In this document: positions 1-64,000 of the stretch, piece after piece | Layout of the letters: every line of letters starts with the position of its first letter | Numbering within the stretch: the first letter of the stretch is position 1 | Source of the DNA: an uncultured bacterium | Lineage (GTDB): Bacteria > Patescibacteriota > Minisyncoccia > Phycocordibacterales > GWA1-40-21 | DNA length: 64,000 nucleotides | Assembly: GCA_963798465.1 (NCBI GenBank) | Contig: CAWCTC010000001.1 | Location: 260,315 to 324,314 of the forward strand | Reading direction: 5' to 3' | Notes under the pieces: generated by a model | What the model was told of the DNA's origin: nothing | The model's database searches: none | The model's input: only the letters and a program-made list of their open reading frames with translations | Position numbers and translations under genes: made by a program

Positions 1-81
1 GTAATATTGGTAGAGAAAAAGTTAGCCACCAGTATTTTATTAGATATTTCATAAGAATATTGTATCATTTGTTAGAGTATA

Positions 82-126
82 AACAATATAAAGGGCGGCC
101 GCTTTGCGGCCGCCCTTTATATTGTT
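82..126. terminator. GC-rich stem-loop terminator 3' of rplT (bidirectional)
   Basis: Perfect 20-nt inverted repeat AACAATATAAAGGGCGGCCG / CGGCCGCCCTTTATATTGTT around a 5-nt centre. A/T runs on both sides, 15 nt beyond the rplT stop. Confidence 0.7.
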
Positions 127-140
127 TTAATTAATTTTTC

Positions 141-485
141 TTATTTAGCCTGAGCCATTATTCTCTTGAAAGTTTCTGGATTTGTCTGAGCGATAGATGA
201 AAGCATTTTTCTATCTATTTCTATTTTATTTTTCTTTAAAGCTCCGATGAATTTGCTGTATGTTGAACCGTTTTCTCTGAGTATCGCGTTGATTCTTACA
301 TTCCACAATCTTCTGAAATCTCCTTTTTTGTCTCTTCTGTGCGCGAAAGCGTTTGCTCCTGCATGCATAATCGCTTCAATAGCTGAAGCTTCTTTGCTTC
401 TTCTGTTCAAACGAAAGCCTTTGACTTGTTTAAGGACATTTCTTCTTGTTTTTGTTTTTAGTACGCCTCTCTTAACTCTTGTCAT
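141..485 (-). CDS. rplT: 50S ribosomal protein L20 (bL20)
   Basis: 114-aa ORF MTRVKRGV..KTRRNVLKQVKGF..RRLWNVRINA matches the conserved bL20 sequence. Canonical infC-rpmI-rplT order. Confidence 0.97.
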   Translation of the reverse strand: MTRVKRGVLKTKTRRNVLKQVKGFRLNRRSKEASAIEAIMHAGANAFAHRRDKKGDFRRLWNVRINAILRENGSTYSKFIGALKKNKIEIDRKMLSSIAQTNPETFKRIMAQAK

Positions 486-517
486 TGTATTTTGGTATTA
501 GTCTTTTAAAATGAAAC

Positions 518-715
518 TTATTTAAACATTCCTCCGAGGAATCTTGATTTTGCCTTGTTGCTGAAATGAACCTGCATCGTTCTTTTTTTATTTTGCTTTT
601 TACTTCCGCTTTCTTTTGCATTGAAATGGTTCTGGCCGGCTTTTCTGCCGATGATTTTTCCATTTTTGGTGACTTTCAATCTTTTCGTAAATGATTTGTT
701 TGTTTTTGTCGACAT
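518..715 (-). CDS. rpmI: 50S ribosomal protein L35 (bL35)
   Basis: 65-aa Lys-rich ORF MSTKTNKSFTKRLKVTKNGKI.. lying between infC and rplT. Confidence 0.93.
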   Translation of the reverse strand: MSTKTNKSFTKRLKVTKNGKIIGRKAGQNHFNAKESGSKKQNKKRTMQVHFSNKAKSRFLGGMFK

Positions 716-742
716 ATATTTATATTATTTATATTTTCTGAA

Positions 743-1258
743 TTATTTTTTTGCTTTTTCTATGGTTATTGTCAGTCCTTTCGGTCCTCTTTGAGGAGCT
801 TCAGCGACTTTGTATTCTTCCGTAATAAGTTTCAAAAGTCTTTCTAATCTTTCATTGAGGAAATTTTTATCTAAGTATTTCGCTCTTCCTGAAAGAAATA
901 GGAGAAGTCTCACTCTATGGCCTTCCGAGAGCCACTCTGAAGCTTTTGCAGCTTTCATAATGAGATCGTGCTCGTCCGTCGCTATTTTGACCTGAATACT
1001 CTTTATATCTATGTTTTGAATCTTAGATTTTGAGTCTTTCTGTTTCTTCTTTTCAGTGTACTGAAATTTACCATAATCCATTATTTTTGCAATAGGAGGA
1101 ACGGCATTTGGCGATATTTCTATCAAGTCCAGACCCATTTCTTCCGCTTTTTTCAAGGCATCACTTGCAGATAATATTCCGAGATTTTGTCCATCTTCAG
1201 TGATGACGCGAAGCTCAGGAACTCTTATTTGATGATTTATTCTTACTCTTATATTCAA
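743..1258 (-). CDS. infC: Translation initiation factor IF-3
   Basis: 171 aa with IF-3 N and C domains (IRVPELRVI..DG..LGI; GLDLIEISPNAVPPIAKIMDYGKF). The ORF opens with TTG (reverse complement of caa 1256-1258), in line with the non-ATG starts known for infC. Confidence 0.95.
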   Translation of the reverse strand: MNIRVRINHQIRVPELRVITEDGQNLGILSASDALKKAEEMGLDLIEISPNAVPPIAKIMDYGKFQYTEKKKQKDSKSKIQNIDIKSIQVKIATDEHDLIMKAAKASEWLSEGHRVRLLLFLSGRAKYLDKNFLNERLERLLKLITEEYKVAEAPQRGPKGLTITIEKAKK

Positions 1259-1397
1259 AGTATTGTATTTTAAATAATTTACCCGATTAAACTTTTCATT
1301 TAGCCTAATTTAAACTTAATATATAGAAACCATGATAACAAATATTTATGTTAACTGACTTTCTTACAAAAGTTTGACGGGTGATTATGAAAGCTAT

Positions 1398-2021
1398 TTA
1401 TAGCATATTTTCCTTTTCATGGCAACAGATTATTTCAGAGAACATGAAGCAGATCGAGCCGAGAATTATTCCGGCAATGACATCTGAAGTCCAGTGAACC
1501 GAAAGATAAATCCTGCTGAAAGCTACGAGCGGAAATACTATTGAAGTCGTCCAGATGAATATTGTTTTTGAAAAACTTTTTTTCATATTTGGAGCCAGCA
1601 ATAATATTGAAGACAGAAGGAAAACTGTAGCTATGGTGGCATGATCGCTTGGAAAACTAAAACCCTGTTCTACAAGATGTATGCTTTCCGGGCGAATTCT
1701 TTGCACGAAAAATTTTACTGTTTCCGGAAGTAGGATTCCCAAAGAGGTCGCGACTGTGAAAATATAAAAATAAAATTTATCCTTTAAAAACAGAAATAAT
1801 CCGAAAATCAGGAAAATTGCGAAACCTTCGTATGGGTTGCATACTTTTGTAATTGAAAGCATCAAATCTGAAATGGAAGGGGACTGATGATTTGCGAAAA
1901 AGTTTCTAATGACAATATCCAGATGAAGGACAAAGTAATTTGCATTTGCGACGAGAAAAGCGATTGTCAGAAATAACAGTATCAATATGCTCAAAATAAT
2001 TGCTTTGGTTTTTGTTTTCAT
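1398..2021 (-). CDS. PAP2-family membrane phosphatase (undecaprenyl-diphosphatase/PgpB-like)
   Basis: 207 aa, multi-TM. Carries the PAP2 motifs KFFVQRIRP (KX6RP), PSDH and SRIYLSVHWTSD (SRX5HX3D). Confidence 0.85.
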   Translation of the reverse strand: MKTKTKAIILSILILLFLTIAFLVANANYFVLHLDIVIRNFFANHQSPSISDLMLSITKVCNPYEGFAIFLIFGLFLFLKDKFYFYIFTVATSLGILLPETVKFFVQRIRPESIHLVEQGFSFPSDHATIATVFLLSSILLLAPNMKKSFSKTIFIWTTSIVFPLVAFSRIYLSVHWTSDVIAGIILGSICFMFSEIICCHEKENML

Positions 2022-2054
2022 TGCATTTTATTTTAGCATATAAAATCTTAGATT

Positions 2055-2572
2055 TTCCCCGATGCTCTGCATCGGTCCACATGCTATAGTTGGCTAATGC
2101 AACATATACGTAAGAAGCACAACGTTTCTCTAATCATTTACCACCTAGTTTGTCCATCGAAGTATAGAAGAGAAATTTTTTCTGAAGGGGTTTCAACCAC
2201 TCTCAAACAGACTTGTTTGGAATTGGGTAATAGATATGAAATCAATTTTCTAGAAATTGGTACAGATGATAACCATGTACACTTTCTAATACAGGCAATT
2301 CCAAACATGTCTGTGACTAGTATTGTAAAAATAATCAAAAGTATTACAGCAAAGCAAATATACAAATATCACCCCGAAGTAAAAAAATTTCTCTGGGGCG
2401 GAAACATTTGGACTGCGGGTTATTATGTAAATACGGTAGGACAATATGGAGATTTGAAAATGATACAGAACTATGTAAAAAAACAAGGATTATCAAACTA
2501 CAAACAATTACACATACAACTTCCATATTGTCCGCATGACGAATACCTCGTCAGCTCTGCTGCGAGGTAGTT
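2055..2572 (+). mobile_element. IS200/IS605-family insertion sequence (tnpA only)
   Basis: A Y1 transposase gene is bracketed by subterminal hairpins sharing a TCT loop. Left hairpin CCGATGC-TCT-GCATCGG (2059-2075); right hairpin ACCTCGTCAGC-TCT-GCTGCGAGGT (2545-2568, one bulge). No long terminal inverted repeats, as expected for this family. Confidence 0.75.
2097..2570 (+). CDS. tnpA: IS200/IS605-family Y1 (HUH) transposase TnpA
   Basis: 157 aa. HUH motif HVHFL and the catalytic-Tyr region WTAGYYVNTVG. Confidence 0.9.
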   Translation: MQHIRKKHNVSLIIYHLVCPSKYRREIFSEGVSTTLKQTCLELGNRYEINFLEIGTDDNHVHFLIQAIPNMSVTSIVKIIKSITAKQIYKYHPEVKKFLWGGNIWTAGYYVNTVGQYGDLKMIQNYVKKQGLSNYKQLHIQLPYCPHDEYLVSSAAR

Positions 2573-2645
2573 TATTTTAAAGAAACATGACAAAGAAAAA
2601 CCCGGAAGCAAAAACTTCTGGGTTTTTAATTTTCTCTGAGCTTTC

Positions 2646-2882
2646 CTATCTGCGCCAGTGCCTGTACTGTCCGTAATTTCTCACAGTATATCTGCAATTA
2701 TGAATATAATGCGGATAACTGTTGTAATAGTAATTTTCGGGCAAGTACACGGGCGCCTGTTCCTCGACAATCACACTATTTTCATTTTCATAAGCGCTGT
2801 CGGGGACAACGAGAAGAAAAGAACATCCTGTCGCCAAAAAGGCTAAGACAAACGCAAACAAGAGAAACATTATTTTTTTCAT
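2646..2882 (-). CDS. Small putative lipoprotein, unknown function
   Basis: 78 aa. Signal peptide with lipobox LATGC, Tyr/Asn-rich mature part. A hairpin at 2596-2626 follows the stop. Confidence 0.55.
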   Translation of the reverse strand: MKKIMFLLFAFVLAFLATGCSFLLVVPDSAYENENSVIVEEQAPVYLPENYYYNSYPHYIHNCRYTVRNYGQYRHWRR

Positions 2883-2972
2883 GTTTTTCCCTCCTTTTTT
2901 TGAACTTTGTATTTCTGAATATAAGAGTATAGGAAGGGGAAATGGTTGTCAATCTGAATATTAATACAATTT

Positions 2973-2999
2973 AAAAACCACCTAAAAAGGTGGTTTTTA
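2973..2999. terminator. Stem-loop AAAAACCACC-N6-GGTGGTTTTT
   Basis: 10-nt inverted repeat with A/T runs in a non-coding stretch. May mark the left edge of the accessory region. Confidence 0.45.
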
Positions 3000-3262
3000 A
3001 AATGTGGACATAAGGCGTAAAACACTAAGTCAGCTAAAAGACTACCTCTTAAGGTTTTGGAACTACTATAATTCGAGTATAAATCTACAAAAAGCCCTTG
3101 AAAATGGCTGATATTTTGATCTAGAAAGGTACACAAATAGGGTATTTAATGGTTATTATTGGCTATAAAATGCTAAATTTGACATAAAAATGTCTAAAAA
3201 TAGACTTGACATATAATTTCACATAGACTATACTCTAATTATAACAATAATTTGTTAAAATT

Positions 3263-4498
3263 ATGATAACAAAAACAAGAGTTGGTAATTATTATTCTAT
3301 AGGTAAGGAGATAGAGTTAGAGTTTTTAAAAGGTGGTTCAAAAAAAGAGGACGGGTATTTTCTCTACAAAAATAATGAGAAAGTATCATTAATAAATGGT
3401 TTTTTTGGAGCAAATGCAAGTGGAAAAACTAATTTACTGAGATCAATGGTTGGTCTTATTAGGATAATGTATACGGCATATTCTCCACAGGGTATTTATC
3501 CTATGCAGGGTGTTGTTGGAGAAGTTAAGTTGTGCGAGCCAAATGCACATAAAGATTTTAAAGATAAGCCTACAAAATTGGGAGCCGATTTTTTGTTTGG
3601 TAATAATTACTATACTTATAATTTGGAAATTAAAAATGGGAACGATATAGCAAAAGAAGAGCTTTATCTCACCACTCTTAATGTGAAATCTGCAAAGCCA
3701 AAGATGGTTTTTAACCGAGTAAATTCAGTTATTACTTTTGGCCCTGAGTATAAAGAATATGAAACATATTCGATGAACATAACAATTCAAAAACACCAGA
3801 CATTTATTTCCCACCTGATTAATTTGGGAGCGAAGTTGGTTGGCGATTTCATTAACAATAGAAACTCGTTCTTTCTAAAGAATGATGGGACTGATTCAAT
3901 GCTACCGCCACAAATCGCTGTTTTAACTAGAGCTTTTGCTTTGAATTCTCTTGATAAAGAGAAAAAAGATGAATTCTTAAAAACAACCAAAGATATTATG
4001 AGCTGTTTTGATGATTCTATTGATGATTTGAAAGTTAATACTGAAAATAATAGTATATCTATTAAAGTTGCACATAAAAACTTCTTAAAGACTATTGATA
4101 TACAGCAAGAGTCAGCAGGAACAAGAGAATTATTTTGTTATATCTATGACATATTAAGTACTATTAAAAAAGGAGGTGTTGTAGTATACGATGAAATAAA
4201 TAGATATTATCATCCAGATGTAGAAGTTGCTCTAATTTCAATTTTCAAAAATCCAGAATTTAACACAAAAAATGCACAGTTATTTTTTGCTTCACATAAC
4301 CATGAGACTTTTGATTTGTTGGAGTTAGATCAGGCGTATATTATAGAAAAAATAGACTCATGTTCTTCCGTATATAAATTATCAGAAATTGAAAATTTAA
4401 AGAAAAGAGATAGTTTAAAGAAAAAATACAGGCTTGGTATGCTTGGAGGGGTTCCTGATGCAACGACTCTCGATTATAAACTTAAGCAACTCCTATAA
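3263..4498 (+). CDS. AAA_21/ABC-like ATPase, AbiLi/RloA-type (defence-associated)
   Basis: 411 aa. Walker A GANASGKT, Walker B-like VVVYDEI, FASHNHE near the C-terminus. The stop overlaps the next start (TAATG). Confidence 0.75.
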   Translation: MITKTRVGNYYSIGKEIELEFLKGGSKKEDGYFLYKNNEKVSLINGFFGANASGKTNLLRSMVGLIRIMYTAYSPQGIYPMQGVVGEVKLCEPNAHKDFKDKPTKLGADFLFGNNYYTYNLEIKNGNDIAKEELYLTTLNVKSAKPKMVFNRVNSVITFGPEYKEYETYSMNITIQKHQTFISHLINLGAKLVGDFINNRNSFFLKNDGTDSMLPPQIAVLTRAFALNSLDKEKKDEFLKTTKDIMSCFDDSIDDLKVNTENNSISIKVAHKNFLKTIDIQQESAGTRELFCYIYDILSTIKKGGVVVYDEINRYYHPDVEVALISIFKNPEFNTKNAQLFFASHNHETFDLLELDQAYIIEKIDSCSSVYKLSEIENLKKRDSLKKKYRLGMLGGVPDATTLDYKLKQLL

Positions 4499-5034
4499 TG
4501 AGTCGATTGGCAATACATAAACAAAGAGACACAGTAATCACTTTCTGTGAGGGAGAAGCGGAACTACAACTTTTTGCTTTTTTGAAAAGCCAATACTCAA
4601 ATAAAAAAGTAACTTTTAAAGCAATTAATCTTAAGGGTGTTGCCGATCTAATTTCCTTTAAGAGGAAATATAATAAACAGATGAAGAGTCAGGGTCTTAA
4701 ACCCAAGAAAGATTTTGCTAATGTTAGGTATTTATTTATCATTGATAATGATTTGATAGATTCAGACAAAATAATAGCCTTTTTGAAGACATCAGGACAT
4801 CTAGTTCAGGAGCTTGAACCAAATGCGGAAGGTTTGATGTTAGGTCTAGCAGGACAAAGTCAGGGAAATAACCTTAAAACAGATGTATTTAGAAAAAAGT
4901 GTAAAGAAAATTTCAAAAATCAATTTAATTGCGATGCGCATCAATTAAAAGAATCGAAATTTAAAGAGATCTTTAATAGCGAAACTATTTTAAAGAATAA
5001 ATTACCTGTTCTACACAGTTTATTCAAAGCATGA
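4498..5034 (+). CDS. RloB/AbiLii-like (Toprim-type) protein, partner of the ATPase
   Basis: 178 aa. N-terminal VITFCEGEAELQLF resembles the RloB ...CEGExTE..YF motif, and LFIIDNDLID supplies a DxD-type acidic motif. Translationally coupled to the upstream ATPase. Confidence 0.6.
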   Translation: MSRLAIHKQRDTVITFCEGEAELQLFAFLKSQYSNKKVTFKAINLKGVADLISFKRKYNKQMKSQGLKPKKDFANVRYLFIIDNDLIDSDKIIAFLKTSGHLVQELEPNAEGLMLGLAGQSQGNNLKTDVFRKKCKENFKNQFNCDAHQLKESKFKEIFNSETILKNKLPVLHSLFKA

Positions 5035-5105
5035 TTTGTGCTCATCGTTATCATTATTTCAGGTTACTAAAAATGCCATTGATTTAGTAAAAGTAAACGA
5101 ACTTA

Positions 5106-5786
5106 ATGAAGTACCATCATAAAAAAATGAATATGATATGTTTTGACAAGGCTGAATTAAGAGCTATTTTTGAAGCACCTTCCAGGAAACAGTTGAGAGA
5201 AACTGTATTGAAAGACGGACATATGCCGATAGAGCTTCTTCTTGATGAAACAAAAATGCGAGAAATTGCTGAAAAGATTAAAATTATTAATGATAAAGAG
5301 GAAAATGAAATTTTCTGTGCATTGTACGTGTTTCCCGAGTTTTACAAAAAGGAAAGCAAAATTTGTTTTCTATTGAAAGATGGTATCGATCCCCGAAAAG
5401 AGCAAATTGATTCTCTGAAAAAATTAAAGATTTCTTTAAAAGAAAATGATTTGACCGATTTCTTGCTCTGGCATGATGATGGCGTTAGGGCTTATCAATT
5501 AAAATCATATAGAGGAAAAACTGAGATTAACGACTTTTTGAAATTTCTTGAAGAAAAATTATTGCACTACAGCAATGATCTTGGAGAGACTAATCTATTG
5601 ATTAATTTACAATCTGAAGGTGATCTGACGGGTGATTTTTTTCAAGATGTTCATGAAAAATTAAAAAAACTTAAAGTAAGAGGTACGGGTCACGTTATTA
5701 TTTCATATAACGAAGAAAATAAGTTTGATGTAATGGTTACCGTATATCCAATCCTTGGAACAACTAGAATTCCACAAAAATCATGA
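5106..5786 (+). CDS. Hypothetical protein (226 aa), coupled to the downstream HEPN-motif protein
   Basis: Long ORF with no motif I can assign. Its stop overlaps the next start (ATGA at 5783-5786). An 8-bp hairpin TTACTAAA..TTTAGTAA lies upstream at 5064-5090. Confidence 0.6.
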   Translation: MKYHHKKMNMICFDKAELRAIFEAPSRKQLRETVLKDGHMPIELLLDETKMREIAEKIKIINDKEENEIFCALYVFPEFYKKESKICFLLKDGIDPRKEQIDSLKKLKISLKENDLTDFLLWHDDGVRAYQLKSYRGKTEINDFLKFLEEKLLHYSNDLGETNLLINLQSEGDLTGDFFQDVHEKLKKLKVRGTGHVIISYNEENKFDVMVTVYPILGTTRIPQKS

Positions 5787-7573
5787 TTAGAAAAGAATTA
5801 AAAGATTATCTTGATCAGCTAGAAACTGAAATTAAACCAATTGAGGAATTCAATCTTGGAGAAAAGATTTCAGAAATTCTAGATACAAAAAATGTAAAGA
5901 TTACTGACAAGGAGGAATTAGCCGAATATATTGCTTTTGAGTTTTTGGCTGATTATTCAAATAAAGAAAGTGGTTGGGGTACTTATTATGGCCCTATGAT
6001 GGTTTGGAAAACGAAAGAGAGCGGTTTCATTGAATTTCCGAGTATTAAACAGGTTGATAAAGAAACTTTAGTTTATTGGGAAAAAAGAGCAGGTGAATGC
6101 AAACACCCAATTTTAATATATCGCTATGCTGACTTAGTTTTTGATTTTGGACCAAAAGTTCTTAATAAAGGGATTGATTTTAAGATAGCGCAAAAAGTTA
6201 TAGATTCTGGAATAGAAGTTTGTACCGCTGGTTTAGATGATGGTTTAGGGTGTAAATCAAAACTCGAACGCTGTTTGCGTTTAGCGGTTCAAATTAATGA
6301 TAGTGTAAGAATAGAAAAACTAAAGACAGTTATTATTGAAACTGAGATTAAATATGCGGAAGATGATAAACCTGGTCTCTGGGGTTATGCATTTCAATGG
6401 TTAGTTTTTGATAAGACTGGAAAGATAATTTTATCTGATATTGAAAAAACAAAATTATTAAATGATCTCGAGGATCGTCTAAAGAGATTGATGGCAATGG
6501 ACACCATAGATTCTTGGCGTGTTGAGTGTGCGGTCAAATTACTTGCACCATATTACTCAATGAATCACGACGAAATTAATCTTAAAAGAGTCCTAGATGA
6601 CCTTGAATCTTCATATAGAAAAGATACATATGCTAATTCTGATGGAATGTTAATTAGTAATTACCTTGAGAAATTTATTGATATATATCTGGATTATTCT
6701 GCTTTCGAGTTTGCAAAAAAGGCACGTGAAAGGATAGTAAACGAATTGAGTAATCTGGGTGAACGTGGTAAGTTTGCGATGCAAGAAATTTCTACAGAAG
6801 TAACAATTAAGAATGAAGATGTTGATAAATTTATCAAAACTATATTTGGTGAAAATGATTCTAGTGTGTTAGAAAAAGTTATAGCAAGAATTGTAACTCA
6901 GTTTATTCCTCGTAAAAAAGCGGTAGAGACACAACTTAATAATTTAGCTAAGGATCATCCACTTACGTATTTAGTTAGTCATACTTTGTCTTCTGAAGAT
7001 GGCTACCCGATTACTAAATTTGGTTCAATTGATGAAGATTATGACAAACATTTGTTAGAGAATTTTTCCCATAACCTTCATTATCAAACCATGTTTTTAA
7101 AGGTTGTATCGGATAAGTTTTCGAAGACATATACACCAGAACAAATCACTGAATATATTCTTCTGTCCCCAGTTTTTAGAATTGAAGACAAAGAATATAT
7201 TTTAAAAATATTTAAATCACTTTCAGAAAAAGATTATTTAACTGTGTGTTGTTTAAGTATCCCACTAATTGAAGATTCGGTTAGAAATCTTTACCGTATT
7301 AATAATCAGACATATATTAAAGCAAATAATTTTGATGGCTATGATGTTATGAATCTAGATACACTTTTAGGAAGAGGTCTTATAAGAAATATTTTTCAGA
7401 CAATGGGTGATGATGTAGAATATTATTTGAAAGTATTATTAACTGAGAGAATCGGTTGGAATTTAAGAAACAATTTTGCTCACGGAATTAATAAAAAATT
7501 ATTTATGGATGAATCTGTAGCAGATCGTCTGGTCCATGTATTATTTTGTCTTTCTATGATTAGAAAAAAATAA
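5783..7573 (+). CDS. Large hypothetical protein with C-terminal Rx4H HEPN-type motif (DUF4209-like layout)
   Basis: 596 aa. The C-terminal ..ERIGWNLRNNFAHGINKK..ADRLVHVLFCL contains R-N-N-F-A-H (Rx4H). The rest is unassignable by eye. Confidence 0.6.
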   Translation: MIRKELKDYLDQLETEIKPIEEFNLGEKISEILDTKNVKITDKEELAEYIAFEFLADYSNKESGWGTYYGPMMVWKTKESGFIEFPSIKQVDKETLVYWEKRAGECKHPILIYRYADLVFDFGPKVLNKGIDFKIAQKVIDSGIEVCTAGLDDGLGCKSKLERCLRLAVQINDSVRIEKLKTVIIETEIKYAEDDKPGLWGYAFQWLVFDKTGKIILSDIEKTKLLNDLEDRLKRLMAMDTIDSWRVECAVKLLAPYYSMNHDEINLKRVLDDLESSYRKDTYANSDGMLISNYLEKFIDIYLDYSAFEFAKKARERIVNELSNLGERGKFAMQEISTEVTIKNEDVDKFIKTIFGENDSSVLEKVIARIVTQFIPRKKAVETQLNNLAKDHPLTYLVSHTLSSEDGYPITKFGSIDEDYDKHLLENFSHNLHYQTMFLKVVSDKFSKTYTPEQITEYILLSPVFRIEDKEYILKIFKSLSEKDYLTVCCLSIPLIEDSVRNLYRINNQTYIKANNFDGYDVMNLDTLLGRGLIRNIFQTMGDDVEYYLKVLLTERIGWNLRNNFAHGINKKLFMDESVADRLVHVLFCLSMIRKK

Positions 7574-7616
7574 TCATAGTACACATAGGGTTGGCTAAAT
7601 CAGAAGAAGTTAATTT

Positions 7617-7812
7617 TTTACATTATATTTTTATATGATATAATACTGGTACAACTGAATAAGAAAGTAATCTAAACTAGTAAGTAATTACTGGCATGAT
7701 GAAAAGAAAGTCGTATAAGGCATAAAAAACCCATCATGGGGTCGCCTTATACGCTATATCGGGAAACTGGTATAAGTGGCTTCGGCCACTACCCGTGATG
7801 GGCTTTTTGTTT
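7617..7812 (+). promoter_or_regulatory. Promoter plus structured leader or small RNA with alternative pairings and a terminator-like end
   Basis: TTTACA (7617-7622), 16-nt spacer, then TGaTATAAT (7636-7644). Downstream, CGTATAAGGC (7712-7721) and GTATAAG (7771-7777) can each pair with GCCTTATACG (7744-7753). There is a GTGGC-TTCG-GCCAC hairpin (7778-7791). CCCATCATGGG (7730-7740) can pair with CCCGTGATGGG (7793-7803), which is followed by CTTTTTGTTT. Confidence 0.4.
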
Positions 7813-7858
7813 ATAAAAACTCATCATAGGTAATTATCAGTTTTAATAAACAAAAAGT

Positions 7859-8101
7859 ATGAAAGATTCTATTTGTACAACGTGTGGTTATGTAGGAAAG
7901 CCAATCAAGCTTGTTAAGGGGAGTTTTGCTATCGAGTTGTTTCTTTGGCTCTGTTTCTTTGTTCCAGGCTTTATTTACTCTATTTGGAGATTAACAAGCA
8001 AGATAGATGTTTGCCCTAAGTGTAAAAATCCCAACATGATCCCCATTGACTCTCCTGTGGGACAAAAGCTTGTTGGAGAACACCAACATCCCAAGGCTTA
8101 A
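7859..8101 (+). CDS. LITAF-like zinc-ribbon membrane protein
   Basis: 80 aa. CTTC knuckle, a hydrophobic helix (AIELFLWLCFFVPGFIYSIW), then a CPKC knuckle. This is the split zinc ribbon with embedded membrane segment typical of LITAF/SIMPLE-like domains. Confidence 0.55.
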   Translation: MKDSICTTCGYVGKPIKLVKGSFAIELFLWLCFFVPGFIYSIWRLTSKIDVCPKCKNPNMIPIDSPVGQKLVGEHQHPKA

Positions 8102-8145
8102 TAGGGTACTTGCATAAATTATACATATATGTATAATTCTCTATT

Positions 8146-8976
8146 ATGAATAATTTAGATAATTTAATAGACCTGATAGGTGAAAACGATATCGTTATTA
8201 AGGGTGTTTCTAGTGAATACCAAAAGCCAGAATTTGCTGACAGAATAAAATCTTTTTTTCGTGAAAAAAGATTCACCGTTAAAGATACAGGTGTCTCATA
8301 CCGAATGATAAATCACTGGAAAGATGTGGGGATCATTCCCGACTCTTGTTTTGATGATAAGAATCAAGATTGGGCAAAGTTCAACCTTGTGGAGCTATTG
8401 TGGCTAAAGGTAGCCAATGAATTAAGATCTTTTGGTTTACCTTTAGAAAAAATAAAGAGAGTTAAAAAAGATATTTTAATTTGGAATGAGAAACAACAAA
8501 CTTACCTAGATTTTGAGTACAGGATATACCTTTCTATAACTACTAAATCTGACCTGTTTTTATTTATCGAATCTGATGGATCTACTCAGATTCAGAGTCT
8601 TAATTTTTTCATTTTTATGAAAAATATTTTAAATAGTTTTGGGTGGAATTTTCCGAAGATGATACTGATTTCTATGAAAGATTTAGTTAAAGACTATGTC
8701 TTTATGGTTGAACGACCAGATGATATTTTATCTATCTCAAAACCAGAGATGGAGTTATTAAACAAGATAAGACTTGGAACAGGTAATAAAATTACTGTTC
8801 ATAAAAAGGATAGAAAAATATCTGATATTCTTACGTCTGATTTTATGACAGAGAATATCGATATATCAAAAGTCATGAAAAATTTAAAGGAGGAAGGTGG
8901 TAATACTGAGGTAGTTCTAAAATTAAATAATGGTAATCCAGAGTTTTTAGAGGTAAAGAGGAAAAAAAGAGTGTAG
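8146..8976 (+). CDS. Hypothetical protein with N-terminal MerR/excisionase-like HTH
   Basis: 276 aa. RFTVKDTGVSYRMINHWKDVGII resembles the MerR/HTH_17 helix-turn-helix. The remainder is unknown. Confidence 0.4.
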   Translation: MNNLDNLIDLIGENDIVIKGVSSEYQKPEFADRIKSFFREKRFTVKDTGVSYRMINHWKDVGIIPDSCFDDKNQDWAKFNLVELLWLKVANELRSFGLPLEKIKRVKKDILIWNEKQQTYLDFEYRIYLSITTKSDLFLFIESDGSTQIQSLNFFIFMKNILNSFGWNFPKMILISMKDLVKDYVFMVERPDDILSISKPEMELLNKIRLGTGNKITVHKKDRKISDILTSDFMTENIDISKVMKNLKEEGGNTEVVLKLNNGNPEFLEVKRKKRV

Positions 8977-9073
8977 GTGTATCTTGCCATCAACGATACG
9001 GTTGGGGTAATTTAAAAAAAAGAGATGTTTGCTATCAATAAAACAATTGGAGCTTAGTCGCAAAAACATATGA

Positions 9074-9244
9074 GTGAAAATAACAAAAGAAGAATATCGA
9101 AAGATATCGGGAGACTATTTTTCCCCAGACTCTCTAGTAGAGAGAAAAATCGAGTATCTAACGGCTTTTTGTAAAAATATCATAAAGGCTGAAATAGAGA
9201 GGTATCGTGAGTCTTTGAAGCAAAATAAGGCTGTTAAGGGCTAA
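9074..9244 (+). CDS. Possible small ORF (56 aa, GTG start) upstream of the recombinase
   Basis: Open frame MKITKEEYRKISGDYF...KQNKAVKG, below the ORF-track cutoff. No homology recognised, so only weakly supported. Confidence 0.2.
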   Translation: MKITKEEYRKISGDYFSPDSLVERKIEYLTAFCKNIIKAEIERYRESLKQNKAVKG

Positions 9245-9270
9245 AATTAGCCCTAAAAGGAGTTATTACA

Positions 9271-9360
9271 ACAATACGCGCGCGTGGGAAGGGAGTTTTG
9301 CGATAAATACGCGCGGGTGAGGGAGTTTCGCCACCAATACACGCGGGCGCGCTAGACTAA
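9271..9360 (+). repeat. Three GC-rich direct repeats (AATACGCGCGGGTG-GGGAGTTT-GC) immediately 5' of the recombinase gene
   Basis: Copies start at about 9273, 9306 and 9346, the last truncated. They are strikingly GC-rich compared with their surroundings. Copy 1 contains the palindrome ACGCGCGCGT. Confidence 0.6.
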
Positions 9361-10971
9361 GTGTTCAATCTTGATAACTTTATGATTAAGACAAAAATTA
9401 AACAGAATAATCCAAATAACCCCTATGAAGAGAGGACGGGTCTTGTTTATGTCCGTGTATCAAGTAAACGACAGGAGACCCAAGGAACTGGTTTACAGAG
9501 CCAAGAGGGGCGTTGTATTAAGGAACTAGAGTTAATGAAAGTTCCATATAAAGAAACCTTTCCCGATAGTTATTCAGGCGGAGGTGATTTTATGCTAAGA
9601 CCAGCGATGAGAGATATGATCGCGTATATAGATGCACACCCATACGAAAAATTCATCGTAGTATTTGATGATATTTCACGCTTTGCCCGTGATGTCGTTT
9701 ATCACATTAAACTTAGAGAGGTGTTTAGATCTCGTGATGTAATGTTAAAGTGTTTGAATTATAGCTTTGATGAAAGCGATGAAGGTTGGTATTCAGAGTT
9801 AATTCTTTCAGGAAAGGCGGAGTTAGACAGAAGACAGAATCGTAGACAAGTCATACAAAAACAAAAATCACGCCTTGAATTAGGATACTGGTCATTTGCG
9901 TCTAGAAAGCCTTATAAGATGACTAAAGACCCATTGCATGGCAATATACTCAAATTACAATATCCAGAGGCAGGTTGGCTCAAGGAAGCAATGGAAGGAT
10001 TTGCGGATGGTAGATTTATTAGAAAAATTGATGCTTGCAAATTTCTTCTCAAGAAAGGCTATTGGAAAAAACAATCTGTAGAAAAATATATAGATAATTT
10101 TTCTCTTTTATGTAAAGACGCCTTATTTGCTGGATACATCGAATATCCTGAATGGGAAGTAGAGAGGCGAAAAGGACATCATGAAGCCCTTATATCACTT
10201 GAAACATATAATCTTATTCAAAAACGTTTAAGGAATGAGGGTCTAGGAAAAAGAATTCGTGTAGATATATCGAAAGATTTTCCACTTAGGGGTTTATCTC
10301 TTTGTGCATATTGTAGTAAGCCCCTCACTGGTGCTTGGTCAAAGGGCAGGAAACAAAAACATCCATATTATTTTTGTCAGAATAAAATTTGCTTATACAA
10401 AGGAAAAGCTATTCGTAAAAAAGATATAGAAGAGAGTTTTGATAATTTACTTAAAAAACAGATTCTTAAAGGAAAAGCAGAGGTAGTCCTGAAAAGAGTT
10501 TTTGATTCTGAATGGATGGAAGAAATATCTAACTTAGAACTCTCCCAACATACCCAAGTAAAAAATAAAAAAGATCTTGAAGACCAACTTAGTGAATTGG
10601 TAAAGTTGTCTACGCGGGCCAAAGATCAATCAATTCGAAATGCTTATGAAAGGGAGATGAGGGATGTATCAGATAAGATCATTCAAATTGAGGATGATTT
10701 TCTACCTAATTTTGATACTAAGGTTCCTTATCGAACGGCTCTTGATAAAGCTACAGGTTTATTGAAAAGTCCTTATAAAGTATGGAAGGATCTTGATGTG
10801 ATAGAGCAACATAGTCTATTCTATTTTATTTTTGACACAAAAATACCCTATGACATAAAAGAAGGCTATCGAACCGATAGTATTCCAACTGCCATAAGGC
10901 TTTTTGAGGAATTTGCGACTGCAAATTCCTGTGATGTGGAGATGGGCGGAATCGAACCGCCGTGCAAATGA
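9361..10971 (+). CDS. Large serine recombinase (resolvase/invertase N-domain + recombinase + zinc-ribbon domains)
   Basis: 536 aa. GLVYVRVSSKRQ catalytic-Ser motif, Cys cluster CAYCSKPLTG...YYFCQNKIC, C-terminal coiled-coil-like region. GTG start (alternative ATG at 9382). The last codons are antisense to the tmRNA 3' end. Confidence 0.9.
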   Translation: MFNLDNFMIKTKIKQNNPNNPYEERTGLVYVRVSSKRQETQGTGLQSQEGRCIKELELMKVPYKETFPDSYSGGGDFMLRPAMRDMIAYIDAHPYEKFIVVFDDISRFARDVVYHIKLREVFRSRDVMLKCLNYSFDESDEGWYSELILSGKAELDRRQNRRQVIQKQKSRLELGYWSFASRKPYKMTKDPLHGNILKLQYPEAGWLKEAMEGFADGRFIRKIDACKFLLKKGYWKKQSVEKYIDNFSLLCKDALFAGYIEYPEWEVERRKGHHEALISLETYNLIQKRLRNEGLGKRIRVDISKDFPLRGLSLCAYCSKPLTGAWSKGRKQKHPYYFCQNKICLYKGKAIRKKDIEESFDNLLKKQILKGKAEVVLKRVFDSEWMEEISNLELSQHTQVKNKKDLEDQLSELVKLSTRAKDQSIRNAYEREMRDVSDKIIQIEDDFLPNFDTKVPYRTALDKATGLLKSPYKVWKDLDVIEQHSLFYFIFDTKIPYDIKEGYRTDSIPTAIRLFEEFATANSCDVEMGGIEPPCK

Positions 10972-11341
10972 TTGTTCCAGATATTTCTACAAAGTTTAGT
11001 TGATTTTATTTTGTCTTGCGACAAATTTAAGATTATGAACTTTAAAAAAACAAAATATTCATAATCCGATTCTCTTATTTCATTTTGCGCCGAGAAATCG
11101 CAAAATATATTCTGAAAATATTACACTTCAGACCACCGCTCAGAATCAGTGGGTGAAATGTCGCTTAGGCTAAAGCGTAAGCGAAAGTAGGAGTTGACCT
11201 CCAAAAATGGAGAAACAATACTCGCTACTTTTTGTGAAATGTTATTAGCATTTACATTTTCCTTGATAGATTTAGGAGTTCACAAGGTTGCTCTACTTTG
11301 CATATAAGAAACGGGACCAATTGTCTAGGCCGATCATCCCC
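10937..11341 (-). ncRNA. ssrA: tmRNA (SsrA)
   Basis: 5' end GGGGATGATCGGCCTAGAC. 3' end GGCGGTTCGATTCCGCCCATCTCCA. The acceptor pairs GGGGATG with CATCTCC, including a G3-U wobble (Ala identity). An internal reading frame ..ACT TTC GCT TAC GCT TTA GCC TAA (T-F-A-Y-A-L-A-stop, 11165-11188) resembles canonical tags. smpB lies next door. CCA is not encoded. Confidence 0.85.
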
Positions 11342-11346
11342 GTTGT

Positions 11347-11402
11347 CAGTATACTGTATTCAGTATTCTGTATACAGTATAACAATGCATAGTATACAGT
11401 AT
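11347..11402. repeat. Heptamer tract CAGTATA/CTGTATT x5 plus an extra AGTATACAGTAT, just 5' of ssrA
   Basis: cagtata ctgtatt cagtatt ctgtata cagtata runs contiguously over 11347-11381. On the minus strand a TATACT hexamer lies 7 nt upstream of the tmRNA 5' G. Confidence 0.5.
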
Positions 11403-11413
11403 TTATTATATAA

Positions 11414-11773
11414 TTATTTATCTATTGCAGATTTTATTATTCCAGATATTAATTTTGAACTTTGCTCAATCATTAAATCAAGTTCTTTGTAATCATTATC
11501 TGTTATATATCCTAAGTCTCTTGCTGTAATAAGCTGGCTCTGAAGTTCTGAAAGGGAACCTTTGGATATTGTATAAAACTGCACCTTATCTTTTTTAGTA
11601 TTTCTACTAAAACCTTCCGCTATATTGGAAGTAATTGATACAGATGATCTTCTAATTTGATCTGCTAGCGCAAATTTTTCTTCGTTCGGTAGTTTCTTTA
11701 ATATCTTGTAGACATTTAAAACTAACTCGTGAGATTTTTGCCAAGCGATTAAATTTGTAAAATTTTGTATCAT
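11414..11773 (-). CDS. Four-helix-bundle protein (23S rRNA intervening-sequence protein / Avd-like family)
   Basis: 119 aa. ..LIAWQKSHELVLNVYK...FALADQIRRSSVSITSNIAEGFSR...KGSLSELQSQL matches this family's conserved pattern. Confidence 0.85.
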   Translation of the reverse strand: MIQNFTNLIAWQKSHELVLNVYKILKKLPNEEKFALADQIRRSSVSITSNIAEGFSRNTKKDKVQFYTISKGSLSELQSQLITARDLGYITDNDYKELDLMIEQSSKLISGIIKSAIDK

Positions 11774-11797
11774 TTTTTATATACTAAATACTGTATA

Positions 11798-12247
11798 CTA
11801 TATATTTGATTTCAATGTTCTATCTATTTCTCTATCAGATTCGCGTTTCTTGATTGATTCGCGTTTGTCTGTTTTCTTTTTTCCTCTTGCAAGACCAAGT
11901 TCTACCTTAATCTTGTGGCCCATATTATACACTGAAAGTGCAACTATTGTCAAATTTTGTTTTTCTTTTCCAGCGAGATATTCAAGTTCTTTTTTTGTAA
12001 GCAAAAGCTTGCGATTTCTTCTTTCGTCATAATCTTTTGGTGTATTTTTCGGCTGAAGAGAAACTATTGCCGAGCCGATAAGAAATGCTTCGCCTCCGCG
12101 TATGACAGCATAGGCGCCATCCAAAGTCATTCTTCCTGCTCGAACAGCTTTGACTTCAATGCCGAGCAGCTGAATTCCTGCCGTGATTTTTTCAAGGATT
12201 TCATAATTGAAATATGCTTTTCTATTTTCCGCGAATTTGGCTGACAT
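11798..12247 (-). CDS. smpB: SsrA-binding protein SmpB
   Basis: 149 aa. NRKAYFNYEILEK..AGIQLLGIEVKA.R.G and the basic C-terminal tail are typical SmpB. Confidence 0.95.
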   Translation of the reverse strand: MSAKFAENRKAYFNYEILEKITAGIQLLGIEVKAVRAGRMTLDGAYAVIRGGEAFLIGSAIVSLQPKNTPKDYDERRNRKLLLTKKELEYLAGKEKQNLTIVALSVYNMGHKIKVELGLARGKKKTDKRESIKKRESDREIDRTLKSNI

Positions 12248-12304
12248 GACATCATCTTAGCAGATATTTTAGAAATCTGAAATCTGTGTTATATTACACT
12301 ATCT

Positions 12305-14276
12305 ATGGATATATTAAACAATAAAAAACCACCAAATAAGAAGTCATCGAATAATAAGAACAAAAACCAGAATGCAAAAGGCAATCCTCTGAATCTTTTC
12401 ACGAAGATAGCAAATGCGATCCTGATAATTCTTTTCATTTCAATTTTGTATTCCGTTATTTTTACCGGAGGAAGCAAGCCGCAGCAGATTTCAATTTCAC
12501 AGCTTGCCAATGATGTTTCATCCGGACTTGTAAAAAGCATCGATGTGCAAGGAGATAATCTTACAATCACTTACAATGCAACCGGAACGGCGACAAGCAC
12601 CGCAAGTACGACAGTAACCGCAGCACCAATAACAAAAACATCTAAAAAAGAAGAAGGTGTTGCTTTGAGCAGAAACTTTACAATTACAAAGTTTCCGCAA
12701 GACGCGCTTGACAAGGTCAATATAACTATTGAAAGCGATACCGGTTTTAGCTATTGGTTTATGAATCTTGCGCCATTTTTGATTCCGCTGATTTTTATCG
12801 GAATATTTATCTGGATAATCATGAGACAGATGAAAGGAGCAGGAGTGCAAGCGATGTCTTTTGGACAATCAAAAGCCAGAATAATTTTGCCGACAGATAA
12901 AAAACAAAGAGTGACTTTTGCCGATGTTGCCGGCGCAAAAGAAGCAAAAGAAGAGTTGACGGAAGTCGTGGACTTTTTGAAAAATCCGAAAAAGTTTCTT
13001 GATATCGGCGCAAAAATTCCGAAAGGAATACTTTTGCTTATGGGCGCGCCGGGAACAGGAAAAACTTTGCTCGCAAGAGCTGTCGCCGGGGAAGCCGGAG
13101 TCGCATTTTTCTCAATTTCCGGTTCTGAATTCGTGGAAATGTTTGTCGGAGTCGGAGCAAGCCGAGTCCGAGATTTATTCAAGATGGCAAAAAATACTGC
13201 GCCGGCAATTATTTTTATTGATGAAATAGATGCTGTCGGAAGAGTGCGCGGCGGTGGAATGGGCGGAGGAAATGACGAAAGAGAACAGACTTTGAACCAG
13301 ATTCTTGTCGAGATGGACGGCTTCGAGCCGAATGAAAAAGTTATTGTCATGGCCGCAACAAACAGACCAGATGTTCTTGATCCTGCACTTTTGAGACCGG
13401 GAAGATTTGATAGAAGAGTTGTTATAGATTTGCCGGACAGAGACGACAGAGAAGCGATTTTGAAAGTACATTCAAAAGAAAAACCATTTGCGGAAGATGT
13501 AAATTTGAGAACTATTGCCGAGAGAACGCCAGGATTTTCCGGAGCAGATTTATATTCACTCATGAACGAAGGCGCGATTCTTGCAGCTCGAGAAGGAAGA
13601 CAAAAAGTTTCTCAGTTTGATCTTGATTCGCTCAATTGAAAAAGTTATGATGGGGCCTGAAAGAAAAAGTCATATCCTTTCAAAAAAAGAAAAAGAAATT
13701 ACTGCATATCACGAAGCGGGACACGCGCTTGTTTCTTCAGTTCTTCCATTCGCCGATCCAGTTCATAAGATTTCAATTATTGCTCGCGGACGAGCCGGCG
13801 GATACACTTTGCATTTGCCTTTTGAAGACAAAAGATTGCAATCAAAGAAAGAATTTATGGATGATATTGCAGTGTCGCTTGGCGGATATGTTACGGAGAA
13901 AATGGTTTTCGGCGATATCACAACCGGTCCTTCAAATGATTTGCAAGTTTCAACGGCTCTTGCGCGAGATATGGTTACAAAATACGGAATGTCGGAAAAA
14001 TTGGGACCGGTGGCGCTTGAAGGCGAAGGCGGAAGAGCGATGTTCGGCAACGGAGTGAATGACAAAGAATATTCGGATAAAATAAATGCGGAAATTGATG
14101 CAGAAGTTTCGGCAATAATGAATGGCAATATGAAAAGAGCGGAAAAAATAATCACGGATCATAGAAAAGCTCTTGATGCGATTGCAAAAAGATTGATTGA
14201 AACGGAAACGATTGAAAGGGAAGAGTTTGAAAAGATTCTTTTGGCAAATGGAATTAATGCCGAAGAAAAAAGATGA
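12305..14276 (+). pseudogene. ftsH: ATP-dependent zinc metalloprotease FtsH, split by an apparent 1-nt insertion (possibly a sequencing artefact)
   Basis: ORF 12305-13639 carries the TM segments and the AAA module ([30 protein letters not shown]). ORF 13581-14276 carries the HEAGHA zinc site. The frames join in GATCTTGATTCG (13619-13630). Removing one base gives ..KVSQFDL(D/I)[11 protein letters not shown].., which is colinear with FtsH. Confidence 0.93.
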
Positions 14277-14302
14277 GGTAAAAATTATAAAATAGATTAC
14301 AA

Positions 14303-14332
14303 AAGGGCGGCCGCTGAAAGCGGCCGCCCTTA
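14303..14332. terminator. GC-rich hairpin terminator after ftsH
   Basis: AAGGGCGGCCGC-TGAAA-GCGGCCGCCCTT followed by ATTT. Same GGGCGGCCGC core as the hairpin at 82-126. Confidence 0.75.
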
Positions 14333-14336
14333 TTTG

Positions 14337-14379
14337 GTCTAAAGTTTTTATTATCCTTTAGATAATAAAAACTTTAGAC
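14337..14379. repeat. Perfect 19-bp AT-rich inverted repeat
   Basis: GTCTAAAGTTTTTATTATC-cttta-GATAATAAAAACTTTAGAC, immediately after the terminator. Confidence 0.8.
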
Positions 14380-14416
14380 ATGATTTTTGTGGTACAAAAA
14401 TCAATTCTGCGGAATC

Positions 14417-14446
14417 ACGTCGCACGAGTCCTTATGGTGCGACGCA
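14417..14446. repeat. REP-like hairpin CGTCGCAC-N11-GTGCGACG (family shared with 36274-36324)
   Basis: The reverse complement GCGTCGCACCATAAGGACTCGTGCGACGTGATT aligns with GCGTCGCATTATAAGGACGGTTATGCGACGTAACT at 36.3 kb. Confidence 0.6.
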
Positions 14447-14453
14447 ATTAAAT

Positions 14454-15674
14454 TTACCTTGCAATTTTTATTGTTCCACTTGCAATTTCAGCTTTAACAT
14501 CATCATTTGCTGTAGCACTTTTTGACAAAGAATTTAATATCATTTGAGAATTTGTCGCGTTCATAAGCGAAGCTTGTTCATGTAAGATTGAGAAAGGAAA
14601 CAGCTGATAATCGGCGGAATTTTTATCAAGCAAAATTTTTACGGCAAGACCTTGCGAAGTTGGACCCATTGAATTTTGATCGAAAATAAAATTTCCGATT
14701 GAATAGAAAATCGGCTTGCCATTGTAAATTTCTATCGGCTCGATGACATGCGGATGCATTCCAATGACAGCGTCTGCGCCGGCGTCGATAAATTTATGTG
14801 CGACAGTTTGCTGAGCCGGCGTGGAAGTCGGGCTGTATTCAACTCCCCAATGAGGATAAACAATTAAAAATGAAACCTGGCTTCGCAAATTTTTAATTGT
14901 TGAAATAACATTGTCCAAACCTTGATATGAAAATTCGTTGTAAGCTACAAAGCCGATTTTTTCTCCGTTAATTTCTTGCACGTAAGGATGAATGTCAATA
15001 TTTGAAGGATCGCCGAAATAATTTAATCCGGCAAGTGTGATTGAAGTCGTGGATTGCGCCAGACCTGCTTCGCCGAAGTTTAGCGAGTGATTATTTGCTT
15101 GTCCGAGAAGTGTGAAGCCTAGATTTTTTAAAACGGGAAGCATAAGAGGGTCAAAAGTGAATTCAAGCGGAGCATTTTGCACGTCGAGTGTTTTTGAATC
15201 AAATGAAGAAAAAATTCCTTCGGCATTTGCAACGACGATATCATTGCCGGAGATAAAATCTTTTATATTTTCAAATGGATATTCTTGTCCTTTTGCGTTT
15301 ATTTTTGCGCGTACTTGTCGATCTAGCATCATGTCGCCGAAAAGCAAAATTTTTGTCTGTTTGATATGCGAAGCTGGAACAAATGAAACATCAGCAGAAG
15401 CAATTTGCGTTTGATTACATTGAATCACAAAAAAACCGAGTGCTAGCGTGAAAAATAAGCTGAATAAATTAAAAACAATGAATTGACTGCGTTTGATTGG
15501 TCCGTTAAATAATTCTAAGGAGTTTGTTTTTTTTGAAACATTGCAAAACGAATAAGCCGATTCAATTTTTTCCATTGTCCAGTTGCACTCTAGGAGTTCG
15601 TCTCTGATTGATTCAAATGAATACCCGCGTTTTAATTTTTCGCTGATGTAGATTATAAGTTGTCTGTTGTCCAT
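14454..15674 (-). CDS. CapA/PGA_cap-family metallophosphatase-like protein, membrane anchored
   Basis: 406 aa with an N-terminal TM segment. LFGDMMLDR, ANNHSLNFG, YPHWGVEY and GMHPHVIEPIE match the CapA-family motif order. Confidence 0.8.
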   Translation of the reverse strand: MDNRQLIIYISEKLKRGYSFESIRDELLECNWTMEKIESAYSFCNVSKKTNSLELFNGPIKRSQFIVFNLFSLFFTLALGFFVIQCNQTQIASADVSFVPASHIKQTKILLFGDMMLDRQVRAKINAKGQEYPFENIKDFISGNDIVVANAEGIFSSFDSKTLDVQNAPLEFTFDPLMLPVLKNLGFTLLGQANNHSLNFGEAGLAQSTTSITLAGLNYFGDPSNIDIHPYVQEINGEKIGFVAYNEFSYQGLDNVISTIKNLRSQVSFLIVYPHWGVEYSPTSTPAQQTVAHKFIDAGADAVIGMHPHVIEPIEIYNGKPIFYSIGNFIFDQNSMGPTSQGLAVKILLDKNSADYQLFPFSILHEQASLMNATNSQMILNSLSKSATANDDVKAEIASGTIKIAR

Positions 15675-16051
15675 GAAGTGGGGAATTAGATGTTATCTCA
15701 GTTGATATTTTAACTTTAATTTTGAAGGAGGGCAACAATTTTTATTGTAGTCACAGATAATTTTCTGCTGAAAATTTGCGCGAGCTTTGCACTTGATTTG
15801 CTAACTCACTTCGTTCATAAGAAAATCTACGCCCCGCCTCGCGCCGTCGTGCTCCGTCTCGTACATGTAGCCCATTATTTAATTGTCTAGATTCGGCTAT
15901 TACATAGCCAGGTATTTTTCAATCTTATATATCATTTAGATGAATTTGTAGTCAAAAATAATTTCCTCGTCGACACTCGGAAATTTTTTCGACCCTGCCT
16001 CGTCTGTTTTGCTTGCTAGCAAAACATGACTCCGGCTCGTACATGTATAAG

Positions 16052-16078
16052 AAAAACGCGGAGCAGTCCGCGTTTTTC
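16052..16078. terminator. Hairpin AACGCGGA-GCAG-TCCGCGTT with T/A runs, 3' of tRNA-Ile
   Basis: 8-bp GC-rich stem flanked by AAAAA and TTTTT, 9 nt beyond the tRNA 3' end. Confidence 0.65.
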
Positions 16079-16086
16079 TATCGATG

Positions 16087-16160
16087 TACGCCCGCCTAGA
16101 TTCGAACTAGGGACCCCGAAGGTATAAGCTTCGTGCTCTAACCAGCTGAGCTACGGGCGT
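16087..16160 (-). tRNA. tRNA-Ile (anticodon UAU)
   Basis: The reverse complement folds as ACGCCCG-TA-GCTC-AGCTGGTTA-GAGC-A-CGAAG-CTTATAC-CTTCG-GGGTC-CCTAG-TTCGAAT-CTAGG-CGGGCGT-A. The anticodon loop C-T-TAT-A-C gives UAU. CCA is not encoded. Confidence 0.8.
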
Positions 16161-16194
16161 ATGTATGAGATATTATCGTAAAAAATGGCTTTTA

Positions 16195-16286
16195 GCAATT
16201 ATCAGCGACGTAGAGCGAGAGAAATTAAAAGTAATCTTTTAATTTCTGAGCCGAGGAGTCTGATATAAGAGCGAAGCTGCTTCTAT
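16195..16286 (+). repeat. Structured ~85-nt repeat, copy A (family with 46327-46424 and 46446-46512)
   Basis: ..ATCAG-CGACGTAGAGCGAGAG-AAATTAAAAG-TAAT-CTTTTAATTT-CTGAGCCGAGGAG-TCTGAT.. This copy overlaps the last ~20 codons and the stop of recG. Confidence 0.7.
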
Positions 16287-18448
16287 TCAAAATGTATTTC
16301 GTCCATTTTTCTATGCAGAAAGTTTTTCGTTTATCAAGAGGGAATTTTGAAAGAGTTTCATCTTGGGACAAAAAATATTCTGCTTCAGCTCGTGCGGCTT
16401 CCACCATTTTTAAATTTCTTATTGCTTCCATGCCGATATCAGAGATTCCCCATTGTTTGTTTCCGGAAAGTTCGCCTGGTCCACGAAGTTTCAAATCAAA
16501 TTCGGCAAGTTCAAAACCATTTGAAGAATTTTTAAATGCTTTGAGTCTAAGCAAAGTTTTTTCAGTTTTTGTTTCCGCAAAAACATAACAATATGCTTGA
16601 TGATTGCTTCTGATGACGCGTCCGCGAAGCTGGTGAAGCTGGGCGAGTCCAAATCTTTCCGCTCCTTCAATAATTATCACAGTTGCATTCGGAACATTTA
16701 CTCCGACTTCGACGACAGAAGTTGCGACAAGAATTTTTATTTTTCCGGATTTGAAATCATTCATCACTTTTTCTTTTTCGCCTTGCAGCATTTTGGAATG
16801 AAGAATTCCAATTTCATAATTTTGAAAAACATCTCGTTTCAATCTTTCAGCTTCTTCTTTTACGGACTTTGCAATAACAGCTTGTTCTTTTGCCGGATCG
16901 GGTTCATTTATTCTTGGACAAATCACATAAGCTTGTCTGCCTTCTGCCAGTAAATTTTTTATTTTTGTATAAGTATTTTCTCGTTCGTCCGGCAAAACAA
17001 TTTCGGTGATAATCGGTTTTCTTCCGAGAGGCATCTGATCAAGCAAAGTCAAATCCAAATCTCCGTAAATAGTTAGTGCTAAAGTGCGGGGAATCGGCGT
17101 TGCAGTCATCGAAAGAAGATGCGGATTCAACCCTTCTTTTCTTGTTATTTTTTGTCTTTGTGCAGTTCCGAAGCGATGCTGTTCATCGATTATAGAATAT
17201 GCCAAATGCTTGAATTTTACGGATTTTTGAATAAGCGCATGCGTTCCGATAAGAATCGGAATTTCGCCATTTGCAACCCATTTCAAAAGCTGAGTCTTGG
17301 AAATTTTGGTCCATTCTTTTGGATTTGTTTTTGAAGGAAATTTTCTGCATTCTTTTCCGGTGATGAGTCCAACATTTATTTTTAAGTAAGTAAAATATTC
17401 TATGAAAGATTCAAAATGCTGTTTTGCCAGAATTTCAGTCGGTGCCATATAAGCGACTTGAAGATTTCCGAAATTTTGTCCTTTTGGTTTTGAAGTGATG
17501 ATTGCAAATGCAGTTGCTGCAGCGACTGCTGTTTTTCCTGAACCGACATCTCCTTCAAGCAGACGCGACATTGCATGTCCGCTTCTGAAATCGATCATTA
17601 TTTGTTCAATGGCTTTATTTTGCGCTTCTGTCGGTGCGAATGGAAATCTTTCAACGAACTGCTCGATATCTTTCGGAGTTTTTTCAATAACATAAGAAGG
17701 ATTTTTATTCCAAAGAATTTTATCTCTTTTTTTCTGCAAGTTGAATGAAAAAAACTTCCTCAAATGCGAATCTTTTTCTTGCAGAAATCGCATCGCTCTT
17801 GTTTTTGCGGAGTGTGAATCCAGACAAGCGCGGTTTTTAAAGTCGGAAGATTGTAGGTTGTCCAGAATATATTCCGGAATCGGATCTTTTATATTGTCCA
17901 AAATTCCTGAACTGAAAATCTTTTTGTATTGCATGATAAAACCAATTTGAAGTGATGCCTTGGCTTTCCGGATAAACAGGATAAAGAGAATGAGCCTCGC
18001 CGTCTTCTCCAAAAAGAGAATCGCCGACGCCGATCGGTAGCTTTACGATCGTTTCTATTTTCGGATTTGATAAATAAAGTTCGCCGCGTCTGTCAGAAAC
18101 TTTTCCGTCGGCTCGGACAAAAGCATCTTCATGAATCATTTTTGCAATGTACGGCTGATGGAACCAAACAGCTTTTATTTTTCCGGATTCATCTTCAATC
18201 CAAGCTTCGGACATCGGAATTTTGCTTTTGAAACCTTTGCTTGTTTTAAGTTTCGTGATTTTTCCAAAGATTACGGCGCTTTCTCCTTCAATCAAGCTGC
18301 CGATATTTTTTTTCTCGGAAGTGTCGCCATATCTGACGGGGAAATGATAAAGCAAATCGCCCACGGTTTTAATACCGAGCTTTTTCAAGGCTATTTTCTG
18401 CGATTCCTGCAGGCGGAAATTGTTTTCAATCTGTGAATTCAAATCCAT
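16225..18448 (-). pseudogene. recG: ATP-dependent DNA helicase RecG, split by one extra base in an A5 run (possibly an artefact)
   Basis: ORF 17837-18448 encodes the wedge domain. ORF 16225-18012 encodes the helicase core (GDVGSGKT, IIDEQHRFG, QLHQLRGRVIR). The frames meet at CAAAAAG on the coding strand (T-run 17921-17925). With A4 the reading is ..WFYHAIQKIFSSGILDN.. Confidence 0.92.
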
Positions 18449-18587
18449 TTACCCGAGAAAATTTTTGCCAATAAAAATTGTTTGTTGCGACTTTTTCATA
18501 ACGGTATTATATCACGGTCATCTATTTATATGATTTTTGCTTGTTAAGTCAATTTTTAACAAACGTTGGCAAAAACTTTAGCGGGTG
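18449..18587 (-). mobile_element. ORF-less derivative (MITE-like) of the GIY-YIG cassette, copy 4, abutting the recG start
   Basis: Reads on the minus strand as CACCCGCTAAAGTTTTTGCCAACG ... GTGATATAAT ... TTATTGGCAAAAATTTTCTCGGGTAA-ATG(recG). Near-identical along its length to the copy at 60161-60301. Confidence 0.7.
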
Positions 18588-18629
18588 AATTGTAGCAAAA
18601 ATAGGCGGAATTTTCGCGGAAAGACAATT

Positions 18630-18706
18630 GTCATTCCCGTGAAGACGGGAATCCAGAATTAATTAAATTTTTAGTAAACCTAAATTCCCGCCTACGCGAG
18701 AATGAC
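18630..18706. mobile_element. Nested-hairpin MITE-like element (GTCATTCCCG..CGGGAAT .. ATTCCCG..GAGAATGAC)
   Basis: Terminal inverted repeats GTCATTCCCG/CGAGAATGAC, each arm itself a hairpin (ATTCCCGTGAAGACGGGAAT). Second copy at 53340-53405. Confidence 0.65.
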
Positions 18707-18760
18707 AAATATTTTTCATTCATGTTATAATATTCACATTAATAAATAATTTATTTAATT

Positions 18761-19270
18761 ATGGCTTTAACCACATTGGATATAATCTTGAGAATGTCGA
18801 CGGCTATAGGTCTCGGCATGGTTCTGGGTCTTGAAAGAACTCTCGCGGGAAAAACCGCTGGAATGAGAACTTACAGCATGATTACTTTGGGTTCGACTAT
18901 TTTTATTCTTATTTCAGAAATAATTATTTCTACTTTATCAAATCCATTAATAGCCAGCCCGCTTGCTATCGCTACTTCTGTTGTAAGCGGTATCGGATTT
19001 ATCGGAGCCGGTTTGATTATTTTTCAAGGAAATAAAATCAGTGGACTTACGACAGCTGCAGGACTTTGGGTTGCAGCCGGAGTAGGAATGGCTTGCGGCT
19101 TCGGCCTTTATACTTTGGCGACAATAGCGACGATTGGCGCTATGATAATCTTTACTATAATGTGGTTTATTGAAGATATTTTGAAAAAATATTCTTATAG
19201 TTTGGAAAAAAGCAGAATTAAAGTTCATGAAAAACTTTCAGAGCTTGATTCCAGTGAAAAAAATGAATAA
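18761..19270 (+). CDS. MgtC/SapB-family membrane protein
   Basis: 169 aa. LRMSTAIGLGMVLGLERTLAGKTAGMRTYSMITLGS is the conserved MgtC N-terminal signature. Confidence 0.8.
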   Translation: MALTTLDIILRMSTAIGLGMVLGLERTLAGKTAGMRTYSMITLGSTIFILISEIIISTLSNPLIASPLAIATSVVSGIGFIGAGLIIFQGNKISGLTTAAGLWVAAGVGMACGFGLYTLATIATIGAMIIFTIMWFIEDILKKYSYSLEKSRIKVHEKLSELDSSEKNE

Positions 19271-19277
19271 AAAATAA

Positions 19278-19302
19278 AAAAAACCGCTTCAGGCGGTTTT
19301 TT
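19278..19302. terminator. Hairpin AAAAACCGC-TTCAG-GCGGTTTTTT
   Basis: Short GC stem with flanking A and T runs, 10 nt after the mgtC-like stop. Confidence 0.65.
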
Positions 19303-19380
19303 ATTAGAAAATAAAGAGCAAAGCGACTATATTTTCTTGTATCCTATAAACATTTAAAAATTGAATTGATGTTTATAGGG

Positions 19381-20782
19381 TTATTTTAATTTTTTGATTA
19401 AAACGTTGAATTTTTCTCCGCGATCGAATTCATTCTTGAATTTTTCAAAGCTTTTTGAGGAAGGGGAGAAAAGCAGTGTCGATTTGCCTTTCAGTTTTTT
19501 TATTTTTTCAAAAGCGGATACGACGCACTCTTCTAAAGTATTTTTGACGGATATTTTTGAAATGTCAGCCAATTTTTCCAATTCGATAAGCATTTTTTTT
19601 GTCGCACTTCCCTCAAACATAATTATATTTTTAAGCGGAATATAATTTACTAAAGTTTTTGCCCAATCTTCGTATTCAAGTCCAGCATCGGTTCCGCCGG
19701 CAATCAGAATGCAATTTTCAGAGCCAAAACGCTCGATTGCTGCCATTCCACCTTCCGGTGAAGTTGCTGAAGTATCGTTTATTATCTTCGTATTTTTGAA
19801 ATTTGCCACAATTTCTTGTCTGTATTTTACTTGTGGAATTGTTTTAATTCTTTTTTGAATGTCAGAAAATTTTTCTTCGGAAAGATAAGCGGCTAAAACA
19901 GATGAAAGTAAATTTGCGACGTTATGCTTGCCCCAGATTTCATTGAAATCTTTTATTTCTAGAATTTTTTCTGGTGTTTTTGTTTTGGTCTGCAAGAACA
20001 TACTTTTATCTTGATAATAAATTCCATTAATATTTTTCGGCAGTTTGTTCATCGAAAAAAACCAGATTTCAGCTTTTGGATTTTGTTTCAGAAAAAAATT
20101 TGTCCATTCGTTATCAAAATTTAAAATTAATTTATTATTTTTTGTCTGATTCTTAAAAATATTTGCTTTTGCCAGTGCATAATTTTCCAAAGTACCGTGG
20201 CGATTCAGATGATCGACAAAAATATTCGTTATGAGCAGAAATGCATGGAATGGAATCGAATCTTTCAAGTTGAAAAGAGGGAATTTCGTTCACGACAATC
20301 TTGTATTTTTTGTTTTTTGTTTTCGGAAGTATTTCGAGTGGCGGTTGAGTCGAGGAATTTCCTGCGATTATCGATTTTCCCCCAATCAGATGTGCAGTCC
20401 AATTTGTCACGGTAGTTTTTCCTCTCGTTCCTGTGATTGCGATTATCGGTTTTGGACAATTTTCGTAAAATATTCTGGCTTCATTATAAATCGGCTTGCC
20501 GAGTTTTTCTGCAAGCAAAACAAGCGGATTATTTTTGGGAACAGCTTGATTGATAACAATAATATCTTCATCCGAAACAATTTTTTCGTCAGAATTTTCA
20601 AAAAAATAATTTACTTTGCCTTTTATTTTTTTTATTGAATCTTTAAAAAATTCTTTCGGTTTTGAATCTGTAATTGAAAGTTTTGCACCCTGTTTCAGAA
20701 GCCAATTTGCCGTGGTGACTCCGCCTCCAAGAATTCCAAGTCCGATAAGCAAAACTTTTTTATTTTTAAATTCGCTTTTCAT
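19381..20782 (-). pseudogene. murD: UDP-N-acetylmuramoylalanine--D-glutamate ligase MurD, split by one extra base (possibly an artefact)
   Basis: The N-terminal ORF (20153-20782) has KKVLLIGLGILGGG and AITGTRGKTT. The C-terminal ORF (19381-20268) has ITNIFVDHLNRHG and the C-terminal domain. The frames meet in GATTCGATTCCATTCCATG (coding strand, about 20235-20255). Confidence 0.88.
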
Positions 20783-20839
20783 ATAAAAAATTTCGTCGCT
20801 AAAAAACTGTTATAAATTAAGCATATCATGTATGCTCAT

Positions 20840-20933
<94 letters not shown>

Positions 20934-21133
20934 AAATCTAGCTGACTTTCAAAAGATTAACATATTTTTTCGTATTATTCTAGTTATTTATTGCACCTAT
21001 TTATAAGTCGGCAGCGTATTAACCTGTGAGCAAATATGAGGTGACTTCCTAACCCATATTTTATTATTAGATTAATTAATTGCGAACCGGCCGGGTTGTG
21101 AAAAATCTGGCCGGACAAGCAAAAACAAAAAAT

Positions 21134-21937
21134 ATGAAGAATAAAATTTTAGCAAGCGTAGTAGCTTTATCAGCGGTAGTCGGTTTGGCTTTTGCAGGAT
21201 CAGTTTCTGCTGCGGTCGCTCCACAAAATTGGGGAGGACAAAGAGGTGCAGGACAAGGTCAATTTACAAAAGGTGCAAGACCAGAGATGCCGGGAGTTTT
21301 TGGAACAGTTTCTACAATCAGCGGAACAACTCTTACGGTAACAAGCAAAGGTTTTGGATCAAGCACAGTAGCAACAACTTATACAGTTGATGCAAGCAAT
21401 GCAACTGTCATGGATAAAGGCGCAACAAGCACATTATCATCAATTGCAGTTGGAAATTCTATAATGGTTTCAGGAACAGTCAGCGGAACTTCAGTGACAG
21501 CGACAAAAATAAATGTCGGAATGGGCAATATAGGTTTTGGCGGAGCAGGAATGGGTGGAAGAAATGCTTCATCAACTGCGAATAGAATTCCTAGAAATGC
21601 ATCATCAACAAATATGATGGTAGGAAACGGACAGCCGATAATCGGAGGAACAGTTTCTGCAATCAGCGGAACGACAATCACAATTACAAATAAAGGAAAC
21701 ATAACTTACACAATCGATGCTTCAAGTGCAACAGTCACGAAAGGAAATAGTTCATCATCAGTTTCAAATATTGCGGTCGGAGATTCAGTTTTGGTTCAGG
21801 GAACTATAAACGGAACATCAGTGACTGCAACAACCATCACGGATCAAGCTCCAGCAAAAGCAACAAATAGCAAACCATCAATCGGAGGATTTTTTGGAGG
21901 AATTGGAAACTTTTTCTCAAAATTGTTCGGGTTCTAA
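21134..21937 (+). CDS. Secreted repeat protein (DUF5666-like repeats)
   Basis: Signal peptide MKNKILASVVALSAVVGLAFAGSVSA. Contains two or three repeats of G(T)VS.ISGTT(L/I)T(V/I)T...TYT(V/I)DAS.ATV....S.....IAVG(D/N)S(V/I).V.GT..GTSVTAT.I. The ATG at 21134 is preferred over the upstream non-ATG (TTG at 21080) start listed in the ORF track. Confidence 0.65.
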   Translation: MKNKILASVVALSAVVGLAFAGSVSAAVAPQNWGGQRGAGQGQFTKGARPEMPGVFGTVSTISGTTLTVTSKGFGSSTVATTYTVDASNATVMDKGATSTLSSIAVGNSIMVSGTVSGTSVTATKINVGMGNIGFGGAGMGGRNASSTANRIPRNASSTNMMVGNGQPIIGGTVSAISGTTITITNKGNITYTIDASSATVTKGNSSSSVSNIAVGDSVLVQGTINGTSVTATTITDQAPAKATNSKPSIGGFFGGIGNFFSKLFGF

Positions 21938-21961
21938 ATTTATAAACTAATATAATAAAAT

Positions 21962-21994
21962 AAAAAGGGTTTTCGCTTTGCGAAAACCCTTTTT
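21962..21994. terminator. Hairpin AAAAGGGTTTTCGC-TTT-GCGAAAACCCTTTT
   Basis: Perfect 14-bp stem with A/T runs, 25 nt after the stop. Confidence 0.75.
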
Positions 21995-23516
21995 ATTTTG
22001 CGAAAAAGCAAGTAATTACAACGTTTTTTTTATTTTTTTAAAAAACGTATATTTTTCCTATCTAAAACGGAAAAAATCATTGCGTTGTCATAATTATTGT
22101 TCTATAATTGGGTTTGTAAAAGAGTTGCGCAGTTTAGAAGTACAGCTGGTTTTTTTGTTAGGGAATATATAGTCCGTTTAAAATGTACGCATACAATTTT
22201 TTAAAAAAACAGTCTTTTTAGGGCTATGTTCAGTAGCGCTGTTATTTTGCTTTTCGGTGACGAATGTTTTTGCTGCAGGAGTTCCTACTATTTTGAGTTT
22301 TCAAGGAAGGCTTACGGATTCTTCCGGCAATCTTTTAGGAGGTTCAGGAACAAATTATTATTTTAAATTTTCCATCTGGAATAACTCGACTATCGGTTTA
22401 GGGTCACAGCTTTGGCCTGCAGTCGCTCCGTCAGTTTTTTCTACGGCAGTACGACAAGGAGTTTTTAATGTAAATATCGGAGACACTTCAGCGGGATATC
22501 CCGATGTCTTGGATTATAATTTCAATACGAGTGTTCCAGTTTATTTGCAGATAGAAGTTTCTTCCGATGGAATAAATTTCCAAACTCTCGGTCCGAGACA
22601 AGAAATCACGGCATCCGCATTCGCCCAATTATCCGGAGCTGTGAGTGGAACGGGACAATCTTCTTTCGGAACAACGACTCCGATAAATAATTCCGTTGTC
22701 AGTATAGTTTCAACTTCAACAAATTCCACTGCGCTTACGATAAGAGGCTTGGTCGGACAAATTGCAAATCTTTTTCAGGTTCAAAATTCTTCGGGTGCGA
22801 ATGTATTTTCAATCGATAATAACGGTTCAATAATTTCGAGTGGAACAATTGTTGCAACAAATATTTCCGGGACTTCAACTGGAATAAATACCGGCGACGA
22901 ATCTTCATCATCAATCAGAACAAAACTCGGAGCCGCATCATCGACAAATGACGGATATCTTTCAGCAGGAGATTGGACGAATTTCAACAGCAAAGTTTCA
23001 GGAACAGGGAATACTGGCGAACTTTCATATTGGACTGACTCAAACACCTTGGCAAGTATCGGCCCTGGAATTGACGGAATGTTTTTGAGAGCTTCATCAA
23101 CTTCTCCAACAGGTTTTGATTGGACTTTAGCAAGCAGCAGTGGAGGTTCTGGCGTTTGGGGAGCAATTACAGGAACTCTTTCAAATCAAACAGATTTACA
23201 AAATGCCCTTGATGCAAAACTTTCCACGACTTCAGCGGCGGCAATTTATTTGAGTCAAATTTCAGCATCATCGACTTATGTTTCTTTTGATTATGCAACA
23301 AATACTTTTGCGACAATTTCTTCTCTCGGCTCATATGCCACAACCGGAGCACTTTCAAATTATTACTTGGCTTCAAATCCATCAAACTACATTTCAAATA
23401 TTTCCGGACAGAATCTTGCAACCGCCGACAATTCAATTTCCGGCTTCATCACCGCAACTGCTCTCATTCCATATCTTTCCACCACATCCGCCGCTTCAAC
23501 ATATCTTCCTCTTTCA

Positions 23517-25406
23517 GCTTCAACATCTCTTGCATATATTCCTCTCGCATCAAGTTCAATCTTCCTTTCAACAACTTCCGCATCAGCCCTATATGTTTCC
23601 ACTTCATCTCTTGCAAGCACTCTGCTCGGATATCTTTCAACAACATCGGCATCAGCAAATTACGTTTCAACTTCATCTCTGACTTCAACTCTCGCTTCAT
23701 ATCTGACTACTGCATCTTCAACTGCGACATATCTCACGATCCTATCCGCCGCTTCAACATATCTTCCTCTTTCAGCTTCAACATCTCTTGCATATATTCC
23801 ATTTGCATCTTCATCTTTGTATTTATTGAATAGCGCTTCAACATCTCTTGCATATATTCCTCTCGCATCAAGTTCAATCTTCCTTTCAACAACTTCCGCA
23901 TCAGCCCTATATGTTTCCACTTCATCTCTTGCAAGCACTCTGCTCGGATATCTTTCAACAACATCGGCATCAGCAAATTACGTTTCAACTTCATCTCTGA
24001 CTTCAACTCTCGCTTCATATCTGACTACTGCATCTTCAACTGCGACATATCTCACGATCCTATCCGCCGCTTCAACATATCTTCCTCTTTCAGCTTCAAC
24101 ATCTCTTGCATATATTCCATTTGCATCTTCATCTTTGTATTTATTGAATAGCGCTTCAACATCTCTTGCATATATTCCTCTCGCATCAAGTTCAATCTTC
24201 CTTTCAACAACTTCCGCATCAGCCCTATATGTTTCCACTTCATCTCTTGCAAGCACTCTGCTCGGATATCTTTCAACAACATCGGCATCAGCAAATTACG
24301 TTTCAACTTCATCTCTGACTTCAACTCTCGCTTCATATCTGACTACTGCATCTTCAACTGCGACATATCTCACGATCCTATCCGCCGCTTCAACATATCT
24401 TCCTCTTTCAGCTTCAACATCTCTTGCATATATTCCATTTGCATCTTCATCTTTGTATTTATTGAATAGCGCTTCAACATCTCTTGCATATATTCCTCTC
24501 GCATCAAGTTCAATCTTCCTTTCAACAACTTCCGCATCAGCCCTATATGTTTCCACTTCATCTCTTGCAAGCACTCTGCTCGGATATCTTTCAACAACAT
24601 CGGCATCAGCAAATTACGTTTCAACTTCATCTCTGACTTCAACTCTCGCTTCATATCTGACTACTGCATCTTCAACTGCGACATATCTCACGATCCTATC
24701 CGCCGCTTCAACATATCTTCCTCTTTCAGCTTCAACATCTCTTGCATATATTCCATTTGCATCTTCATCTTTGTATTTATTGAATAGCGCTTCAACATCT
24801 CTTGCATATATTCCTCTCGCATCAAGTTCAATCTTCCTTTCAACAACTTCCGCATCAGCCCTATATGTTTCCACTTCATCTCTTGCAAGCACTCTGCTCG
24901 GATATCTTTCAACAACATCGGCATCAGCAAATTACGTTTCAACTTCATCTCTGACTTCAACTCTCGCTTCATATCTGACTACTGCATCTTCAACTGCGAC
25001 ATATCTCACGATCCTATCCGCCGCTTCAACATATCTTCCTCTTTCAGCTTCAACATCTCTTGCATATATTCCATTTGCATCTTCATCTTTGTATTTATTG
25101 AATAGCGCTTCAACATCTCTTGCATATATTCCTCTCGCATCAAGTTCAATCTTCCTTTCAACAACTTCCGCATCAGCCCTATATGTTTCCACTTCATCTC
25201 TTGCAAGCACTCTGCTCGGATATCTTTCAACAACATCGGCATCAGCAAATTACGTTTCAACTTCATCTCTGACTTCAACTCTCGCTTCATATCTGACTAC
25301 TGCATCTTCAACTGCGACATATCTCACGATCCTATCCGCCGCTTCAACATATCTTCCTCTTTCAGCTTCAACATCTCTTGCATATATTCCATTTGCATCT
25401 TCATCT
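23517..25406 (+). repeat. Tandem repeat, 318-bp unit x ~5.9, apparently 100% identical, in-frame (106 aa)
   Basis: Unit starts fall at 23517, 23835, 24153, 24471, 24789 and 25107. The identical antisense shadow ORFs spaced 318 nt apart in the ORF track confirm perfect identity. Confidence 0.95.
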
Positions 25407-25965
25407 CTCTACTATCTCAACTCAAACCCAGCAGGCTATATCACTTCCACTTCAACTGCATTCATTCCATTTGCATCAAGTTCTCTTTATCTTCTAAATT
25501 CAGCCAGCACAAGTTTGGCATATATTCCGATAGCATCTTCTTCATTATTTGCAACTTCGGGAACACTTTTGAGCTATATGACTTACAGTTATGCTTCTTC
25601 CACCTATGCAAGCACGACTTATGTCAATAATACATTTTTGAAATTATCTGCTTCAACATCTCTTGCTTATATTCCATTTGCATCTTCATCTCTCTACTAT
25701 CTCAACTCAAACCCAGCAGGCTATATCACTTCCACTTCAACTGCATTCATTCCATTTGCATCAAGTTCTCTTTATCTTCTAAATTCAGCCAGCACAAGTT
25801 TGGCATATATTCCGATAGCATCTTCTTCATTATTTGCAACTTCGGGAACACTTTTGAGCTATATGACTTACAGTTATGCTTCTTCCACCTATGCAAGCAC
25901 GACTTATGTCAATAATACATTTTTGAAATTATCTGCTTCAACATCTCTTGCTTATATTCCATCGG
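25366..25965 (+). repeat. Tandem repeat, 285-bp unit x ~2 (95 aa) inside the giant gene
   Basis: TCATCTCTCTACTATCTCAACTCAAACCC recurs at 25401 and 25686. The protein segment ASTSLAYIPFASSSLYYLNSNPAGYITS...NNTFLKLS is duplicated. Confidence 0.9.
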
Positions 25966-28469
25966 CCAGCTCGTCTTTGTATCTTTTAGTTTCTGCTAGC
26001 ACTTCATTGCCTTATATTCCTTTCGCTTCTTCAAGTTTGTATGCAACAGGAACAAACTACTGGTCTGCAAATGGAAATAATATTTATAATAATAATATAG
26101 GAACTGTTGGCATCGGAACTACAACGGCATCTGATTTGCTAGGCATTGAAGGTGGTGGCTTAGGTATTTATGCTCCTAGCACTAATGCAGCAAAATTTGC
26201 TGGAAATATAGAACCTGGCGATGGCGACCTTCTTGTAACTACCGGCAGGTCTTTAACCATTATGTCAAATGTCAATAGTTCAATCACTCCTGTTTTTGAA
26301 GCCAGTGTTACAGGCGGTGTATCTATTGGTTCGTATGTGAATAGTGTAAATATGTATTCTGTGCCAGCAAATAGTCTTATCCTTCCTGGAAGCATCGGTA
26401 TAGGAACTTCAACTCCTTCGCAAGCTCTGACAGTTATTGGAAATATTGCTTTGTCAGGAGCGATTTTTGACAGCACGAACGCTTCGGGAACTGCGGGAAT
26501 GGTTTTATCTAGCACTGGAACATCTACTTTGTGGATTCCTGCGCCATCAGGTTCATCCCAGTGGACAACAAATGGAACTTCAATTTATTATAATGGGGGG
26601 AAATGTCGGAATAGGAACAACAACACCCATAGCAGCTTTGGCTATTGCTAGCGCAACTGATACCCCATATGTTCTTGCAGTATACGGAGGCAATGGAAGT
26701 TCAACAGCAGGAAGTTCAGTTATTATGAATACTGGCAACGGCGGTCAAGTCGGTTTAGTCGGAGCACCCGGTGGAAATTTCTCATTCACAACCGGAATCG
26801 GAGGTTCTGCCGTCTCAGGCGAATCATCTGGTGCAAATGGAGGTGATTTTCTAGTTACAACAGCTGCTGGAGGTAATTCAACAGGACATCAAGCAGGTGG
26901 ACGAGGAGGCAACATGACAATTTTACTTGGCAATGGAGGTACTGGTTATGGCGGAGGAATCGGAGGATCATACTCAGTTACTGCAGGCAATGGTAATACT
27001 GGAACTTCCAATGGAGCTGGTGGAAGTATAAATCTTATCGCAGGAAATTCTCCTGGCGGAATTTCTGGCAATATAGTTTTGACTCCAGGCAATAATGGAA
27101 CAAATGCAACCGGCAGCGTAATAATTTCAACTCTGGCAGGACTCGGCAGTGTCGTCACACTCGGAGCAAATGGAGCTCTTACCGCTATTTCTTCAACCTC
27201 ACTATCAAGCTTATATGTAAGTCCAAGCCATGTGGATAATCTTGCGTATAGATATAACACTATTCCTTTGAATCAATCCGTCACAAATATTTCTATTATA
27301 TCTACCACTACTGTTGCACAGGTTGCAAACTACGGAGCATGGGACGGCCAACATTTATGGGTATCACAATTTGCTGCACATTCAATTACAGAACTGAATG
27401 AAAATGGAGTTGTCATGGCCACTTATACTTTTGCAAGCAGTATTGAACCAATTCAGTTGGCATACGATGGAAGATATATTTGGGTAGCCAGCGCGGATAC
27501 ATATGGAAATTTGATAAAGTTCGATCCAACAACAGGAGCTTCATCTACGACTCTTATGAATCCAGGAGGCACAGGCTCTGGCGGTATCCAAGGAATTCTT
27601 TGGGATGGAAGCAAATTGTGGATAGGTCTTGCAGCTTTGAATGATGTTTTGAGATTTAATACTATAACTGGATCAGTTGAGGCAACATCCACAGGAGATA
27701 CAAACGTAAACGGTTTGGCCATGATGGATATTCCTGAAAACGGAGGAGTGACAAGATATATTTTTGCGGCTTGTTCTAACTTCATAGCAAAAATAAAGGG
27801 AAGCACCATGGTCTCATCACTTATTGGTACTCCATCAAACACATACCGTATAGCGACAGACGGAGATTTTCTTTATGGAGCTTCTTATTTGGCAAGTTCA
27901 ACAGATGCAACTGTAGAAAAATATGATGCAAGAAGCGGTACAAAAATTGTAAGTTGGAATTCCGGAACTCTTCTGAACACAATTGCATTTGATGGAAGAT
28001 ATATCTGGGTATCGGGAGATGATCAAACCACAACCGTTCATGACAGAACTTCAGGAGCTATTGTTGCATCTATTCCAAATAGCGGAAAATCCGATCTTAT
28101 TTTTGATGGTACATATATGTGGAGTATTAGCAGTGCGGGCTTTGTGAGGAAATTAGGTATCGGTGAACAAATGGGCAATTTAAAAGTTGCACAGGGCATG
28201 AGTTTGATGGATGAGAACAATAATGTAGGACTCCTTCTCTTGGCAACTTCTACCGGTAGTAGCTATATGATGAGTAATTTTGGAATTGGGACAACTTCGC
28301 CGACCGCACCTCTCACTGTTACAAATTCGACAACGACTGGCGTGCTAGTTTCCATTTCTTCTCCGAATGCTCTGGCCACAACAGGCAGTTTGCTTTCTTT
28401 GGCGGCAGATGGCGCGACGACTCCAACAGGTGTTATGACTTTGAGCGCGAATGGTTTAACTTCTGGAAA

Positions 28470-29215
28470 TGGTCTTTCTATATCCACAACAAATACTGCT
28501 CAAACAGGTTCATCGCTTCAAGTCACTACCGGTTCAACTGGTCAGCCAACAAACGGTCTCGTCTTCTTCAACTTTGCCGGAGCTAGAACAACTGCAGGAG
28601 CAGCATTCAAGATTACAGATGTTTCAACCACAGTTGCAACAACAACTCAAATTACTGCAGATGCTCTTACATCCGGCGCGGCTCTCAGCATTTCAGCTGC
28701 TGGATTAACTACTGGAACAGGTCTTGGAATATTTACTGCAGCTGCTACTCAGACAGGTCCTTCGCTTTTTGTGAAAACAGCTGGAACAAGCGCACCAACA
28801 AACGGTCTCGTCTTCTTCAACTTTGCCGGAGCTAGAACAACTGCAGGAGCAGCATTCCAGATTACAGATGTTTCAACCACAGTTGCAACAACAACTCAAA
28901 TTACTGCAGATGCTCTTACATCCGGCGCGGCTCTCAGCATTTCAGCTGCTGGATTAACTACTGGAACAGGTCTTGGAATATTTACTGCAGCTGCTACTCA
29001 GACAGGACCTTCACTGCTCGTCAGCACAGCTGGAACAAGCGCACCAACAAACGGTCTCGTCTTCTTCAACTTTGCCGGAGCTAGAACAACTGCAGGAGCA
29101 GCATTCCAGATTACAGATGTTTCAACCACAGTTGCAACAACAACTCAAATTACTGCAAATGCTCTTACATCGCGGCTCTCAGCATTTCAGCTGCTGGATT
29201 AACTACTGGAACAGG
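28470..29215 (+). repeat. Tandem repeat, 249-bp unit x ~3 (83 aa) inside the giant gene
   Basis: CCAACAAACGGTCTCGTCTTCTTCAACTTTGCC occurs at 28546, 28795 and 29044. The last copy carries a 4-nt deletion and 1-nt insertions relative to the others. Confidence 0.9.
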
Positions 29216-30969
29216 TCTTTGGAATATTTACTGCAGCTGCTACTCAGACAGGCTGCTGGTACCGGATTACAAGTTACGGATAGCTCAACGGGTCTTGCTA
29301 CTGCTCTCGGTGTTACTGCTTCCTCTAACCTTACAGGTTTCGGAGAAGTTATAACCATGCTTGGAAGCAGGTCAGCAGGTTCTGCACTTTTGATAAATGC
29401 AAGTTCAAGCAATGCATCTTCAACAACTGCTTCAGCTGGTATTACAATTGAATTGCCTGCAGTAGGAAATGGCGGTCTGCGTTATATTCGTTTTGCAAAT
29501 GCTGCCGGTACTGAAATCGGAGCAATCGTAAACCCTGCTTCTGCCGGTACTTCAGTGGCTTTATATACAACTTCAGATAAAAGATTAAAAACAAATGTGG
29601 AGGAAACACACTATGATCTTGCCGACCTTATGAAAATACAAGCTGTTGATTTCAATTGGATTTCTGACAACTCTCCCGATACAGGTTTTATTGCTCAGGA
29701 TCTTTACAATATTTATCCGAATGCAGTTATGAAGGGAGATAATGGAACGGATCCTTATATTCCCGGAGTGACAAATACTTGGTCTGTAGATTACAGCAAA
29801 CTCACTCCGCTTCTTGTTAAAAGCGTTCAAGATTTGAATAATAATTTCATTGCATCGACGACTGCGCTTGAATCAAGTTCATCGGCTGATGAAAATAATA
29901 TTTCAATGCTTGAAGCCAGCTCATCTGCCGACGAATTAGGAATATCAATTCTTGAAGCAAGTTCGTCCATTGATGAAACAAATATAAATCAGATAAATAA
30001 TATTCTTTCTCAATTCTTCGATGCTTCATCATCCGCTCTTTCGATAAATAATATCGATGCGGGAGTTCAGATTGTAACTCCGAAAATTACGGCGAACGGT
30101 TTGACAGTCGATACTATTTCTTCAATCAATGATGCGATTAATTTTGAAAACGATGCGATTTTCTTCGGCAGACCATACTTCAATAGCGATACCGCGGGAT
30201 TTGCGGTCATAAAAGCCGGACAGCAATCCGTCGATGTGACATTTGATAATCCTTATCTTGATGATCCTATAGTCAGCGCGACCATCACGATGGATAATTC
30301 CGGAAATTCTGTCGATGATACCGCCGCAGTGGAAGATATATTCAATAGTAATATCCAATATTTAGTTGCGGACAAAACAACGGCAGGATTTACGATTGTC
30401 TTGAACAAGCCGGCTGTCCGCGATACGACATTCAGCTGGATTGCGCTTGCAGTTAAAAATGCAAAAACATTTGGCACTCCTTCGGAAGATGTGACACAGC
30501 AAGATGAATCGACATCTACATCATCGCAAGATGTTTCAACTTCATCCGATGATTCATCATCAAACAATGCAACTTCAACTGCAACGACGACTGATGATAG
30601 TTCAGTTGCAAGCAGCACTCCGCAAGATACGACTCCGCCAGTGATTACAATCAATGGTGACAATCCAGTTTCAATAAATGTCGGCGATACTTACACAGAT
30701 GCCGGAGCAGTCGCTACGGATAATGTTGATGGAACAGATACTGTTACAGCATCGGGAACAGTTGATACGACAACTGCCGGCACATACACAATTACTTATT
30801 CGGCAACTGATACAGCAGAAAATACTGCGACTGAAACCAGAATTGTAAATGTCGCAGCAGTTTCAGAAGGAGATGATGCAACAAGCACAGCAACGACGAC
30901 TTCAGATTAGTAAATAGCTTTGTAAGGTTTTTCTGTTTTTATAAATATGTTAGAATAATTCGATAAAAA

Positions 30970-31980
30970 ATGAAAGAAATTGAGTCTGCAAAAAAAGTTC
31001 CATTATTTTGGAAAAAGTATCATATTGTCTGGATTTCCGGCACTTTTTTTGCAGGTGCAATTGTCGTATTTATTTTGAACTATTTTATTAATTTGCCATC
31101 CATAGCTACAAGTGCCGATGTTAGAATAAATGATACCAGCTACACATATATCAATCCGCTTCTTGAATGTGATAGCGGAAGTTCAATTTCTCAAGGACTT
31201 AATTCATTCAAAAACAGTATGCAAAGCTACGTTGATGAACTTACTGAAAGTAAAAAGGCTGATTTCATTTCAATATATTTTAGAGACATGAATAATGGAC
31301 CATGGTTCGGTATAAATGAGAATGCAGAATTTTATCCCGCATCACTTCTCAAAGTGCCGATTGCCATGGCTTATTTTGAACAATTTGAATCAAATCCCGG
31401 ATTGCTGTCTCAGAAAATCACATTTACTAAAAGCATCAATCAAGATGTCGAATATTTCAAATCATCTACGATAAAACTCGGACAAACATATTCAATAAAA
31501 GATCTTATCAGCGCGATGCTAGTCAATTCTGATAATGATGCGCTTGATCTTCTTGTGACGAATTTTGCCGCGAATAATGTCGATACTCAGGATACATTTA
31601 AATATCTGAATGTTAACATTTCATCAGACGGCATGATCACTGTGCAACAGTATGCGACATTTTTCAGAATATTATTCAACTCATCATATCTTGATTATGA
31701 TGATTCGGAAAAATTACTTTCAATGCTCGCAGAATCGACTTTCACTCAAGGATTGCGCGCAGGCGTGCCAGCAAATATTCCGGTGGCGCATAAATTCGGA
31801 GAGAGATGGTCATACACAGACCCGGAAAAAGAACTTCATGATTGTGGAATCATATATTATCCAAATCACCCGTATCTTCTTTGCGTCATGACGAAGGGAA
31901 CAAATCTTGATGACATGGCTGGTGCGATTTCCGACATATCGAAATTTGTTTATAATGAAGTAAATAAACAGCTTAATTAA
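30970..31980 (+). CDS. Membrane-anchored serine hydrolase, class A beta-lactamase/PBP-like
   Basis: 336 aa with an N-terminal TM segment. SxxK (PASLLKV), SDN (VNSDNDALD) and a KTG-like HKFGE occur in the canonical order. Confidence 0.75.
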   Translation: MKEIESAKKVPLFWKKYHIVWISGTFFAGAIVVFILNYFINLPSIATSADVRINDTSYTYINPLLECDSGSSISQGLNSFKNSMQSYVDELTESKKADFISIYFRDMNNGPWFGINENAEFYPASLLKVPIAMAYFEQFESNPGLLSQKITFTKSINQDVEYFKSSTIKLGQTYSIKDLISAMLVNSDNDALDLLVTNFAANNVDTQDTFKYLNVNISSDGMITVQQYATFFRILFNSSYLDYDDSEKLLSMLAESTFTQGLRAGVPANIPVAHKFGERWSYTDPEKELHDCGIIYYPNHPYLLCVMTKGTNLDDMAGAISDISKFVYNEVNKQLN

Positions 31981-32078
31981 AAACGAAGTTTGTGCAGGCT
32001 GTTAGTTATTCCTTTCATAAGTAAGCCTTATAATATATAATATAAGGCAATAATTATCAGGTTGTTAATGTATAAAAA

Positions 32079-32468
32079 ATGGACACGAAAAATAAAAAAA
32101 TATTTTGGAAAATTTTAATTCCCTGGATGCTTTTTGTCTTAGCTATTTTAGCTGATGGATATTTTGTATATAAAATATATGTAGTAAAGGCGGGAAATTC
32201 TCAAAACTCTGCTCAAACAGAAGCGACAAATATAATAAATGAAGTTGGCAAGCTCATTGTCCTTCCAACCGGCGAAACTCCGACAATAGCAACAGTTACG
32301 GATCTTTCGCAGCTGAAAGATCAGCCGTTTTTTACAAATGCAAAAGTCGGCGACGATGTTCTCATCTATTCTCAGGCGCAAAAAGCGATTTTATACGATC
32401 CGTCTTTGAATAAAATCGTGGAGATTGCTCCTATCAGCGGCAACAGCACTTCATCACCATCGTTATAG
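32079..32468 (+). CDS. Hypothetical membrane-anchored protein
   Basis: 129 aa with a single N-terminal TM segment. No motif recognised. Confidence 0.5.
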   Translation: MDTKNKKIFWKILIPWMLFVLAILADGYFVYKIYVVKAGNSQNSAQTEATNIINEVGKLIVLPTGETPTIATVTDLSQLKDQPFFTNAKVGDDVLIYSQAQKAILYDPSLNKIVEIAPISGNSTSSPSL

Positions 32469-32499
32469 TTGCAATAGATAATCATAGTTTTTAATATAA

Positions 32500-33894
32500 A
32501 TGAATAAGTTGCGACAAAAAATAAAATCGATTATTTATCTTATAAGTTTTACTGCAATTTTTTTTGCGCTTTTTCATTTTGCATCTTTCGCTCAGGAATA
32601 CAGCTCATCAAATTATAAAATTTCAAATCCGGTGATTACTTCCGGCGGAGGATATTCTTCTTCCGCAAATTTCGGATTGCAAAGTTCAATCGGGCAGATA
32701 GGAATCGGAACAAGTTCTTCCGCAAGTTTCGGATTGAATGCCGGATTTTTATATTTTCCTTATGTAACGACTCCAGCGATTTCTGCGACTGCGGGAAACG
32801 GCCAGGTTTCTCTTTCTTGGACGGCTGCGAACGGAATTCTTGGTTGGACTGCGAGCGGATATGATATAGGTTATTCGACAGTTTCCGGCGGTCCATATAC
32901 TTTCGGTTCATCTCTTGGAAATGTTTTGTCTGCAGTTCAAGGGGGTTTGAATAATGGCACGACATATTATTTTGTCGTCAGAGTTGAAGACGCTTTTCAA
33001 AATATTATTGCAATTTCTTCGCAAGTTTCAGCAACTCCGTCAGCTCCATCAATTTGCACCGATCATTCCGCAACAAATTATGGCGGAGCTCTTCCTTGCA
33101 CATATCCATCTGGCGGTGGCGGAGGAGGAGGCGGTGGTGGCGGAAGTTCTGCACCGCAAACCGGCGTAATTTTTTCAGGAAGAGCATATCCGCTAAGCAA
33201 TGTCAGCGTGCTTGAAGACGGTCAGCTCGCGGTCACGACAATCGCCGATCCGAATGCAAATTTTAATATTTCTCTTTTGGGACTTTCAGCGGGAAATTAT
33301 ACATTTTCAGTTTACGGTGAAGATTCCGAAGGAAGGCGTTCTTCTCTTTTTTCATTTCCAGTTTTTATAACATACGGCGTTGTCACAAATATCGGCGGAA
33401 TTTTCATAGCGCCGACAATTGCCGTCGATAAAAGCGAAGTCAAGAAAGGAGACAATATAGCGATTTTCGGACAGTCTGCATCTCAAGCAAATATAATAAT
33501 TTCCGTTCATTCCGCTCAGGAAGTTTTTGCCACGACTTCATCGGATAAAAATGGAATTTATCTTTACAATTTTGATACATCGCAGATAGATTATGGAGAG
33601 CACAATACTCAATCAAAAGCCGCCGTCGATGACTCAATATCCGATTACAGCGATTCAGTTGCATTCAATGTTGGAACGGAAAATATAACTGCACCGGTGT
33701 CAAAACAATGTCCGATGAAAGGGGATTTGAACGGCGATTGCAAAGTGGATCTTGTGGATTTTTCTATCGCTGCGTATTGGTATAAACAGCCGCTCAGCGA
33801 TGCGTTTAAAAAAATAGAAAAAGCGGAACTCAATGGCGATGGAAAAGTCGATCTTGTCGACTTCAGCATCATGGCATACTACTGGACAGGATAA
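32500..33894 (+). CDS. Secreted dockerin-containing protein (FN3-like + poly-Gly linker + Ig-like + C-terminal type I dockerin)
   Basis: 464 aa with a signal peptide. The C-terminus has two EF-hand-like segments, GDLNGDCKVDLVDFSIAAYWY and AELNGDGKVDLVDFSIMAYYW. A G11 linker is encoded at about 33.12-33.15 kb. Confidence 0.75.
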   Translation: MNKLRQKIKSIIYLISFTAIFFALFHFASFAQEYSSSNYKISNPVITSGGGYSSSANFGLQSSIGQIGIGTSSSASFGLNAGFLYFPYVTTPAISATAGNGQVSLSWTAANGILGWTASGYDIGYSTVSGGPYTFGSSLGNVLSAVQGGLNNGTTYYFVVRVEDAFQNIIAISSQVSATPSAPSICTDHSATNYGGALPCTYPSGGGGGGGGGGGSSAPQTGVIFSGRAYPLSNVSVLEDGQLAVTTIADPNANFNISLLGLSAGNYTFSVYGEDSEGRRSSLFSFPVFITYGVVTNIGGIFIAPTIAVDKSEVKKGDNIAIFGQSASQANIIISVHSAQEVFATTSSDKNGIYLYNFDTSQIDYGEHNTQSKAAVDDSISDYSDSVAFNVGTENITAPVSKQCPMKGDLNGDCKVDLVDFSIAAYWYKQPLSDAFKKIEKAELNGDGKVDLVDFSIMAYYWTG

Positions 33895-33915
33895 ATTAAT
33901 ATATTGAAATATTAA

Positions 33916-35370
33916 ATGAAAATTAAAAATAAAAAGGGATCAAATAATAGATTAATCCAAAAAATATTTGGGAAATTTGTTAAGCTCTCATTTTTTCTGA
34001 TATTATTGTTATCATTTTTTTTACCTTTCGCTTCAAGAGCTCAGCAATCTGTTTCTGTTGATGCATCAACACTGATTCCAAAATCAATACTTTTTCTTTC
34101 TCCGAGTGCAGCGACTATTTTAGAAGGATCTACAATAGACATACCTGTTTTTATAAATACTGAAGGCAATAGCATAAATACTGTGCACTTGAGTGTAAAT
34201 TTCGATCCGACGAAAATGATAATCACGAGTCCATCGAATGCCAATTCAATCATAGGCATCTATGTCGATCCGCCGACATTTTCAAATACTGAAGGTACTA
34301 TGGAATTGTCAGGTGTCATACCAAACGGAATAACCACAGGGAGTGGCTTGATCACGACAATAACTTTCAAAGCCATTTCTAGTGGGCAAGCTAGTGTAGC
34401 AATCTCTGATTCGTCTAAAGTTTTAGCAAACGATGGACAAGGGACTGAAGTAAAAACTCAATTTGGCACAGGAGTTTATACCATTATTCCTCAATCTCCC
34501 GGCGGCCCGACTGTTTTTTCAGAAACGCATCCATTTCAAGACCAGTGGTATAACAATAACAGCCCTCAAGTGGCCTGGAATAAAGATCCTGGGGTTACGG
34601 ATTTTAGCTATAATCTTGACGATAAGCCGTTCACTGTCCCAGACAATGATATGGATAGCACAAATACGTCCATGGCTTATGAAAATTTATCAGATGGAAT
34701 ATGGTATTTCCATATTAAAGAAAAAAAAGAGGGAGTCTGGGGATTGACTACCAATTTTACCATTCGCATAGATACGTCGTCTCCAGCCGCATTTAAACCG
34801 GAGGTTTCTTTTTTGACATCTTCAAGTTCAAGACAGGTTCTCGTGTCGTTCTTTACCACTGATTCTTTGTCGGGTCTTGATTATTATGAAGTCGGAATTG
34901 TACCAAAAAGCGGAACGAATGAATCGCCAGCTTTTGTTCAGACATCCAGTCCTTATCAATTTTCACTTCAATCCTCTGAAGACGTAAGAGTAATCGTAAG
35001 AGCATTTGACAGAGCGGGAAATTCAATAGATGAATCGGTTGATGTCAATTCTCCGTCGGATATAGTCACTTTTTTTGAGCAGAATTTTATTATAATAATT
35101 TTATTGCTCATTTTGCTAATTGATTTTCTTTTTGGACACAAAATTATTCCGCATATCGGAAGAATTGTTAAAGCAGTTGAGAAAGAGGAAAAAGAAGAAA
35201 AACTTTCAGAAAATAAAAAAGAAAGCTATGATATAGCTGAAACGAAGATAAATTCAAGCGGTCCATCGAAAATGAGCAAGGTGGAGTTTGATTCAGAAAC
35301 TCAAAAACCAGAGATGTCGATTAAAAAAGATGAAATAATAAATACGCAAAATCCAACAGAAATAAAATGA
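33916..35370 (+). CDS. Cohesin-domain surface protein, C-terminal TM anchor
   Basis: 484 aa. After the signal peptide comes a cohesin-like module (ATILEGSTIDIPVFINTEGNSINTVHLSVNFDP...ITTITFKAISSGQASVAIS..VLANDGQGTEV). A shared WYN..P...W...GIWYFHIK...IRIDTSSP module follows, then a TM segment and a Lys/Glu-rich tail. Confidence 0.7.
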   Translation: MKIKNKKGSNNRLIQKIFGKFVKLSFFLILLLSFFLPFASRAQQSVSVDASTLIPKSILFLSPSAATILEGSTIDIPVFINTEGNSINTVHLSVNFDPTKMIITSPSNANSIIGIYVDPPTFSNTEGTMELSGVIPNGITTGSGLITTITFKAISSGQASVAISDSSKVLANDGQGTEVKTQFGTGVYTIIPQSPGGPTVFSETHPFQDQWYNNNSPQVAWNKDPGVTDFSYNLDDKPFTVPDNDMDSTNTSMAYENLSDGIWYFHIKEKKEGVWGLTTNFTIRIDTSSPAAFKPEVSFLTSSSSRQVLVSFFTTDSLSGLDYYEVGIVPKSGTNESPAFVQTSSPYQFSLQSSEDVRVIVRAFDRAGNSIDESVDVNSPSDIVTFFEQNFIIIILLLILLIDFLFGHKIIPHIGRIVKAVEKEEKEEKLSENKKESYDIAETKINSSGPSKMSKVEFDSETQKPEMSIKKDEIINTQNPTEIK

Positions 35371-36263
35371 AACTAAAATTAAACATAATTAAATATTTTT
35401 TGTTAATCACGGCAGTTTTTTTTGCTGCTCCGGTTTTTGCATCCCAGTTTTCATTTGATACGCCGAACGGAGTTGTACAGGTCGGCGGACAACTTGAAGT
35501 TGATTTGAATATAAATACCGACAAGGAAAGCATAAATGCGGTGGAAGGGAATATTATTTTTTCGACCAGCACTTTGGATTTGTCAGAAATAAGAGACGGA
35601 AATTCGATTGTCAATTTCTGGGTGAATAAGCCGGCGAACGAAAACGGAATAGTTTCTTTTTCCGGAATTACGCCGGGAGGATTTGTTTTGGACAAAGGAT
35701 TGATATTGTCTTTGATTTTTATGGCGAAAAAAGAAGGCGATGCAACTATCGAAATTAAAAATGCCAGCGCGCTTGAAAATGACGGAAAGGGAACGGCTTC
35801 AAGCTTGCAAACATCGGATTTGAATATAGAAGTCGCCAGTTCAAGTCAAAATCTGCCGAATCAAAATCTGGCAATCAGTGACAATACTCCACCGGAAAAT
35901 TTCAAGCCGGAAGTTGCGCGGGATTCGAATCTTTTCAATGGCAAATGGTTTGCAGTTTTTGTCGCGCAGGATAAAGGTTCGGGAATCGCAAAATACGAAA
36001 TTAAAGAATCAAAGTTCAATATTTTTGATTTTTCAAAATGGAATGATGCGACGAGCCCGTATGTTCTCTCCGATCAGAAATTACAGAGCTATATATTTGT
36101 AAAGGCCATAGATAATTCAGGCAATGAGAGAATTGTAAAATTATCGCCGGAAAATCCGATTCCTTGGTATGAAAATATCGAAGATTGGTTTATAATTGCA
36201 GTGGTTATTGCAATAGTTGCATTGATATATTTCTTTTCAAAAAAGAAAGTGTATCGCGCTTAA
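35367..36263 (+). CDS. Cohesin-domain surface protein, C-terminal TM anchor
   Basis: 298 aa. GGQLEVDLNINTDKESINAVEGNIIFS...LILSLIFMAKKEGDATIEIKNASALENDGKGT. The start overlaps the previous stop (ATGA). Confidence 0.7.
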   Translation: MKLKLNIIKYFLLITAVFFAAPVFASQFSFDTPNGVVQVGGQLEVDLNINTDKESINAVEGNIIFSTSTLDLSEIRDGNSIVNFWVNKPANENGIVSFSGITPGGFVLDKGLILSLIFMAKKEGDATIEIKNASALENDGKGTASSLQTSDLNIEVASSSQNLPNQNLAISDNTPPENFKPEVARDSNLFNGKWFAVFVAQDKGSGIAKYEIKESKFNIFDFSKWNDATSPYVLSDQKLQSYIFVKAIDNSGNERIVKLSPENPIPWYENIEDWFIIAVVIAIVALIYFFSKKKVYRA

Positions 36264-36273
36264 AGGATGATTG

Positions 36274-36324
36274 TGCGACGTGATTTTGTAACTGCGTCGC
36301 ATTATAAGGACGGTTATGCGACGT
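36274..36324. repeat. REP-like triple-arm element TGCGACG..GCGTCGCA..TGCGACG
   Basis: TGCGACG-tgattttgtaact-GCGTCGCA-ttataaggacggtta-TGCGACG. Related to 14417-14446 on the opposite strand. Confidence 0.6.
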
Positions 36325-36347
36325 AACTTCGCTAAGTTAAAAAATTA

Positions 36348-38135
36348 ATGAAATCATTTAAAGAATTAAAATCAACAATGAATTCTCATGATTGTTTTGG
36401 TATAAAATTTGCCAAAATAGTTTCTTTGTTTGCTTTTATGTTTTTATTTTTCGGCTTGGCAAATATTTCCTCGGCAGCAACGCTTATTTTCTCTCCATCA
36501 ACCGGATCCTACAATGAAGGTTCATATTTTACCGTGAGTGTGATGGTTGCAAGTCCGGATAAAGTCATGAATGCAGCTTCTGGTGTGATTTCTTTCCCAA
36601 CCGATTTATTGTCAGTGTCTTCCATATCTCAAACCGGTTCAATTTTTAATGTTTGGCCTATTGCACCGACTTATTCCAATACAGCAGGCACCATTAGCTT
36701 TCAAGGAGTTGTTTTGCCACCGTGGTATACAGGTGCGTCAGGAAAATTAATCACGATTACTTTCAAAGCAAAATCACAAGGCACTGCAAATTTATCTTTT
36801 ACTTCGGGTTCAGTTCTCGCAGCTGATGGAATGGGAACGGATATTACATCTTCTTTGGGAACTGCTGCATATCAAATCTCGGAAGCAAGCGGAGAGACAC
36901 CTGTAACAATGCCGCCTGCGGAAGTTAGCGGAGTTCCAAACGCTCCTGTAATTACTTCAGACACTGACCCCGATCAAACTAAATGGTATGCCGATAGTGA
37001 TGCGGATTTTTCTTGGACACTGACGAAAGATATTACGGGAGACAGTTTGCTTATAGATCACAATCCAAATTCTTCGCCGACTGTTTTATATAATCCGCCG
37101 ATAAATTCAAAACAAATTACAAATTTGGATGACGGAGTTTGGTATTTTCATGCACAATCGGAAAATGCCAGCGGCTGGGGAGACGTCGGCACATATAAAG
37201 TTCAGATAGATACGACTAAGCCGGCAAATTTTGATATTACGGAAATTGAAAGAACTGACCCGACGGATCCGAATGCAAAATTCACTTTTAATGCCATGGA
37301 TGTTACTTCGGGAATAGATCACTACGAAGTTCAAATAGATAATAATCCCGCAGAAATTTGGACAGATGATGGAAGCCATATTTATACGGCTCCTGCGGAA
37401 GAAGGAGGAACTCACACTCTTATTGCAAAAGCTTTTGATAAGGCTGGTAATTTCTTGGCAAATTCTGTTCAGTTTACAATACAGCCATTGGAAGCTCCTG
37501 TGATTACGAATTATCCAACGGAAATAAATAGCGGAGACATCCTTACTATAAATGGAACATCGAAATATCCAAATTCTGAGGCAGATTTGTTTTTGCAAAA
37601 TGAAAATGGCACAACACAAACTTATACTTCAAAGACCGATAGTGATGGAAATTTCACCGCGATTTCTGATAATAGATTAAAGACCGGTTTATATACAGTT
37701 TGGATGGGAATCACAGATAGCAGAGGAGCAAAAAGTACGCCAAGTGAAAAGGTTACGATAAATGTCAAATCACCGGCATTTATTACAATAGGAACTTTGG
37801 CTGTGAATTTTCTCGCTGTAATGATTCCTCTCATCGCACTGATTCTCTTGCTGATATTCTTGCTTTGGTACGCATGGAGAAAATTCTTTATTATCGGAGA
37901 TAAATTAAAGAAAGAAACTCGTGAAGCAGAAGATGCACTTCATAAAGCTTTTGATTTGCTGAAAGAAAGTGTTCAAGAGCAAGTCAGTGTTTTGGAAAAA
38001 GTCAAAAACAAACGACAGCTTACCGAAGAAGAGGAAAGAATAAATAGACACCTTAAAAAAGATCTTGAAGATGCAGAGTCATATATAAGGAAGGAAATTG
38101 AAGATATAGAAGATTTGGTGAATAAGAAAAGATAA
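36348..38135 (+). CDS. Cohesin-domain surface protein with Ig-like repeats, TM anchor and cytoplasmic coiled-coil tail
   Basis: 595 aa. ATLIFSPSTGSYNEGSYFTVSVMVAS...LITITFKAKSQGTANLSFTSGSVLAADGMGTDI, then the shared WY..DGVWYFHAQ..VQIDTTKP module, then a TM segment. ATG 36378 is an alternative start. Confidence 0.7.
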   Translation: MKSFKELKSTMNSHDCFGIKFAKIVSLFAFMFLFFGLANISSAATLIFSPSTGSYNEGSYFTVSVMVASPDKVMNAASGVISFPTDLLSVSSISQTGSIFNVWPIAPTYSNTAGTISFQGVVLPPWYTGASGKLITITFKAKSQGTANLSFTSGSVLAADGMGTDITSSLGTAAYQISEASGETPVTMPPAEVSGVPNAPVITSDTDPDQTKWYADSDADFSWTLTKDITGDSLLIDHNPNSSPTVLYNPPINSKQITNLDDGVWYFHAQSENASGWGDVGTYKVQIDTTKPANFDITEIERTDPTDPNAKFTFNAMDVTSGIDHYEVQIDNNPAEIWTDDGSHIYTAPAEEGGTHTLIAKAFDKAGNFLANSVQFTIQPLEAPVITNYPTEINSGDILTINGTSKYPNSEADLFLQNENGTTQTYTSKTDSDGNFTAISDNRLKTGLYTVWMGITDSRGAKSTPSEKVTINVKSPAFITIGTLAVNFLAVMIPLIALILLLIFLLWYAWRKFFIIGDKLKKETREAEDALHKAFDLLKESVQEQVSVLEKVKNKRQLTEEEERINRHLKKDLEDAESYIRKEIEDIEDLVNKKR

Positions 38136-38143
38136 AAAATAAA

Positions 38144-38180
38144 AATAAAGGGGCGGCCGCTTCGCGGCCGCCCCTTTATT
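38144..38180. terminator. Bidirectional GC-rich hairpin terminator (GGGGCGGCCGC-TTC-GCGGCCGCCCC)
   Basis: AATAAAGGGGCGGCCGC-TTC-GCGGCCGCCCCTTTATT lies between convergent genes. Confidence 0.8.
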
Positions 38181-38184
38181 TTTA

Positions 38185-38841
38185 TTAATGTGCGATTGAA
38201 AATCCGATTACTTTTTTTGCACCGGCGTCTTTTAAAGTTTTTGAAGCTTCATTCATCGTGGTTCCTGTTGTGATGACATCGTCTATCAAAATTATATTCC
38301 TATTTTTTATTTTTTTCTCGTCGGCAGAAAAACAATCTTTAAGATTTTTCAATCTTTCATTCCTGTTTTTCAAGTCTGATTGATGCGGAGTTTCTTTTAT
38401 TTTTATCAATGCATCGCATGAAATATTAAAATTTTTCCCGCCATCAATTTTAAATATTTCTTTCGCCAGAAGTTCGCTCTGGTTGTATCCGCGTTTTTTT
38501 AAATTATTATTATGCATCGGGATTGGAATCAGCAGGGGATTGTCAAAATTTGCAAAAGCCGTTTCGTCGGAGAGATTTTCCAAAATGAATTCGTGCATGA
38601 GCCCAGACAATTTTTTTGTCATCCCGTAATTTTTTTCATATTTTATCATCCAGATTGCTTTTCTCATTATCCTATTTTTATATAGGAATAAGGCTTTATA
38701 TTTACTGTTTTTAATTTCATATGCTTCAGGAATCGAGTCAATCATGTCTGCCGAATTCATATTTTCCATTTCTATCGCTTCAATATCTTTTGGAAAAAAT
38801 AAATCCAGAATTTTGTCCATAAAACCTTTTAATTTATCCAT
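38185..38841 (-). CDS. comF: ComF-family phosphoribosyltransferase-like protein
   Basis: 218 aa. IPIPMHNNNLKKRGYNQSELLA and the PRTase loop NIILIDDVITTGTTM. Confidence 0.8.
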   Translation of the reverse strand: MDKLKGFMDKILDLFFPKDIEAIEMENMNSADMIDSIPEAYEIKNSKYKALFLYKNRIMRKAIWMIKYEKNYGMTKKLSGLMHEFILENLSDETAFANFDNPLLIPIPMHNNNLKKRGYNQSELLAKEIFKIDGGKNFNISCDALIKIKETPHQSDLKNRNERLKNLKDCFSADEKKIKNRNIILIDDVITTGTTMNEASKTLKDAGAKKVIGFSIAH

Positions 38842-38928
38842 ATTTTTTGTTGAATGAGTTATTTTATGTGTTATAATAACACGGAAAGAACGCAGAGCGA
38901 ATTAATTGCGCGCAATTTTTTATATATC

Positions 38929-40044
38929 ATGTCCAATCCAATTTCAGATTTATTTAATTCTTTTTTCTCTCCTAAAGATACGAGAGTGCTCGGTATTGAT
39001 GTTGGCTCCTCGTCAGTCAAAGTGGTTCAGCTGAAAAAACAAAATGGAAAAGCCGTGCTTGAAACTTACGGCGAAATAGCACTTGGTCCGTATGCCGGCA
39101 CAGATCTTGAAAGAGCCACAGTGCTTTCCGCGGATAAATTATCCGAAGCTATAAAAGATCTTCTGAAAGAATCGAACACTACGACTTTGAACAGCGGGTT
39201 GTCTATTCCTATTGCATCAAGTTTTGTCGTCTTCATAAAGTTGCCGACTTCCGAAGAAAAGAATTTTGCCGAAATGGTGCCGATTGAAGCGAGAAAATAT
39301 ATTCCGATTCCGATTTCTGAAGTGACTCTGGATTGGTGGGCGATGCCAAAAGATGAAAATACAGTTTCAGAATTTCAAAATGGACAGAAAGTTGAAGATG
39401 ATAATATGACCGACATATTGCTCGTTGTCATAAGCAACGATGCGTTGAGCAAAAACAAAGAAATACAAAAATTGGCGGGATTGCAGACGACTTTTTCCGA
39501 AGTGGAAATTTTCAGTTGTATGAGAGCTGCGATAGAGCCGACAATTGATCCGCAAGTCATAATGGATCTCGGTGCAGGCAGCACGAAAGTTTTTGTCGTT
39601 GAAAGAGGAATATTGAAAGCATCGCACGTTATTAATCGAGGCTCTCAAGACATAACGCTGTCAATATCAAAATCAATGAATATAACTTTTGACGAAGCCG
39701 AGAAAATAAAAATCCAGCAGGGAATTATAAGTTCAGCAAAAGACAATATTTCAGAAGTATCTTCAATAACCGTCGATTATATTTTGTCGGAAACTGGACG
39801 CTTCATATTGAACTATTATAAAAAATCAAGCAAAAAAATAAGCAAAATAGTTCTGACTGGCGGAGGATCTTTACTTAAAGGTCTCAGGGAAAAATCTCAG
39901 AATTCTTTTGAAACTACAGTCGAGGTGGCCAATCCCTTTTCCAAGGTGGAATACCCAGCTTTTTTGGATGAGGTGTTGAAGACTGCCGGTCCGGAATTTA
40001 CTGTTGCTATAGGAATAGCGATAAGGAAGCTGCAGGAATTATAA
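38929..40044 (+). CDS. pilM: Type IV pilus assembly protein PilM (actin-like ATPase fold)
   Basis: VLGIDVGSSSVKVVQLKK..., DLGAGSTKV and a C-terminal LTGGGSLLKGL. ATG 38929 is preferred over the 38854 extension. Confidence 0.85.
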   Translation: MSNPISDLFNSFFSPKDTRVLGIDVGSSSVKVVQLKKQNGKAVLETYGEIALGPYAGTDLERATVLSADKLSEAIKDLLKESNTTTLNSGLSIPIASSFVVFIKLPTSEEKNFAEMVPIEARKYIPIPISEVTLDWWAMPKDENTVSEFQNGQKVEDDNMTDILLVVISNDALSKNKEIQKLAGLQTTFSEVEIFSCMRAAIEPTIDPQVIMDLGAGSTKVFVVERGILKASHVINRGSQDITLSISKSMNITFDEAEKIKIQQGIISSAKDNISEVSSITVDYILSETGRFILNYYKKSSKKISKIVLTGGGSLLKGLREKSQNSFETTVEVANPFSKVEYPAFLDEVLKTAGPEFTVAIGIAIRKLQEL

Positions 40045-40090
40045 TCAACATTGTATTGTTTTTATTTTTTGATGTATAATATACGAAGAA

Positions 40091-40738
40091 ATGGAACCAA
40101 AATATCAAACATCTTTCATACCCAAAAAACCCATTAGTCCAGTTGCACAACAGAAGAGAGTTTCTGTCGGGATAAACCTATTTTTGCTTATATCAATAGT
40201 CATGTTTTTAGTTTCTTTGGGATTGGCCGGCTATGTATTTTTGGAAAAGAATATTTTAATCCAAAAAATAAATCAGGATCAAAGCACGATATCAACTGAT
40301 AAAAACAGTTTTACGGCGGATTCCAATACTATTGAAAGCTTGGTTGAACTCGATTCAAGAATAAATGTTTCCAACACTTTGCTCGCTCAGCACATCGCAG
40401 TTTCGCCGATTTTTGGTGCTTTCATACAGCCAGCAACTCTTCAGTCCGTAAGATTCAACGATTTCACTTTTAATTATGCAGGCAAAGATGCAACTGGTGC
40501 AAGCAAGATATCTATAACCATGGATGGCACGGCGAGAGATTGGCAGACAATTGCTTCTCAAGCTGATGAATTCGGACTTCCTGATTGGAAAAATATAATA
40601 AGCGAGCCGACGATTTCAAACTTAACCCAAAATGCCGATAACACAGTTTCATTCCAGTTTACAGCTTATGTAAATCCTGCATTTTTAGTTTACGGAAGCA
40701 ATTCAACAAGCAACGCGACAAATAATTCAACAAATTAA
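40091..40738 (+). CDS. PilN-like bitopic pilus assembly protein
   Basis: 215 aa with a short cytoplasmic N-terminus and one TM segment. Sits directly after pilM. Assigned mainly by position. Confidence 0.45.
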   Translation: MEPKYQTSFIPKKPISPVAQQKRVSVGINLFLLISIVMFLVSLGLAGYVFLEKNILIQKINQDQSTISTDKNSFTADSNTIESLVELDSRINVSNTLLAQHIAVSPIFGAFIQPATLQSVRFNDFTFNYAGKDATGASKISITMDGTARDWQTIASQADEFGLPDWKNIISEPTISNLTQNADNTVSFQFTAYVNPAFLVYGSNSTSNATNNSTN

Positions 40739-40740
40739 TT

Positions 40741-41316
40741 ATGGACTTTATATTACCAATCATTTTAATAATATCTTCATTCGCAGTATTTTTCGGATAC
40801 GTTGATCCGAATTATAAAGGACCTGCAAATCAAAGCACTACATCTTATCAGCAAGATGGTGTCGTATTTTTAAAAAGCGAACTGGCTCAATATGACAGCG
40901 TATTGAATTCTTCAACACAGATCGTATCTCAGAGAGATGCACTTGTTGCAAAGAAGAATACGATTTCAGATGCAGATGAAGCAAGATTGGAAACGCTTTT
41001 ACCAAGCAATATAGACAATATAAGACTTATTATAGAAATAAGTGATATCGCACAGGCAAGAAATTTGAAGGCAGAAAATATTTCTGTCGGCAATATGACT
41101 CAGAGCACGAGCAATACGATCGGCCAAAATTCAAGCCTTTATGGAACTTTATCTCTGACATTTACAGTGACTGCAACATATAATGACTTCTTGAATCTAT
41201 TGCAGGATTTGGAAAACAATCTCAGATTGCTTGATGTGACGAATATCAGTTTCCATTCTACAGACAGCGGATTCTATGACTTTACTGTAACCTTTAATAC
41301 TTATTGGCTGAAATAA
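40741..41316 (+). CDS. PilO-like bitopic pilus assembly protein
   Basis: 191 aa with an N-terminal TM segment and a coiled-coil region. Assigned by position in the pilMNO order. Confidence 0.4.
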   Translation: MDFILPIILIISSFAVFFGYVDPNYKGPANQSTTSYQQDGVVFLKSELAQYDSVLNSSTQIVSQRDALVAKKNTISDADEARLETLLPSNIDNIRLIIEISDIAQARNLKAENISVGNMTQSTSNTIGQNSSLYGTLSLTFTVTATYNDFLNLLQDLENNLRLLDVTNISFHSTDSGFYDFTVTFNTYWLK

Positions 41317-41335
41317 TTTTTTAATTAAAACCAAA

Positions 41336-41680
41336 ATGAAAAATAATATTATAATAATAATATTGGTGATAGTCATCGGAGCAGTGGCGTTTTGGTATTT
41401 GGGAAAAGATCAAACCAATAACGGTTCATCGCTTTCTGTTACGGCTCAGACATCAAATTCTGCCGATGCCGAATATATCTATAACATTTTACAGCAGATG
41501 GCTCAGGTCAAGCTCGATGATTCAATTTTTTCAAATCCTAATTTTCAAGGTTTAAAAGATAACACAGCAACATTTCCTCCACAGGCTGCTGGCAGACCAA
41601 ATCCATTTTCTAAAACGGGAACGGACACGGTCATTCCTGGTCAGTCAACTCAATCTTTAAGTTCGTCTTCCGTAAATTAG
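41336..41680 (+). CDS. Hypothetical bitopic protein in the pilus cluster
   Basis: 114 aa with an N-terminal TM segment and a Ser-rich C-terminus. Confidence 0.45.
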   Translation: MKNNIIIIILVIVIGAVAFWYLGKDQTNNGSSLSVTAQTSNSADAEYIYNILQQMAQVKLDDSIFSNPNFQGLKDNTATFPPQAAGRPNPFSKTGTDTVIPGQSTQSLSSSSVN

Positions 41681-41693
41681 GATAATTTAAAAT

Positions 41694-43415
41694 ATGAATA
41701 TATTAGAAAATCTTGTTAGTAAGAATATAATAAGCAAAGGAGACTCAACAAAGATAGAAAAGCAGGCAAGCAGTACTGGCAAACCAATAGAAGAAGTTTT
41801 GGAAGATGTTGGTGTCCCGGCTCAAACTATCCTTGATGTAAAAGGGGAATATTATAATGTTCCTCCGATGAATTTGGAAAATTATAATGTTCCTCTTTCT
41901 ATTTTAAAATATATTTCTGAAGATGCCGCGTCTCACTATAAATTTATTCCACTGTCTGTAAAAGATGGTGTTCTTGAAATTGGAATGACAGATCCGGATA
42001 ATATAGAAGCGAGAGATGCGCTCACATTTATAATAAGCAAGCTGAATATGCCTTATAAAATCTATGTTATTACCGAAAAAGATTTTAAAAAAGTATTAGG
42101 CACATACAATGGTCTTTCCGGCGAAGTTAATAAAGCTTTGACTGAACTCAATACGGATTTGGACAAAGATTTGGAAGATATAGAAATTGTAAAAGATCAG
42201 AATTCAAGTTTCGGAAAGATAGAAACAAAAATCGTAGAGGATGCTCCCGTCACGAAGATTGTTGCAACAATATTGCGATACGCTGTGGAAGGAAATGCTT
42301 CGGACGTCCACATTGAAAATATGAAAGACAAAGTCAGAGTGAGATTCAGGGTTGATGGAATATTAAATACAAGCCTCGTGCTTCCCGCGGAAGTCGATCA
42401 AGCCGTGGTTGCAAGAATCAAAATTCTTTCAAACATGAAGCTTGATGAAAAAAGAAAACCTCAGGATGGACGTTTCTCCGCAAAAATAGAAGGAAGAAGA
42501 ATAGACTTCAGAGTCTCGACTTTCCCCACATATTATGGAGAGAAAGTCGTTATGAGAATTTTGGATCAAGAAAAAGGAATCAAACCTCTTGATCAGATGG
42601 GTTTGTCTGATAAATATTTAAAAATGGTCAGGTATGCGATGACACGACCATACGGAATGATACTTATTTCAGGTCCGACAGGAAGCGGAAAAACCACGAC
42701 GCTTTACGCGATGCTTGAAGAAATAAACAAGGATGAAAAAAATGTTTTGAGTTTGGAAGATCCTATTGAATATAATATCGACGGAGTCAGCCAGTCGCAA
42801 GTTTTTCCGGAAATCGGATATGATTTTGCAAATGGACTCAGGACTACTTTGAGACAAGACCCAGATGTCATCATGGTCGGAGAAATCAGAGATAAAGAAA
42901 CCGCTCAGCTTGCGGTTCAAGCTGCTCTTACCGGACACTTGGTGCTTTCAACAATTCACACGAATAATGCATGCGGAGTCGTTCCAAGACTTATAGACAT
43001 GGGAGTCGATCCTTATCTTATTGCTCCGACGCTCATACTTACGATGGGACAGAGATTGCTGAGAACAATTTGTCCTGGAACAGGAAAGTCAATTCCAATA
43101 GAAGGAAGTATAAAAGCAATGATAGACAAAGAATTTGCAGATTTGCCGGAGGAATTCAGGAGTGAAATTCCCAAGGTTTCTGATATGCTTGAAATTGAAG
43201 TTACGCCTCAATGTCCGACTGGAACAAGAGGAAGAATTGCAGTTTTTGAAATGTTCAAGATGAGCAAAGAAATCGAACAGGTCATATTGCATAATCCTGA
43301 AGAGTCTGAAGTCCTTAAAGCGGCCAGAAAAGAAGGTTTTATCACAATGAAAGAAGATGCGATAATAAAAGCCATGGAGAAACTTATTCCATTCGAGGAA
43401 ATTAATGAATTATAA
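41694..43415 (+). CDS. pilB: Type IV pilus assembly ATPase PilB/GspE
   Basis: 573 aa. N-terminal GSPII-like domain, Walker A GPTGSGKTTT, Asp box, Walker B DPDVIMVGEIRD, His box TGHLVLSTIHTN, and a CPxxG..C..CP tetracysteine region. Confidence 0.93.
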   Translation: MNILENLVSKNIISKGDSTKIEKQASSTGKPIEEVLEDVGVPAQTILDVKGEYYNVPPMNLENYNVPLSILKYISEDAASHYKFIPLSVKDGVLEIGMTDPDNIEARDALTFIISKLNMPYKIYVITEKDFKKVLGTYNGLSGEVNKALTELNTDLDKDLEDIEIVKDQNSSFGKIETKIVEDAPVTKIVATILRYAVEGNASDVHIENMKDKVRVRFRVDGILNTSLVLPAEVDQAVVARIKILSNMKLDEKRKPQDGRFSAKIEGRRIDFRVSTFPTYYGEKVVMRILDQEKGIKPLDQMGLSDKYLKMVRYAMTRPYGMILISGPTGSGKTTTLYAMLEEINKDEKNVLSLEDPIEYNIDGVSQSQVFPEIGYDFANGLRTTLRQDPDVIMVGEIRDKETAQLAVQAALTGHLVLSTIHTNNACGVVPRLIDMGVDPYLIAPTLILTMGQRLLRTICPGTGKSIPIEGSIKAMIDKEFADLPEEFRSEIPKVSDMLEIEVTPQCPTGTRGRIAVFEMFKMSKEIEQVILHNPEESEVLKAARKEGFITMKEDAIIKAMEKLIPFEEINEL

Positions 43416-43507
43416 AAAAATATCAGCTTGTTGCTGTATAAAATAAAACATTTTTGTTGTATAATTGTCGCAAGGAATTAAAAAAAATAATTTTCAAAAA
43501 TATTTAT

Positions 43508-43610
43508 CCCGTTAAAAATTCAGACCAAGCCAAATATGAAAATAGAATCAAATTAGAAAGTTAAAAATAAAAGTCGCAATAAATTATTAATATTAAAATT
43601 TTGTACTGGG
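43508..43610 (+). repeat. Possible degenerate fifth copy of the GIY-YIG cassette ends, abutting the pilT start
   Basis: CCCGTTAAAAATTCAGACCAAGCCAAAT at the left and AAAATTTTGTACTGGG-ATG at the right resemble the CCCGTTAAAGTTTTTGCCAAT / AAAATTTTCTCGGGTAAAC-ATG ends. The similarity is weak. Confidence 0.3.
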
Positions 43611-44672
43611 ATGGATTACAAAAATGAACTCAGTGATTTGATAAAGACAGTTTTTCAGGAAGGAGCTTCCGATCTGCATTTGTCTGAAGGAAAGAAACCC
43701 ACGATAAGAGTTTCAGGAATGCTTTTGCCTTTGGTCAAACGGGATGTAATCGGCAAAGAAATGATAATCGGAATTCTTTCGGAACTTGTAACCAAGGAAA
43801 ACAGAGAATACTTTTTGAAAAACAAAGAGCTAGATTTTTCATACGGCATGGACAATGGCGAGAGATTCAGAGGTAATGCGTATTTTCAGCAGGGAATGAT
43901 AAGCATCGCACTGAGACTTATTCCTAAAAATATCAGAGGACTCTCTGAGCTCAATCTTCCGGATGTTCTTAAATCTTTTACGGACAAGCCGCAAGGTTTT
44001 TTCTTAGTTGTCGGTCCAGTTGGACATGGAAAAACCACGACACTCGCAGCCATGATAGAAAACATAAATGAAACCAGAGCTGAACATATAATTACAATCG
44101 AGGATCCTATAGAATATATTTACGAACCGAAAAAATCTATCATAGATCAAAGAGAAGTCAGAACAGATACCGAAGATTTCGGAACAGCTATGAAAAGCAT
44201 GTTCAGAGAAGATGTAAACGTCGCACTCATCGGCGAGATGAGAGGATATGAGACGATTGCCACTGCCGTCACCGCAGCTGAAACGGGACATTTGGTTTTT
44301 TCGACTCTTCACACAAACGGTGCTGCGCAGACTGTCAGCAGAATTATAGATTCATTCCCAGCGGAACAGCAAGGACAGATAAGAATACAGCTTGCCGGAA
44401 GCTTGACTGGAATTTTTTCACAGAGGCTTATTCCAAGAATTTCCGGAGGATTGATTCCAGCATATGAACTTTTGATAAATAATAATGCAGTTTCAAATCT
44501 TATAAGAGAAAACAGAATACATGAAATAAGTTCCGTGATAGAAACATCTTCTCAAGAAGGAATGATAGACATGAATAGATGTCTGGCGGAAATGGTTCAA
44601 AGAGGAGAAATTACCGTTGAGAGCGCGTATCTTTACGCTACGGATTCGAAGATTTTGGAAAAAATGATGTAA
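43611..44672 (+). CDS. pilT: Twitching-motility (retraction) ATPase PilT
   Basis: 353 aa. GASDLHL, Walker A GPVGHGKTTT, IITIEDPIEY, GEMRG, TGHLVFSTLHTN. Confidence 0.93.
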   Translation: MDYKNELSDLIKTVFQEGASDLHLSEGKKPTIRVSGMLLPLVKRDVIGKEMIIGILSELVTKENREYFLKNKELDFSYGMDNGERFRGNAYFQQGMISIALRLIPKNIRGLSELNLPDVLKSFTDKPQGFFLVVGPVGHGKTTTLAAMIENINETRAEHIITIEDPIEYIYEPKKSIIDQREVRTDTEDFGTAMKSMFREDVNVALIGEMRGYETIATAVTAAETGHLVFSTLHTNGAAQTVSRIIDSFPAEQQGQIRIQLAGSLTGIFSQRLIPRISGGLIPAYELLINNNAVSNLIRENRIHEISSVIETSSQEGMIDMNRCLAEMVQRGEITVESAYLYATDSKILEKMM

Positions 44673-44882
44673 CACCCGTTAAAGTTTTTGCCAATGTATT
44701 GTGCAAGTGAGTGAGAATAAAAATTAGTGATAAAGATAATTATTTAAGATATAATATAAGCACAATACTAAAAAAGTTGTTATAATATTGAAAAATTTTA
44801 CAAAATGACCAAGTATCTTAGACAAAGTAATATGGAGAAAGTCGCCCATAACTTTTTTATTGGCAAAAATTTTCTCGGGTAA
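44673..44882 (+). mobile_element. ORF-less derivative of the GIY-YIG cassette, copy 1, exactly filling the pilT-pilC gap
   Basis: Begins directly after the pilT stop with CACCCGTTAAAGTTTTTGCCAATG and ends TTATTGGCAAAAATTTTCTCGGGTAA-ATG(pilC). The interior keeps a decayed ORF start (ATTGTGCAAG versus ATTATGCAAT) and a TGTTATAAT box. Confidence 0.7.
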
Positions 44883-46091
44883 ATGACATTTAAATATAAA
44901 GCAATAGATTCAAGCGGTTCAACGAAAGATGGAGTCGTTGAAGCAATAAATATAGATGTAGCCATAGATGCCTTGCAAAAAAGGGGCTTATCTATTGTTT
45001 CAATAAAACCTGAAGAAGAAAGCGGAAGCGGTTTGCTGACAAACATTACAATGTTTGACAGAGTATCAAACAAAGATGTTGTCATACTTTCAAGGCAGAT
45101 GGCGACTTTGTTCACAGCCCAAGTTTCAGCTCTGCGAGTTTTTCAGCTTTTGGCGATGCAATCAGAAAGTTCTCTTTTGAGAAGACAATTGAAAGGCGTT
45201 GTCGACGATCTTCAAGCTGGAAATAATATTTCGGCTGCTTTGGAAAAATATCCAAAAACATTTTCTCCTTTTTATATAAACATGGTCAAAGCTGGAGAAG
45301 AATCTGGAAAACTTGATCAGACTTTCATGTATCTGGCGGATTATCTGGACAGGACTTATGAAGTCACTTCAAAAGTTTCCACTGCTCTTATCTATCCGGC
45401 ATTTATTGTTTTCACTTTTGTTGTCGTTATGATTCTCATGCTCACTGTTGTCATTCCGAAAATCAGCACAATTTTAACTCAGTCTGGCGGATCAGTTCCA
45501 GTTTATACTCAAGTGGTCTTAGCGCTATCTAGTTTCTTTGTCAGCTATGGCGTTTTCCTTCTTGTTGCGCTTATCATCGGAGGTTTTTTCCTTTGGAGAT
45601 ATTTGCAGACTGACAGCGGAAAACTTTCTCTCGACCATCTGAAAATTACGACTCCGTTCATAAAAAATCTTTATTCAAAACTTTATCTTTCAAGAATTGC
45701 AGACAATATGAACACGATGCTGATCTCTGGAATTCCGATGGTAAGAGGTTTGGATTTAACATCTTCCGTGGTGGACAATGTGGTTTATAAAAATCTTCTG
45801 ACCCAAACAGTTGAAGATGTAAAAGCAGGAAGCTCAGTTTCAGCAGCGCTTGAAAAACATCCTGAGATTCCGGGAATTTTCGTCCAGATGGTAAAGATAG
45901 GAGAGGAAACCGGACAGCTTGGAAATATTTTGAAAACTTTGGCAGATTTTTACAGAAGAGAAGTTACAAATTCCATCGACGCGCTTGTCAGCCTTATTGA
46001 GCCGGTGATGATCGTGCTTTTGGGTGTTGGAGTCGCGTTTCTTCTCGCTGCAGTTCTTATACCTATTTACAGCATTTCTGCTGGAATGTAA
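44883..46091 (+). CDS. pilC: Type IV pilus platform protein PilC/GspF
   Basis: 402 aa. Two GspF repeats (..LSRQMATLF.AQVS...; ..ISGIPMVRGLDL..), three TM segments, and GEE(S/T)G motifs. Confidence 0.92.
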   Translation: MTFKYKAIDSSGSTKDGVVEAINIDVAIDALQKRGLSIVSIKPEEESGSGLLTNITMFDRVSNKDVVILSRQMATLFTAQVSALRVFQLLAMQSESSLLRRQLKGVVDDLQAGNNISAALEKYPKTFSPFYINMVKAGEESGKLDQTFMYLADYLDRTYEVTSKVSTALIYPAFIVFTFVVVMILMLTVVIPKISTILTQSGGSVPVYTQVVLALSSFFVSYGVFLLVALIIGGFFLWRYLQTDSGKLSLDHLKITTPFIKNLYSKLYLSRIADNMNTMLISGIPMVRGLDLTSSVVDNVVYKNLLTQTVEDVKAGSSVSAALEKHPEIPGIFVQMVKIGEETGQLGNILKTLADFYRREVTNSIDALVSLIEPVMIVLLGVGVAFLLAAVLIPIYSISAGM

Positions 46092-46110
46092 TACAAAATT
46101 AAATTATTTA

Positions 46111-46157
46111 AAAATACAGGGAGGTTTTCGCTACGCGAAAACCTCCCTGTATTTTTA
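46111..46157. terminator. Hairpin AAAATACAGGGAGGTTTTCGC-TAC-GCGAAAACCTCCCTGTATTTT
   Basis: Perfect long stem 20 nt after the pilC stop. Confidence 0.8.
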
Positions 46158-46326
46158 ATGTCAAATTATAACTTTTTTGACTTATCAACACATGCTCTTT
46201 TCACATATTTATCTAAAAAGTTGTATAATTGCGGGGTAAGCTTGAATTCCGAAAGGAATCAGAAGTATTTTTTATTGGAAGTATTCTTACCTTGAGCAAG
46301 TTGAAGATGGCCAAACGAAAGTACAA

Positions 46327-46424
46327 GCAATTTATCGCCGACGTAGAGCGAGAGAAATAAAAAAGTAATCTTTTTTGTTTCCGAGCTGAGGAGGGCGATA
46401 TAAGAGCTAGAAGCTGCTTTTATT
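46327..46424 (+). repeat. Structured ~85-nt repeat, copy B
   Basis: ..ATCGCC-GACGTAGAGCGAGAG-AAATAAAAAAG-TAAT-CTTTTTTGTTT-CCGAGCTGAGGAG-GGCGAT.. Its flanks (GCAATTTATC.. and ..ATATAAGAGC.AGAAGCTGCTT.TATT) are shared with copy A. Confidence 0.7.
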
Positions 46425-46445
46425 AGTGTTATTAAATTGATTTTT

Positions 46446-46512
46446 AACGCCGACGTAGAGCGAATGAAATGAGAAAGTAATCTTTATCATTTCTGAGCCG
46501 AGGAAGGCGTAA
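46446..46512 (+). repeat. Structured ~85-nt repeat, copy C
   Basis: AACGCC-GACGTAGAGCGAATG-AAATGAGAAAG-TAAT-CTTTATCATTT-CTGAGCCGAGGAA-GGCGT, 34 nt upstream of the pilin gene. Confidence 0.7.
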
Positions 46513-46545
46513 AGATTTCAATATCTTATCGATAAAAATTTAATT

Positions 46546-46971
46546 ATGAAAATGAAAAAAGGTTTTACATTGATCGAACTTTTGGTGGTTATCGCCATCA
46601 TCGGTATTCTTTCATCAGTCGTTTTGGCTTCTCTAAACTCAGCAAGATCAAAAGGTGCAGATGCCGCAGTCCAATCAGGATTGAGCAACTTCCAAGCTCA
46701 AGCAGCTTTGTATTATAATAATGGTCAGACATATGGTACGTCTGCAGATTGTACTACAGGGGGAGTATTTATAGATCCACAAGGCGCAAGTATCATTGCA
46801 AATGTTAAATCAAATGCAAGCGGACAAAGTATTACATGTAATGCTGCCAGTACGACGTATGCCGTTGTAGCAAAATTATCAACAGCAGGAAGTTATTGGT
46901 GTGTAGATAGCAACGGTAATACCGGTGCTACAGCCTCTTCAACAATTGCTTCAGACGGCCTTTGTAAGTAA
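46546..46971 (+). CDS. pilA: Type IV pilin (probable major pilin)
   Basis: 141 aa. Class III signal MKMKKG|FTLIELLVVIAIIGILSSVVLASL, with Cys residues near the C-terminus (CVDSNG...GLCK). Confidence 0.88.
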   Translation: MKMKKGFTLIELLVVIAIIGILSSVVLASLNSARSKGADAAVQSGLSNFQAQAALYYNNGQTYGTSADCTTGGVFIDPQGASIIANVKSNASGQSITCNAASTTYAVVAKLSTAGSYWCVDSNGNTGATASSTIASDGLCK

Positions 46972-46995
46972 AATTTGTATTTTGTTTTAATTTGA

Positions 46996-47021
46996 AAAAC
47001 GCCCATCTCGGGCGTTTTTCT
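46996..47021. terminator. Hairpin AAAAACGCCC-ATCTC-GGGCGTTTTT
   Basis: GC stem followed by a T-run, 25 nt after the pilin stop. Confidence 0.75.
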
Positions 47022-47262
47022 TTTCTTTCCCAGAACCCCGCCCGAAGCATCCCCTAGATAAGGGCATTTTCAGAACTTTGGAGGGCGGGGGTTAGAAAGT
47101 ACTACCATGTTCACTAAACGTGATTTATATATATTCATGAGAATTAGTAATTAAATAGTATTCTCATGCTTTAAAAGGAAACCCCGGGCGCAGCGTAGCG
47201 GAGCCCGGGGAGGAGGTCATTGTCTAAAAACATTTTCTTTTTGTTTTAAAAAAGTTATAATT

Positions 47263-47562
47263 AATCCGTTAAAGTTTTTGCTAACGCATTATGCAATATC
47301 TATATGTATTACAAAGTAAGAAAAATGGCGAATTATATACAGGTTGTACCAAAGATATAAAAAATAGATTAATATTGCATAATGCCAAAAAAGTTACGTC
47401 GACGAAAAAAAGCGCGCCATTTGCACTTATATACTATGAAGCTTACATAAATAGCAAAGACGCGTATAATAGAGAAAAATATATGAAAACACAATATGGT
47501 AGAAATTATATCAAAAAGGTCCTAAGTAACTTTTTTATTAGCAAAAATTTTCTCGGATAAAC
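47263..47562 (+). mobile_element. GIY-YIG cassette, ORF-bearing copy (copy 2), abutting the start of the second pilin gene
   Basis: Left end AATCCGTTAAAGTTTTTGCTAACG, right end TTATTAGCAAAAATTTTCTCGGATAAAC-ATG. Two substitutions in the left arm (C to T twice) are matched by G to A changes in the right arm relative to copies 1, 3 and 4. Confidence 0.7.
47291..47560 (+). CDS. GIY-YIG nuclease-family protein (short, UPF0213/YhbQ-like)
   Basis: 89 aa. YLYVLQS..GELYTGCT.DIKNRL..H... then YYE and N..REK..K, matching the GIY-(x10)-YxG, R and E/N motif order. Confidence 0.85.
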   Translation: MQYLYVLQSKKNGELYTGCTKDIKNRLILHNAKKVTSTKKSAPFALIYYEAYINSKDAYNREKYMKTQYGRNYIKKVLSNFFISKNFLG

Positions 47563-48114
47563 ATGAATATTTCCAGCAAATCAAAAGGTTTTACTCTCAT
47601 TGAAATAATCGTTGTCATCGGCATCATGGCGGTTCTCACAGCCATTATTTATTCTTCATTTGATTCATCAAGAGCGACGAGCAGAGACCAAAAAAGAGTT
47701 TCCGATATCAGCGCGATTCAGCTTGCACTTGAACAATATTTTCAGCAGAATGGAGTTTATCCGATGCAGTTGGCCAGCCTTGTTCCAACTTATATTGCTG
47801 CAATACCCACTCCTCCAACCAATAGTGAATCTTCTTATCAAGAAAATTATTTTCCTATGGCAAAAGTTCCTGGACCAGACAACTCACATTCTTGCGTGTC
47901 GTATCAATTATGGACTAAATTCGAATTAAATAATTCATATTTAAATTCAAAAAAGGGTTTTGATTCAACTCGCGTTGCAGATCCAAAAGGTTTGAAAACT
48001 TTCGATGGTTTTTATGAATGTGTTTCTCTTGGGAATAATCATTATGGAGCGCAAATAGATGCAGACCCAACAACTAATTCTGCAGCCAAATTAATCTACG
48101 ACGTAATGCCATAA
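47563..48114 (+). CDS. Type IV pilin-like protein
   Basis: 183 aa. KSKG|FTLIEIIVVIGIMAVLTAIIYSSF prepilin signal. Confidence 0.85.
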   Translation: MNISSKSKGFTLIEIIVVIGIMAVLTAIIYSSFDSSRATSRDQKRVSDISAIQLALEQYFQQNGVYPMQLASLVPTYIAAIPTPPTNSESSYQENYFPMAKVPGPDNSHSCVSYQLWTKFELNNSYLNSKKGFDSTRVADPKGLKTFDGFYECVSLGNNHYGAQIDADPTTNSAAKLIYDVMP

Positions 48115-48124
48115 TTTAATCAGA

Positions 48125-48919
48125 ATGTTATTTTTAAACTTATTAATTTTATTTATATTGGGCACGATTATCGGCAGTTTTTTAAATGTCGTCGTTTTGA
48201 GATATAACACCGGTTTGTCTTTTGTCACCGGCAGGTCAAAATGTTTTTCTTGCGGAAAAGATTTGCATTGGTACGAGCTTCTTCCGCTTTTCAGTTTTCT
48301 CATGCTTGGCGGAAAATGTTTGAAATGCAAAAGCAAAATTTCGCTTCAATATCCGATAGTAGAATTTTTGACAGGCGCGATTTTTGCCGGAATATTTTTT
48401 GTATTCGGCATGGTTCCGATGCTTCCGCTTTATCTTCTCATCGCTTCGCTTCTCGTTGCGATGTCAGTTTATGATTTCAAGCACAAAATAATTCCAGACG
48501 GAATGGTCTATTCTTTTATCGCGCTTTCTTTTGTTGTTTTGCTTTTAACTCATCCTTTGAGCCAGCTTTTTGGCTGGCCTTTGTCGTTTGATTTGCTTTC
48601 AGGTCCGATGCTTTTTGCTTTCTTCGCTTTTTTCTGGCTTATTTCAGGAGGGAAATGGATGGGCTTTGGCGATGCAAAGCTTGCTCTCGGCGTCGGCTGG
48701 CTTTTGGGTTTTTCCGGCGGAGTTTTTGCCATCATGATTGCTTTTTGGATAGGCGCGATTTGGAGTATAATATTGATAATGTTGCAGCAAATAAAAATCG
48801 CCAATTTCAAGCTTTCTTTCAAAAGCGAAATACCGTTTGCGCCGTTCATAATCCTTTCCGTTTTCATCCAGATTTTCACTTCATGGAATATTCAAAGTCT
48901 AATTTATTTTTTGCACTGA
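48125..48919 (+). CDS. pilD: Prepilin peptidase (A24 family) PilD
   Basis: 264 aa, multi-TM. Cys pairs CFSCGKDL...CLKCKSKI, and active-site Asp contexts VYDFKHKIIPD and GFGDAKLALGVG. Confidence 0.9.
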   Translation: MLFLNLLILFILGTIIGSFLNVVVLRYNTGLSFVTGRSKCFSCGKDLHWYELLPLFSFLMLGGKCLKCKSKISLQYPIVEFLTGAIFAGIFFVFGMVPMLPLYLLIASLLVAMSVYDFKHKIIPDGMVYSFIALSFVVLLLTHPLSQLFGWPLSFDLLSGPMLFAFFAFFWLISGGKWMGFGDAKLALGVGWLLGFSGGVFAIMIAFWIGAIWSIILIMLQQIKIANFKLSFKSEIPFAPFIILSVFIQIFTSWNIQSLIYFLH

Positions 48920-48935
48920 TATTTAAAAATATAAA

Positions 48936-49613
48936 ATGAACTTTTTCAAAAAAAACGATAAAAAAAATATGTTTAGGAATAAAAAGGGAGGTTTTACTTT
49001 GATCGAGCTTCTTGTCGTGCTGGTTATTTTTGTTGTGCTCACTGGAGTCGTGCTTGTCAATCAGAACAGCTTCAACAATTCCGAGCTTCTGAATAATTTT
49101 ACATACGACGTCGCGCTTACTTTGAAACAAGCACAGACTTATGCGGTCAATGTGCAGGAAAATGTTTTAGGTTCTTTCAGCTCAAGCTATGGAGTTTTTT
49201 TTAATATCGGTTCGTCTGCGGGAGGCAGCAATACAAATTTCATTCTTTTTAATGATTTGGTGAGCAACAATATATATGATGATGAATTGAGTGCACAAGG
49301 TTCATCTATAAATTCCGGAGATGTTACAATTTGCCCGACTACAAATTCCGAATGTGTTCAAAAATACAGCATGACAAACGGACTTTATATATCAAAGATT
49401 TGTGTTACCAGCACTACCAATCCAAGTGTGGATTGTAGTGTAAATCAACTTTCGATTCTTTTTACAAGGCCGAATCCCAGCGCTTACATATATGATTTAG
49501 ATAATTCCTCACCGACTCTTGAAAATAGTGCAACAATAACTTTATCTTCCGCAAAAGGTGCGACTTCAAGCGTCGTTATAACAGGCACTGGCCAGATATA
49601 TGTTCAAAAATAA
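48936..49613 (+). CDS. Minor pilin/pseudopilin
   Basis: 225 aa. KKGG|FTLIELLVVLVIFVVLTGVVLV prepilin signal. Confidence 0.8.
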   Translation: MNFFKKNDKKNMFRNKKGGFTLIELLVVLVIFVVLTGVVLVNQNSFNNSELLNNFTYDVALTLKQAQTYAVNVQENVLGSFSSSYGVFFNIGSSAGGSNTNFILFNDLVSNNIYDDELSAQGSSINSGDVTICPTTNSECVQKYSMTNGLYISKICVTSTTNPSVDCSVNQLSILFTRPNPSAYIYDLDNSSPTLENSATITLSSAKGATSSVVITGTGQIYVQK

Positions 49614-49625
49614 AATCAAAAGCAA

Positions 49626-49781
49626 ATGAAAAAAATCGCGCAAAATAAAAATATAAAAATAAAATCTGCCGGCGGCTTCACTCTCATCGAAATGCTCGTC
49701 GCGACAGCCGTCTTCATGTCCGTCATGACAGTCGCCGTTTCAGCTTTGATAACAATAATAAATGCAGACAAACAATCTTGA
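49626..49781 (+). pseudogene. Truncated pseudopilin gene (51 codons)
   Basis: MKKIAQNKNIKIKSAGG|FTLIEMLVATAVFMSVMTVAVSALITIINADKQS-stop. Only the N-terminal helix remains. Locally GC-richer than its neighbours. Confidence 0.65.
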
Positions 49782-50859
49782 TATAGACGGTCTAAATATG
49801 CTTGAGAATTTTGTCAGCAAGAGCAACAAAGCATTTTTGATAGTTTCTCATGACAGAGCATTTTTGGATAAAATCGTGACTAAAATAATTGAGATTGATA
49901 TTGAAACAAAATCATCATTTATTTATGAAGGCAATTATTCAAATTATGCAGAAGAGCGTGAAGCAAAAATAGAACGTCAGTGGAAAGAATATAATGATAA
50001 AGTTGAAAAGACTGAAAAATTTAATATTAATATAGATCAAAAATCTACTTGGCTTCTCGATATAGAATCAGTCAAAAAGGGTAAAAAGCGCAAAGAAGAT
50101 TATAATAATGGAAAGGATGTAAATTATAAAAATGCTGACGGAAAAGCTGCCAGACGAATTAAAGTAATGAAAAACAGGCTTGAAAAATATAAGGAAAATT
50201 CAAGCGATATAACAAAACCAAAATATGATTTGCCTTTGCAAGTAGTTTTTGAGAACGAGCGAGGCAGTACAAAAGTATTTGATTTAAAAAATCTTGAAAA
50301 GAAAATGGGCAAAAGAAAAATCGGTCCAATAAATTTGTGCATTCAATATGGCGATAGACTTCATGTAGTAGGTAAGAATGGAACTGGAAAAACAACTTTG
50401 CTGAAAATGCTTATGGGGGAGTTGAAGGCGGATTCAGGAATTATTGAAAAAGGAGAAAATTTAATAATAGGATATATTTCTCAAGAAAGATGGCTGAACA
50501 GACCGAATAAAAAAGTGATTGAAGAATTTTTGGAAACGACAAAAATCTCTGAATCAAATGCAAGAAAGTTATTGAATAGATTTAGGATTACGACTGAAGA
50601 TGTTAAAAAACATGTTTCATTAATAAGTCCCGGAGAATATTCTCGATTGATAATCGCTGAGCTCGTCGCGATAAAACCGAATTGCATAATTCTTGACGAA
50701 CCGAGCAATCACCTCGATTTAGAAGTTATTGAAGAATTGGAAAATGGATTAAAAGAATACAAAGGTACACTTATCGTTGTAAGTCATGATAGGTATTTTG
50801 TGGAAAAAATAAAACTAAATAAAACTTATGATTTGAATATAAATTCATTTAAACTATAA
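49765..50859 (+). pseudogene. 5'-truncated ABC-F-type ATPase (first ABC domain lost up to its D-loop)
   Basis: Homology starts at ..TNNLDIDGLNMLENF...FLIVSHDRAFLD, which is the end of ABC domain 1 (no Walker A1 or signature). A linker and a complete domain 2 follow (GKNGTGKTTLLK, ISPGEYSR, ILDEPSNHLD, VSHDRYF). Confidence 0.75.
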
Positions 50860-50896
50860 ATTAGCTGTCCAATAAAAAATATTGTACAATTGTCAG

Positions 50897-51442
50897 ATGG
50901 ATTTTGAAATAAAAGTAAATGATAAATTATCTTTAAAAATACCAAGACTTGAAGACTCCAAGGAAATTTTTGATATTGTTGATAAAGACAGAAAACATCT
51001 TAGAGAATGGCTAATTTGGGTAGATAAAACCATTTCTCCCAAAGATATAGAAGCCAATACTGCTGAAAGAATTGAAAAATTTGATAAAAAAGAAGCCGCC
51101 GCATTTTATGCATATTATGAAAAACAATGGATTGCGTCTGTCGGATATATAAGTTTGGATAATATAAATAAAAAAGGTGAGATTGGATATTGGATTAGTT
51201 CCGATTTTGAAGGTAAAGGATTAATGACGGAGTGTGTAAAAGCTTGTATTAAATATGGATTTGAAGAACTTAATCTTAATCGAATAGTGATTAAATGTGC
51301 CGATAAAAATCTAAAAAGTGCAGCTATACCAAAAAGACTCGGATTTACTTTTGAAGGAACACTGAGGCAAGATCATTTTATAGCTGGAATTTATAGTGAC
51401 ACTCTCGTGTTTAGTTTGTTAAAAAACGAATGGAAACAATAA
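50897..51442 (+). CDS. GNAT-family N-acetyltransferase (RimJ/RimL-like)
   Basis: 181 aa from ATG 50897. ..GEIGYWISSDFEGKGLMTE..., NLNRIVIKCADKNLKSAAIPKRLGFTFEGTLR. Confidence 0.8.
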   Translation: MDFEIKVNDKLSLKIPRLEDSKEIFDIVDKDRKHLREWLIWVDKTISPKDIEANTAERIEKFDKKEAAAFYAYYEKQWIASVGYISLDNINKKGEIGYWISSDFEGKGLMTECVKACIKYGFEELNLNRIVIKCADKNLKSAAIPKRLGFTFEGTLRQDHFIAGIYSDTLVFSLLKNEWKQ

Positions 51443-51840
51443 ATATCATCAATAAAAAAAAGGGAATCTCAAAAGCAAAGCTCAGAAACCTTCTTTTGAA
51501 ATGGAAGAAAAAACTTTGTATGAAAGATTGGAAGATTGATTTGAAAATTGTGGATTTTGAAAGAAAAGACAATTATCGCCAGAGCGGAGATTTTATCGCT
51601 GATCCAAAAAATAAAACAGCAACAATCCTTATGACATGGAATCCATGGCGCGGAGACGAAGAATACACGCTCGTGCACGAACTTATCCATGTTTTGATTT
51701 ATGATTATGATAAATATAGTGAAAATATGATTTTGAAAAAATATAAGAAATTTGGCAAAGAGTATGATTTATATATGGAAAAATTGGAAAACACCGTTCA
51801 TAATTTGACTAGAATTTTTCTGGGTAGAACGGATAGATAA
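51430..51840 (+). CDS. Hypothetical small protein with HExxH motif
   Basis: 136 aa. TLVHELIHVLIYDY contains HELIH (HExxH). Overlaps the GNAT gene by 13 nt. Confidence 0.45.
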   Translation: METINIINKKKGISKAKLRNLLLKWKKKLCMKDWKIDLKIVDFERKDNYRQSGDFIADPKNKTATILMTWNPWRGDEEYTLVHELIHVLIYDYDKYSENMILKKYKKFGKEYDLYMEKLENTVHNLTRIFLGRTDR

Positions 51841-51930
51841 AAAAGAAATAATTTTTTATTTTCTATTTGATATAGGCCGTTATTAATGTATAATTTATCT
51901 AATCGGCTTCAGATTGCCGAGCAAAATAGA

Positions 51931-53268
51931 ATGAGCAATAATAAATACATAAATCCTGAATTGTCGAGCGGTTTTCGGGATTATTTGCCGGAAAATATGA
52001 TGGTCCGCCAGGCGATGTGCGACAAAATCAAAACTGTTTTTGAACGTTTTGGTTTTTTGCCGCTGGACACTCCGGGAATTGAAAGAAAAGAAGTTTTGAC
52101 CGGCGGAGATGAAAATTTTAGCAAACAAATATTCAATGTGAACTTGCATGAAGAAAAAGACGAGTTGGCTCTGCGTTTTGACCTGACCGTTCCGCTTGCC
52201 AGAGTTGTTTCGCTTTATTCAGAAGAGCTTCCGAAGCCATTTAAAAGATATCAGGTGGGAAATGTTTGGAGAGGCGAAAGGGCTCAAGCAGGACGATTCA
52301 AAGAATTCATGCAGTTTGATGCGGATATTGTCGGCTCGGGAAGATTGATTGCCGATGCGGAAATTATTGCGCTCATGTATGAGACGATGAATTCTCTCGG
52401 ATTGAAAAATTTCCTCATAAAAATAAATAATAGAAAAATATTGAATGGGCTTGCCGATTTTGTCGGCTATGAAAAAAAATCAAACGCGGATGTTCTGCGA
52501 ATAATAGACAAGATGGATAAAATCGGCTGGGAAGGAGTGGAGAAAGAATTGACCGACTCGGTAAAGCTCGATAAAGAACAGACTAAAAAATTGAAAGAGT
52601 TTTTGGATCTTCGTGCAGAGTCGTCCGAGAAAATTTTGACTGAAGCCTCCGGCTTGATGAAAAAATCCGAAGAAGCGACAGAAGGAATAAAAGAACTTGA
52701 AGAAATAATTGCAGATTTGAAAGCTCTCGGCGTGCCTGAAAAATATTATCGGGTTGATCTTTCTGTTGCACGCGGACTTGGATATTATACCGGTCCGGTT
52801 TTTGAAACTATTTTGACGGATTTGCCGGGAATCGGAAGTGTTATGTCGGGCGGAAGATATGATGATTTGGTTTCTCGTTTCAGCGTGCAAAATCTTCCAT
52901 CAGTCGGAGCTTCTGTCGGCGTGGACAGACTTTTTGCCGCGATGGAAAAACTCGGAATGATAAAAAAGAAAAAAACTCTTGTAAAAGCAGTTGTGCTAAA
53001 TTTTGACAAGGAAGCCGAAGATTATTGCCTAAAAATAGTCGCGGAACTTAGAAAGAGCGGAATCGATTCTGAAATTTATCTTGGAAAAGAAATAAATTTG
53101 AAAGGCCAGCTTGCTTATGCTCTAACTCAGGAAATTCCAGTAGTTTTGATTGCAGGAGAAAAAGAAAAGAAAACCCAGACCGTGCAGATTAAAGATGTTG
53201 TAAAACGAACGCAGGAAGAAGCGCCTTTTATAGATATTGTTGAAACTGTGGAAAAAATACTTTCATAA
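51931..53268 (+). CDS. hisS: Histidine--tRNA ligase
   Basis: GFRDYLP, class II motif 2 YQVGNVWRGERAQAGRFKEFMQFDADIVG, motif 3 GGRYDDLV, and a C-terminal anticodon-binding domain. ATG 51931 is preferred. Confidence 0.92.
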   Translation: MSNNKYINPELSSGFRDYLPENMMVRQAMCDKIKTVFERFGFLPLDTPGIERKEVLTGGDENFSKQIFNVNLHEEKDELALRFDLTVPLARVVSLYSEELPKPFKRYQVGNVWRGERAQAGRFKEFMQFDADIVGSGRLIADAEIIALMYETMNSLGLKNFLIKINNRKILNGLADFVGYEKKSNADVLRIIDKMDKIGWEGVEKELTDSVKLDKEQTKKLKEFLDLRAESSEKILTEASGLMKKSEEATEGIKELEEIIADLKALGVPEKYYRVDLSVARGLGYYTGPVFETILTDLPGIGSVMSGGRYDDLVSRFSVQNLPSVGASVGVDRLFAAMEKLGMIKKKKTLVKAVVLNFDKEAEDYCLKIVAELRKSGIDSEIYLGKEINLKGQLAYALTQEIPVVLIAGEKEKKTQTVQIKDVVKRTQEEAPFIDIVETVEKILS

Positions 53269-53272
53269 GATA

Positions 53273-53304
53273 GGGGCGGCCATGAAGTGGCCGCCCTATT
53301 TTTT
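53273..53304. terminator. Hairpin GGGCGGCCA-TGAAG-TGGCCGCCC + TATTTTTT
   Basis: 9-bp GC stem and a T-run, 5 nt after the hisS stop. Confidence 0.8.
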
Positions 53305-53339
53305 ATCTACTTTTGAAGATTATGTTCAATAAAAGAATT

Positions 53340-53405
53340 GTCATTCCCGCGAAGGCGGGAATCTAGGTTATATATATTATGGATTCCCGCCTTCGCGGGA
53401 ATGAC
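53340..53405. mobile_element. Nested-hairpin MITE-like element, copy 2 (perfect)
   Basis: GTCATTCCCGCGAAGGCGGGAATC-taggttatatatattatg-GATTCCCGCCTTCGCGGGAATGAC. Confidence 0.7.
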
Positions 53406-53523
53406 ACAATACTTGAATTGTTTTTTATTCCGAACTAAAGTCTAAAATAAAACTGCATGCTACAGCAGGTATTAGTTTATTATGTCGTATTTCATTTGAA
53501 TATATTGTATAATATGACATATT

Positions 53524-54093
53524 ATGCAGAAGGATAATAAAAATAAAAAAACATTTTTAAAAAAATCCAACGCAGGATTTGCTCTGCTTTTTTCGATTCT
53601 TCTCGCGAGTTTTCTCATCAGCTTGGGTATTTCTATTTTTAGCGTTTCCCTGAAAGAAATCCAGATTACAACATCGGAAAGAGATTCCGAGGATGCGTAT
53701 TATGCCGCGGATTCTGCGAGAGAATGTGCGATTTATTCTGATATAAGATCGGGACTTTTTCCCGCCTGTTTCAGTAGTGATTGCTCTGTAAATTCTTTAA
53801 ATGAAACACCAAATTCTTTTGATGTAACACTTTTAATTCCTATACAAGTTACTTGCAATAACATTACAAGTTCTTTGCAATTCACGCGTGATAGAGCCAC
53901 TACTACAACTGATATTATTCAAAATTTTTTCCAGGCATCCTCAACTTCATCATCGACTCCAGCTTCCGATATAAGAATAACCAAAACATGGGATGCAACA
54001 AATCAAAAAGTTGATACGACAATAGAAACTTGGGGACATAATACAGAAATTATTGGAAGAAGAATCGAGAGAGGATTGGAATTCACATATTAA
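53524..54093 (+). CDS. PilX-like / minor-pilin-like protein
   Basis: 189 aa. KKSNAG|FALLFSILLASFLISLGISIF resembles the PilX N-terminal hydrophobic segment. Several Cys residues in the mature part. Confidence 0.45.
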   Translation: MQKDNKNKKTFLKKSNAGFALLFSILLASFLISLGISIFSVSLKEIQITTSERDSEDAYYAADSARECAIYSDIRSGLFPACFSSDCSVNSLNETPNSFDVTLLIPIQVTCNNITSSLQFTRDRATTTTDIIQNFFQASSTSSSTPASDIRITKTWDATNQKVDTTIETWGHNTEIIGRRIERGLEFTY

Positions 54094-54146
54094 TTTAATA
54101 TGCCTAACCCCGCAACGAATTTTTTAAGAACATTTTTTTGTTTTAA

Positions 54147-56261
<2,115 letters not shown>

Positions 56262-56262
56262 C

Positions 56263-56841
56263 ATGTGGAAATATATTGTAATTTTGGGTGCGATAGTCCA
56301 GCTCTCTGGAATTTTTTATTATATAAAAGATGTTATAAAAGGCCGTGCAAAACCGAATAAAGTCACTTGGCTTCTGTGGAGCATCGCTCCGCTTATCGGA
56401 AGTTTTGCTGCGTATTCTGCCGGTGTCAGATGGGCAGTCTTGCCGGTTTTTATGTCCGGATTTGCGCCTCTTTTAGTTTTTATTTTTTCTCTTTTCAGTA
56501 AAAAATCATATTGGAAGATTGGAAAATTCGATTATGTCTGCGGAATATTTTCCATACTTGCTTTGATACTCTGGACTGTCACTTCAGAAGCGTTTGTTGC
56601 AATAATATTTGCAATTATCAGCGATTTTTCTGCCGGAATTATAACTTTGAAAAAAGCTTGGCTATATCCGGAAACAGAAACTCAGGCGCCATATTCGACA
56701 GGAATTTTCAGTGCTCTGACAAGTTTTTTTGCGATAACGATTTGGACGCCGGCGAATTTTTTATTTCCAGCATATTTGGTTTTCATGAATGGATTGATTT
56801 TGTTTGCAATATATAGAAAAAAAATATTCTGGAAGGAATAA
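56263..56841 (+). CDS. Hypothetical polytopic membrane protein
   Basis: 192 aa from ATG 56263 with about 6 TM helices. The long upstream extension in the ORF track overlaps ligA out of frame and is discounted. Confidence 0.6.
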   Translation: MWKYIVILGAIVQLSGIFYYIKDVIKGRAKPNKVTWLLWSIAPLIGSFAAYSAGVRWAVLPVFMSGFAPLLVFIFSLFSKKSYWKIGKFDYVCGIFSILALILWTVTSEAFVAIIFAIISDFSAGIITLKKAWLYPETETQAPYSTGIFSALTSFFAITIWTPANFLFPAYLVFMNGLILFAIYRKKIFWKE

Positions 56842-56845
56842 AAAT

Positions 56846-56876
56846 GGGCGGCAAGCGAAGCTTGCCGCCCTTTTTT
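56846..56876. terminator. Bidirectional hairpin GGGCGGCAAGC-GAA-GCTTGCCGCCC
   Basis: 11-bp stem flanked by AAAAA and TTTTTT, between convergent genes. Confidence 0.8.
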
Positions 56877-56887
56877 ATTCATATTTT

Positions 56888-57175
56888 TTAAAGTGAATGC
56901 ATATGGAATGACGCTGTTGACTGAATACCTTCCGGATGAAACTGCGTATTGTGAACTTGATTTCCTTTTATTTGAAACCATGGATTTGCCTGTACGCCGG
57001 ATTCGTGATGTTCCGTTGTATAAACTTTTCCACCTTCTATTTTAAAATCGGGCAGAACGCTTGCTCCCTGAGGATTGTATATCGTTCTAAAAACTTGATT
57101 GTTACGGACTTCATACATTGGTTTTGCACTGTGTATTTCTTGCCCGTATTTTGCGTCGAATAAAAAGTTTGCCAT
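56888..57175 (-). CDS. Hypothetical small protein with three internal repeats
   Basis: 95 aa. The pattern (V/I)xxNQVxxTxxxPxG recurs: EVRNNQVFRTIYNPQG, KIEGGKVYTTEHHESG, QIKGNQVHNTQFHPEG. Confidence 0.5.
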   Translation of the reverse strand: MANFLFDAKYGQEIHSAKPMYEVRNNQVFRTIYNPQGASVLPDFKIEGGKVYTTEHHESGVQANPWFQIKGNQVHNTQFHPEGIQSTASFHMHSL

Positions 57176-57290
57176 GTTTGATTGAAATTATTTTGATTTA
57201 TAAATCCGACTTTGACGGAGAAAATTTTAAGCTTCTTGTTTAATATTGTCTATGATATAATTTGTCCATTAATAAATTAACAAATAAATC

Positions 57291-58343
57291 ATGCTGGACA
57301 AAATTTTCAAGACTATGCTTATATTTGTGCCGATTGCAGTCATCGCACACATATACAATTTTTCACCGCTAGTTATCTTTATTGTTTCTGCAATCGCAAT
57401 TATACCACTTGCAAAATATATTGGCGAGGCAACGGAAGAGCTTTCTGTCTATACCGGCCCGGCTCTCGGCGGTTTGTTGAATGCGACATTTGGCAACGCA
57501 ACTGAATTAATTATTGGCATACTTGCTTTGCAGGCCGGCTTGATAGATGTTGTTAAAGCTTCAATCACAGGTTCAATTATTGGAAATCTACTTCTAGTTT
57601 TGGGTTCGGCAATATTTTTCGGCGGAATAAATAAAAAAGAACAGAAGTTCAATGCAACTGCCGCGCAAGCCAGCGGTTCAACATTGCTTTTGGCAATTAT
57701 TGCGCTCGTTATTCCGGCGATTTTTCTTCAAACTACATCAGGCGCTTCCAGCATATCGCTGGTTGAAAAGTTAAGCATTATTGTCGCCATCATCATGATT
57801 GTTTCTTACATGGCAAACTTAATTTTTTCATTATATACGCACAAACATTTATATACTGAAGATGTGGGAAAAAATGAAGCTAAATGGAGCATAAAAAAAA
57901 GCATAATCATACTTCTTGTTTCAACAATAGCAGTCGCATTCATGAGCGATTATTTAGTCGGAACCATTCAGCCGCTTGTCACGAATTTTGGCTGGACTCA
58001 GCTTTTCATCGGTGTGATTTTTGTAGCGATAATCGGAAATGCTGCAGAGCATACTTCGGCGATTACTATGGCTGTAAAAGGCAAGATGGATTTAGCTCTT
58101 CAAGTCGCTATCGGTTCAGCGACGCAAATGGCGATGCTTGTTGCGCCAGTGCTTGTTCTTGTAAGTTTATTTTTCCAAACGCAGATGAATCTAGTTTTCA
58201 GCACTTTTGAACTTGTCGCGATGATATTTTCTGTTTTTGTGGTTAATGCCATTATTGAAGATGGTTCAAGCAATTGGTTCGAAGGATTTCAGCTTTTGGC
58301 GGCGTATATCATCATGGCGGTTGCATTTTTCTTTCATCCTTAA
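57291..58343 (+). CDS. cax: Ca2+/H+ antiporter (CaCA family)
   Basis: 350 aa with about 11 TM segments. The paired alpha-repeat motifs are GNATELIIGILAL and GNAAEHTSAITMA. Confidence 0.88.
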   Translation: MLDKIFKTMLIFVPIAVIAHIYNFSPLVIFIVSAIAIIPLAKYIGEATEELSVYTGPALGGLLNATFGNATELIIGILALQAGLIDVVKASITGSIIGNLLLVLGSAIFFGGINKKEQKFNATAAQASGSTLLLAIIALVIPAIFLQTTSGASSISLVEKLSIIVAIIMIVSYMANLIFSLYTHKHLYTEDVGKNEAKWSIKKSIIILLVSTIAVAFMSDYLVGTIQPLVTNFGWTQLFIGVIFVAIIGNAAEHTSAITMAVKGKMDLALQVAIGSATQMAMLVAPVLVLVSLFFQTQMNLVFSTFELVAMIFSVFVVNAIIEDGSSNWFEGFQLLAAYIIMAVAFFFHP

Positions 58344-58359
58344 AATAATTAAAAAGAAA

Positions 58360-58396
58360 ACGGGGCGGTTCGCGGAGCGAACCGCCCCGTTTTCTT
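58360..58396. terminator. Hairpin ACGGGGCGGTTCGC-GGA-GCGAACCGCCCCGT + TTTC
   Basis: 14-bp perfect stem, 17 nt after the stop. Confidence 0.8.
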
Positions 58397-58424
58397 TTTC
58401 TTTCGAAAATGCTATATTATTTCT

Positions 58425-58688
58425 ATGTTAGAAATTAAAGATATCGAAAAACTTGCCAAGCTTGCAAGAATTGAACTCACAAATGAAGAAAAAGAAAAAC
58501 TTCTTAAAGAAGTTGATCCGATTTTGGGCTATGTTGCACAGCTGAAAGAAGTTGTTTCTTCTGTCAGCGAAGGGAAAGTGGCCGGAGAGCTTAGAAATAT
58601 CATGAGAGAAGATGAAAATCCTACAAAGACCGGAAAAAATACGAAAGACATTGTTGCCGATATGCCGGATTCACAAAAGATTATCTGA
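58425..58688 (+). CDS. gatC: Asp/Glu-tRNA(Asn/Gln) amidotransferase subunit C
   Basis: 87 aa. I..IEKLAKLARIELT.EEKEKL..E...IL.YV.QL is the GatC pattern. Sits directly upstream of gatA. Confidence 0.9.
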   Translation: MLEIKDIEKLAKLARIELTNEEKEKLLKEVDPILGYVAQLKEVVSSVSEGKVAGELRNIMREDENPTKTGKNTKDIVADMPDSQKII

Positions 58689-58712
58689 AAGTTAAAAAGA
58701 TTTTATAAAAAT

Positions 58713-60144
58713 ATGTCTATTGATTTAAAAAATCTCACAATCAGAAAAGCGCATGAAGCTCTTGTAAAAGGAGATTATTCTGCCGTTGATTTGGCCAAGG
58801 CATATCTTGAACAAATAAAAAAAACAGAAAAAGATATTCACGCGTATCTTGAAGTTTTCGACGATGTGATTGATCAGGCAAAAGTTGCCGACGAAATATT
58901 AAAAAGCGGAAAAGCAACTTTGCTCACAGGTATTCCGATTGCAGTGAAAGATAATATTTTAATCAAAGGAAGAATCGCATCTTCTGCTTCAAAAATTTTG
59001 GAAAATTATAAAGCGACTTATGATGCCACCGTCATTGAAAAATTAAAAAAAGAAGGAGTGGTTTTTATCGGCAGGACAAATATGGATGAATTTGCCATGG
59101 GCGGTTCCACGGAAAATTCTGCATATGGTCCGACAAAAAATCCATTTGATTTGGAAAGAGTTCCGGGCGGTTCTTCGGGCGGTTCGGCAGCAGCTGTCGC
59201 ATCGGATGAAGCTCTTGTCGCACTCGGTTCAGATACCGGAGGTTCAATCCGACAGCCGGCAAGCTTTTGCGGACTTGTCGGACTCAAGCCGACATATGGA
59301 GCGGTTTCAAGATACGGAGTCATGGCCATGGGTTCATCGCTTGACCAGATCGGAACGTTCGGAAAAACTGCCGATGATGCCGAAATACTTTTCAATGCAA
59401 TCAAAGGTAACGACAAAATGGACAGCACGACTTTGCCGGATAAAAAAATTGAAGAAAATTTTTCCGGTAAAGAAATTAAAAATCGGAGTGCCTAGAGATT
59501 TTTTAAATATCGGCGGAATAGATGCGGATGTCGTGAAAAATTTCAAAGAATCCTTGGAAAAATTAAAAAAACTCGGACATGAAATCATAGATATCAAATT
59601 GCCGAATTTGAAATATTCTTTGGCGGTTTATTATGTGATTGTTCCAGCTGAAGTTTCCTCAAACATGGCGCGTTTTGACGGCATGAGATACGGAAAAAGA
59701 GTTTCCGGTGCAAACGGAATAGAAGATTATTTTCTTTCAAGGCAAGCCGGACTTGGCAGGGAAGTTAAAAGAAGAATTATTCTCGGAACTTATGTTTTAT
59801 CGTCAGGATATTACGATGCATATTACAACAAAGCGAATATTGTTCGTGAAATAATTAAAGAAGATTACAAAGTTGCGTTTAAGGATGTGGATATAATCGC
59901 GACCCCGACAGCTCCGAATGTTGCGTTTAAAATCGGCGAGAAAGTCGATGATCCTCTGCAAATGTATCTTGAAGATATTTTTACTGTGCCGATAAATCTT
60001 GCTGGAGTTCCGGGAATTTCTGTTCCATCAGGAATAAAAAAAATCGGCGAAAAGGATTTGCCGATAGGAATTCAGTTTGTTGCTGATCATGGAAGGGAAG
60101 ACAAGCTTTTTGCCATAAGCAAGGATTTCTTGGGAGAAAAATAA
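58713..60144 (+). pseudogene. gatA: Glu/Asp-tRNA amidotransferase subunit A, split by one extra base in an A5 run (possibly an artefact)
   Basis: ORF 58713-59495 carries the amidase signature [27 protein letters not shown] 59086-60144 continues with ..KIGVPRDF... The frames meet at ATTAAAAATCGG (A-run 59478-59482). With A4 the reading is ..[13 protein letters not shown].. Confidence 0.92.
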
Positions 60145-60160
60145 TTTAAGTGATATAATT

Positions 60161-60301
60161 CACCCGTTAAAGTTTTTGCCAATGTTTGTTAAAAATTGTC
60201 TAAATAATTAAAGTCTTAATTTTAACGATTGTGATATAATACAGTTGTATGATAAAGTCGAAACAAACAATTTTTATTGGCAAAAATTTTCTCGGGTAAA
60301 C
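60161..60301 (+). mobile_element. ORF-less derivative of the GIY-YIG cassette, copy 3, abutting the start at 60302
   Basis: CACCCGTTAAAGTTTTTGCCAATG ... GTGATATAAT ... TTATTGGCAAAAATTTTCTCGGGTAAAC-ATG. Colinear with copy 4. Confidence 0.7.
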
Positions 60302-60967
60302 ATGTCTGCTGAATTTAAAAAACCATCATCTAGCGAATCTACTTCATTTTTTAGCGGTTTGGGAGCTTTTGAAATATTCATTGGCGGAGTGATTGTTTTC
60401 GGTCTTATTGTTGAAGCAATCAATCATGCTTCTTATTTTTATAATAAATGGTCGGCTTTTTTTAAGGCAGTGCCTTATTATCTTATAAATGCTTTTGCGA
60501 ACTACGCAGTTTTTGCTTTCTTTTTGTCCATAGTTTTATTCATCCTCCTTATTGTTTATATAATAAGAGAACAGGAAATAAGAAAAAAATTAATGAGCAG
60601 AGTCCTTCCGAAAGGTGGCGAAGTGGAATCAAAGCCGGAAGATTCAGTCATAGAAAATCCAAAATGGAAACTTGTCGAGGATCATATAGATTCTGAAGAT
60701 GCGAATAAATGGAAGCTTGCAATAATCGAAGCCGATATAATTTTGAGCGAACTTTTAGACAGTCTGCATCTGCCTGGAGAAGGTGTTGGTGAAAAATTAA
60801 AAAGCGTGGAACAAAGTGATTTCAATCACATAGAAGAAGCTTGGGAAGCTCACAAAATAAGAAATGCGATTGCTCATCAGGGCTCGGATTTTTTACTTAC
60901 ACAAAGAGAAGCGAAAAGAGTTGTAAGATTATACAAATCTGTTTTTGAAGAATTTGGAATAATTTGA
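60302..60967 (+). CDS. Membrane-anchored hypothetical protein with C-terminal Rx4H-containing helical domain
   Basis: 222 aa from ATG 60302 (the 60245 TTG extension lies inside the repeat element). Three TM segments, then ..WKLAIIEADIILSELL...EEAWEAHKIRNAIAHQG.., which includes R-N-A-I-A-H. Confidence 0.55.
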   Translation: MSAEFKKPSSSESTSFFSGLGAFEIFIGGVIVFGLIVEAINHASYFYNKWSAFFKAVPYYLINAFANYAVFAFFLSIVLFILLIVYIIREQEIRKKLMSRVLPKGGEVESKPEDSVIENPKWKLVEDHIDSEDANKWKLAIIEADIILSELLDSLHLPGEGVGEKLKSVEQSDFNHIEEAWEAHKIRNAIAHQGSDFLLTQREAKRVVRLYKSVFEEFGII

Positions 60968-60987
60968 AAATAAACCAAAAAAAATAA

Positions 60988-61019
60988 AACTGTGCGGCCT
61001 CCTTCGTGGCCGCACAGTT
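60988..61019. terminator. Hairpin AACTGTGCGGCC-N8-GGCCGCACAGTT
   Basis: 12-bp stem 20 nt after the stop. An A-run lies upstream, but there is no clear T-run downstream. Confidence 0.5.
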
Positions 61020-61053
61020 GCATATATGATTTTTTTGTTGTAATATCTATTTT

Positions 61054-61124
61054 AGCGGGGTAGAGTAACAGTAATTCGCGAGGCTCATAACCTTGAGACG
61101 CCCGTGCAAATCGGGCCCCCGCAA
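61054..61124 (+). tRNA. Atypical tRNA (anticodon CAU) with initiator-like features
   Basis: Folds as AGCGGGG-TA-GAGT-AACAGTA-ATTC-G-CGAGG-CTCATAA-CCTTG-AGAC-GCCCG-TGCAAAT-CGGGC-CCCCGCA-A. It has a 1:72 A/A mismatch and an A11:U24 pair. The 7-nt D-loop lacks GG, and the T-loop reads T-G-C instead of T-T-C. Only 71 nt long. Confidence 0.5.
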
Positions 61125-61224
61125 CACGAAAAATAAAAAACCGCCTTTGAGTAGGCGATTTTTTATTTGTTTTTATTCAAAAAAATGTTATATTAATTCG
61201 GCTTTTGTGACAATAGAAAAACAT

Positions 61225-61298
61225 GTCGACGTAGCTCAGTTGGCTAGAGCATAGCACTCATAAAGCTAAGGTCGGTGGTTCGATTCCACCCGTCGACA
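61225..61298 (+). tRNA. tRNA with anticodon CAU (elongator Met or Ile2; not distinguishable by eye)
   Basis: GTCGACG-TA-GCTC-AGTTGGCTA-GAGC-A-TAGCA-CTCATAA-AGCTA-AGGTC-GGTGG-TTCGATT-CCACC-CGTCGAC-A. CCA is not encoded. Followed by a 13-bp hairpin (61301-61329). Confidence 0.85.
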
Positions 61299-61329
61299 CA
61301 ATGACAAAAACTGTTTCAGTTTTTGTCAT

Positions 61330-61444
61330 GTCGACGAGAAAGCAGTTGACTGCTTTCGTGGTGGAATTGAAAGACTTTTCCTTATCGAACGAATTGAGAT
61401 GGAAAAGTACCTGGCGACGTCGTCGCCGATTCCACCCGTCGACA
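61330..61444 (+). ncRNA. tRNA-mimic foldback element X1 (acceptor and T-stem of the preceding tRNA-CAU, no anticodon arm, ~70-nt insert in the T-loop)
   Basis: GTCGACG-A-[GAAAGCAG-TTGA-CTGCTTTC]-GT-GGTGGAATTG-AAA-[GACTTTTCC-19 nt-GGAAAAGTAC]-CT-[GGCGAC-GTC-GTCGCC]-GATTCCACC-CGTCGAC-A. The last 19 nt are identical to the tRNA 3' end. Confidence 0.45.
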
Positions 61445-61501
61445 CATTGCGAAAGATTGTAGAAATATTATTTTTCTGTTATTCTTTCGCTTGTTAATAA
61501 T

Positions 61502-61575
61502 GCGATCGTAGCTCATTTGGTTAGAGCGCTCCCCTGTCACGGGAGAGGTAGTGGGTTCGAATCCCATCGGTCGCG
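61502..61575 (+). tRNA. tRNA-Asp (anticodon GUC)
   Basis: GCGATCG-TA-GCTC-ATTTGGTTA-GAGC-G-CTCCC-CTGTCAC-GGGAG-AGGTA-GTGGG-TTCGAAT-CCCAT-CGGTCGC-G. Confidence 0.9.
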
Positions 61576-61613
61576 CAAAATAAAAAATTGCTGAAAGGCG
61601 ATTTTTATTTTGC

Positions 61614-61762
61614 GCGACCGAAGCAAGCAAACTGCTTTGCTTGCGTTGGGATTCGAACAGCGGAACGATATTTTTTCAGCAGAAAAAATGAGTGAGCTGG
61701 TGCCCAGACTTTTCTGAGCGACGGCGAAGAAAAAGTCGAGGGAGAAATTCCCATCGGTCGCG
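61614..61762 (+). ncRNA. tRNA-mimic foldback element X3 (acceptor/T-stem of tRNA-Asp)
   Basis: GCGACCG-A-[GCAAGCAAA-CTGC-TTTGCTTGC]-GT-TGGGA...[ATTTTTTC-AGCA-GAAAAAAT]...[GACTTTTCT-12 nt-AGAAAAAGTC]...TCCCA-T-CGGTCGC-G. Preceded and followed by the same ~45-nt spacer CAAAATAAAAAATTGCTGAAAGGCGATTTT. Confidence 0.4.
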
Positions 61763-61797
61763 CAAAATAAAAAATTGCTGAAAGGCGATTTTATTAT

Positions 61798-61889
61798 GCG
61801 ACCGATGGGGTTCGAAAGACTTTTCCGTATCGAACGAAGTGAGATGGAAAAGTATCTGCCGATACAGTCGGCGAATCTCATCAATCGCC
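61798..61889 (+). ncRNA. tRNA-mimic foldback element X2
   Basis: GCGACCG-ATGGGGTTCG-AAA-[GACTTTTCC-19 nt-GGAAAAGTAT]-CT-[GCCGA-TACAG-TCGGC]-GAATCTCAT-CAATCGC-C. The core is shared with X1. The small hairpin has a different sequence but keeps its pairing. Confidence 0.4.
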
Positions 61890-62047
61890 AACAGATTACT
61901 ATTATCAACAGACTATTTTTTAACAGCTAGGAACTGCGATTTTTGGGCGTTAAAAATCTATACATAGCAATTATTATTTGTTATAATTTATATGACGTTT
62001 TTGGGAAAGAAAACGGGTTTTTATGTAATCGTTTTTTAATTCAAAAA

Positions 62048-64000
62048 ATGATAGTTCCAATGGATAAAAGAATAAGAAGCCATAAGTTTTTTAATATAAA
62101 AACAACTGTTTTTGCTGTCTTTATTTTGTCTATTTTTTCTTTTGCAGGAATTGCATCTGCCGTACTTTATCCTCCAGGAGCAACTTTAAATCCAACATGT
62201 TTACCAACGGATACAAATTGTGATGTTCAACTGATTACAAATGTTTACACGAACGGTCCGCTTTCTGGCACTGGTGCTTCGACTTCTCCGCTTACTATTT
62301 TACAAGCATCAAGCACGTCCGACGGATATCTTTCTTCAACGGATTGGAATATTTTTAATGATAAGTTGTCGACAACAAGCATGGATGCGTATCTTTCAAC
62401 GACATCTGCAGCGGGAACTTATCTTACGCAAGTGCAAGCTGCATTCACATATGTAACACAACCTTGGGTTTACACAAATTTTCCTACATTTACATATGCA
62501 TCCTCAACTTTTGCAACAATTTCTTCTCTGAATGGATATCTTTCAACCACAACTGCCTCAACAACATATTTGAGTTTAGCTGCGGCAACATCAACTTATG
62601 TTTCTTTCAATTATGCCTCAACAACTTATTTAATGTTATCTTCCGCTTCAGCTGATTATGTTTCCACTTCCACTGCGTCTTCAACATACGCAAAACTAGC
62701 CGGTGCAGTCTTTACAGGAAATATTTCAGCTCTAAATTTCTCAGGAACATCCACAGGAGTAAATACCGGAGATGAATCTTCATCAACAATCAGAACAAAA
62801 TTGGGAAGTGCTTCATCAACAAATGATGGATATCTTTTAGCTTCTGATTGGACAATTTTTAATGACAAAGTTTCTACATCTTCGGCAAACTCTCTTTATG
62901 TAACTTATGATTATGCTTCAACAACATTCCCAAGTTTTGAATATGCATCAAATACTTTTCTTACAATTAATAATGCTATAGCGGATTACATTTCCACTTC
63001 AACTCTTTCATCAACTCTCTCTGCGTATCTTTCTACAACATCGGCAGCCACAGATTATGTTTCAACTTCAACTCTGACAAACAATTATCCATCATTCACA
63101 TATGCATCAGGAACATATTACTTCGCATCAAATCCAAGCGGATATATTTCTTCAACAACAAACGCCCTTACAAACTATCCAACTTATAGTTATGCTTCCT
63201 CAACTTTCGCTTTCACAACTTATGTAAATAATAATTTTCCAACATTCACTTATGCCACAAATACTTTTGCAACAATTTCATCTCTGGGTGCCTATCTTTC
63301 AACAACATCCGCTTCCACTACCTACTTGTCAATCGTAAACGCTGCCAACCAATATCCTTCATTTGCATATGCGTCAAACACTTATGCGACATCAGGATCA
63401 ATCGCAAGTTTTGTAACTTACACATATGGAACTTCCACATATCTTTCACAACTTCAAGCTTCAGCTGATTATCTTTCAACATCAACCGCATCAAGCACAT
63501 ACGCAAAACTTTCAGGTGCAGATTTTACAGGTCCTATATCAGCTTCAAACTTCTCCGGAACTTCAACAGGATCAAACTCAGGAGATGTAACTTTAGTAAA
63601 TAATATAAATGGTCTTACAATTTCAGGTCAAGCTTTGACTCTCGGACTTTCAGGAACATCTGCAACAGGAACTCTTTCATCAACCGATTGGAATACATTC
63701 AACAATAAACTTTCTACATCATCTGCATCATCAACATATCTTTCAATTGCAAATGCAACTTCCAGTTACATGACATTTGGTTACGCTTCATCAACTTACG
63801 CTTCGACAACTTGGGTGAGTGCAACATTCATTCCACTTTCAGCTTCAACTTCACTTTCATATATTCCTCTAGCATCTTCTTCACTTTACTATCTCGCATC
63901 AAATCCTGCAGGATATATTTCTTCAACAACTGCATCACTTACAAATTACCCAACTTACTCATATGCCTCAAGTACTTTTGCATCCACCTCATATGTTCTC
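62048..64000 (+). CDS. Second giant S/T/A-rich tail-fibre-like surface protein (5' part; runs off the window)
   Basis: An open frame from ATG 62048 (or 62060) runs to the window edge. It is absent from the ORF track because it has no stop. Signal-like FAVFILSIFSFAGIASA. It shares GTSTG(V/I)NTGDESSS.IRTKLG.ASSTNDGYL...DW..FN.KVS and the Y-x-S repeats with the gene at 22.3 kb. Confidence 0.8.
   Translation, partial: MIVPMDKRIRSHKFFNIKTTVFAVFILSIFSFAGIASAVLYPPGATLNPTCLPTDTNCDVQLITNVYTNGPLSGTGASTSPLTILQASSTSDGYLSSTDWNIFNDKLSTTSMDAYLSTTSAAGTYLTQVQAAFTYVTQPWVYTNFPTFTYASSTFATISSLNGYLSTTTASTTYLSLAAATSTYVSFNYASTTYLMLSSASADYVSTSTASSTYAKLAGAVFTGNISALNFSGTSTGVNTGDESSSTIRTKLGSASSTNDGYLLASDWTIFNDKVSTSSANSLYVTYDYASTTFPSFEYASNTFLTINNAIADYISTSTLSSTLSAYLSTTSAATDYVSTSTLTNNYPSFTYASGTYYFASNPSGYISSTTNALTNYPTYSYASSTFAFTTYVNNNFPTFTYATNTFATISSLGAYLSTTSASTTYLSIVNAANQYPSFAYASNTYATSGSIASFVTYTYGTSTYLSQLQASADYLSTSTASSTYAKLSGADFTGPISASNFSGTSTGSNSGDVTLVNNINGLTISGQALTLGLSGTSATGTLSSTDWNTFNNKLSTSSASSTYLSIANATSSYMTFGYASSTYASTTWVSATFIPLSASTSLSYIPLASSSLYYLASNPAGYISSTTASLTNYPTYSYASSTFASTSYVL

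Follow-up and report, generated by a model that had tools for sequence, protein, structure and literature searches.

What is the small GIY-YIG gene that lies between two inverted repeats directly upstream of a pilin gene in this genome, and why do gene-less sequences with the same ends stand in front of other start codons? The original prediction for this DNA had proposed a homing or MITE-like family, derived from a free-standing GIY-YIG gene, that targets or creates the 5' boundary of genes. Here, we follow this question from the copies in the window (the whole stretch of 64,000 nt that was analyzed) to related genomes.

Cassette copies in the window

Four copies were delimited in the window. 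Their features are given below, P1 being the helix formed by the left and right arms and P2 and P3 two further conserved helices that the original prediction did not contain.

47264-47560, forward strand: full-length cassette of 297 bp, carrying the GIY-YIG ORF, upstream of the pilin gene
47264-47285 and 47537-47560, forward strand: its left and right arms, the right arm terminating in the TAA of the ORF
47286-47299 and 47372-47385, forward strand: strands of its helix P2
47387-47397 and 47526-47536, forward strand: strands of its helix P3
47291-47560, forward strand: ORF for the predicted 89-aa GIY-YIG nuclease, with its ATG within P2
47255-47261, forward strand: host -10-like box TTATAAT directly upstream of the full-length cassette (consensus match only)
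47563-48114, forward strand: host pilin gene with N_methyl motif, its ATG 2 nt past the TAA of the cassette
44674-44882, forward strand: ORF-less middle-class copy of 209 bp between the pilT stop (44670-44672) and the pilC ATG (44883)
44674-44695 and 44859-44882, forward strand: left and right arms of the pilC copy
44696-44704 with 44760-44768 and 44770-44778 with 44850-44858, forward strand: helices P2 and P3 of the pilC copy
44778-44786, forward strand: internal TGTTATAAT of the pilC copy (match to the TGnTATAAT consensus only)
60162-60299, forward strand: short hairpin copy of subfamily B1, 138 bp, with the host ATG at 60302
60162-60183 and 60276-60299, forward strand: its left and right arms
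60184-60190 (GTTTGTT) with 60262-60268 (AACAAAC), forward strand: extension of its stem
60232-60240, forward strand: its internal TGATATAAT (consensus match only)
60151-60159, forward strand: extended -10 box just upstream of this copy (consensus match only)
18449-18586, reverse strand: short hairpin copy of subfamily B1, 138 bp, preceding recG (ATG 18448-18446)
18565-18586 and 18449-18472, reverse strand: left and right arms of the recG copy
18506-18514, reverse strand: internal TGATATAAT of the recG copy (consensus match only)
18589-18597, reverse strand: TGCTACAAT just upstream of the recG copy
43508-43610, forward strand: possible decayed relic, weak, ending in CTGGG against the pilT ATG (43611)

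The arm positions differed from those originally proposed by only 1-2 nt. As had been claimed, each right arm ends 0-2 nt before the ATG of a host gene, namely recG (wedge domain, 0 nt), pilC (T2SSF, 0 nt), the N_methyl pilin gene (2 nt) and, at 60302, a 221-aa gene of no assigned function (2 nt), and the pilC copy fills the pilT-pilC gap, its left arm following the pilT stop after 1 nt. Searches of the window with arm motifs, allowing up to three mismatches, returned 7 and 8 matches, compared with 0.07 and 0.01 in shuffled sequence. The stem proposed for the arms (4 bp, an internal loop and ∼15 bp) was recovered in all four copies, with z-scores of -4.4 to -6.3, and was found to comprise in addition an A-U pair and a fixed G.U: P1 runs as A-U plus 4 bp, a 2x2 internal loop and 14-15 bp. 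The ORF-bearing copy carries TCCG/CGGA and GCTAA/TTAGC against CCCG/CGGG and GCCAA/TTGGC of the others, so that the compensatory nature of its substitutions was borne out.

A fifth copy had been considered possible at 43508-43610. This stretch does share CCCGTTAAA, AAAGTCGCAATAAA and AAAATTTTGTACTGGG (the last directly followed by ATG) with the cassette copies, but an nhmmer search with a short-copy profile, which detected no copies in the window beyond the four, missed it, and we list it only as a possible relic. Comparable decayed right ends were also present before other genes (L078, L101). With respect to the expression context, of the 46 long ORFs in the window 2 are preceded by an SD-like motif and 12 by a -10 box at a distance of 4-10 nt.

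The GIY-YIG gene and its gene-less relatives

The 89-aa product matched Pfam PF01541 with 53.1 bits (cut-off, 22.6; E = 4e-14), in agreement with its first assignment, and the stop codon TAA lies inside the right arm as described: the right arm consists of the last 8 codons together with the stop, and residues 80-89 are its translation. Residues Y3, Y5, Y16, G18, R26, H30, E50, R61 and E62 were invariant in 33 homologs, and a median dN/dS of 0.095 at dS ∼1.1 among eleven distinct ORFs revealed strong purifying selection on the protein. Its AF2 model (pLDDT 92), a three-stranded sheet with helices, matched GIY-YIG structures, the best matches being UPF0213 BH0048 and the Slx1 nuclease domain. 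Profile searches against the PDB returned 1zg2 (6.7e-7) and 1ywl (1.6e-4), with Slx1 marginal; in Foldseek, ranks 1-10 were taken by 1zg2 and then the Slx1 entries 7cq2, 6seh and 4xm5, followed by I-TevI at rank 11, and an NCBIfam group I intron endonuclease model reached 21 bits (cut-off, 56). The GIY-YIG core residues are shared with UPF0213/YhbQ (PDB 1zg2, 1ywl) and the Slx1 domain, the best matches by sequence and fold, at an identity of only 20-28%. Judged by these profile and model comparisons, the putative nuclease belongs to the UPF0213/YhbQ-Slx1 branch rather than to the I-TevI or UvrC branches. Slx1 has an extra zinc-finger domain and needs Slx4; the cassette protein, in contrast, is a single domain, and neither Pfam nor the AF2 model gave evidence of a DNA-binding module or second domain. 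Mobile behavior or terminal repeats of UPF0213 genes are not described in the searchable literature.

More than 160 homologs of ∼89 aa (55-94% identity) were found in Patescibacteria MAGs. In all contexts examined, a same-strand gene begins 0-7 nt after the ORF (including one after ftsK, pheS, dnaJ and others), and the arms recur with additional compensatory substitutions. The only PHROG match was weak and concerned a GIY-YIG homing endonuclease; membership in a defense system was rejected, as PADLOC returned no match.

To define the family, species-representative genomes were scanned once for the right arm. Since an exact arm including TAA was demanded, the census is biased toward intact copies; the MAGs are fragmentary, and all promoter boxes mentioned here and below are consensus matches. 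This recovered at least 106 stretches, distributed over 19 species-level MAGs of Patescibacteria, with 1-15 copies per MAG among the matches listed, so that the elements indeed form a repeated family. Of the 113 distinct right arms listed, 70 were followed at exactly 0 nt, and 96 (85%) within 0-5 nt, by an ORF of ≥80 aa that starts with ATG, compared with 1.8% of all TAA sites in the same DNA, which bears out the claim that copies abut start codons in the orientation of the gene. Left arms were located for nearly all right arms listed.

Among the matches listed, copies fell into three length classes: 130-143 bp (the majority; 72 distinct sequences), 147-240 bp (26) and exactly 297 bp with an intact ORF (11 distinct copies elsewhere). 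The complete unit thus measures ∼300 bp and has the form (TT-A/C-)ACCCG...CGGGTAA, the gene-less derivatives of 130-240 bp keeping its ends; with their ∼22-nt arms, the non-coding copies of both classes are multi-copy sequences with terminal inverted repeats, as MITEs are. In full-length and middle cassettes, GCATAATGC-AAAAAAGTT corresponds to LHNAKKV codons and AACTTTTTT to NFF codons, and both are kept in the ORF-less 147-240-bp class, which substantiates the proposed relationship between ORF-less and coding forms. A coding partner with the same ends exists, its product being a predicted nuclease of a type not known to transpose DNA; no other ORF, and hence no HUH (Y1) transposase TnpA, was found between the arms of the 113 copies listed, none of which exceeded 391 bp.

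The original prediction had also ascribed an internal TGnTATAAT to each short copy. It is present in the three ORF-less copies of the window and, in the short-class subfamily B1 (ATTGGC arms), in 20 of 38 copies at ∼58 nt from the end, but subfamily B2 (ATCAGY arms) has no internal box: in 22 of 26 B2 copies a box that belongs to the host promoter lies outside the element, exactly 2 nt upstream of the left arm. The TAA that terminates the upstream gene often falls within the left arm (ACC CGT TAA) or on its border. Insertions after a stop codon include a few nucleotides left of ACCCG (...ATTC). T at -2 is 90% and T at -3 80% conserved. The genes adjacent to the elements belong to 114 Pfam families (e.g., murJ, comM, trmD, priA, pilB/C, recG, recO, parB and ddl), which rules out the leader of a regulon. 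Translational coupling via a mini-ORF ending at the TAA was likewise rejected, as an in-frame ATG is present in only ∼40% of the ORF-less copies.

A covarying fold of the sense strand

In the sense strand of the insert, P1 joins the arms, P2 (GCATTATGC with GCATAATGC) lies over the start codon of the nuclease ORF, and P3 (AAAAAAGTTA with TAACTTTTTT) closes the remainder. P2 and P3 are found in full-length and 147-240-bp copies; the short class forms one long hairpin. With P1, P2 and P3 specified, 95.2% of cells in the comparison paired, versus 43-53% with the partners slid, and the covariation score was 0.256 versus at most 0.08, none of 500 shuffles attaining the observed score. The arms covary at five positions, confirming that their complementarity is under selection, and where the right arm varies, it does so at synonymous sites in the codons for the C-terminal FFISKNFLG. 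In each of the 14 ORF copies examined, P2 spans the start codon, pairing the start-codon region with the LHNA codons, and the helix is maintained there through synonymous substitutions that compensate each other (CAA/TTG to CAG/CTG). Double changes occur at 9 of 9 P2 pairs. In the pilC copy, the stretch ATTGTGCAAG that had been described as a decayed start is real, but it is one strand of the conserved hairpin P2 and not merely a decayed start. The same architecture with other arm sequences was present in GIY-YIG subfamilies of 84-87 aa, one of them marine, where P2 is kept too.

The sense strand was predicted to be more stable than the antisense strand for 62 of the 72 short copies and 21 of the 26 from the middle class, and G.U intermediates outnumbered A.C intermediates by 22 to 5, with two fixed positions excluded. 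However, the outer four pairs of P1 covary even though the predicted transcript start of B2 copies falls on arm position 5, and an account of P1 at the RNA level only is therefore incomplete. Rfam 15 covariance models gave no match at the gathering threshold and only noise on the elements (MIR812, E = 3.6). For a group I ribozyme core there was no Rfam match, either at the gathering threshold or at E up to 5, and the copies sit outside coding regions before an ATG, unlike group I introns, which insert inside a gene. A self-cleaving ribozyme or known RNA family was rejected, given the lack of an Rfam match and a three-way junction nearly without an unpaired conserved core.

Filled and empty alleles and the origin of the elements

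An ordinary conserved leader with no presence/absence polymorphism among relatives had been named as the finding that would speak against mobility. At orthologous loci, polymorphism was found instead. The pilin site is filled in the window and in L119, L120 and L122, and empty in L049 (the sister genome bog_1341) and L121. In the empty alleles the upstream flank is identical through TTATAATT and then continues as GTCCC-ATG, the same TTATAAT box being kept and trailed there by TGTCCC-ATG. A metagenome scan with the flank of this site retrieved two contigs, one empty and one filled but ending before the right junction. At the pilin site, the element is thus an optional insertion with a nuclease ORF at one locus in related genomes, the pattern of a homing gene.

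Altogether, 45 orthologous start regions without an intact element were compared, of which 40 were truly empty. Eighteen had a -10 box 5-10 nt before the ATG, i.e., a leaderless-type arrangement, often TATAAT-N6-7-ATG; 7 lay close behind an upstream stop, 15 had other leaders and 5 held decayed elements. In L096 and L098, the pilC ortholog follows a native leader of ∼60 nt instead of an element. In all filled/empty pairs, the native nucleotides between the -10 box (or another upstream point) and the ATG were missing from the filled allele, the replaced stretch ranging from 5-9 nt up to ∼60 nt. Insertion in front of genes, as proposed, was hence supported by the allele pairs, but it is not clean: the native spacer or leader is replaced, and the flanks show no target-site duplication of the kind that accompanies MITEs. 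A duplication of TAA, TA or ATG was specifically sought, and no consistent repeat was found. The right junction is a TAA-ATG fusion in which overlap was never seen. Co-transfer of the first host codons was rejected, second-codon usage being equal to that of controls.

Many copies are old and common to several species, an aspect not foreseen at the outset. In L062, the same element stands before the recG ortholog, together with the same flank upstream, and in 27 orthologous pairs an element precedes the same gene in different species, sometimes with a different subtype. Identity in these pairs was 0.91 for the left arm, 0.73 for the interior, 0.54 for host third codon positions and 0.68 for the upstream 40 nt, figures that are inflated by sampling restricted to exact right arms. 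Between loci, the interiors of copies were ∼70% identical (maximum, 90%), which rules out a recent burst and indicates that movement is rare or old. In L101, four units stand head to tail with 0-nt junctions, and the right arms of two units are exchanged.

We favor the interpretation, with a probability of about 0.55, that these elements are a selfish family of nuclease cassettes with non-autonomous derivatives in the ultra-small Paceibacterota and related Patescibacteria, spread by host repair that the nuclease initiates. Copies take their place immediately 5' of a start codon, in the orientation of the gene, the element replacing the stretch between the -10 box of the promoter (or the end of the upstream gene) and the ATG. 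The nuclease would start the spread and host recombination and repair complete it, by copying into a broken start region rather than by cut-and-paste transposition; gene-less forms may be mobilized in trans or arise by decay in place. We infer repair copying because there is no duplication, the native spacer is lost, the same genes are hit repeatedly and the left junction is variable. The right junction seems too exact for simple microhomology repair, because the TAA-ATG fusion never overlaps and host second codons are ordinary. Once in place, P1 pairs both ends and sets the host ATG at the foot of a helix, P2 buries the start codon of the nuclease and P3 closes the rest. In a setting of few SD motifs and many leaderless genes, such a fold plausibly keeps the nuclease weakly expressed and makes the host AUG the first to be accessible.

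A bolder version can be put forward only tentatively: an Slx1-like GIY-YIG nuclease might itself recognize the sense-strand three-way fold and place the element precisely at transcription and translation starts, which would make it a new and, at ∼300 bp, the smallest autonomous class of mobile element. A circular intermediate with abutted ends may then underlie the hybrid tandem units in L101, and leaderless genes would become leadered across Patescibacteria.

The occurrence of many copies in several species is equally compatible with domestication, and the elements might now be mainly host-serving promoter or leader modules in which the GIY-YIG ORF is a remnant of the original spread, the downstream gene depending on its copy for transcription, mRNA stability or SD-independent initiation at the foot of P1. 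The left-arm identity of 0.91 versus 0.54 at host third codon positions in the 27 orthologous pairs would fit such a role, as would the B2 box 2 nt upstream in 22 of 26 copies, the internal B1 box in 20 of 38, the scarcity of SD motifs (2 of 46 long ORFs) and the covarying helices even of ORF-less copies. We nevertheless consider it unlikely, given that ∼40 orthologs lack the element, host genes from 114 Pfam families form no regulon, the ORF is under strong purifying selection and decayed relics exist; moreover, the exact-right-arm sampling inflates the conservation figures to which it appeals.

Somewhat less probable still is site-specific insertion, beside an ATG or transcription start, of a folded single-stranded or circular intermediate, in which the nuclease would cut the sense-strand three-way fold at its base and the ends would join into a circle, following the logic of IS200/IS605 or integron attC with a different enzyme. 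The missing target duplication, the strand-specific fold with its conserved G.T and internal loop, the covariation of outer P1 pairs even where they are not expected in the transcript, and the modeled likeness of the nuclease to Slx1 are all consistent with it, and the tandem units with exchanged right arms in L101 look as if a circle had recombined into a resident copy. Simple insertion, however, would leave the native spacer in place, and in all pairs the filled allele has lost it; only a single array speaks for a circular form, and no ligase or recombinase partner lies beside the copies. GIY-YIG enzymes, furthermore, hydrolyze DNA, and we know of no strand transfer by them.

That the hairpins are ordinary MITEs, mobilized by a transposase that is unrelated and encoded at another place, with the GIY-YIG ORF as a passenger, is improbable. 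Short copies do outnumber ORF copies (72 short, 26 middle and 11 full among the matches listed), and several MAGs have short but no full copy among these matches, but the MAG samples are incomplete. No other ORF occurs between the arms of the 113 copies listed, the arms overlap the end of the ORF, its codons supply the strands of P2 and P3, distant GIY-YIG subfamilies possess coevolved arms of their own, and target duplications are absent.

The favored selfish nuclease cassette combines traits of several known systems. The free-standing GIY-YIG genes of T-even phages (Seg and Mob, relatives of I-TevI) are small, lie between host genes in the same orientation with flush stop and start, and are present or absent between relatives; their start region is buried in a hairpin, and their spread by break and repair is assumed. 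The cassette resembles them in being flush between genes and optional, in keeping its nuclease start in a hairpin and in the assumed mode of spread. Unlike them, it encodes a protein of 89 aa without a DNA-binding domain that is nearer to UPF0213/Slx1 than to I-TevI, is spread over dozens of unrelated chromosomal loci in a genome and not confined to a single cognate site, and combines terminal arms that covary with an abundance of ORF-less derivatives.

Correia elements (CREE/NEMIS of Neisseria), RUP, ERIC and BOX are multi-copy repeats of 100-200 bp near genes, with terminal inverted repeats, promoter-like boxes and hairpins that, once transcribed, can act on the mRNA downstream. For Correia elements, the target TA is duplicated, both orientations occur, and to our knowledge there is no coding partner. 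The cassette copies share with these and with MITEs their shortness, number, inverted-repeat ends, proximity to genes and promoter-like boxes. They differ from them in sequence, to which neither similarity nor an Rfam match was found, and from Correia elements in lacking a duplication, in their fixed orientation and distance to the ATG, in replacing the native leader and in having a coding form with the same ends.

Elements of the IS200/IS605 type, REP/RAYT and integron attC sites are recognized as folded single strands. The cassette is like them in its strand-specific imperfect hairpin with conserved mismatches, in the conservation of structure over sequence, in the absence of target duplication and in the head-to-tail array of L101. 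In contrast to all three, its ends pair across the whole element, with no separate subterminal hairpins, and, unlike IS200/IS605 and attC, it is associated with no HUH transposase or integrase, the predicted enzyme being a hydrolytic-type GIY-YIG nuclease.

Taken singly, the components are familiar ones: a homing nuclease gene of the free-standing type and repeats that resemble MITEs. We found no description of the cassette family in the full-text literature searched, outside of which most subscription journals lie, and none in Rfam 15; in one study, a GIY-YIG gene is merely listed among transferred genes (PMC12455944). What is not described in the searchable literature is the combination of flush placement at start codons, leader replacement, a covarying three-helix fold common to coding and non-coding forms, and a coding unit of 300 bp.

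If the favored interpretation holds, selfish DNA persists in very compact genomes by colonizing the gap between promoter and start codon and folding out of the way, and this would account for many small genes annotated as "GIY-YIG nuclease family protein" in these MAGs and for intergenic sequences that recur in them. The 89-aa protein would be a stand-alone nuclease that may recognize its target by DNA or RNA structure and not by sequence. Gain and loss of copies between strains would supply markers for population genomics. Filled and empty sites would represent paired natural alleles, leaderless versus carrying a structured leader of ∼140-300 nt, through which mRNA processing and translation independent of SD motifs could be investigated in uncultured Patescibacteria.

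Segments and genes around the elements in the window

Compared with L049, L121 and L122, stretches from other genomes in which the pilin site is empty, empty and filled, respectively, the window contains an additional segment upstream of the GIY-YIG cassette but is otherwise collinear:

47024-47220: ~197-bp segment between the terminator of the pilin gene at 46546-46971 and the promoter of the cassette

The segment contains GC-rich hairpins (AACCCCGCCC..GGGCGGGGGTT and CCCCGGGC..GCCCGGGG) in a genome that is itself AT-rich, and had no match in Rfam. It is a second insertion/deletion polymorphism, not related to the cassette.

Behind the recG copy of B1, one of the short hairpin subfamilies, recG (16225-18448, minus strand) apparently consists of two overlapping ORFs instead of one:

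17837-18448, minus strand: recG wedge-domain ORF, 203 aa
16225-18012, minus strand: recG helicase ORF, 595 aa

In L062, one 735-aa ORF encodes the ortholog. The split could stem from a frameshift or an assembly error, or mark recG as a pseudogene. Further features of the window were as follows:

7669-7790, plus strand: LOOT RNA motif, 80 bits
10934-11341, minus strand: tmRNA, 110 bits
16087, 20845, 61054, 61225 and 61502: tRNAs (n = 5)
22257-26651, plus strand: ORF of 1464 aa

Antisense to the 1464-aa ORF, ORFs recur with a period of 318 nt (23660-25290), which points to internal tandem repeats of ~106 aa in the encoded protein.

Element-free leaders, tandem copies and a doubtful bin

The pilC orthologs without an element are preceded by a leader of ~60 nt (about 2110-2188 in L096 and about 2840-2916 in L098) in which ATTCGTAA(Y)CATTCGTAA(Y)ATTCGCATAA motifs recur; this may be a native regulatory leader. 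L101 (3115-3870, minus strand) carries a head-to-tail run of four elements with 0-nt junctions ahead of one ATG, the right arms being swapped between units 2 and 3. In L018 (1145-1207), two right arms are spaced 15 nt apart, with an ATG after each.

Elements were also present in a MAG labelled "Nanoarchaeota archaeon DeMMO3_40" (JAGVNG01 contigs L026, L051 and L078). Since its element-adjacent genes share 86-94% protein identity with those of other element-bearing MAGs in the set (L075, L069 and L041/L103), this bin is probably mislabelled or contaminated.

Other GIY-YIG subfamilies

In L022 (about 2930-3011), a further GIY-YIG subfamily (...KSYLTG*) stops 3 nt short of a host-gene ATG; in L096, that gene has a short B1 element. 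One and the same start codon is used by different cassette families. L117 encodes another subfamily:

L117 2725-2994: distinct 89-aa GIY-YIG gene (MPYFVYIL...), after smpB

This gene abuts no start codon. The codons at its two ends make up an inverted repeat of 17 bp (CCCTACTTTGTTTATAT / ATATAAACAAAGTAGGG). End-pairing may thus be general among such mini-nuclease GIY-YIG genes.

Follow-up and report, generated by a model that had tools for sequence, protein, structure and literature searches.

Structured modules framed by copies of a neighbouring tRNA 3′ end form a modular family on tRNA and tmRNA gene flanks in Patescibacteria

The window, a stretch of DNA of 64,000 nucleotides, contains two tRNA genes followed by the structured modules X1, X3, and X2. 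The first-pass annotation placed tRNA(CAU), tRNA-Asp, and the three elements correctly, as verified by ARAGORN, Rfam, and repeat analysis. The gene of tRNA-Met(CAU) (61225–61299, + strand; ARAGORN; 68.8 bits with the Rfam tRNA model) is the parent of X1. A spacer hairpin with 13-bp arms and a 3-nt loop (61301–61329, + strand) separates the two, and its arms are 100% complementary (inverted repeat I15). The left arm resembles the original flank at the empty site of locus L006, and the spacer hairpin thus belongs to a palindrome in which the tRNA 3′ end and its flank are followed by their reverse complement.

X1 (61330–61444, + strand) is a complete type-A module, delimited by its fold, the covariance model R1, and RNAalifold. 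The acceptor-like stem (61330–61336 paired with 61437–61443) is followed by an A at 61337, a side hairpin of the CUGC class (61338–61357), and a T-like stem with an extension (61360–61368 paired with 61428–61436). The junction GAAAG (61369–61373) leads into the core hairpin (61374–61408), the motif ACCU (61409–61412), and a small GC hairpin (61413–61427), and the module closes with a discriminator at 61444. X1 opens with GTCGACG, the complement of the tRNA-Met acceptor 3′ strand. Its 3′ end is an exact copy of the tRNA-Met 3′ end, CGATTCCACCCGTCGACACA (repeat D3, 61427–61446), which spans 20 nt, compared to the 19 nt noted previously. The minimum-free-energy fold has −54.2 kcal/mol and a z-score of −7.9 (+ strand), R1 scores X1 with 114.7 bits (E about 1e-24), and RNAalifold predicts the structure independently from 18 diverse copies.

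The gene of tRNA-Asp(GUC) (61502–61576, + strand; ARAGORN; Rfam tRNA, 66.8 bits) is the parent of both X3 and X2. The spacer behind it (61577–61611, + strand) is a degenerate terminator-like hairpin of an A-tract and a T-tract, and sits in the middle of a perfect palindrome of 20 bp that involves the tRNA 3′ end (inverted repeat I2, 61567–61586 and 61602–61621, 100% complementary). X3 (61612–61764, + strand), recognised by its fold, R1, and homology to locus L107, is a module with type-C cargo. The inverted copy of the tRNA-Asp 3′ end (61612–61621 and 61647–61657) is interrupted by a side hairpin with a CUGC loop (61623–61644). The cargo (61658–61748) is followed by the direct copy of the tRNA 3′ end (61749–61764), and X3 terminates in TCCCATCGGTCGCGCA. 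The identity of this tail to tRNA-Asp, already reported, extends over 44 nt with 100% agreement (direct repeat D2, 61562–61605 and 61749–61792). It reaches into the spacer, which confirms the earlier claim that the spacer is repeated after X3; the second copy, within D2, connects X3 to X2 (61765–61797, + strand). The fold of X3 has a z-score of −5.7 (+ strand), and R1 yields 31.9 bits (E 4e-5 to 2e-4). The module that follows tRNA-Val in L107 is homologous to X3 from end to end; single-stranded blocks are conserved between the two, and the hairpins differ.

X2 (61798–61893, + strand), identified by R1 and the repeats D1 and I1, is a type-A module with decayed frames that lacks the side hairpin. 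It is composed of an inverted copy (61798–61816), a core (61814–61854), a small hairpin (61858–61872), and a degenerate direct copy (61873–61893). The module pairs with the tRNA-Asp 3′ end with 82% complementarity (I1), scores 75.9 bits with R1, and folds with a z-score of −5.3 (+ strand). The core that the first-pass annotation saw in both X1 and X2 corresponds to a 64-nt block of 84% identity (D1), of which a 37-nt core is present in exactly two copies in the 64 kb, with zero expected. The cargo of X3 is of a different type from that of X1 and X2. The − strand folds of all three modules are weaker than the + strand folds.

The structural claims about the three elements hold. Each begins with the complement of the 3′ acceptor strand of its parent tRNA, as seen in the opening of X1 and the inverted copies in X3 and X2. 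The folds contain acceptor-like and T-like helices without a D or anticodon arm, and X1 and X3 carry side hairpins of different sequence at the same position. The term "tRNA mimic" is only partly apt. The acceptor/T-like helix exists, but the term overstates the likeness, since the elements have neither a T loop nor a D or anticodon arm. In a cloverleaf test, X1–X3 provide at most the two helices plus the side hairpin, and the Rfam tRNA model does not match them even at E ≤ 10.

A second cluster of modules is located behind tRNA-Ile(UAU) (16086–16160, − strand; ARAGORN; Rfam). Sequence inspection reveals three modules there (15745–16045, − strand). Y1a (about 16045–15950, − strand) matches the type-B cargo pattern and shares 82% identity across 62 nt with the module that follows tRNA-Asp in L001/L002 (E = 1e-11). 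Y1b (15977–15881, − strand) is a decayed type-A module with an R1 match at 15881–15977 (21 bits, E = 0.012), and Y2 (about 15870–15745, − strand) is B-like. The ARAGORN calls in the window comprise five true tRNAs only. A LOOT RNA at 7669–7790 was inspected and is unrelated to the modules. The tmRNA gene of the window is adjoined by a serine recombinase gene.

The modules are built in the order spacer hairpin, inverted tRNA copy, cargo, and direct tRNA copy. The inverted copy comprises the last ~22 nt of the neighbouring tRNA and ends one or two nucleotides past the discriminator; it spans the whole T loop and thus continues beyond the stems. It is usually split exactly at the acceptor/T-stem boundary by an A, the conserved CUGC-loop hairpin, and GU. 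Type-A cargo consists of a long hairpin, the motif ACCY, and a small hairpin with a GUA loop; cargo types B and C also occur. The direct copy stretches from tRNA C56 to the 3′ end, with C56 as the starting nucleotide in 22 of 37 well-preserved copies. X1, X2, and X3 all fold into acceptor-like and T-like helices of 7 + 5 (+4) bp, in which a paired extension (AAUCG/CGAUU) and a three-way junction bearing the cargo take the place of the T loop. Extension of the helix past the acceptor is enriched at the discriminator and the next nucleotide only.

The observation that hairpins change in sequence and keep their pairing extends to other genomes. All 34 modelled pairs display compensatory changes among 112 distinct copies. 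In the same set, 92% of cells are paired, versus 67% after shuffling and about 45% after sliding, and double-change cells number 911, versus 280 in shuffled data. RNAalifold applied to an unbiased MAFFT alignment of 18 copies recovered all five helices, with compensatory changes in 25 of 34 pairs. Pairing is 97.8% in the side hairpin, which covaries heavily, and only 75% in the acceptor-like stem. Hairpin and cargo, rather than the stem, are the best conserved and best covarying parts. The data favour the tRNA-sense strand: G-U cells outnumber A-C cells on it by 136 to 73 (p = 1.6e-5, model-fitted alignment), and R1 reaches only 19 bits on the − strand. Of 81 cases, 26 have a terminator-like hairpin before the module and 11 have one after it, which indicates that there is no uniform transcription-unit architecture. 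Such a hairpin between tRNA and module would limit co-transcription.

The modules form a large family. A metagenome scan with the type-A core pattern identified at least 120 loci. Among all collected sequences, 93 of 131 core matches lie no more than 130 nt, and mostly 30–110 nt, downstream of a tRNA on the same strand. The preceding tRNAs represent at least 19 amino-acid types, and the elements are thus present at other tRNA loci, which had been left as a question. The search for further copies with a covariance model, proposed in the first-pass annotation, retrieved 120 matches to R1, 87 of which are situated directly 3′ of a same-strand tRNA; for a single one, the tRNA 3′ end that it faces is on the opposite strand. 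Copies also occur behind tmRNA genes and behind a tRNA with a group I intron. A direct repeat of the tRNA 3′ segment accompanies 48 of the 169 tRNAs in the collected loci. The spacing from these 48 tRNAs to the repeat is 86–314 nt, with no ORFs between; the only two outliers are caused by a second tRNA-Gly (L083) and an insertion of restriction-modification genes (L054). About a third of the bystander tRNAs in module contigs exhibit frame features, and 13 of 86 have two or more. Orphan copies are positioned behind promoter-like sequences without a tRNA (L024, L060). A narrower first pattern, run against a genome collection, matched solely the sister species. X1–X3 and the tRNA-Ile copies belong to one large modular family, which in Patescibacteria (Paceibacteria-like CPR bacteria) occupies the 3′ flanks of tRNA and tmRNA genes.

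The two frames of a module, the inverted copy on its 5′ side and the direct copy on its 3′ side, depart equally from the tRNA, in 20% of acceptor cells and 8.5% of T cells. Of 84 cells in which the 3′ frame has departed from the tRNA, 61 still show the tRNA version in the 5′ frame, and the 5′ frame is closer to the tRNA's own 3′ end than to the 3′ frame of the module. The tRNA-derived frames look as if they start perfect and then decay without compensation; the hairpin and cargo are maintained. The frames are not kept like a selected helix. In X3 and L021, the inverted repeat continues through the discriminator, encoded CCA, or spacer, as a DNA palindrome would, and the repeats of X1 and X3 include non-tRNA flank. 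The inner junctions fall within the palindromic TTCGAA of the T loop, and CGA(A) flanks the cargo on both sides.

Orthologous loci differ in the presence of modules, as had been suggested for comparison. A clean 146-nt indel bounded by the 20-nt repeat distinguishes one occupied site from empty sites in three relatives. At the same tRNA-Asp, a sister strain (L002) has a different cargo, hairpin, and spacer, and X2 is absent. The same tRNAs occur without any module in a close relative (L004). A palindrome without cargo is located behind tRNA-Asp in L008, and tandem arrays reach three copies in L085. As a probe of recent bursts or concerted evolution, copies from one contig are not more similar to each other than copies from different contigs, and as a probe of ancient co-divergence with each tRNA, same-anticodon pairs are not more similar than different-anticodon pairs (p = 0.65), both comparisons being probably saturated at about 60% identity.

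The Rfam search called for by the first-pass annotation returned no family for the modules. At the gathering threshold, Rfam 15 identified only tRNA, tmRNA, LOOT, and group I intron in the window and 14 further loci. Permissive scans (E ≤ 10 or E ≤ 1) of X1–X3 and of a three-cargo array gave chance-level matches only. None of the Rfam models of small self-cleaving ribozymes, YrlA, tmRNA, or IS605/ISC guide RNAs match the modules. The type-A core pattern has 0 matches in 2.9 million viral contigs, and neither these contigs nor about 130 module loci yielded an autonomous, transposase-encoding relative. No partner protein or installation enzyme emerged from the analysis, and the literature searched on tRNA-like or structured RNAs in CPR bacteria, Patescibacteria, and Parcubacteria contained no description of the modules.

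Three further candidates were rejected. The X1/X2 core does not belong to a small protein-coding gene, as it is read in different frames of two overlapping ORFs, at offsets of 68 and 39 nt, and its sequence variation clusters at compensating stem positions. A hammerhead-like three-way junction was dismissed by eye, since the CUGAUGA box is missing and the spacing of GAAA is wrong. Kissing of the CUGC loop with the GCAG loop of type-B and type-C cargo suits X3, but type-A modules have no partner loop, and the interaction is therefore not general.

There is no known system built from an inverted and a direct copy of a neighbouring tRNA end around conserved hairpins, and the resemblances to described systems are partial. 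RNase P and RNase Z cut the tRNA-like small RNAs mascRNA and menRNA from the 3′ ends of MALAT1 and NEAT1, after which CCA is added (PMC8457004, PMC11693755). The modules are similar to mascRNA in being predicted non-tRNA transcripts with a borrowed tRNA-like acceptor end, for which excision by tRNA enzymes is putative. In the modelled fold, the acceptor stem has a free discriminator end and is stacked on the T stem, as in RNAs of the mascRNA type. However, mascRNA comes from a single eukaryotic locus and mimics the full cloverleaf, T loop included, whereas the modules lack the T loop, D arm, and anticodon arm, are copied from individual neighbouring tRNAs, and are present in many copies. The tRNA-like domain of tmRNA likewise has an acceptor stem on a T-type stem, no anticodon arm, and a body emerging from it. 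Yet it has both a D-loop analogue and a genuine T loop, and the body exits at the position of the anticodon stem, whereas the body of the modules replaces the T loop.

Small structured RNAs directly behind tRNAs are known elsewhere. Murine gammaherpesvirus 68 encodes tRNA-linked pre-miRNAs that are expressed from the tRNA promoter and released by RNase Z. Plant dicistronic tRNA-snoRNA genes (cited as references 66-67 in PMC12045711) have the same arrangement of tRNA promoter, downstream structured RNA, and RNase Z release. In both systems there is no tRNA-derived frame and the real tRNA provides the processing site, whereas the modules carry their own copies. TIGR arrays of the TIGR-Tas systems of CPR bacteria and phages consist of regular 36-nt dual-spacer units beside a Nop-domain Tas gene (PMC12045711). 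The module units, by contrast, are 86–314 nt long, irregular, and tRNA-linked, and have no adjacent Tas-like gene at the examined loci. The 3′ external transcribed spacer of the Escherichia coli glyW-cysT-leuZ tRNA operon acts as an sRNA sponge. It resembles the modules as an RNA encoded in a bacterial tRNA trailer, although the function of the modules is putative; it is a single locus that acts by linear base pairing, without a tRNA-end foldback, and is not a repeated family (discussed in PMC7815308).

Mobile and repetitive elements offer another set of comparisons. The modules share with MITEs, REP/BIME, Correia, and Rickettsia palindromic elements, and attC sites that they are small, non-coding, abundant, and palindromic, with a structure more conserved than the sequence and with presence/absence polymorphism. 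The terminal inverted repeats of such elements, as of MITEs, are the element's own and alike in all copies, whereas those of the modules are copied from each local tRNA 3′ end and differ from copy to copy. Moreover, the modules have no known transposase relative, and their orientation to the tRNA is fixed. Integron attC core sites (RYYYAAC ... GTTRRRY) are absent: alignment A1 contains no GTTRRRY consensus, and there are no cassette ORFs. The primer-binding sites of LTR retroelements complement the last ~18–22 nt of a specific tRNA, and the 5′ frame similarly complements a tRNA end, including the encoded CCA in L021. Unlike a primer-binding site, this complement is split by a hairpin and paired inside the module, and there is no reverse transcriptase, LTR, or coding capacity.

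We consider it about an even chance (probability roughly 0.5) that the modules are cassette-like tRNA-trailer RNAs with frames born by duplication and an acceptor/T-like helix that serves processing. For their transcription, processing, protein binding, and installation, we infer the following sequence of events. The modules would be transcribed in the direction of the tRNA, either within tRNA trailers or, occasionally, from their own promoters, and the two frames would pair into an acceptor/T-like helix of 7 + 5 + 4 bp. This helix could enable RNase P, RNase Z, or exonucleases, possibly with the CCA-adding enzyme, or RNase III, to release a stable RNA of ~100–150 nt, in which the apical three-way junction presents the cargo, probably to a protein. 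In DNA the modules behave as cassettes: they are lost, probably by recombination between direct repeats, exchanged between strains, and stacked in tandem, and their frames may arise when installation of a module duplicates the tRNA 3′ end. The linkage to tRNA genes, the covariation, the strand bias, the cassette behaviour, and the position of the hairpin exactly between the acceptor and T strands argue for trailer RNAs; the rarity of frame compensation and the acceptor-like stem being only 75% paired argue against them. So do the terminator-like hairpins in front of some modules, the inverted repeats that run on as DNA palindromes, and the missing T loop, on which RNase P and the CCA-adding enzyme normally depend heavily for recognition. 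The first-pass suggestion of tRNA-like small RNAs processed by RNase P and RNase Z gains from the co-orientation with tRNAs, the G-U excess, the junction hairpin, and the boundary at the discriminator, and stops short of proof.

A foldback mobile element targeting tRNA 3′ ends was the second suggestion. Frame decay, empty sites, cargo replacement, and arrays speak for mobility, but the analysis turned up no enzyme and no autonomous copy. In the strict form of this idea, which we consider unlikely although it is the strongest competitor, the modules are purely selfish non-autonomous DNA elements, comparable to MITEs or integron attC sites, without any RNA function. Hairpin and cargo, perhaps as folded single-stranded DNA, would be the structures recognised by a recombinase or transposase whose gene lies elsewhere; insertion beside a tRNA-like 3′ end would triplicate the target (direct, inverted, direct), and the fixed orientation would reflect directional insertion. 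Such an origin accounts for frames that are perfect at birth and decay independently and uncompensated, for junctions in TTCGAA with CGA(A) on both cargo sides and a sharp left boundary at C56, for the non-tRNA flank within the X1 and X3 repeats, and for the empty sites, cargo swaps, and tandem arrays. Structure-specific recombination sites such as attC covary too. However, the outlier L054 contains restriction-modification genes rather than a transposase, copies of one contig are not more alike than copies across contigs, and viral contigs contain no match. G-U exceeds A-C on the tRNA-sense strand, the side hairpin at the acceptor/T junction is meaningful only in a folded tRNA-like strand, and some copies lie behind a promoter without a tRNA.

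It is improbable that the modules are cis-acting parts for tRNA 3′ maturation or termination with incidental cargo. The inverted copy would then pair with the tRNA 3′ end or the direct copy, forming a stem that is cut by RNase III or stops polymerase or exonucleases. The perfect 20-bp palindrome of tRNA-Asp 3′ end, spacer, and reverse complement (I2), the cargo-free palindrome of L008, the terminator-like look of one third of the spacers, and the better fit of the 5′ frame to the tRNA 3′ end than to the module 3′ frame agree with such a function. Nevertheless, pairing of the tRNA 3′ end to the trailer would unfold the tRNA, and close relatives process the same tRNAs without modules (L004). Conservation and covariation peak in hairpin and cargo instead of the stem, and arrays and modules without a tRNA do not fit.

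Stacked att remnants were also suggested previously, that is, attL/attR scars of integrative elements or prophages that use tRNA 3′ ends. A direct repeat from the T loop to the 3′ end is the classic footprint of tRNA-targeting integrases. Williams is said to have described in 2002 that integrases targeting this segment of tRNA and tmRNA genes leave attL/attR repeats. The repeats D2 and D3 resemble that footprint, with the same segment directly repeated downstream of an intact gene; tmRNA genes are used as well, and the serine recombinase gene beside the tmRNA gene might point in the same direction. Unlike attL/attR, the repeats enclose no integrase or island but 86–314 nt units without gene remnants, and an inverted copy and conserved hairpin are constant parts of the unit. 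An integrase has a single attachment site, but one cargo here serves tmRNA and tRNAs of at least 19 amino-acid types; the covariation signifies a maintained structure, and viral contigs lack any copy. This explanation is largely refuted. Decayed tandem tRNA duplicates, or tRNA pseudogenes, would explain the 3′ ends identical to the neighbouring tRNA but are refuted by the orientation of the 5′ frame. That frame does not repeat the tRNA 5′ half; it reads as the 3′ strand in reverse complement, and this extends to the T loop (AATCGAA and ATTCGAA). Six of seven informative acceptor G-U pairs agree, the interior is a conserved non-tRNA sequence common to all tRNA types, and neither ARAGORN nor Rfam calls the elements tRNAs.

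We tentatively propose, at somewhat less than even odds, that the modules represent a new kind of element, in which a cargo RNA or DNA installs itself behind any tRNA-like 3′ end and frames itself with the last ~20 nt of its target. An inverted and a direct copy of the target would generate an acceptor/T-arm mimic with junctions in TTCGAA, and each copy could thereby hijack the transcription and processing machinery of its own host tRNA. Patescibacteria would then own an exchangeable repertoire of tRNA-scaffolded small RNAs.

In annotation, a directly repeated tRNA 3′ end can pass for an att site or a tRNA fragment. The covariance models are ready for use and, together with hundreds of natural variants, constitute a resource for structural and biochemical study. 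It would become testable how inverted and direct copies of a target come to frame a sequence, what the cargo domains bind, and whether bacteria possess natural "tRNA scaffolds" for expressing and stabilising small RNAs, which so far are known from engineering and a few eukaryotic and viral cases. If our interpretation is true, unrecognised structured RNA cassettes accompany a large share of the tRNA genes across a major bacterial radiation that is still poorly understood.

Three elements lie behind two tRNA genes on the forward strand of the window, as the first-pass annotation had claimed. The gene for tRNA-Met(CAU) (61225-61299) is followed by X1 (61330-61444, type A), and that for tRNA-Asp(GUC) (61502-61576) by X3 (61612-61764, type C) and X2 (61798-61893, type A); both tRNA genes were called by ARAGORN and Rfam. 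Each element is a module composed of an inverted copy of the tRNA 3' end (5' frame), a cargo, and a direct copy of the tRNA 3' end (3' frame). The tail of X1 is an exact 20-nt copy of the tRNA-Met 3' end. The repetition of the tRNA-Asp spacer after X3 is borne out by a 44-nt exact copy that spans the tRNA 3' end and the spacer. X1 and X2 are 84% identical over a block of 64 nt, and their 37-nt core is present twice in the window, where no occurrence is expected. X1-X3 all fold back as had been described (z = -7.9, -5.7 and -5.3), each better on the forward than on the reverse strand. Three further modules lie behind the gene for tRNA-Ile with the rare anticodon UAU (16086-16160, reverse strand), from about 16045 to 15745 on the same strand, and were read from the sequence as type B (Y1a), decayed type A (Y1b) and B-like. 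Y1a is 82% identical over 62 nt to a module behind tRNA-Asp of another genome (E = 1e-11), and Y1b was picked up by a covariance model. Sequence reading and the covariance model found no modules at the initiator tRNA, tRNA-Ser and tmRNA genes of the window.

The 5' end of a module, read in the direction of the tRNA and exemplified by X1, is the 7-nt complement of the acceptor 3' strand. It is followed by an A, a hairpin of 8-10 bp and GU, and by the complement of the T-stem 3' strand with the entire T loop (GGTGG-AATCGAA in X1). After the cargo, the direct copy runs from C56 through the T-stem and acceptor 3' strands to the discriminator and 1-2 nt beyond. The 5' frame includes the T loop as its reverse complement, and where the acceptor stem contains a G-U pair it is the reverse complement of the 3' strand in six of seven informative cases, among them the tRNA-Asp of the window (GCGACCG, not GCGATCG). 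Both points identify the 5' frame as truly inverted, as opposed to a duplicate of the tRNA 5' half. The spacer between tRNA and module is a hairpin in its own right; the tRNA 3' end, spacer and inverted copy thus form a single long palindrome, which behind tRNA-Asp of the window is a perfect 20 bp.

The folded module is predicted by RNAalifold, from a plain MAFFT alignment of 18 diverse copies, to contain five helices: an acceptor-like stem, a side hairpin, a T-like stem with an extension, a core stem, and a small 3' hairpin. Compensatory changes occur in 25 of the 34 pairs. A covariance model built from this alignment scores X1 at 114.7, X2 at 75.9 and X3 at 31.9 bits, compared to 19 bits for the reverse strand. 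In 112 distinct hits, 92% of the cells are paired (67% shuffled, about 45% slid) and 911 are changed on both sides (280 shuffled); these counts come from a model-fitted alignment, and the 18-sequence RNAalifold result is independent of the model. Pairing is highest in the core stem (99.5%) and the side hairpin (97.8%), followed by the small 3' hairpin (93%), the T extension (92%), the T-like stem (86%) and the acceptor-like stem (75%). G-U cells exceed A-C cells on the tRNA-sense strand (136 versus 73, p = 1.6e-5, in the alignment fitted to the model). Conserved single-stranded motifs, among them a AACUGCUU loop in the side hairpin, ACCY 3' of the core stem and a GUA loop in the small hairpin, lie outside what the search pattern imposed. 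The apex of the core loop reads C-GA-NN-NNN-N'N'-GA-G in 64 of 98 distinct loops, and its NN positions pair in 58 of the 64 (shuffle mean 38, maximum 45), so that it looks like a tandem G-A motif with a mini-hairpin cap.

A metagenome scan with one pattern, GAAAGACTTTTCC-N15-32-GGAAAAGTA, yielded at least 120 loci; since a single type-A sequence was used, the invariance of the core stem is partly imposed and other cargo types are underestimated. The taxonomic range was read from contig names and protein labels, the genome-collection pattern being narrow. Among the 131 pattern matches listed, 93 are found at most 130 nt downstream of a tRNA on the same strand, the majority at 30-110 nt, behind tRNAs for Ala, Arg, Asn, Asp, Cys, Gln, Glu, Gly, His, Ile, Leu, Lys, Met, Pro, Ser, Thr, Trp, Tyr and Val (19 types). 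The remaining matches listed are mostly modules in second or third position within a composite array, or lie behind tmRNA (L071, L089) or behind a tRNA gene that is split by a group I intron and was missed by ARAGORN (L093, 2723-3024, reverse strand). About six of the 131 are chance matches within coding regions. The few orphan modules include two that lack an upstream tRNA and have a Gly-like and a Tyr-like frame, respectively (L024, ~1790-1976; L060, ~130-540), placed directly behind a common 30-nt promoter-like sequence, TTGAAA-17-TA(C/T)AAT. The 3' frame equals the upstream tRNA over 17-20 nt in most copies. The covariance model recovered 120 hits among the sequences examined, of which 87 face a tRNA 3' end on their own strand and only one faces a tRNA 3' end on the opposite strand. 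Among 86 bystander tRNAs on the same contigs, about 30 have at least one frame feature and 13 at least two. Among 2.9 million viral contigs scanned, none yielded a copy.

There are at least three cargo families. Type A is represented in the window by X1, X2 and Y1b. Type B (consensus CGGAG-hairpin-GAGUCGGGGUCG-hairpin-UGACC) was found in 20 distinct copies, whose frames are often only 3-6 nt long; Y1a belongs to this type. Type C (X3) aligns over its full length with a module behind tRNA-Val (L107), with conserved single-stranded blocks and different hairpins. In composite arrays, type B or C leads and type A closes (tRNA-Asp of the window, L107, L010, L017, L053, L075); the order C to A recurs behind tRNA-Val (L107, 160-620) and tRNA-Asp (window, 61577-61893) in different organisms. 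Another sub-module (CCUAAUUUUCUUGAGCGAAGCGAUUAGAAAAUGG...) is common to L107 and the type-B module of a sister strain (L002), and by their sequences the modules are mosaics. In one contig (L054, 2299-5109), a DNA methyltransferase, a restriction-enzyme-like gene and one ORF without assignment lie between two type-A modules, both framed by the tRNA-Ser(GCU) 3' end, which gives a gene island of 2.7 kb the same kind of frame as a module.

Homologues of the 240-aa gene upstream of the tRNA array, labelled Candidatus Paceibacterota, were used to fetch the same array from relatives. The sister strain (L001/L002/L003, 98% protein identity) keeps X1 with a single base change and lacks X2; its tRNA-Asp has another spacer, another side hairpin and a longer, type-B cargo. 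Two contigs carry the array without any module (L004/L005), and in another (L006) the initiator tRNA and tRNA-Asp are followed by type-A modules, tRNA-Met by none. When aligned across these relatives, the interval between tRNA-Met and tRNA-Asp has a clean 146-nt indel with the 20-nt repeat at its edges, and the X1 spacer hairpin has a left arm similar to the original flank at empty sites. Module gain, loss and replacement thus take place within a time in which the surrounding sequence hardly changes. In L008, the type-A module behind the initiator tRNA has a covarying core stem (GGCUUUCCG/CGGAAAGC). Behind its tRNA-Asp (4150-4215, tRNA on the reverse strand) the sole feature is a perfect palindrome, in which the tRNA 3' end and its reverse complement enclose a terminator (terminator calls near modules are heuristic); it has no cargo and may be a minimal or residual form. 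Partial copies of the tRNA-Asp 5' end (gcggtcgtagc...) with hairpins occur upstream of tRNA-Asp in L006 (4380-4470) and L008 (4290-4375); judging from these, elements tied to tRNA 5' ends may also exist. Long non-coding hairpin-rich stretches with GCGAAGC-type mini-hairpins surround the initiator tRNA of L007 (790-1160, 1290-1680), which also has weak covariance-model matches at 801-919 (reverse) and 2617-2762 (forward).

The window is a low-GC chromosome of Patescibacteria type with ligA, gatC/gatA and a tmRNA gene. A large serine recombinase ORF (9361-10971, forward; Resolvase and Zn_ribbon_recom) ends within the 3' end of the tmRNA gene (10934-11341, reverse), an overlap that suggests an element integrated at ssrA; the same stretch contains a LOOT RNA (7669-7790) and a MerR-family ORF (8146-8976). 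gatA (58713-60144) is divided into two overlapping frames and is an intact 476-aa gene in L002, and ftsH (12305-14276) is split into AAA/FtsH_ext and Peptidase_M41 ORFs; these frameshifts point to assembly indel errors or pseudogenes. GC skew reaches an extreme value of -0.49 at 24001-26000, within a giant ORF (22257-26651). A very long ORF rich in Ser/Thr/Tyr repeats, without a Pfam match, begins just 3' of the module array and continues beyond the window edge (62060-64000, forward).

Of 37 well-preserved modules, 22 have a direct copy whose first nucleotide is C56 in the T loop; the outer end of the direct copy varies, mostly 1-6 nt and occasionally 31-92 nt beyond the acceptor strand. The inverted copy extends 1-2 pairs past the acceptor (discriminator and next nucleotide), and pairing farther out is at background. 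The inner junctions fall within the T-loop palindrome TTCGAA, and CGA(A) flanks the cargo on both sides. The 3' frame differs from the parent tRNA in 20% of acceptor and 8.5% of T cells, and the 5' frame is non-complementary to the tRNA at the same rates. Of 84 cells with an altered 3' frame, 61 keep the tRNA version in the 5' frame, and only about 13-16 are compensated. Thus, the frames look perfect at birth and drift later; they resemble duplications rather than a selected helix, with the hairpin and cargo held. Homogenisation and orthology tests on the copies were saturated.

Such uncompensated drift, and the occasional extension of frames into the flank, follow a DNA-level logic and favor the main alternative, a purely selfish DNA element whose folded structure is recognised by a putative recombinase. 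The side hairpin, placed exactly at the branch point of the folded tRNA-like strand, follows an RNA-level logic and speaks against this alternative, which we consider rather unlikely. Hairpin position and frame drift thus pull in opposite directions, and the selfish-DNA alternative and the RNA reading favored below are not mutually exclusive. Att scars are made very unlikely by the single cargo across all tRNA types, the lack of genes between the repeats, the inverted 5' frames and the covarying structure, in line with the earlier argument that simple att duplication is insufficient. The modules are not conventional MITEs, since each takes its terminal repeats from its own target and neither about 130 loci nor the viral contigs held a transposase-encoding relative; tRNA pseudogenes are excluded by the inverted 5' frame. 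ARAGORN and Rfam scans exclude tRNA, tmRNA and any Rfam 15 family; coding sequence, attC sites and TIGR arrays are likewise excluded.

In genomic behaviour, the modules are closest to tRNA-targeting integrative elements and structured intergenic repeats. In function, they come closest to functional tRNA trailers, which exist in bacteria, to herpesvirus tRNA-miRNA units, in which tRNA features are used for processing, and to mascRNA/menRNA and plant tRNA-snoRNA genes. Processing by means of tRNA features is described for mascRNA and menRNA (PMC8457004, PMC11693755) and for plant tRNA-snoRNA genes (cited in PMC12045711). Each known system tested has at least one defining feature that the modules lack. 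Only the modules, and none of the compared systems, combine an inverted and a direct copy of each individual target, although an earlier description elsewhere is possible.

We favor, with a probability of about 0.5, the reading that these are expressed, tRNA-framed and processed modules with a functional cargo, whose frames are made at the DNA level. The frames would be produced when a module is installed, perhaps by template switching or by priming within the T-loop palindrome; modules would be lost by recombination between the direct repeats and exchanged via flanking homology. Expressed in the tRNA direction, the two frames would form an acceptor/T-like helix by which tRNA-processing enzymes or RNase III could excise and stabilise the RNA. 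The cargo would then be the functional part of the module, probably a protein-binding domain.
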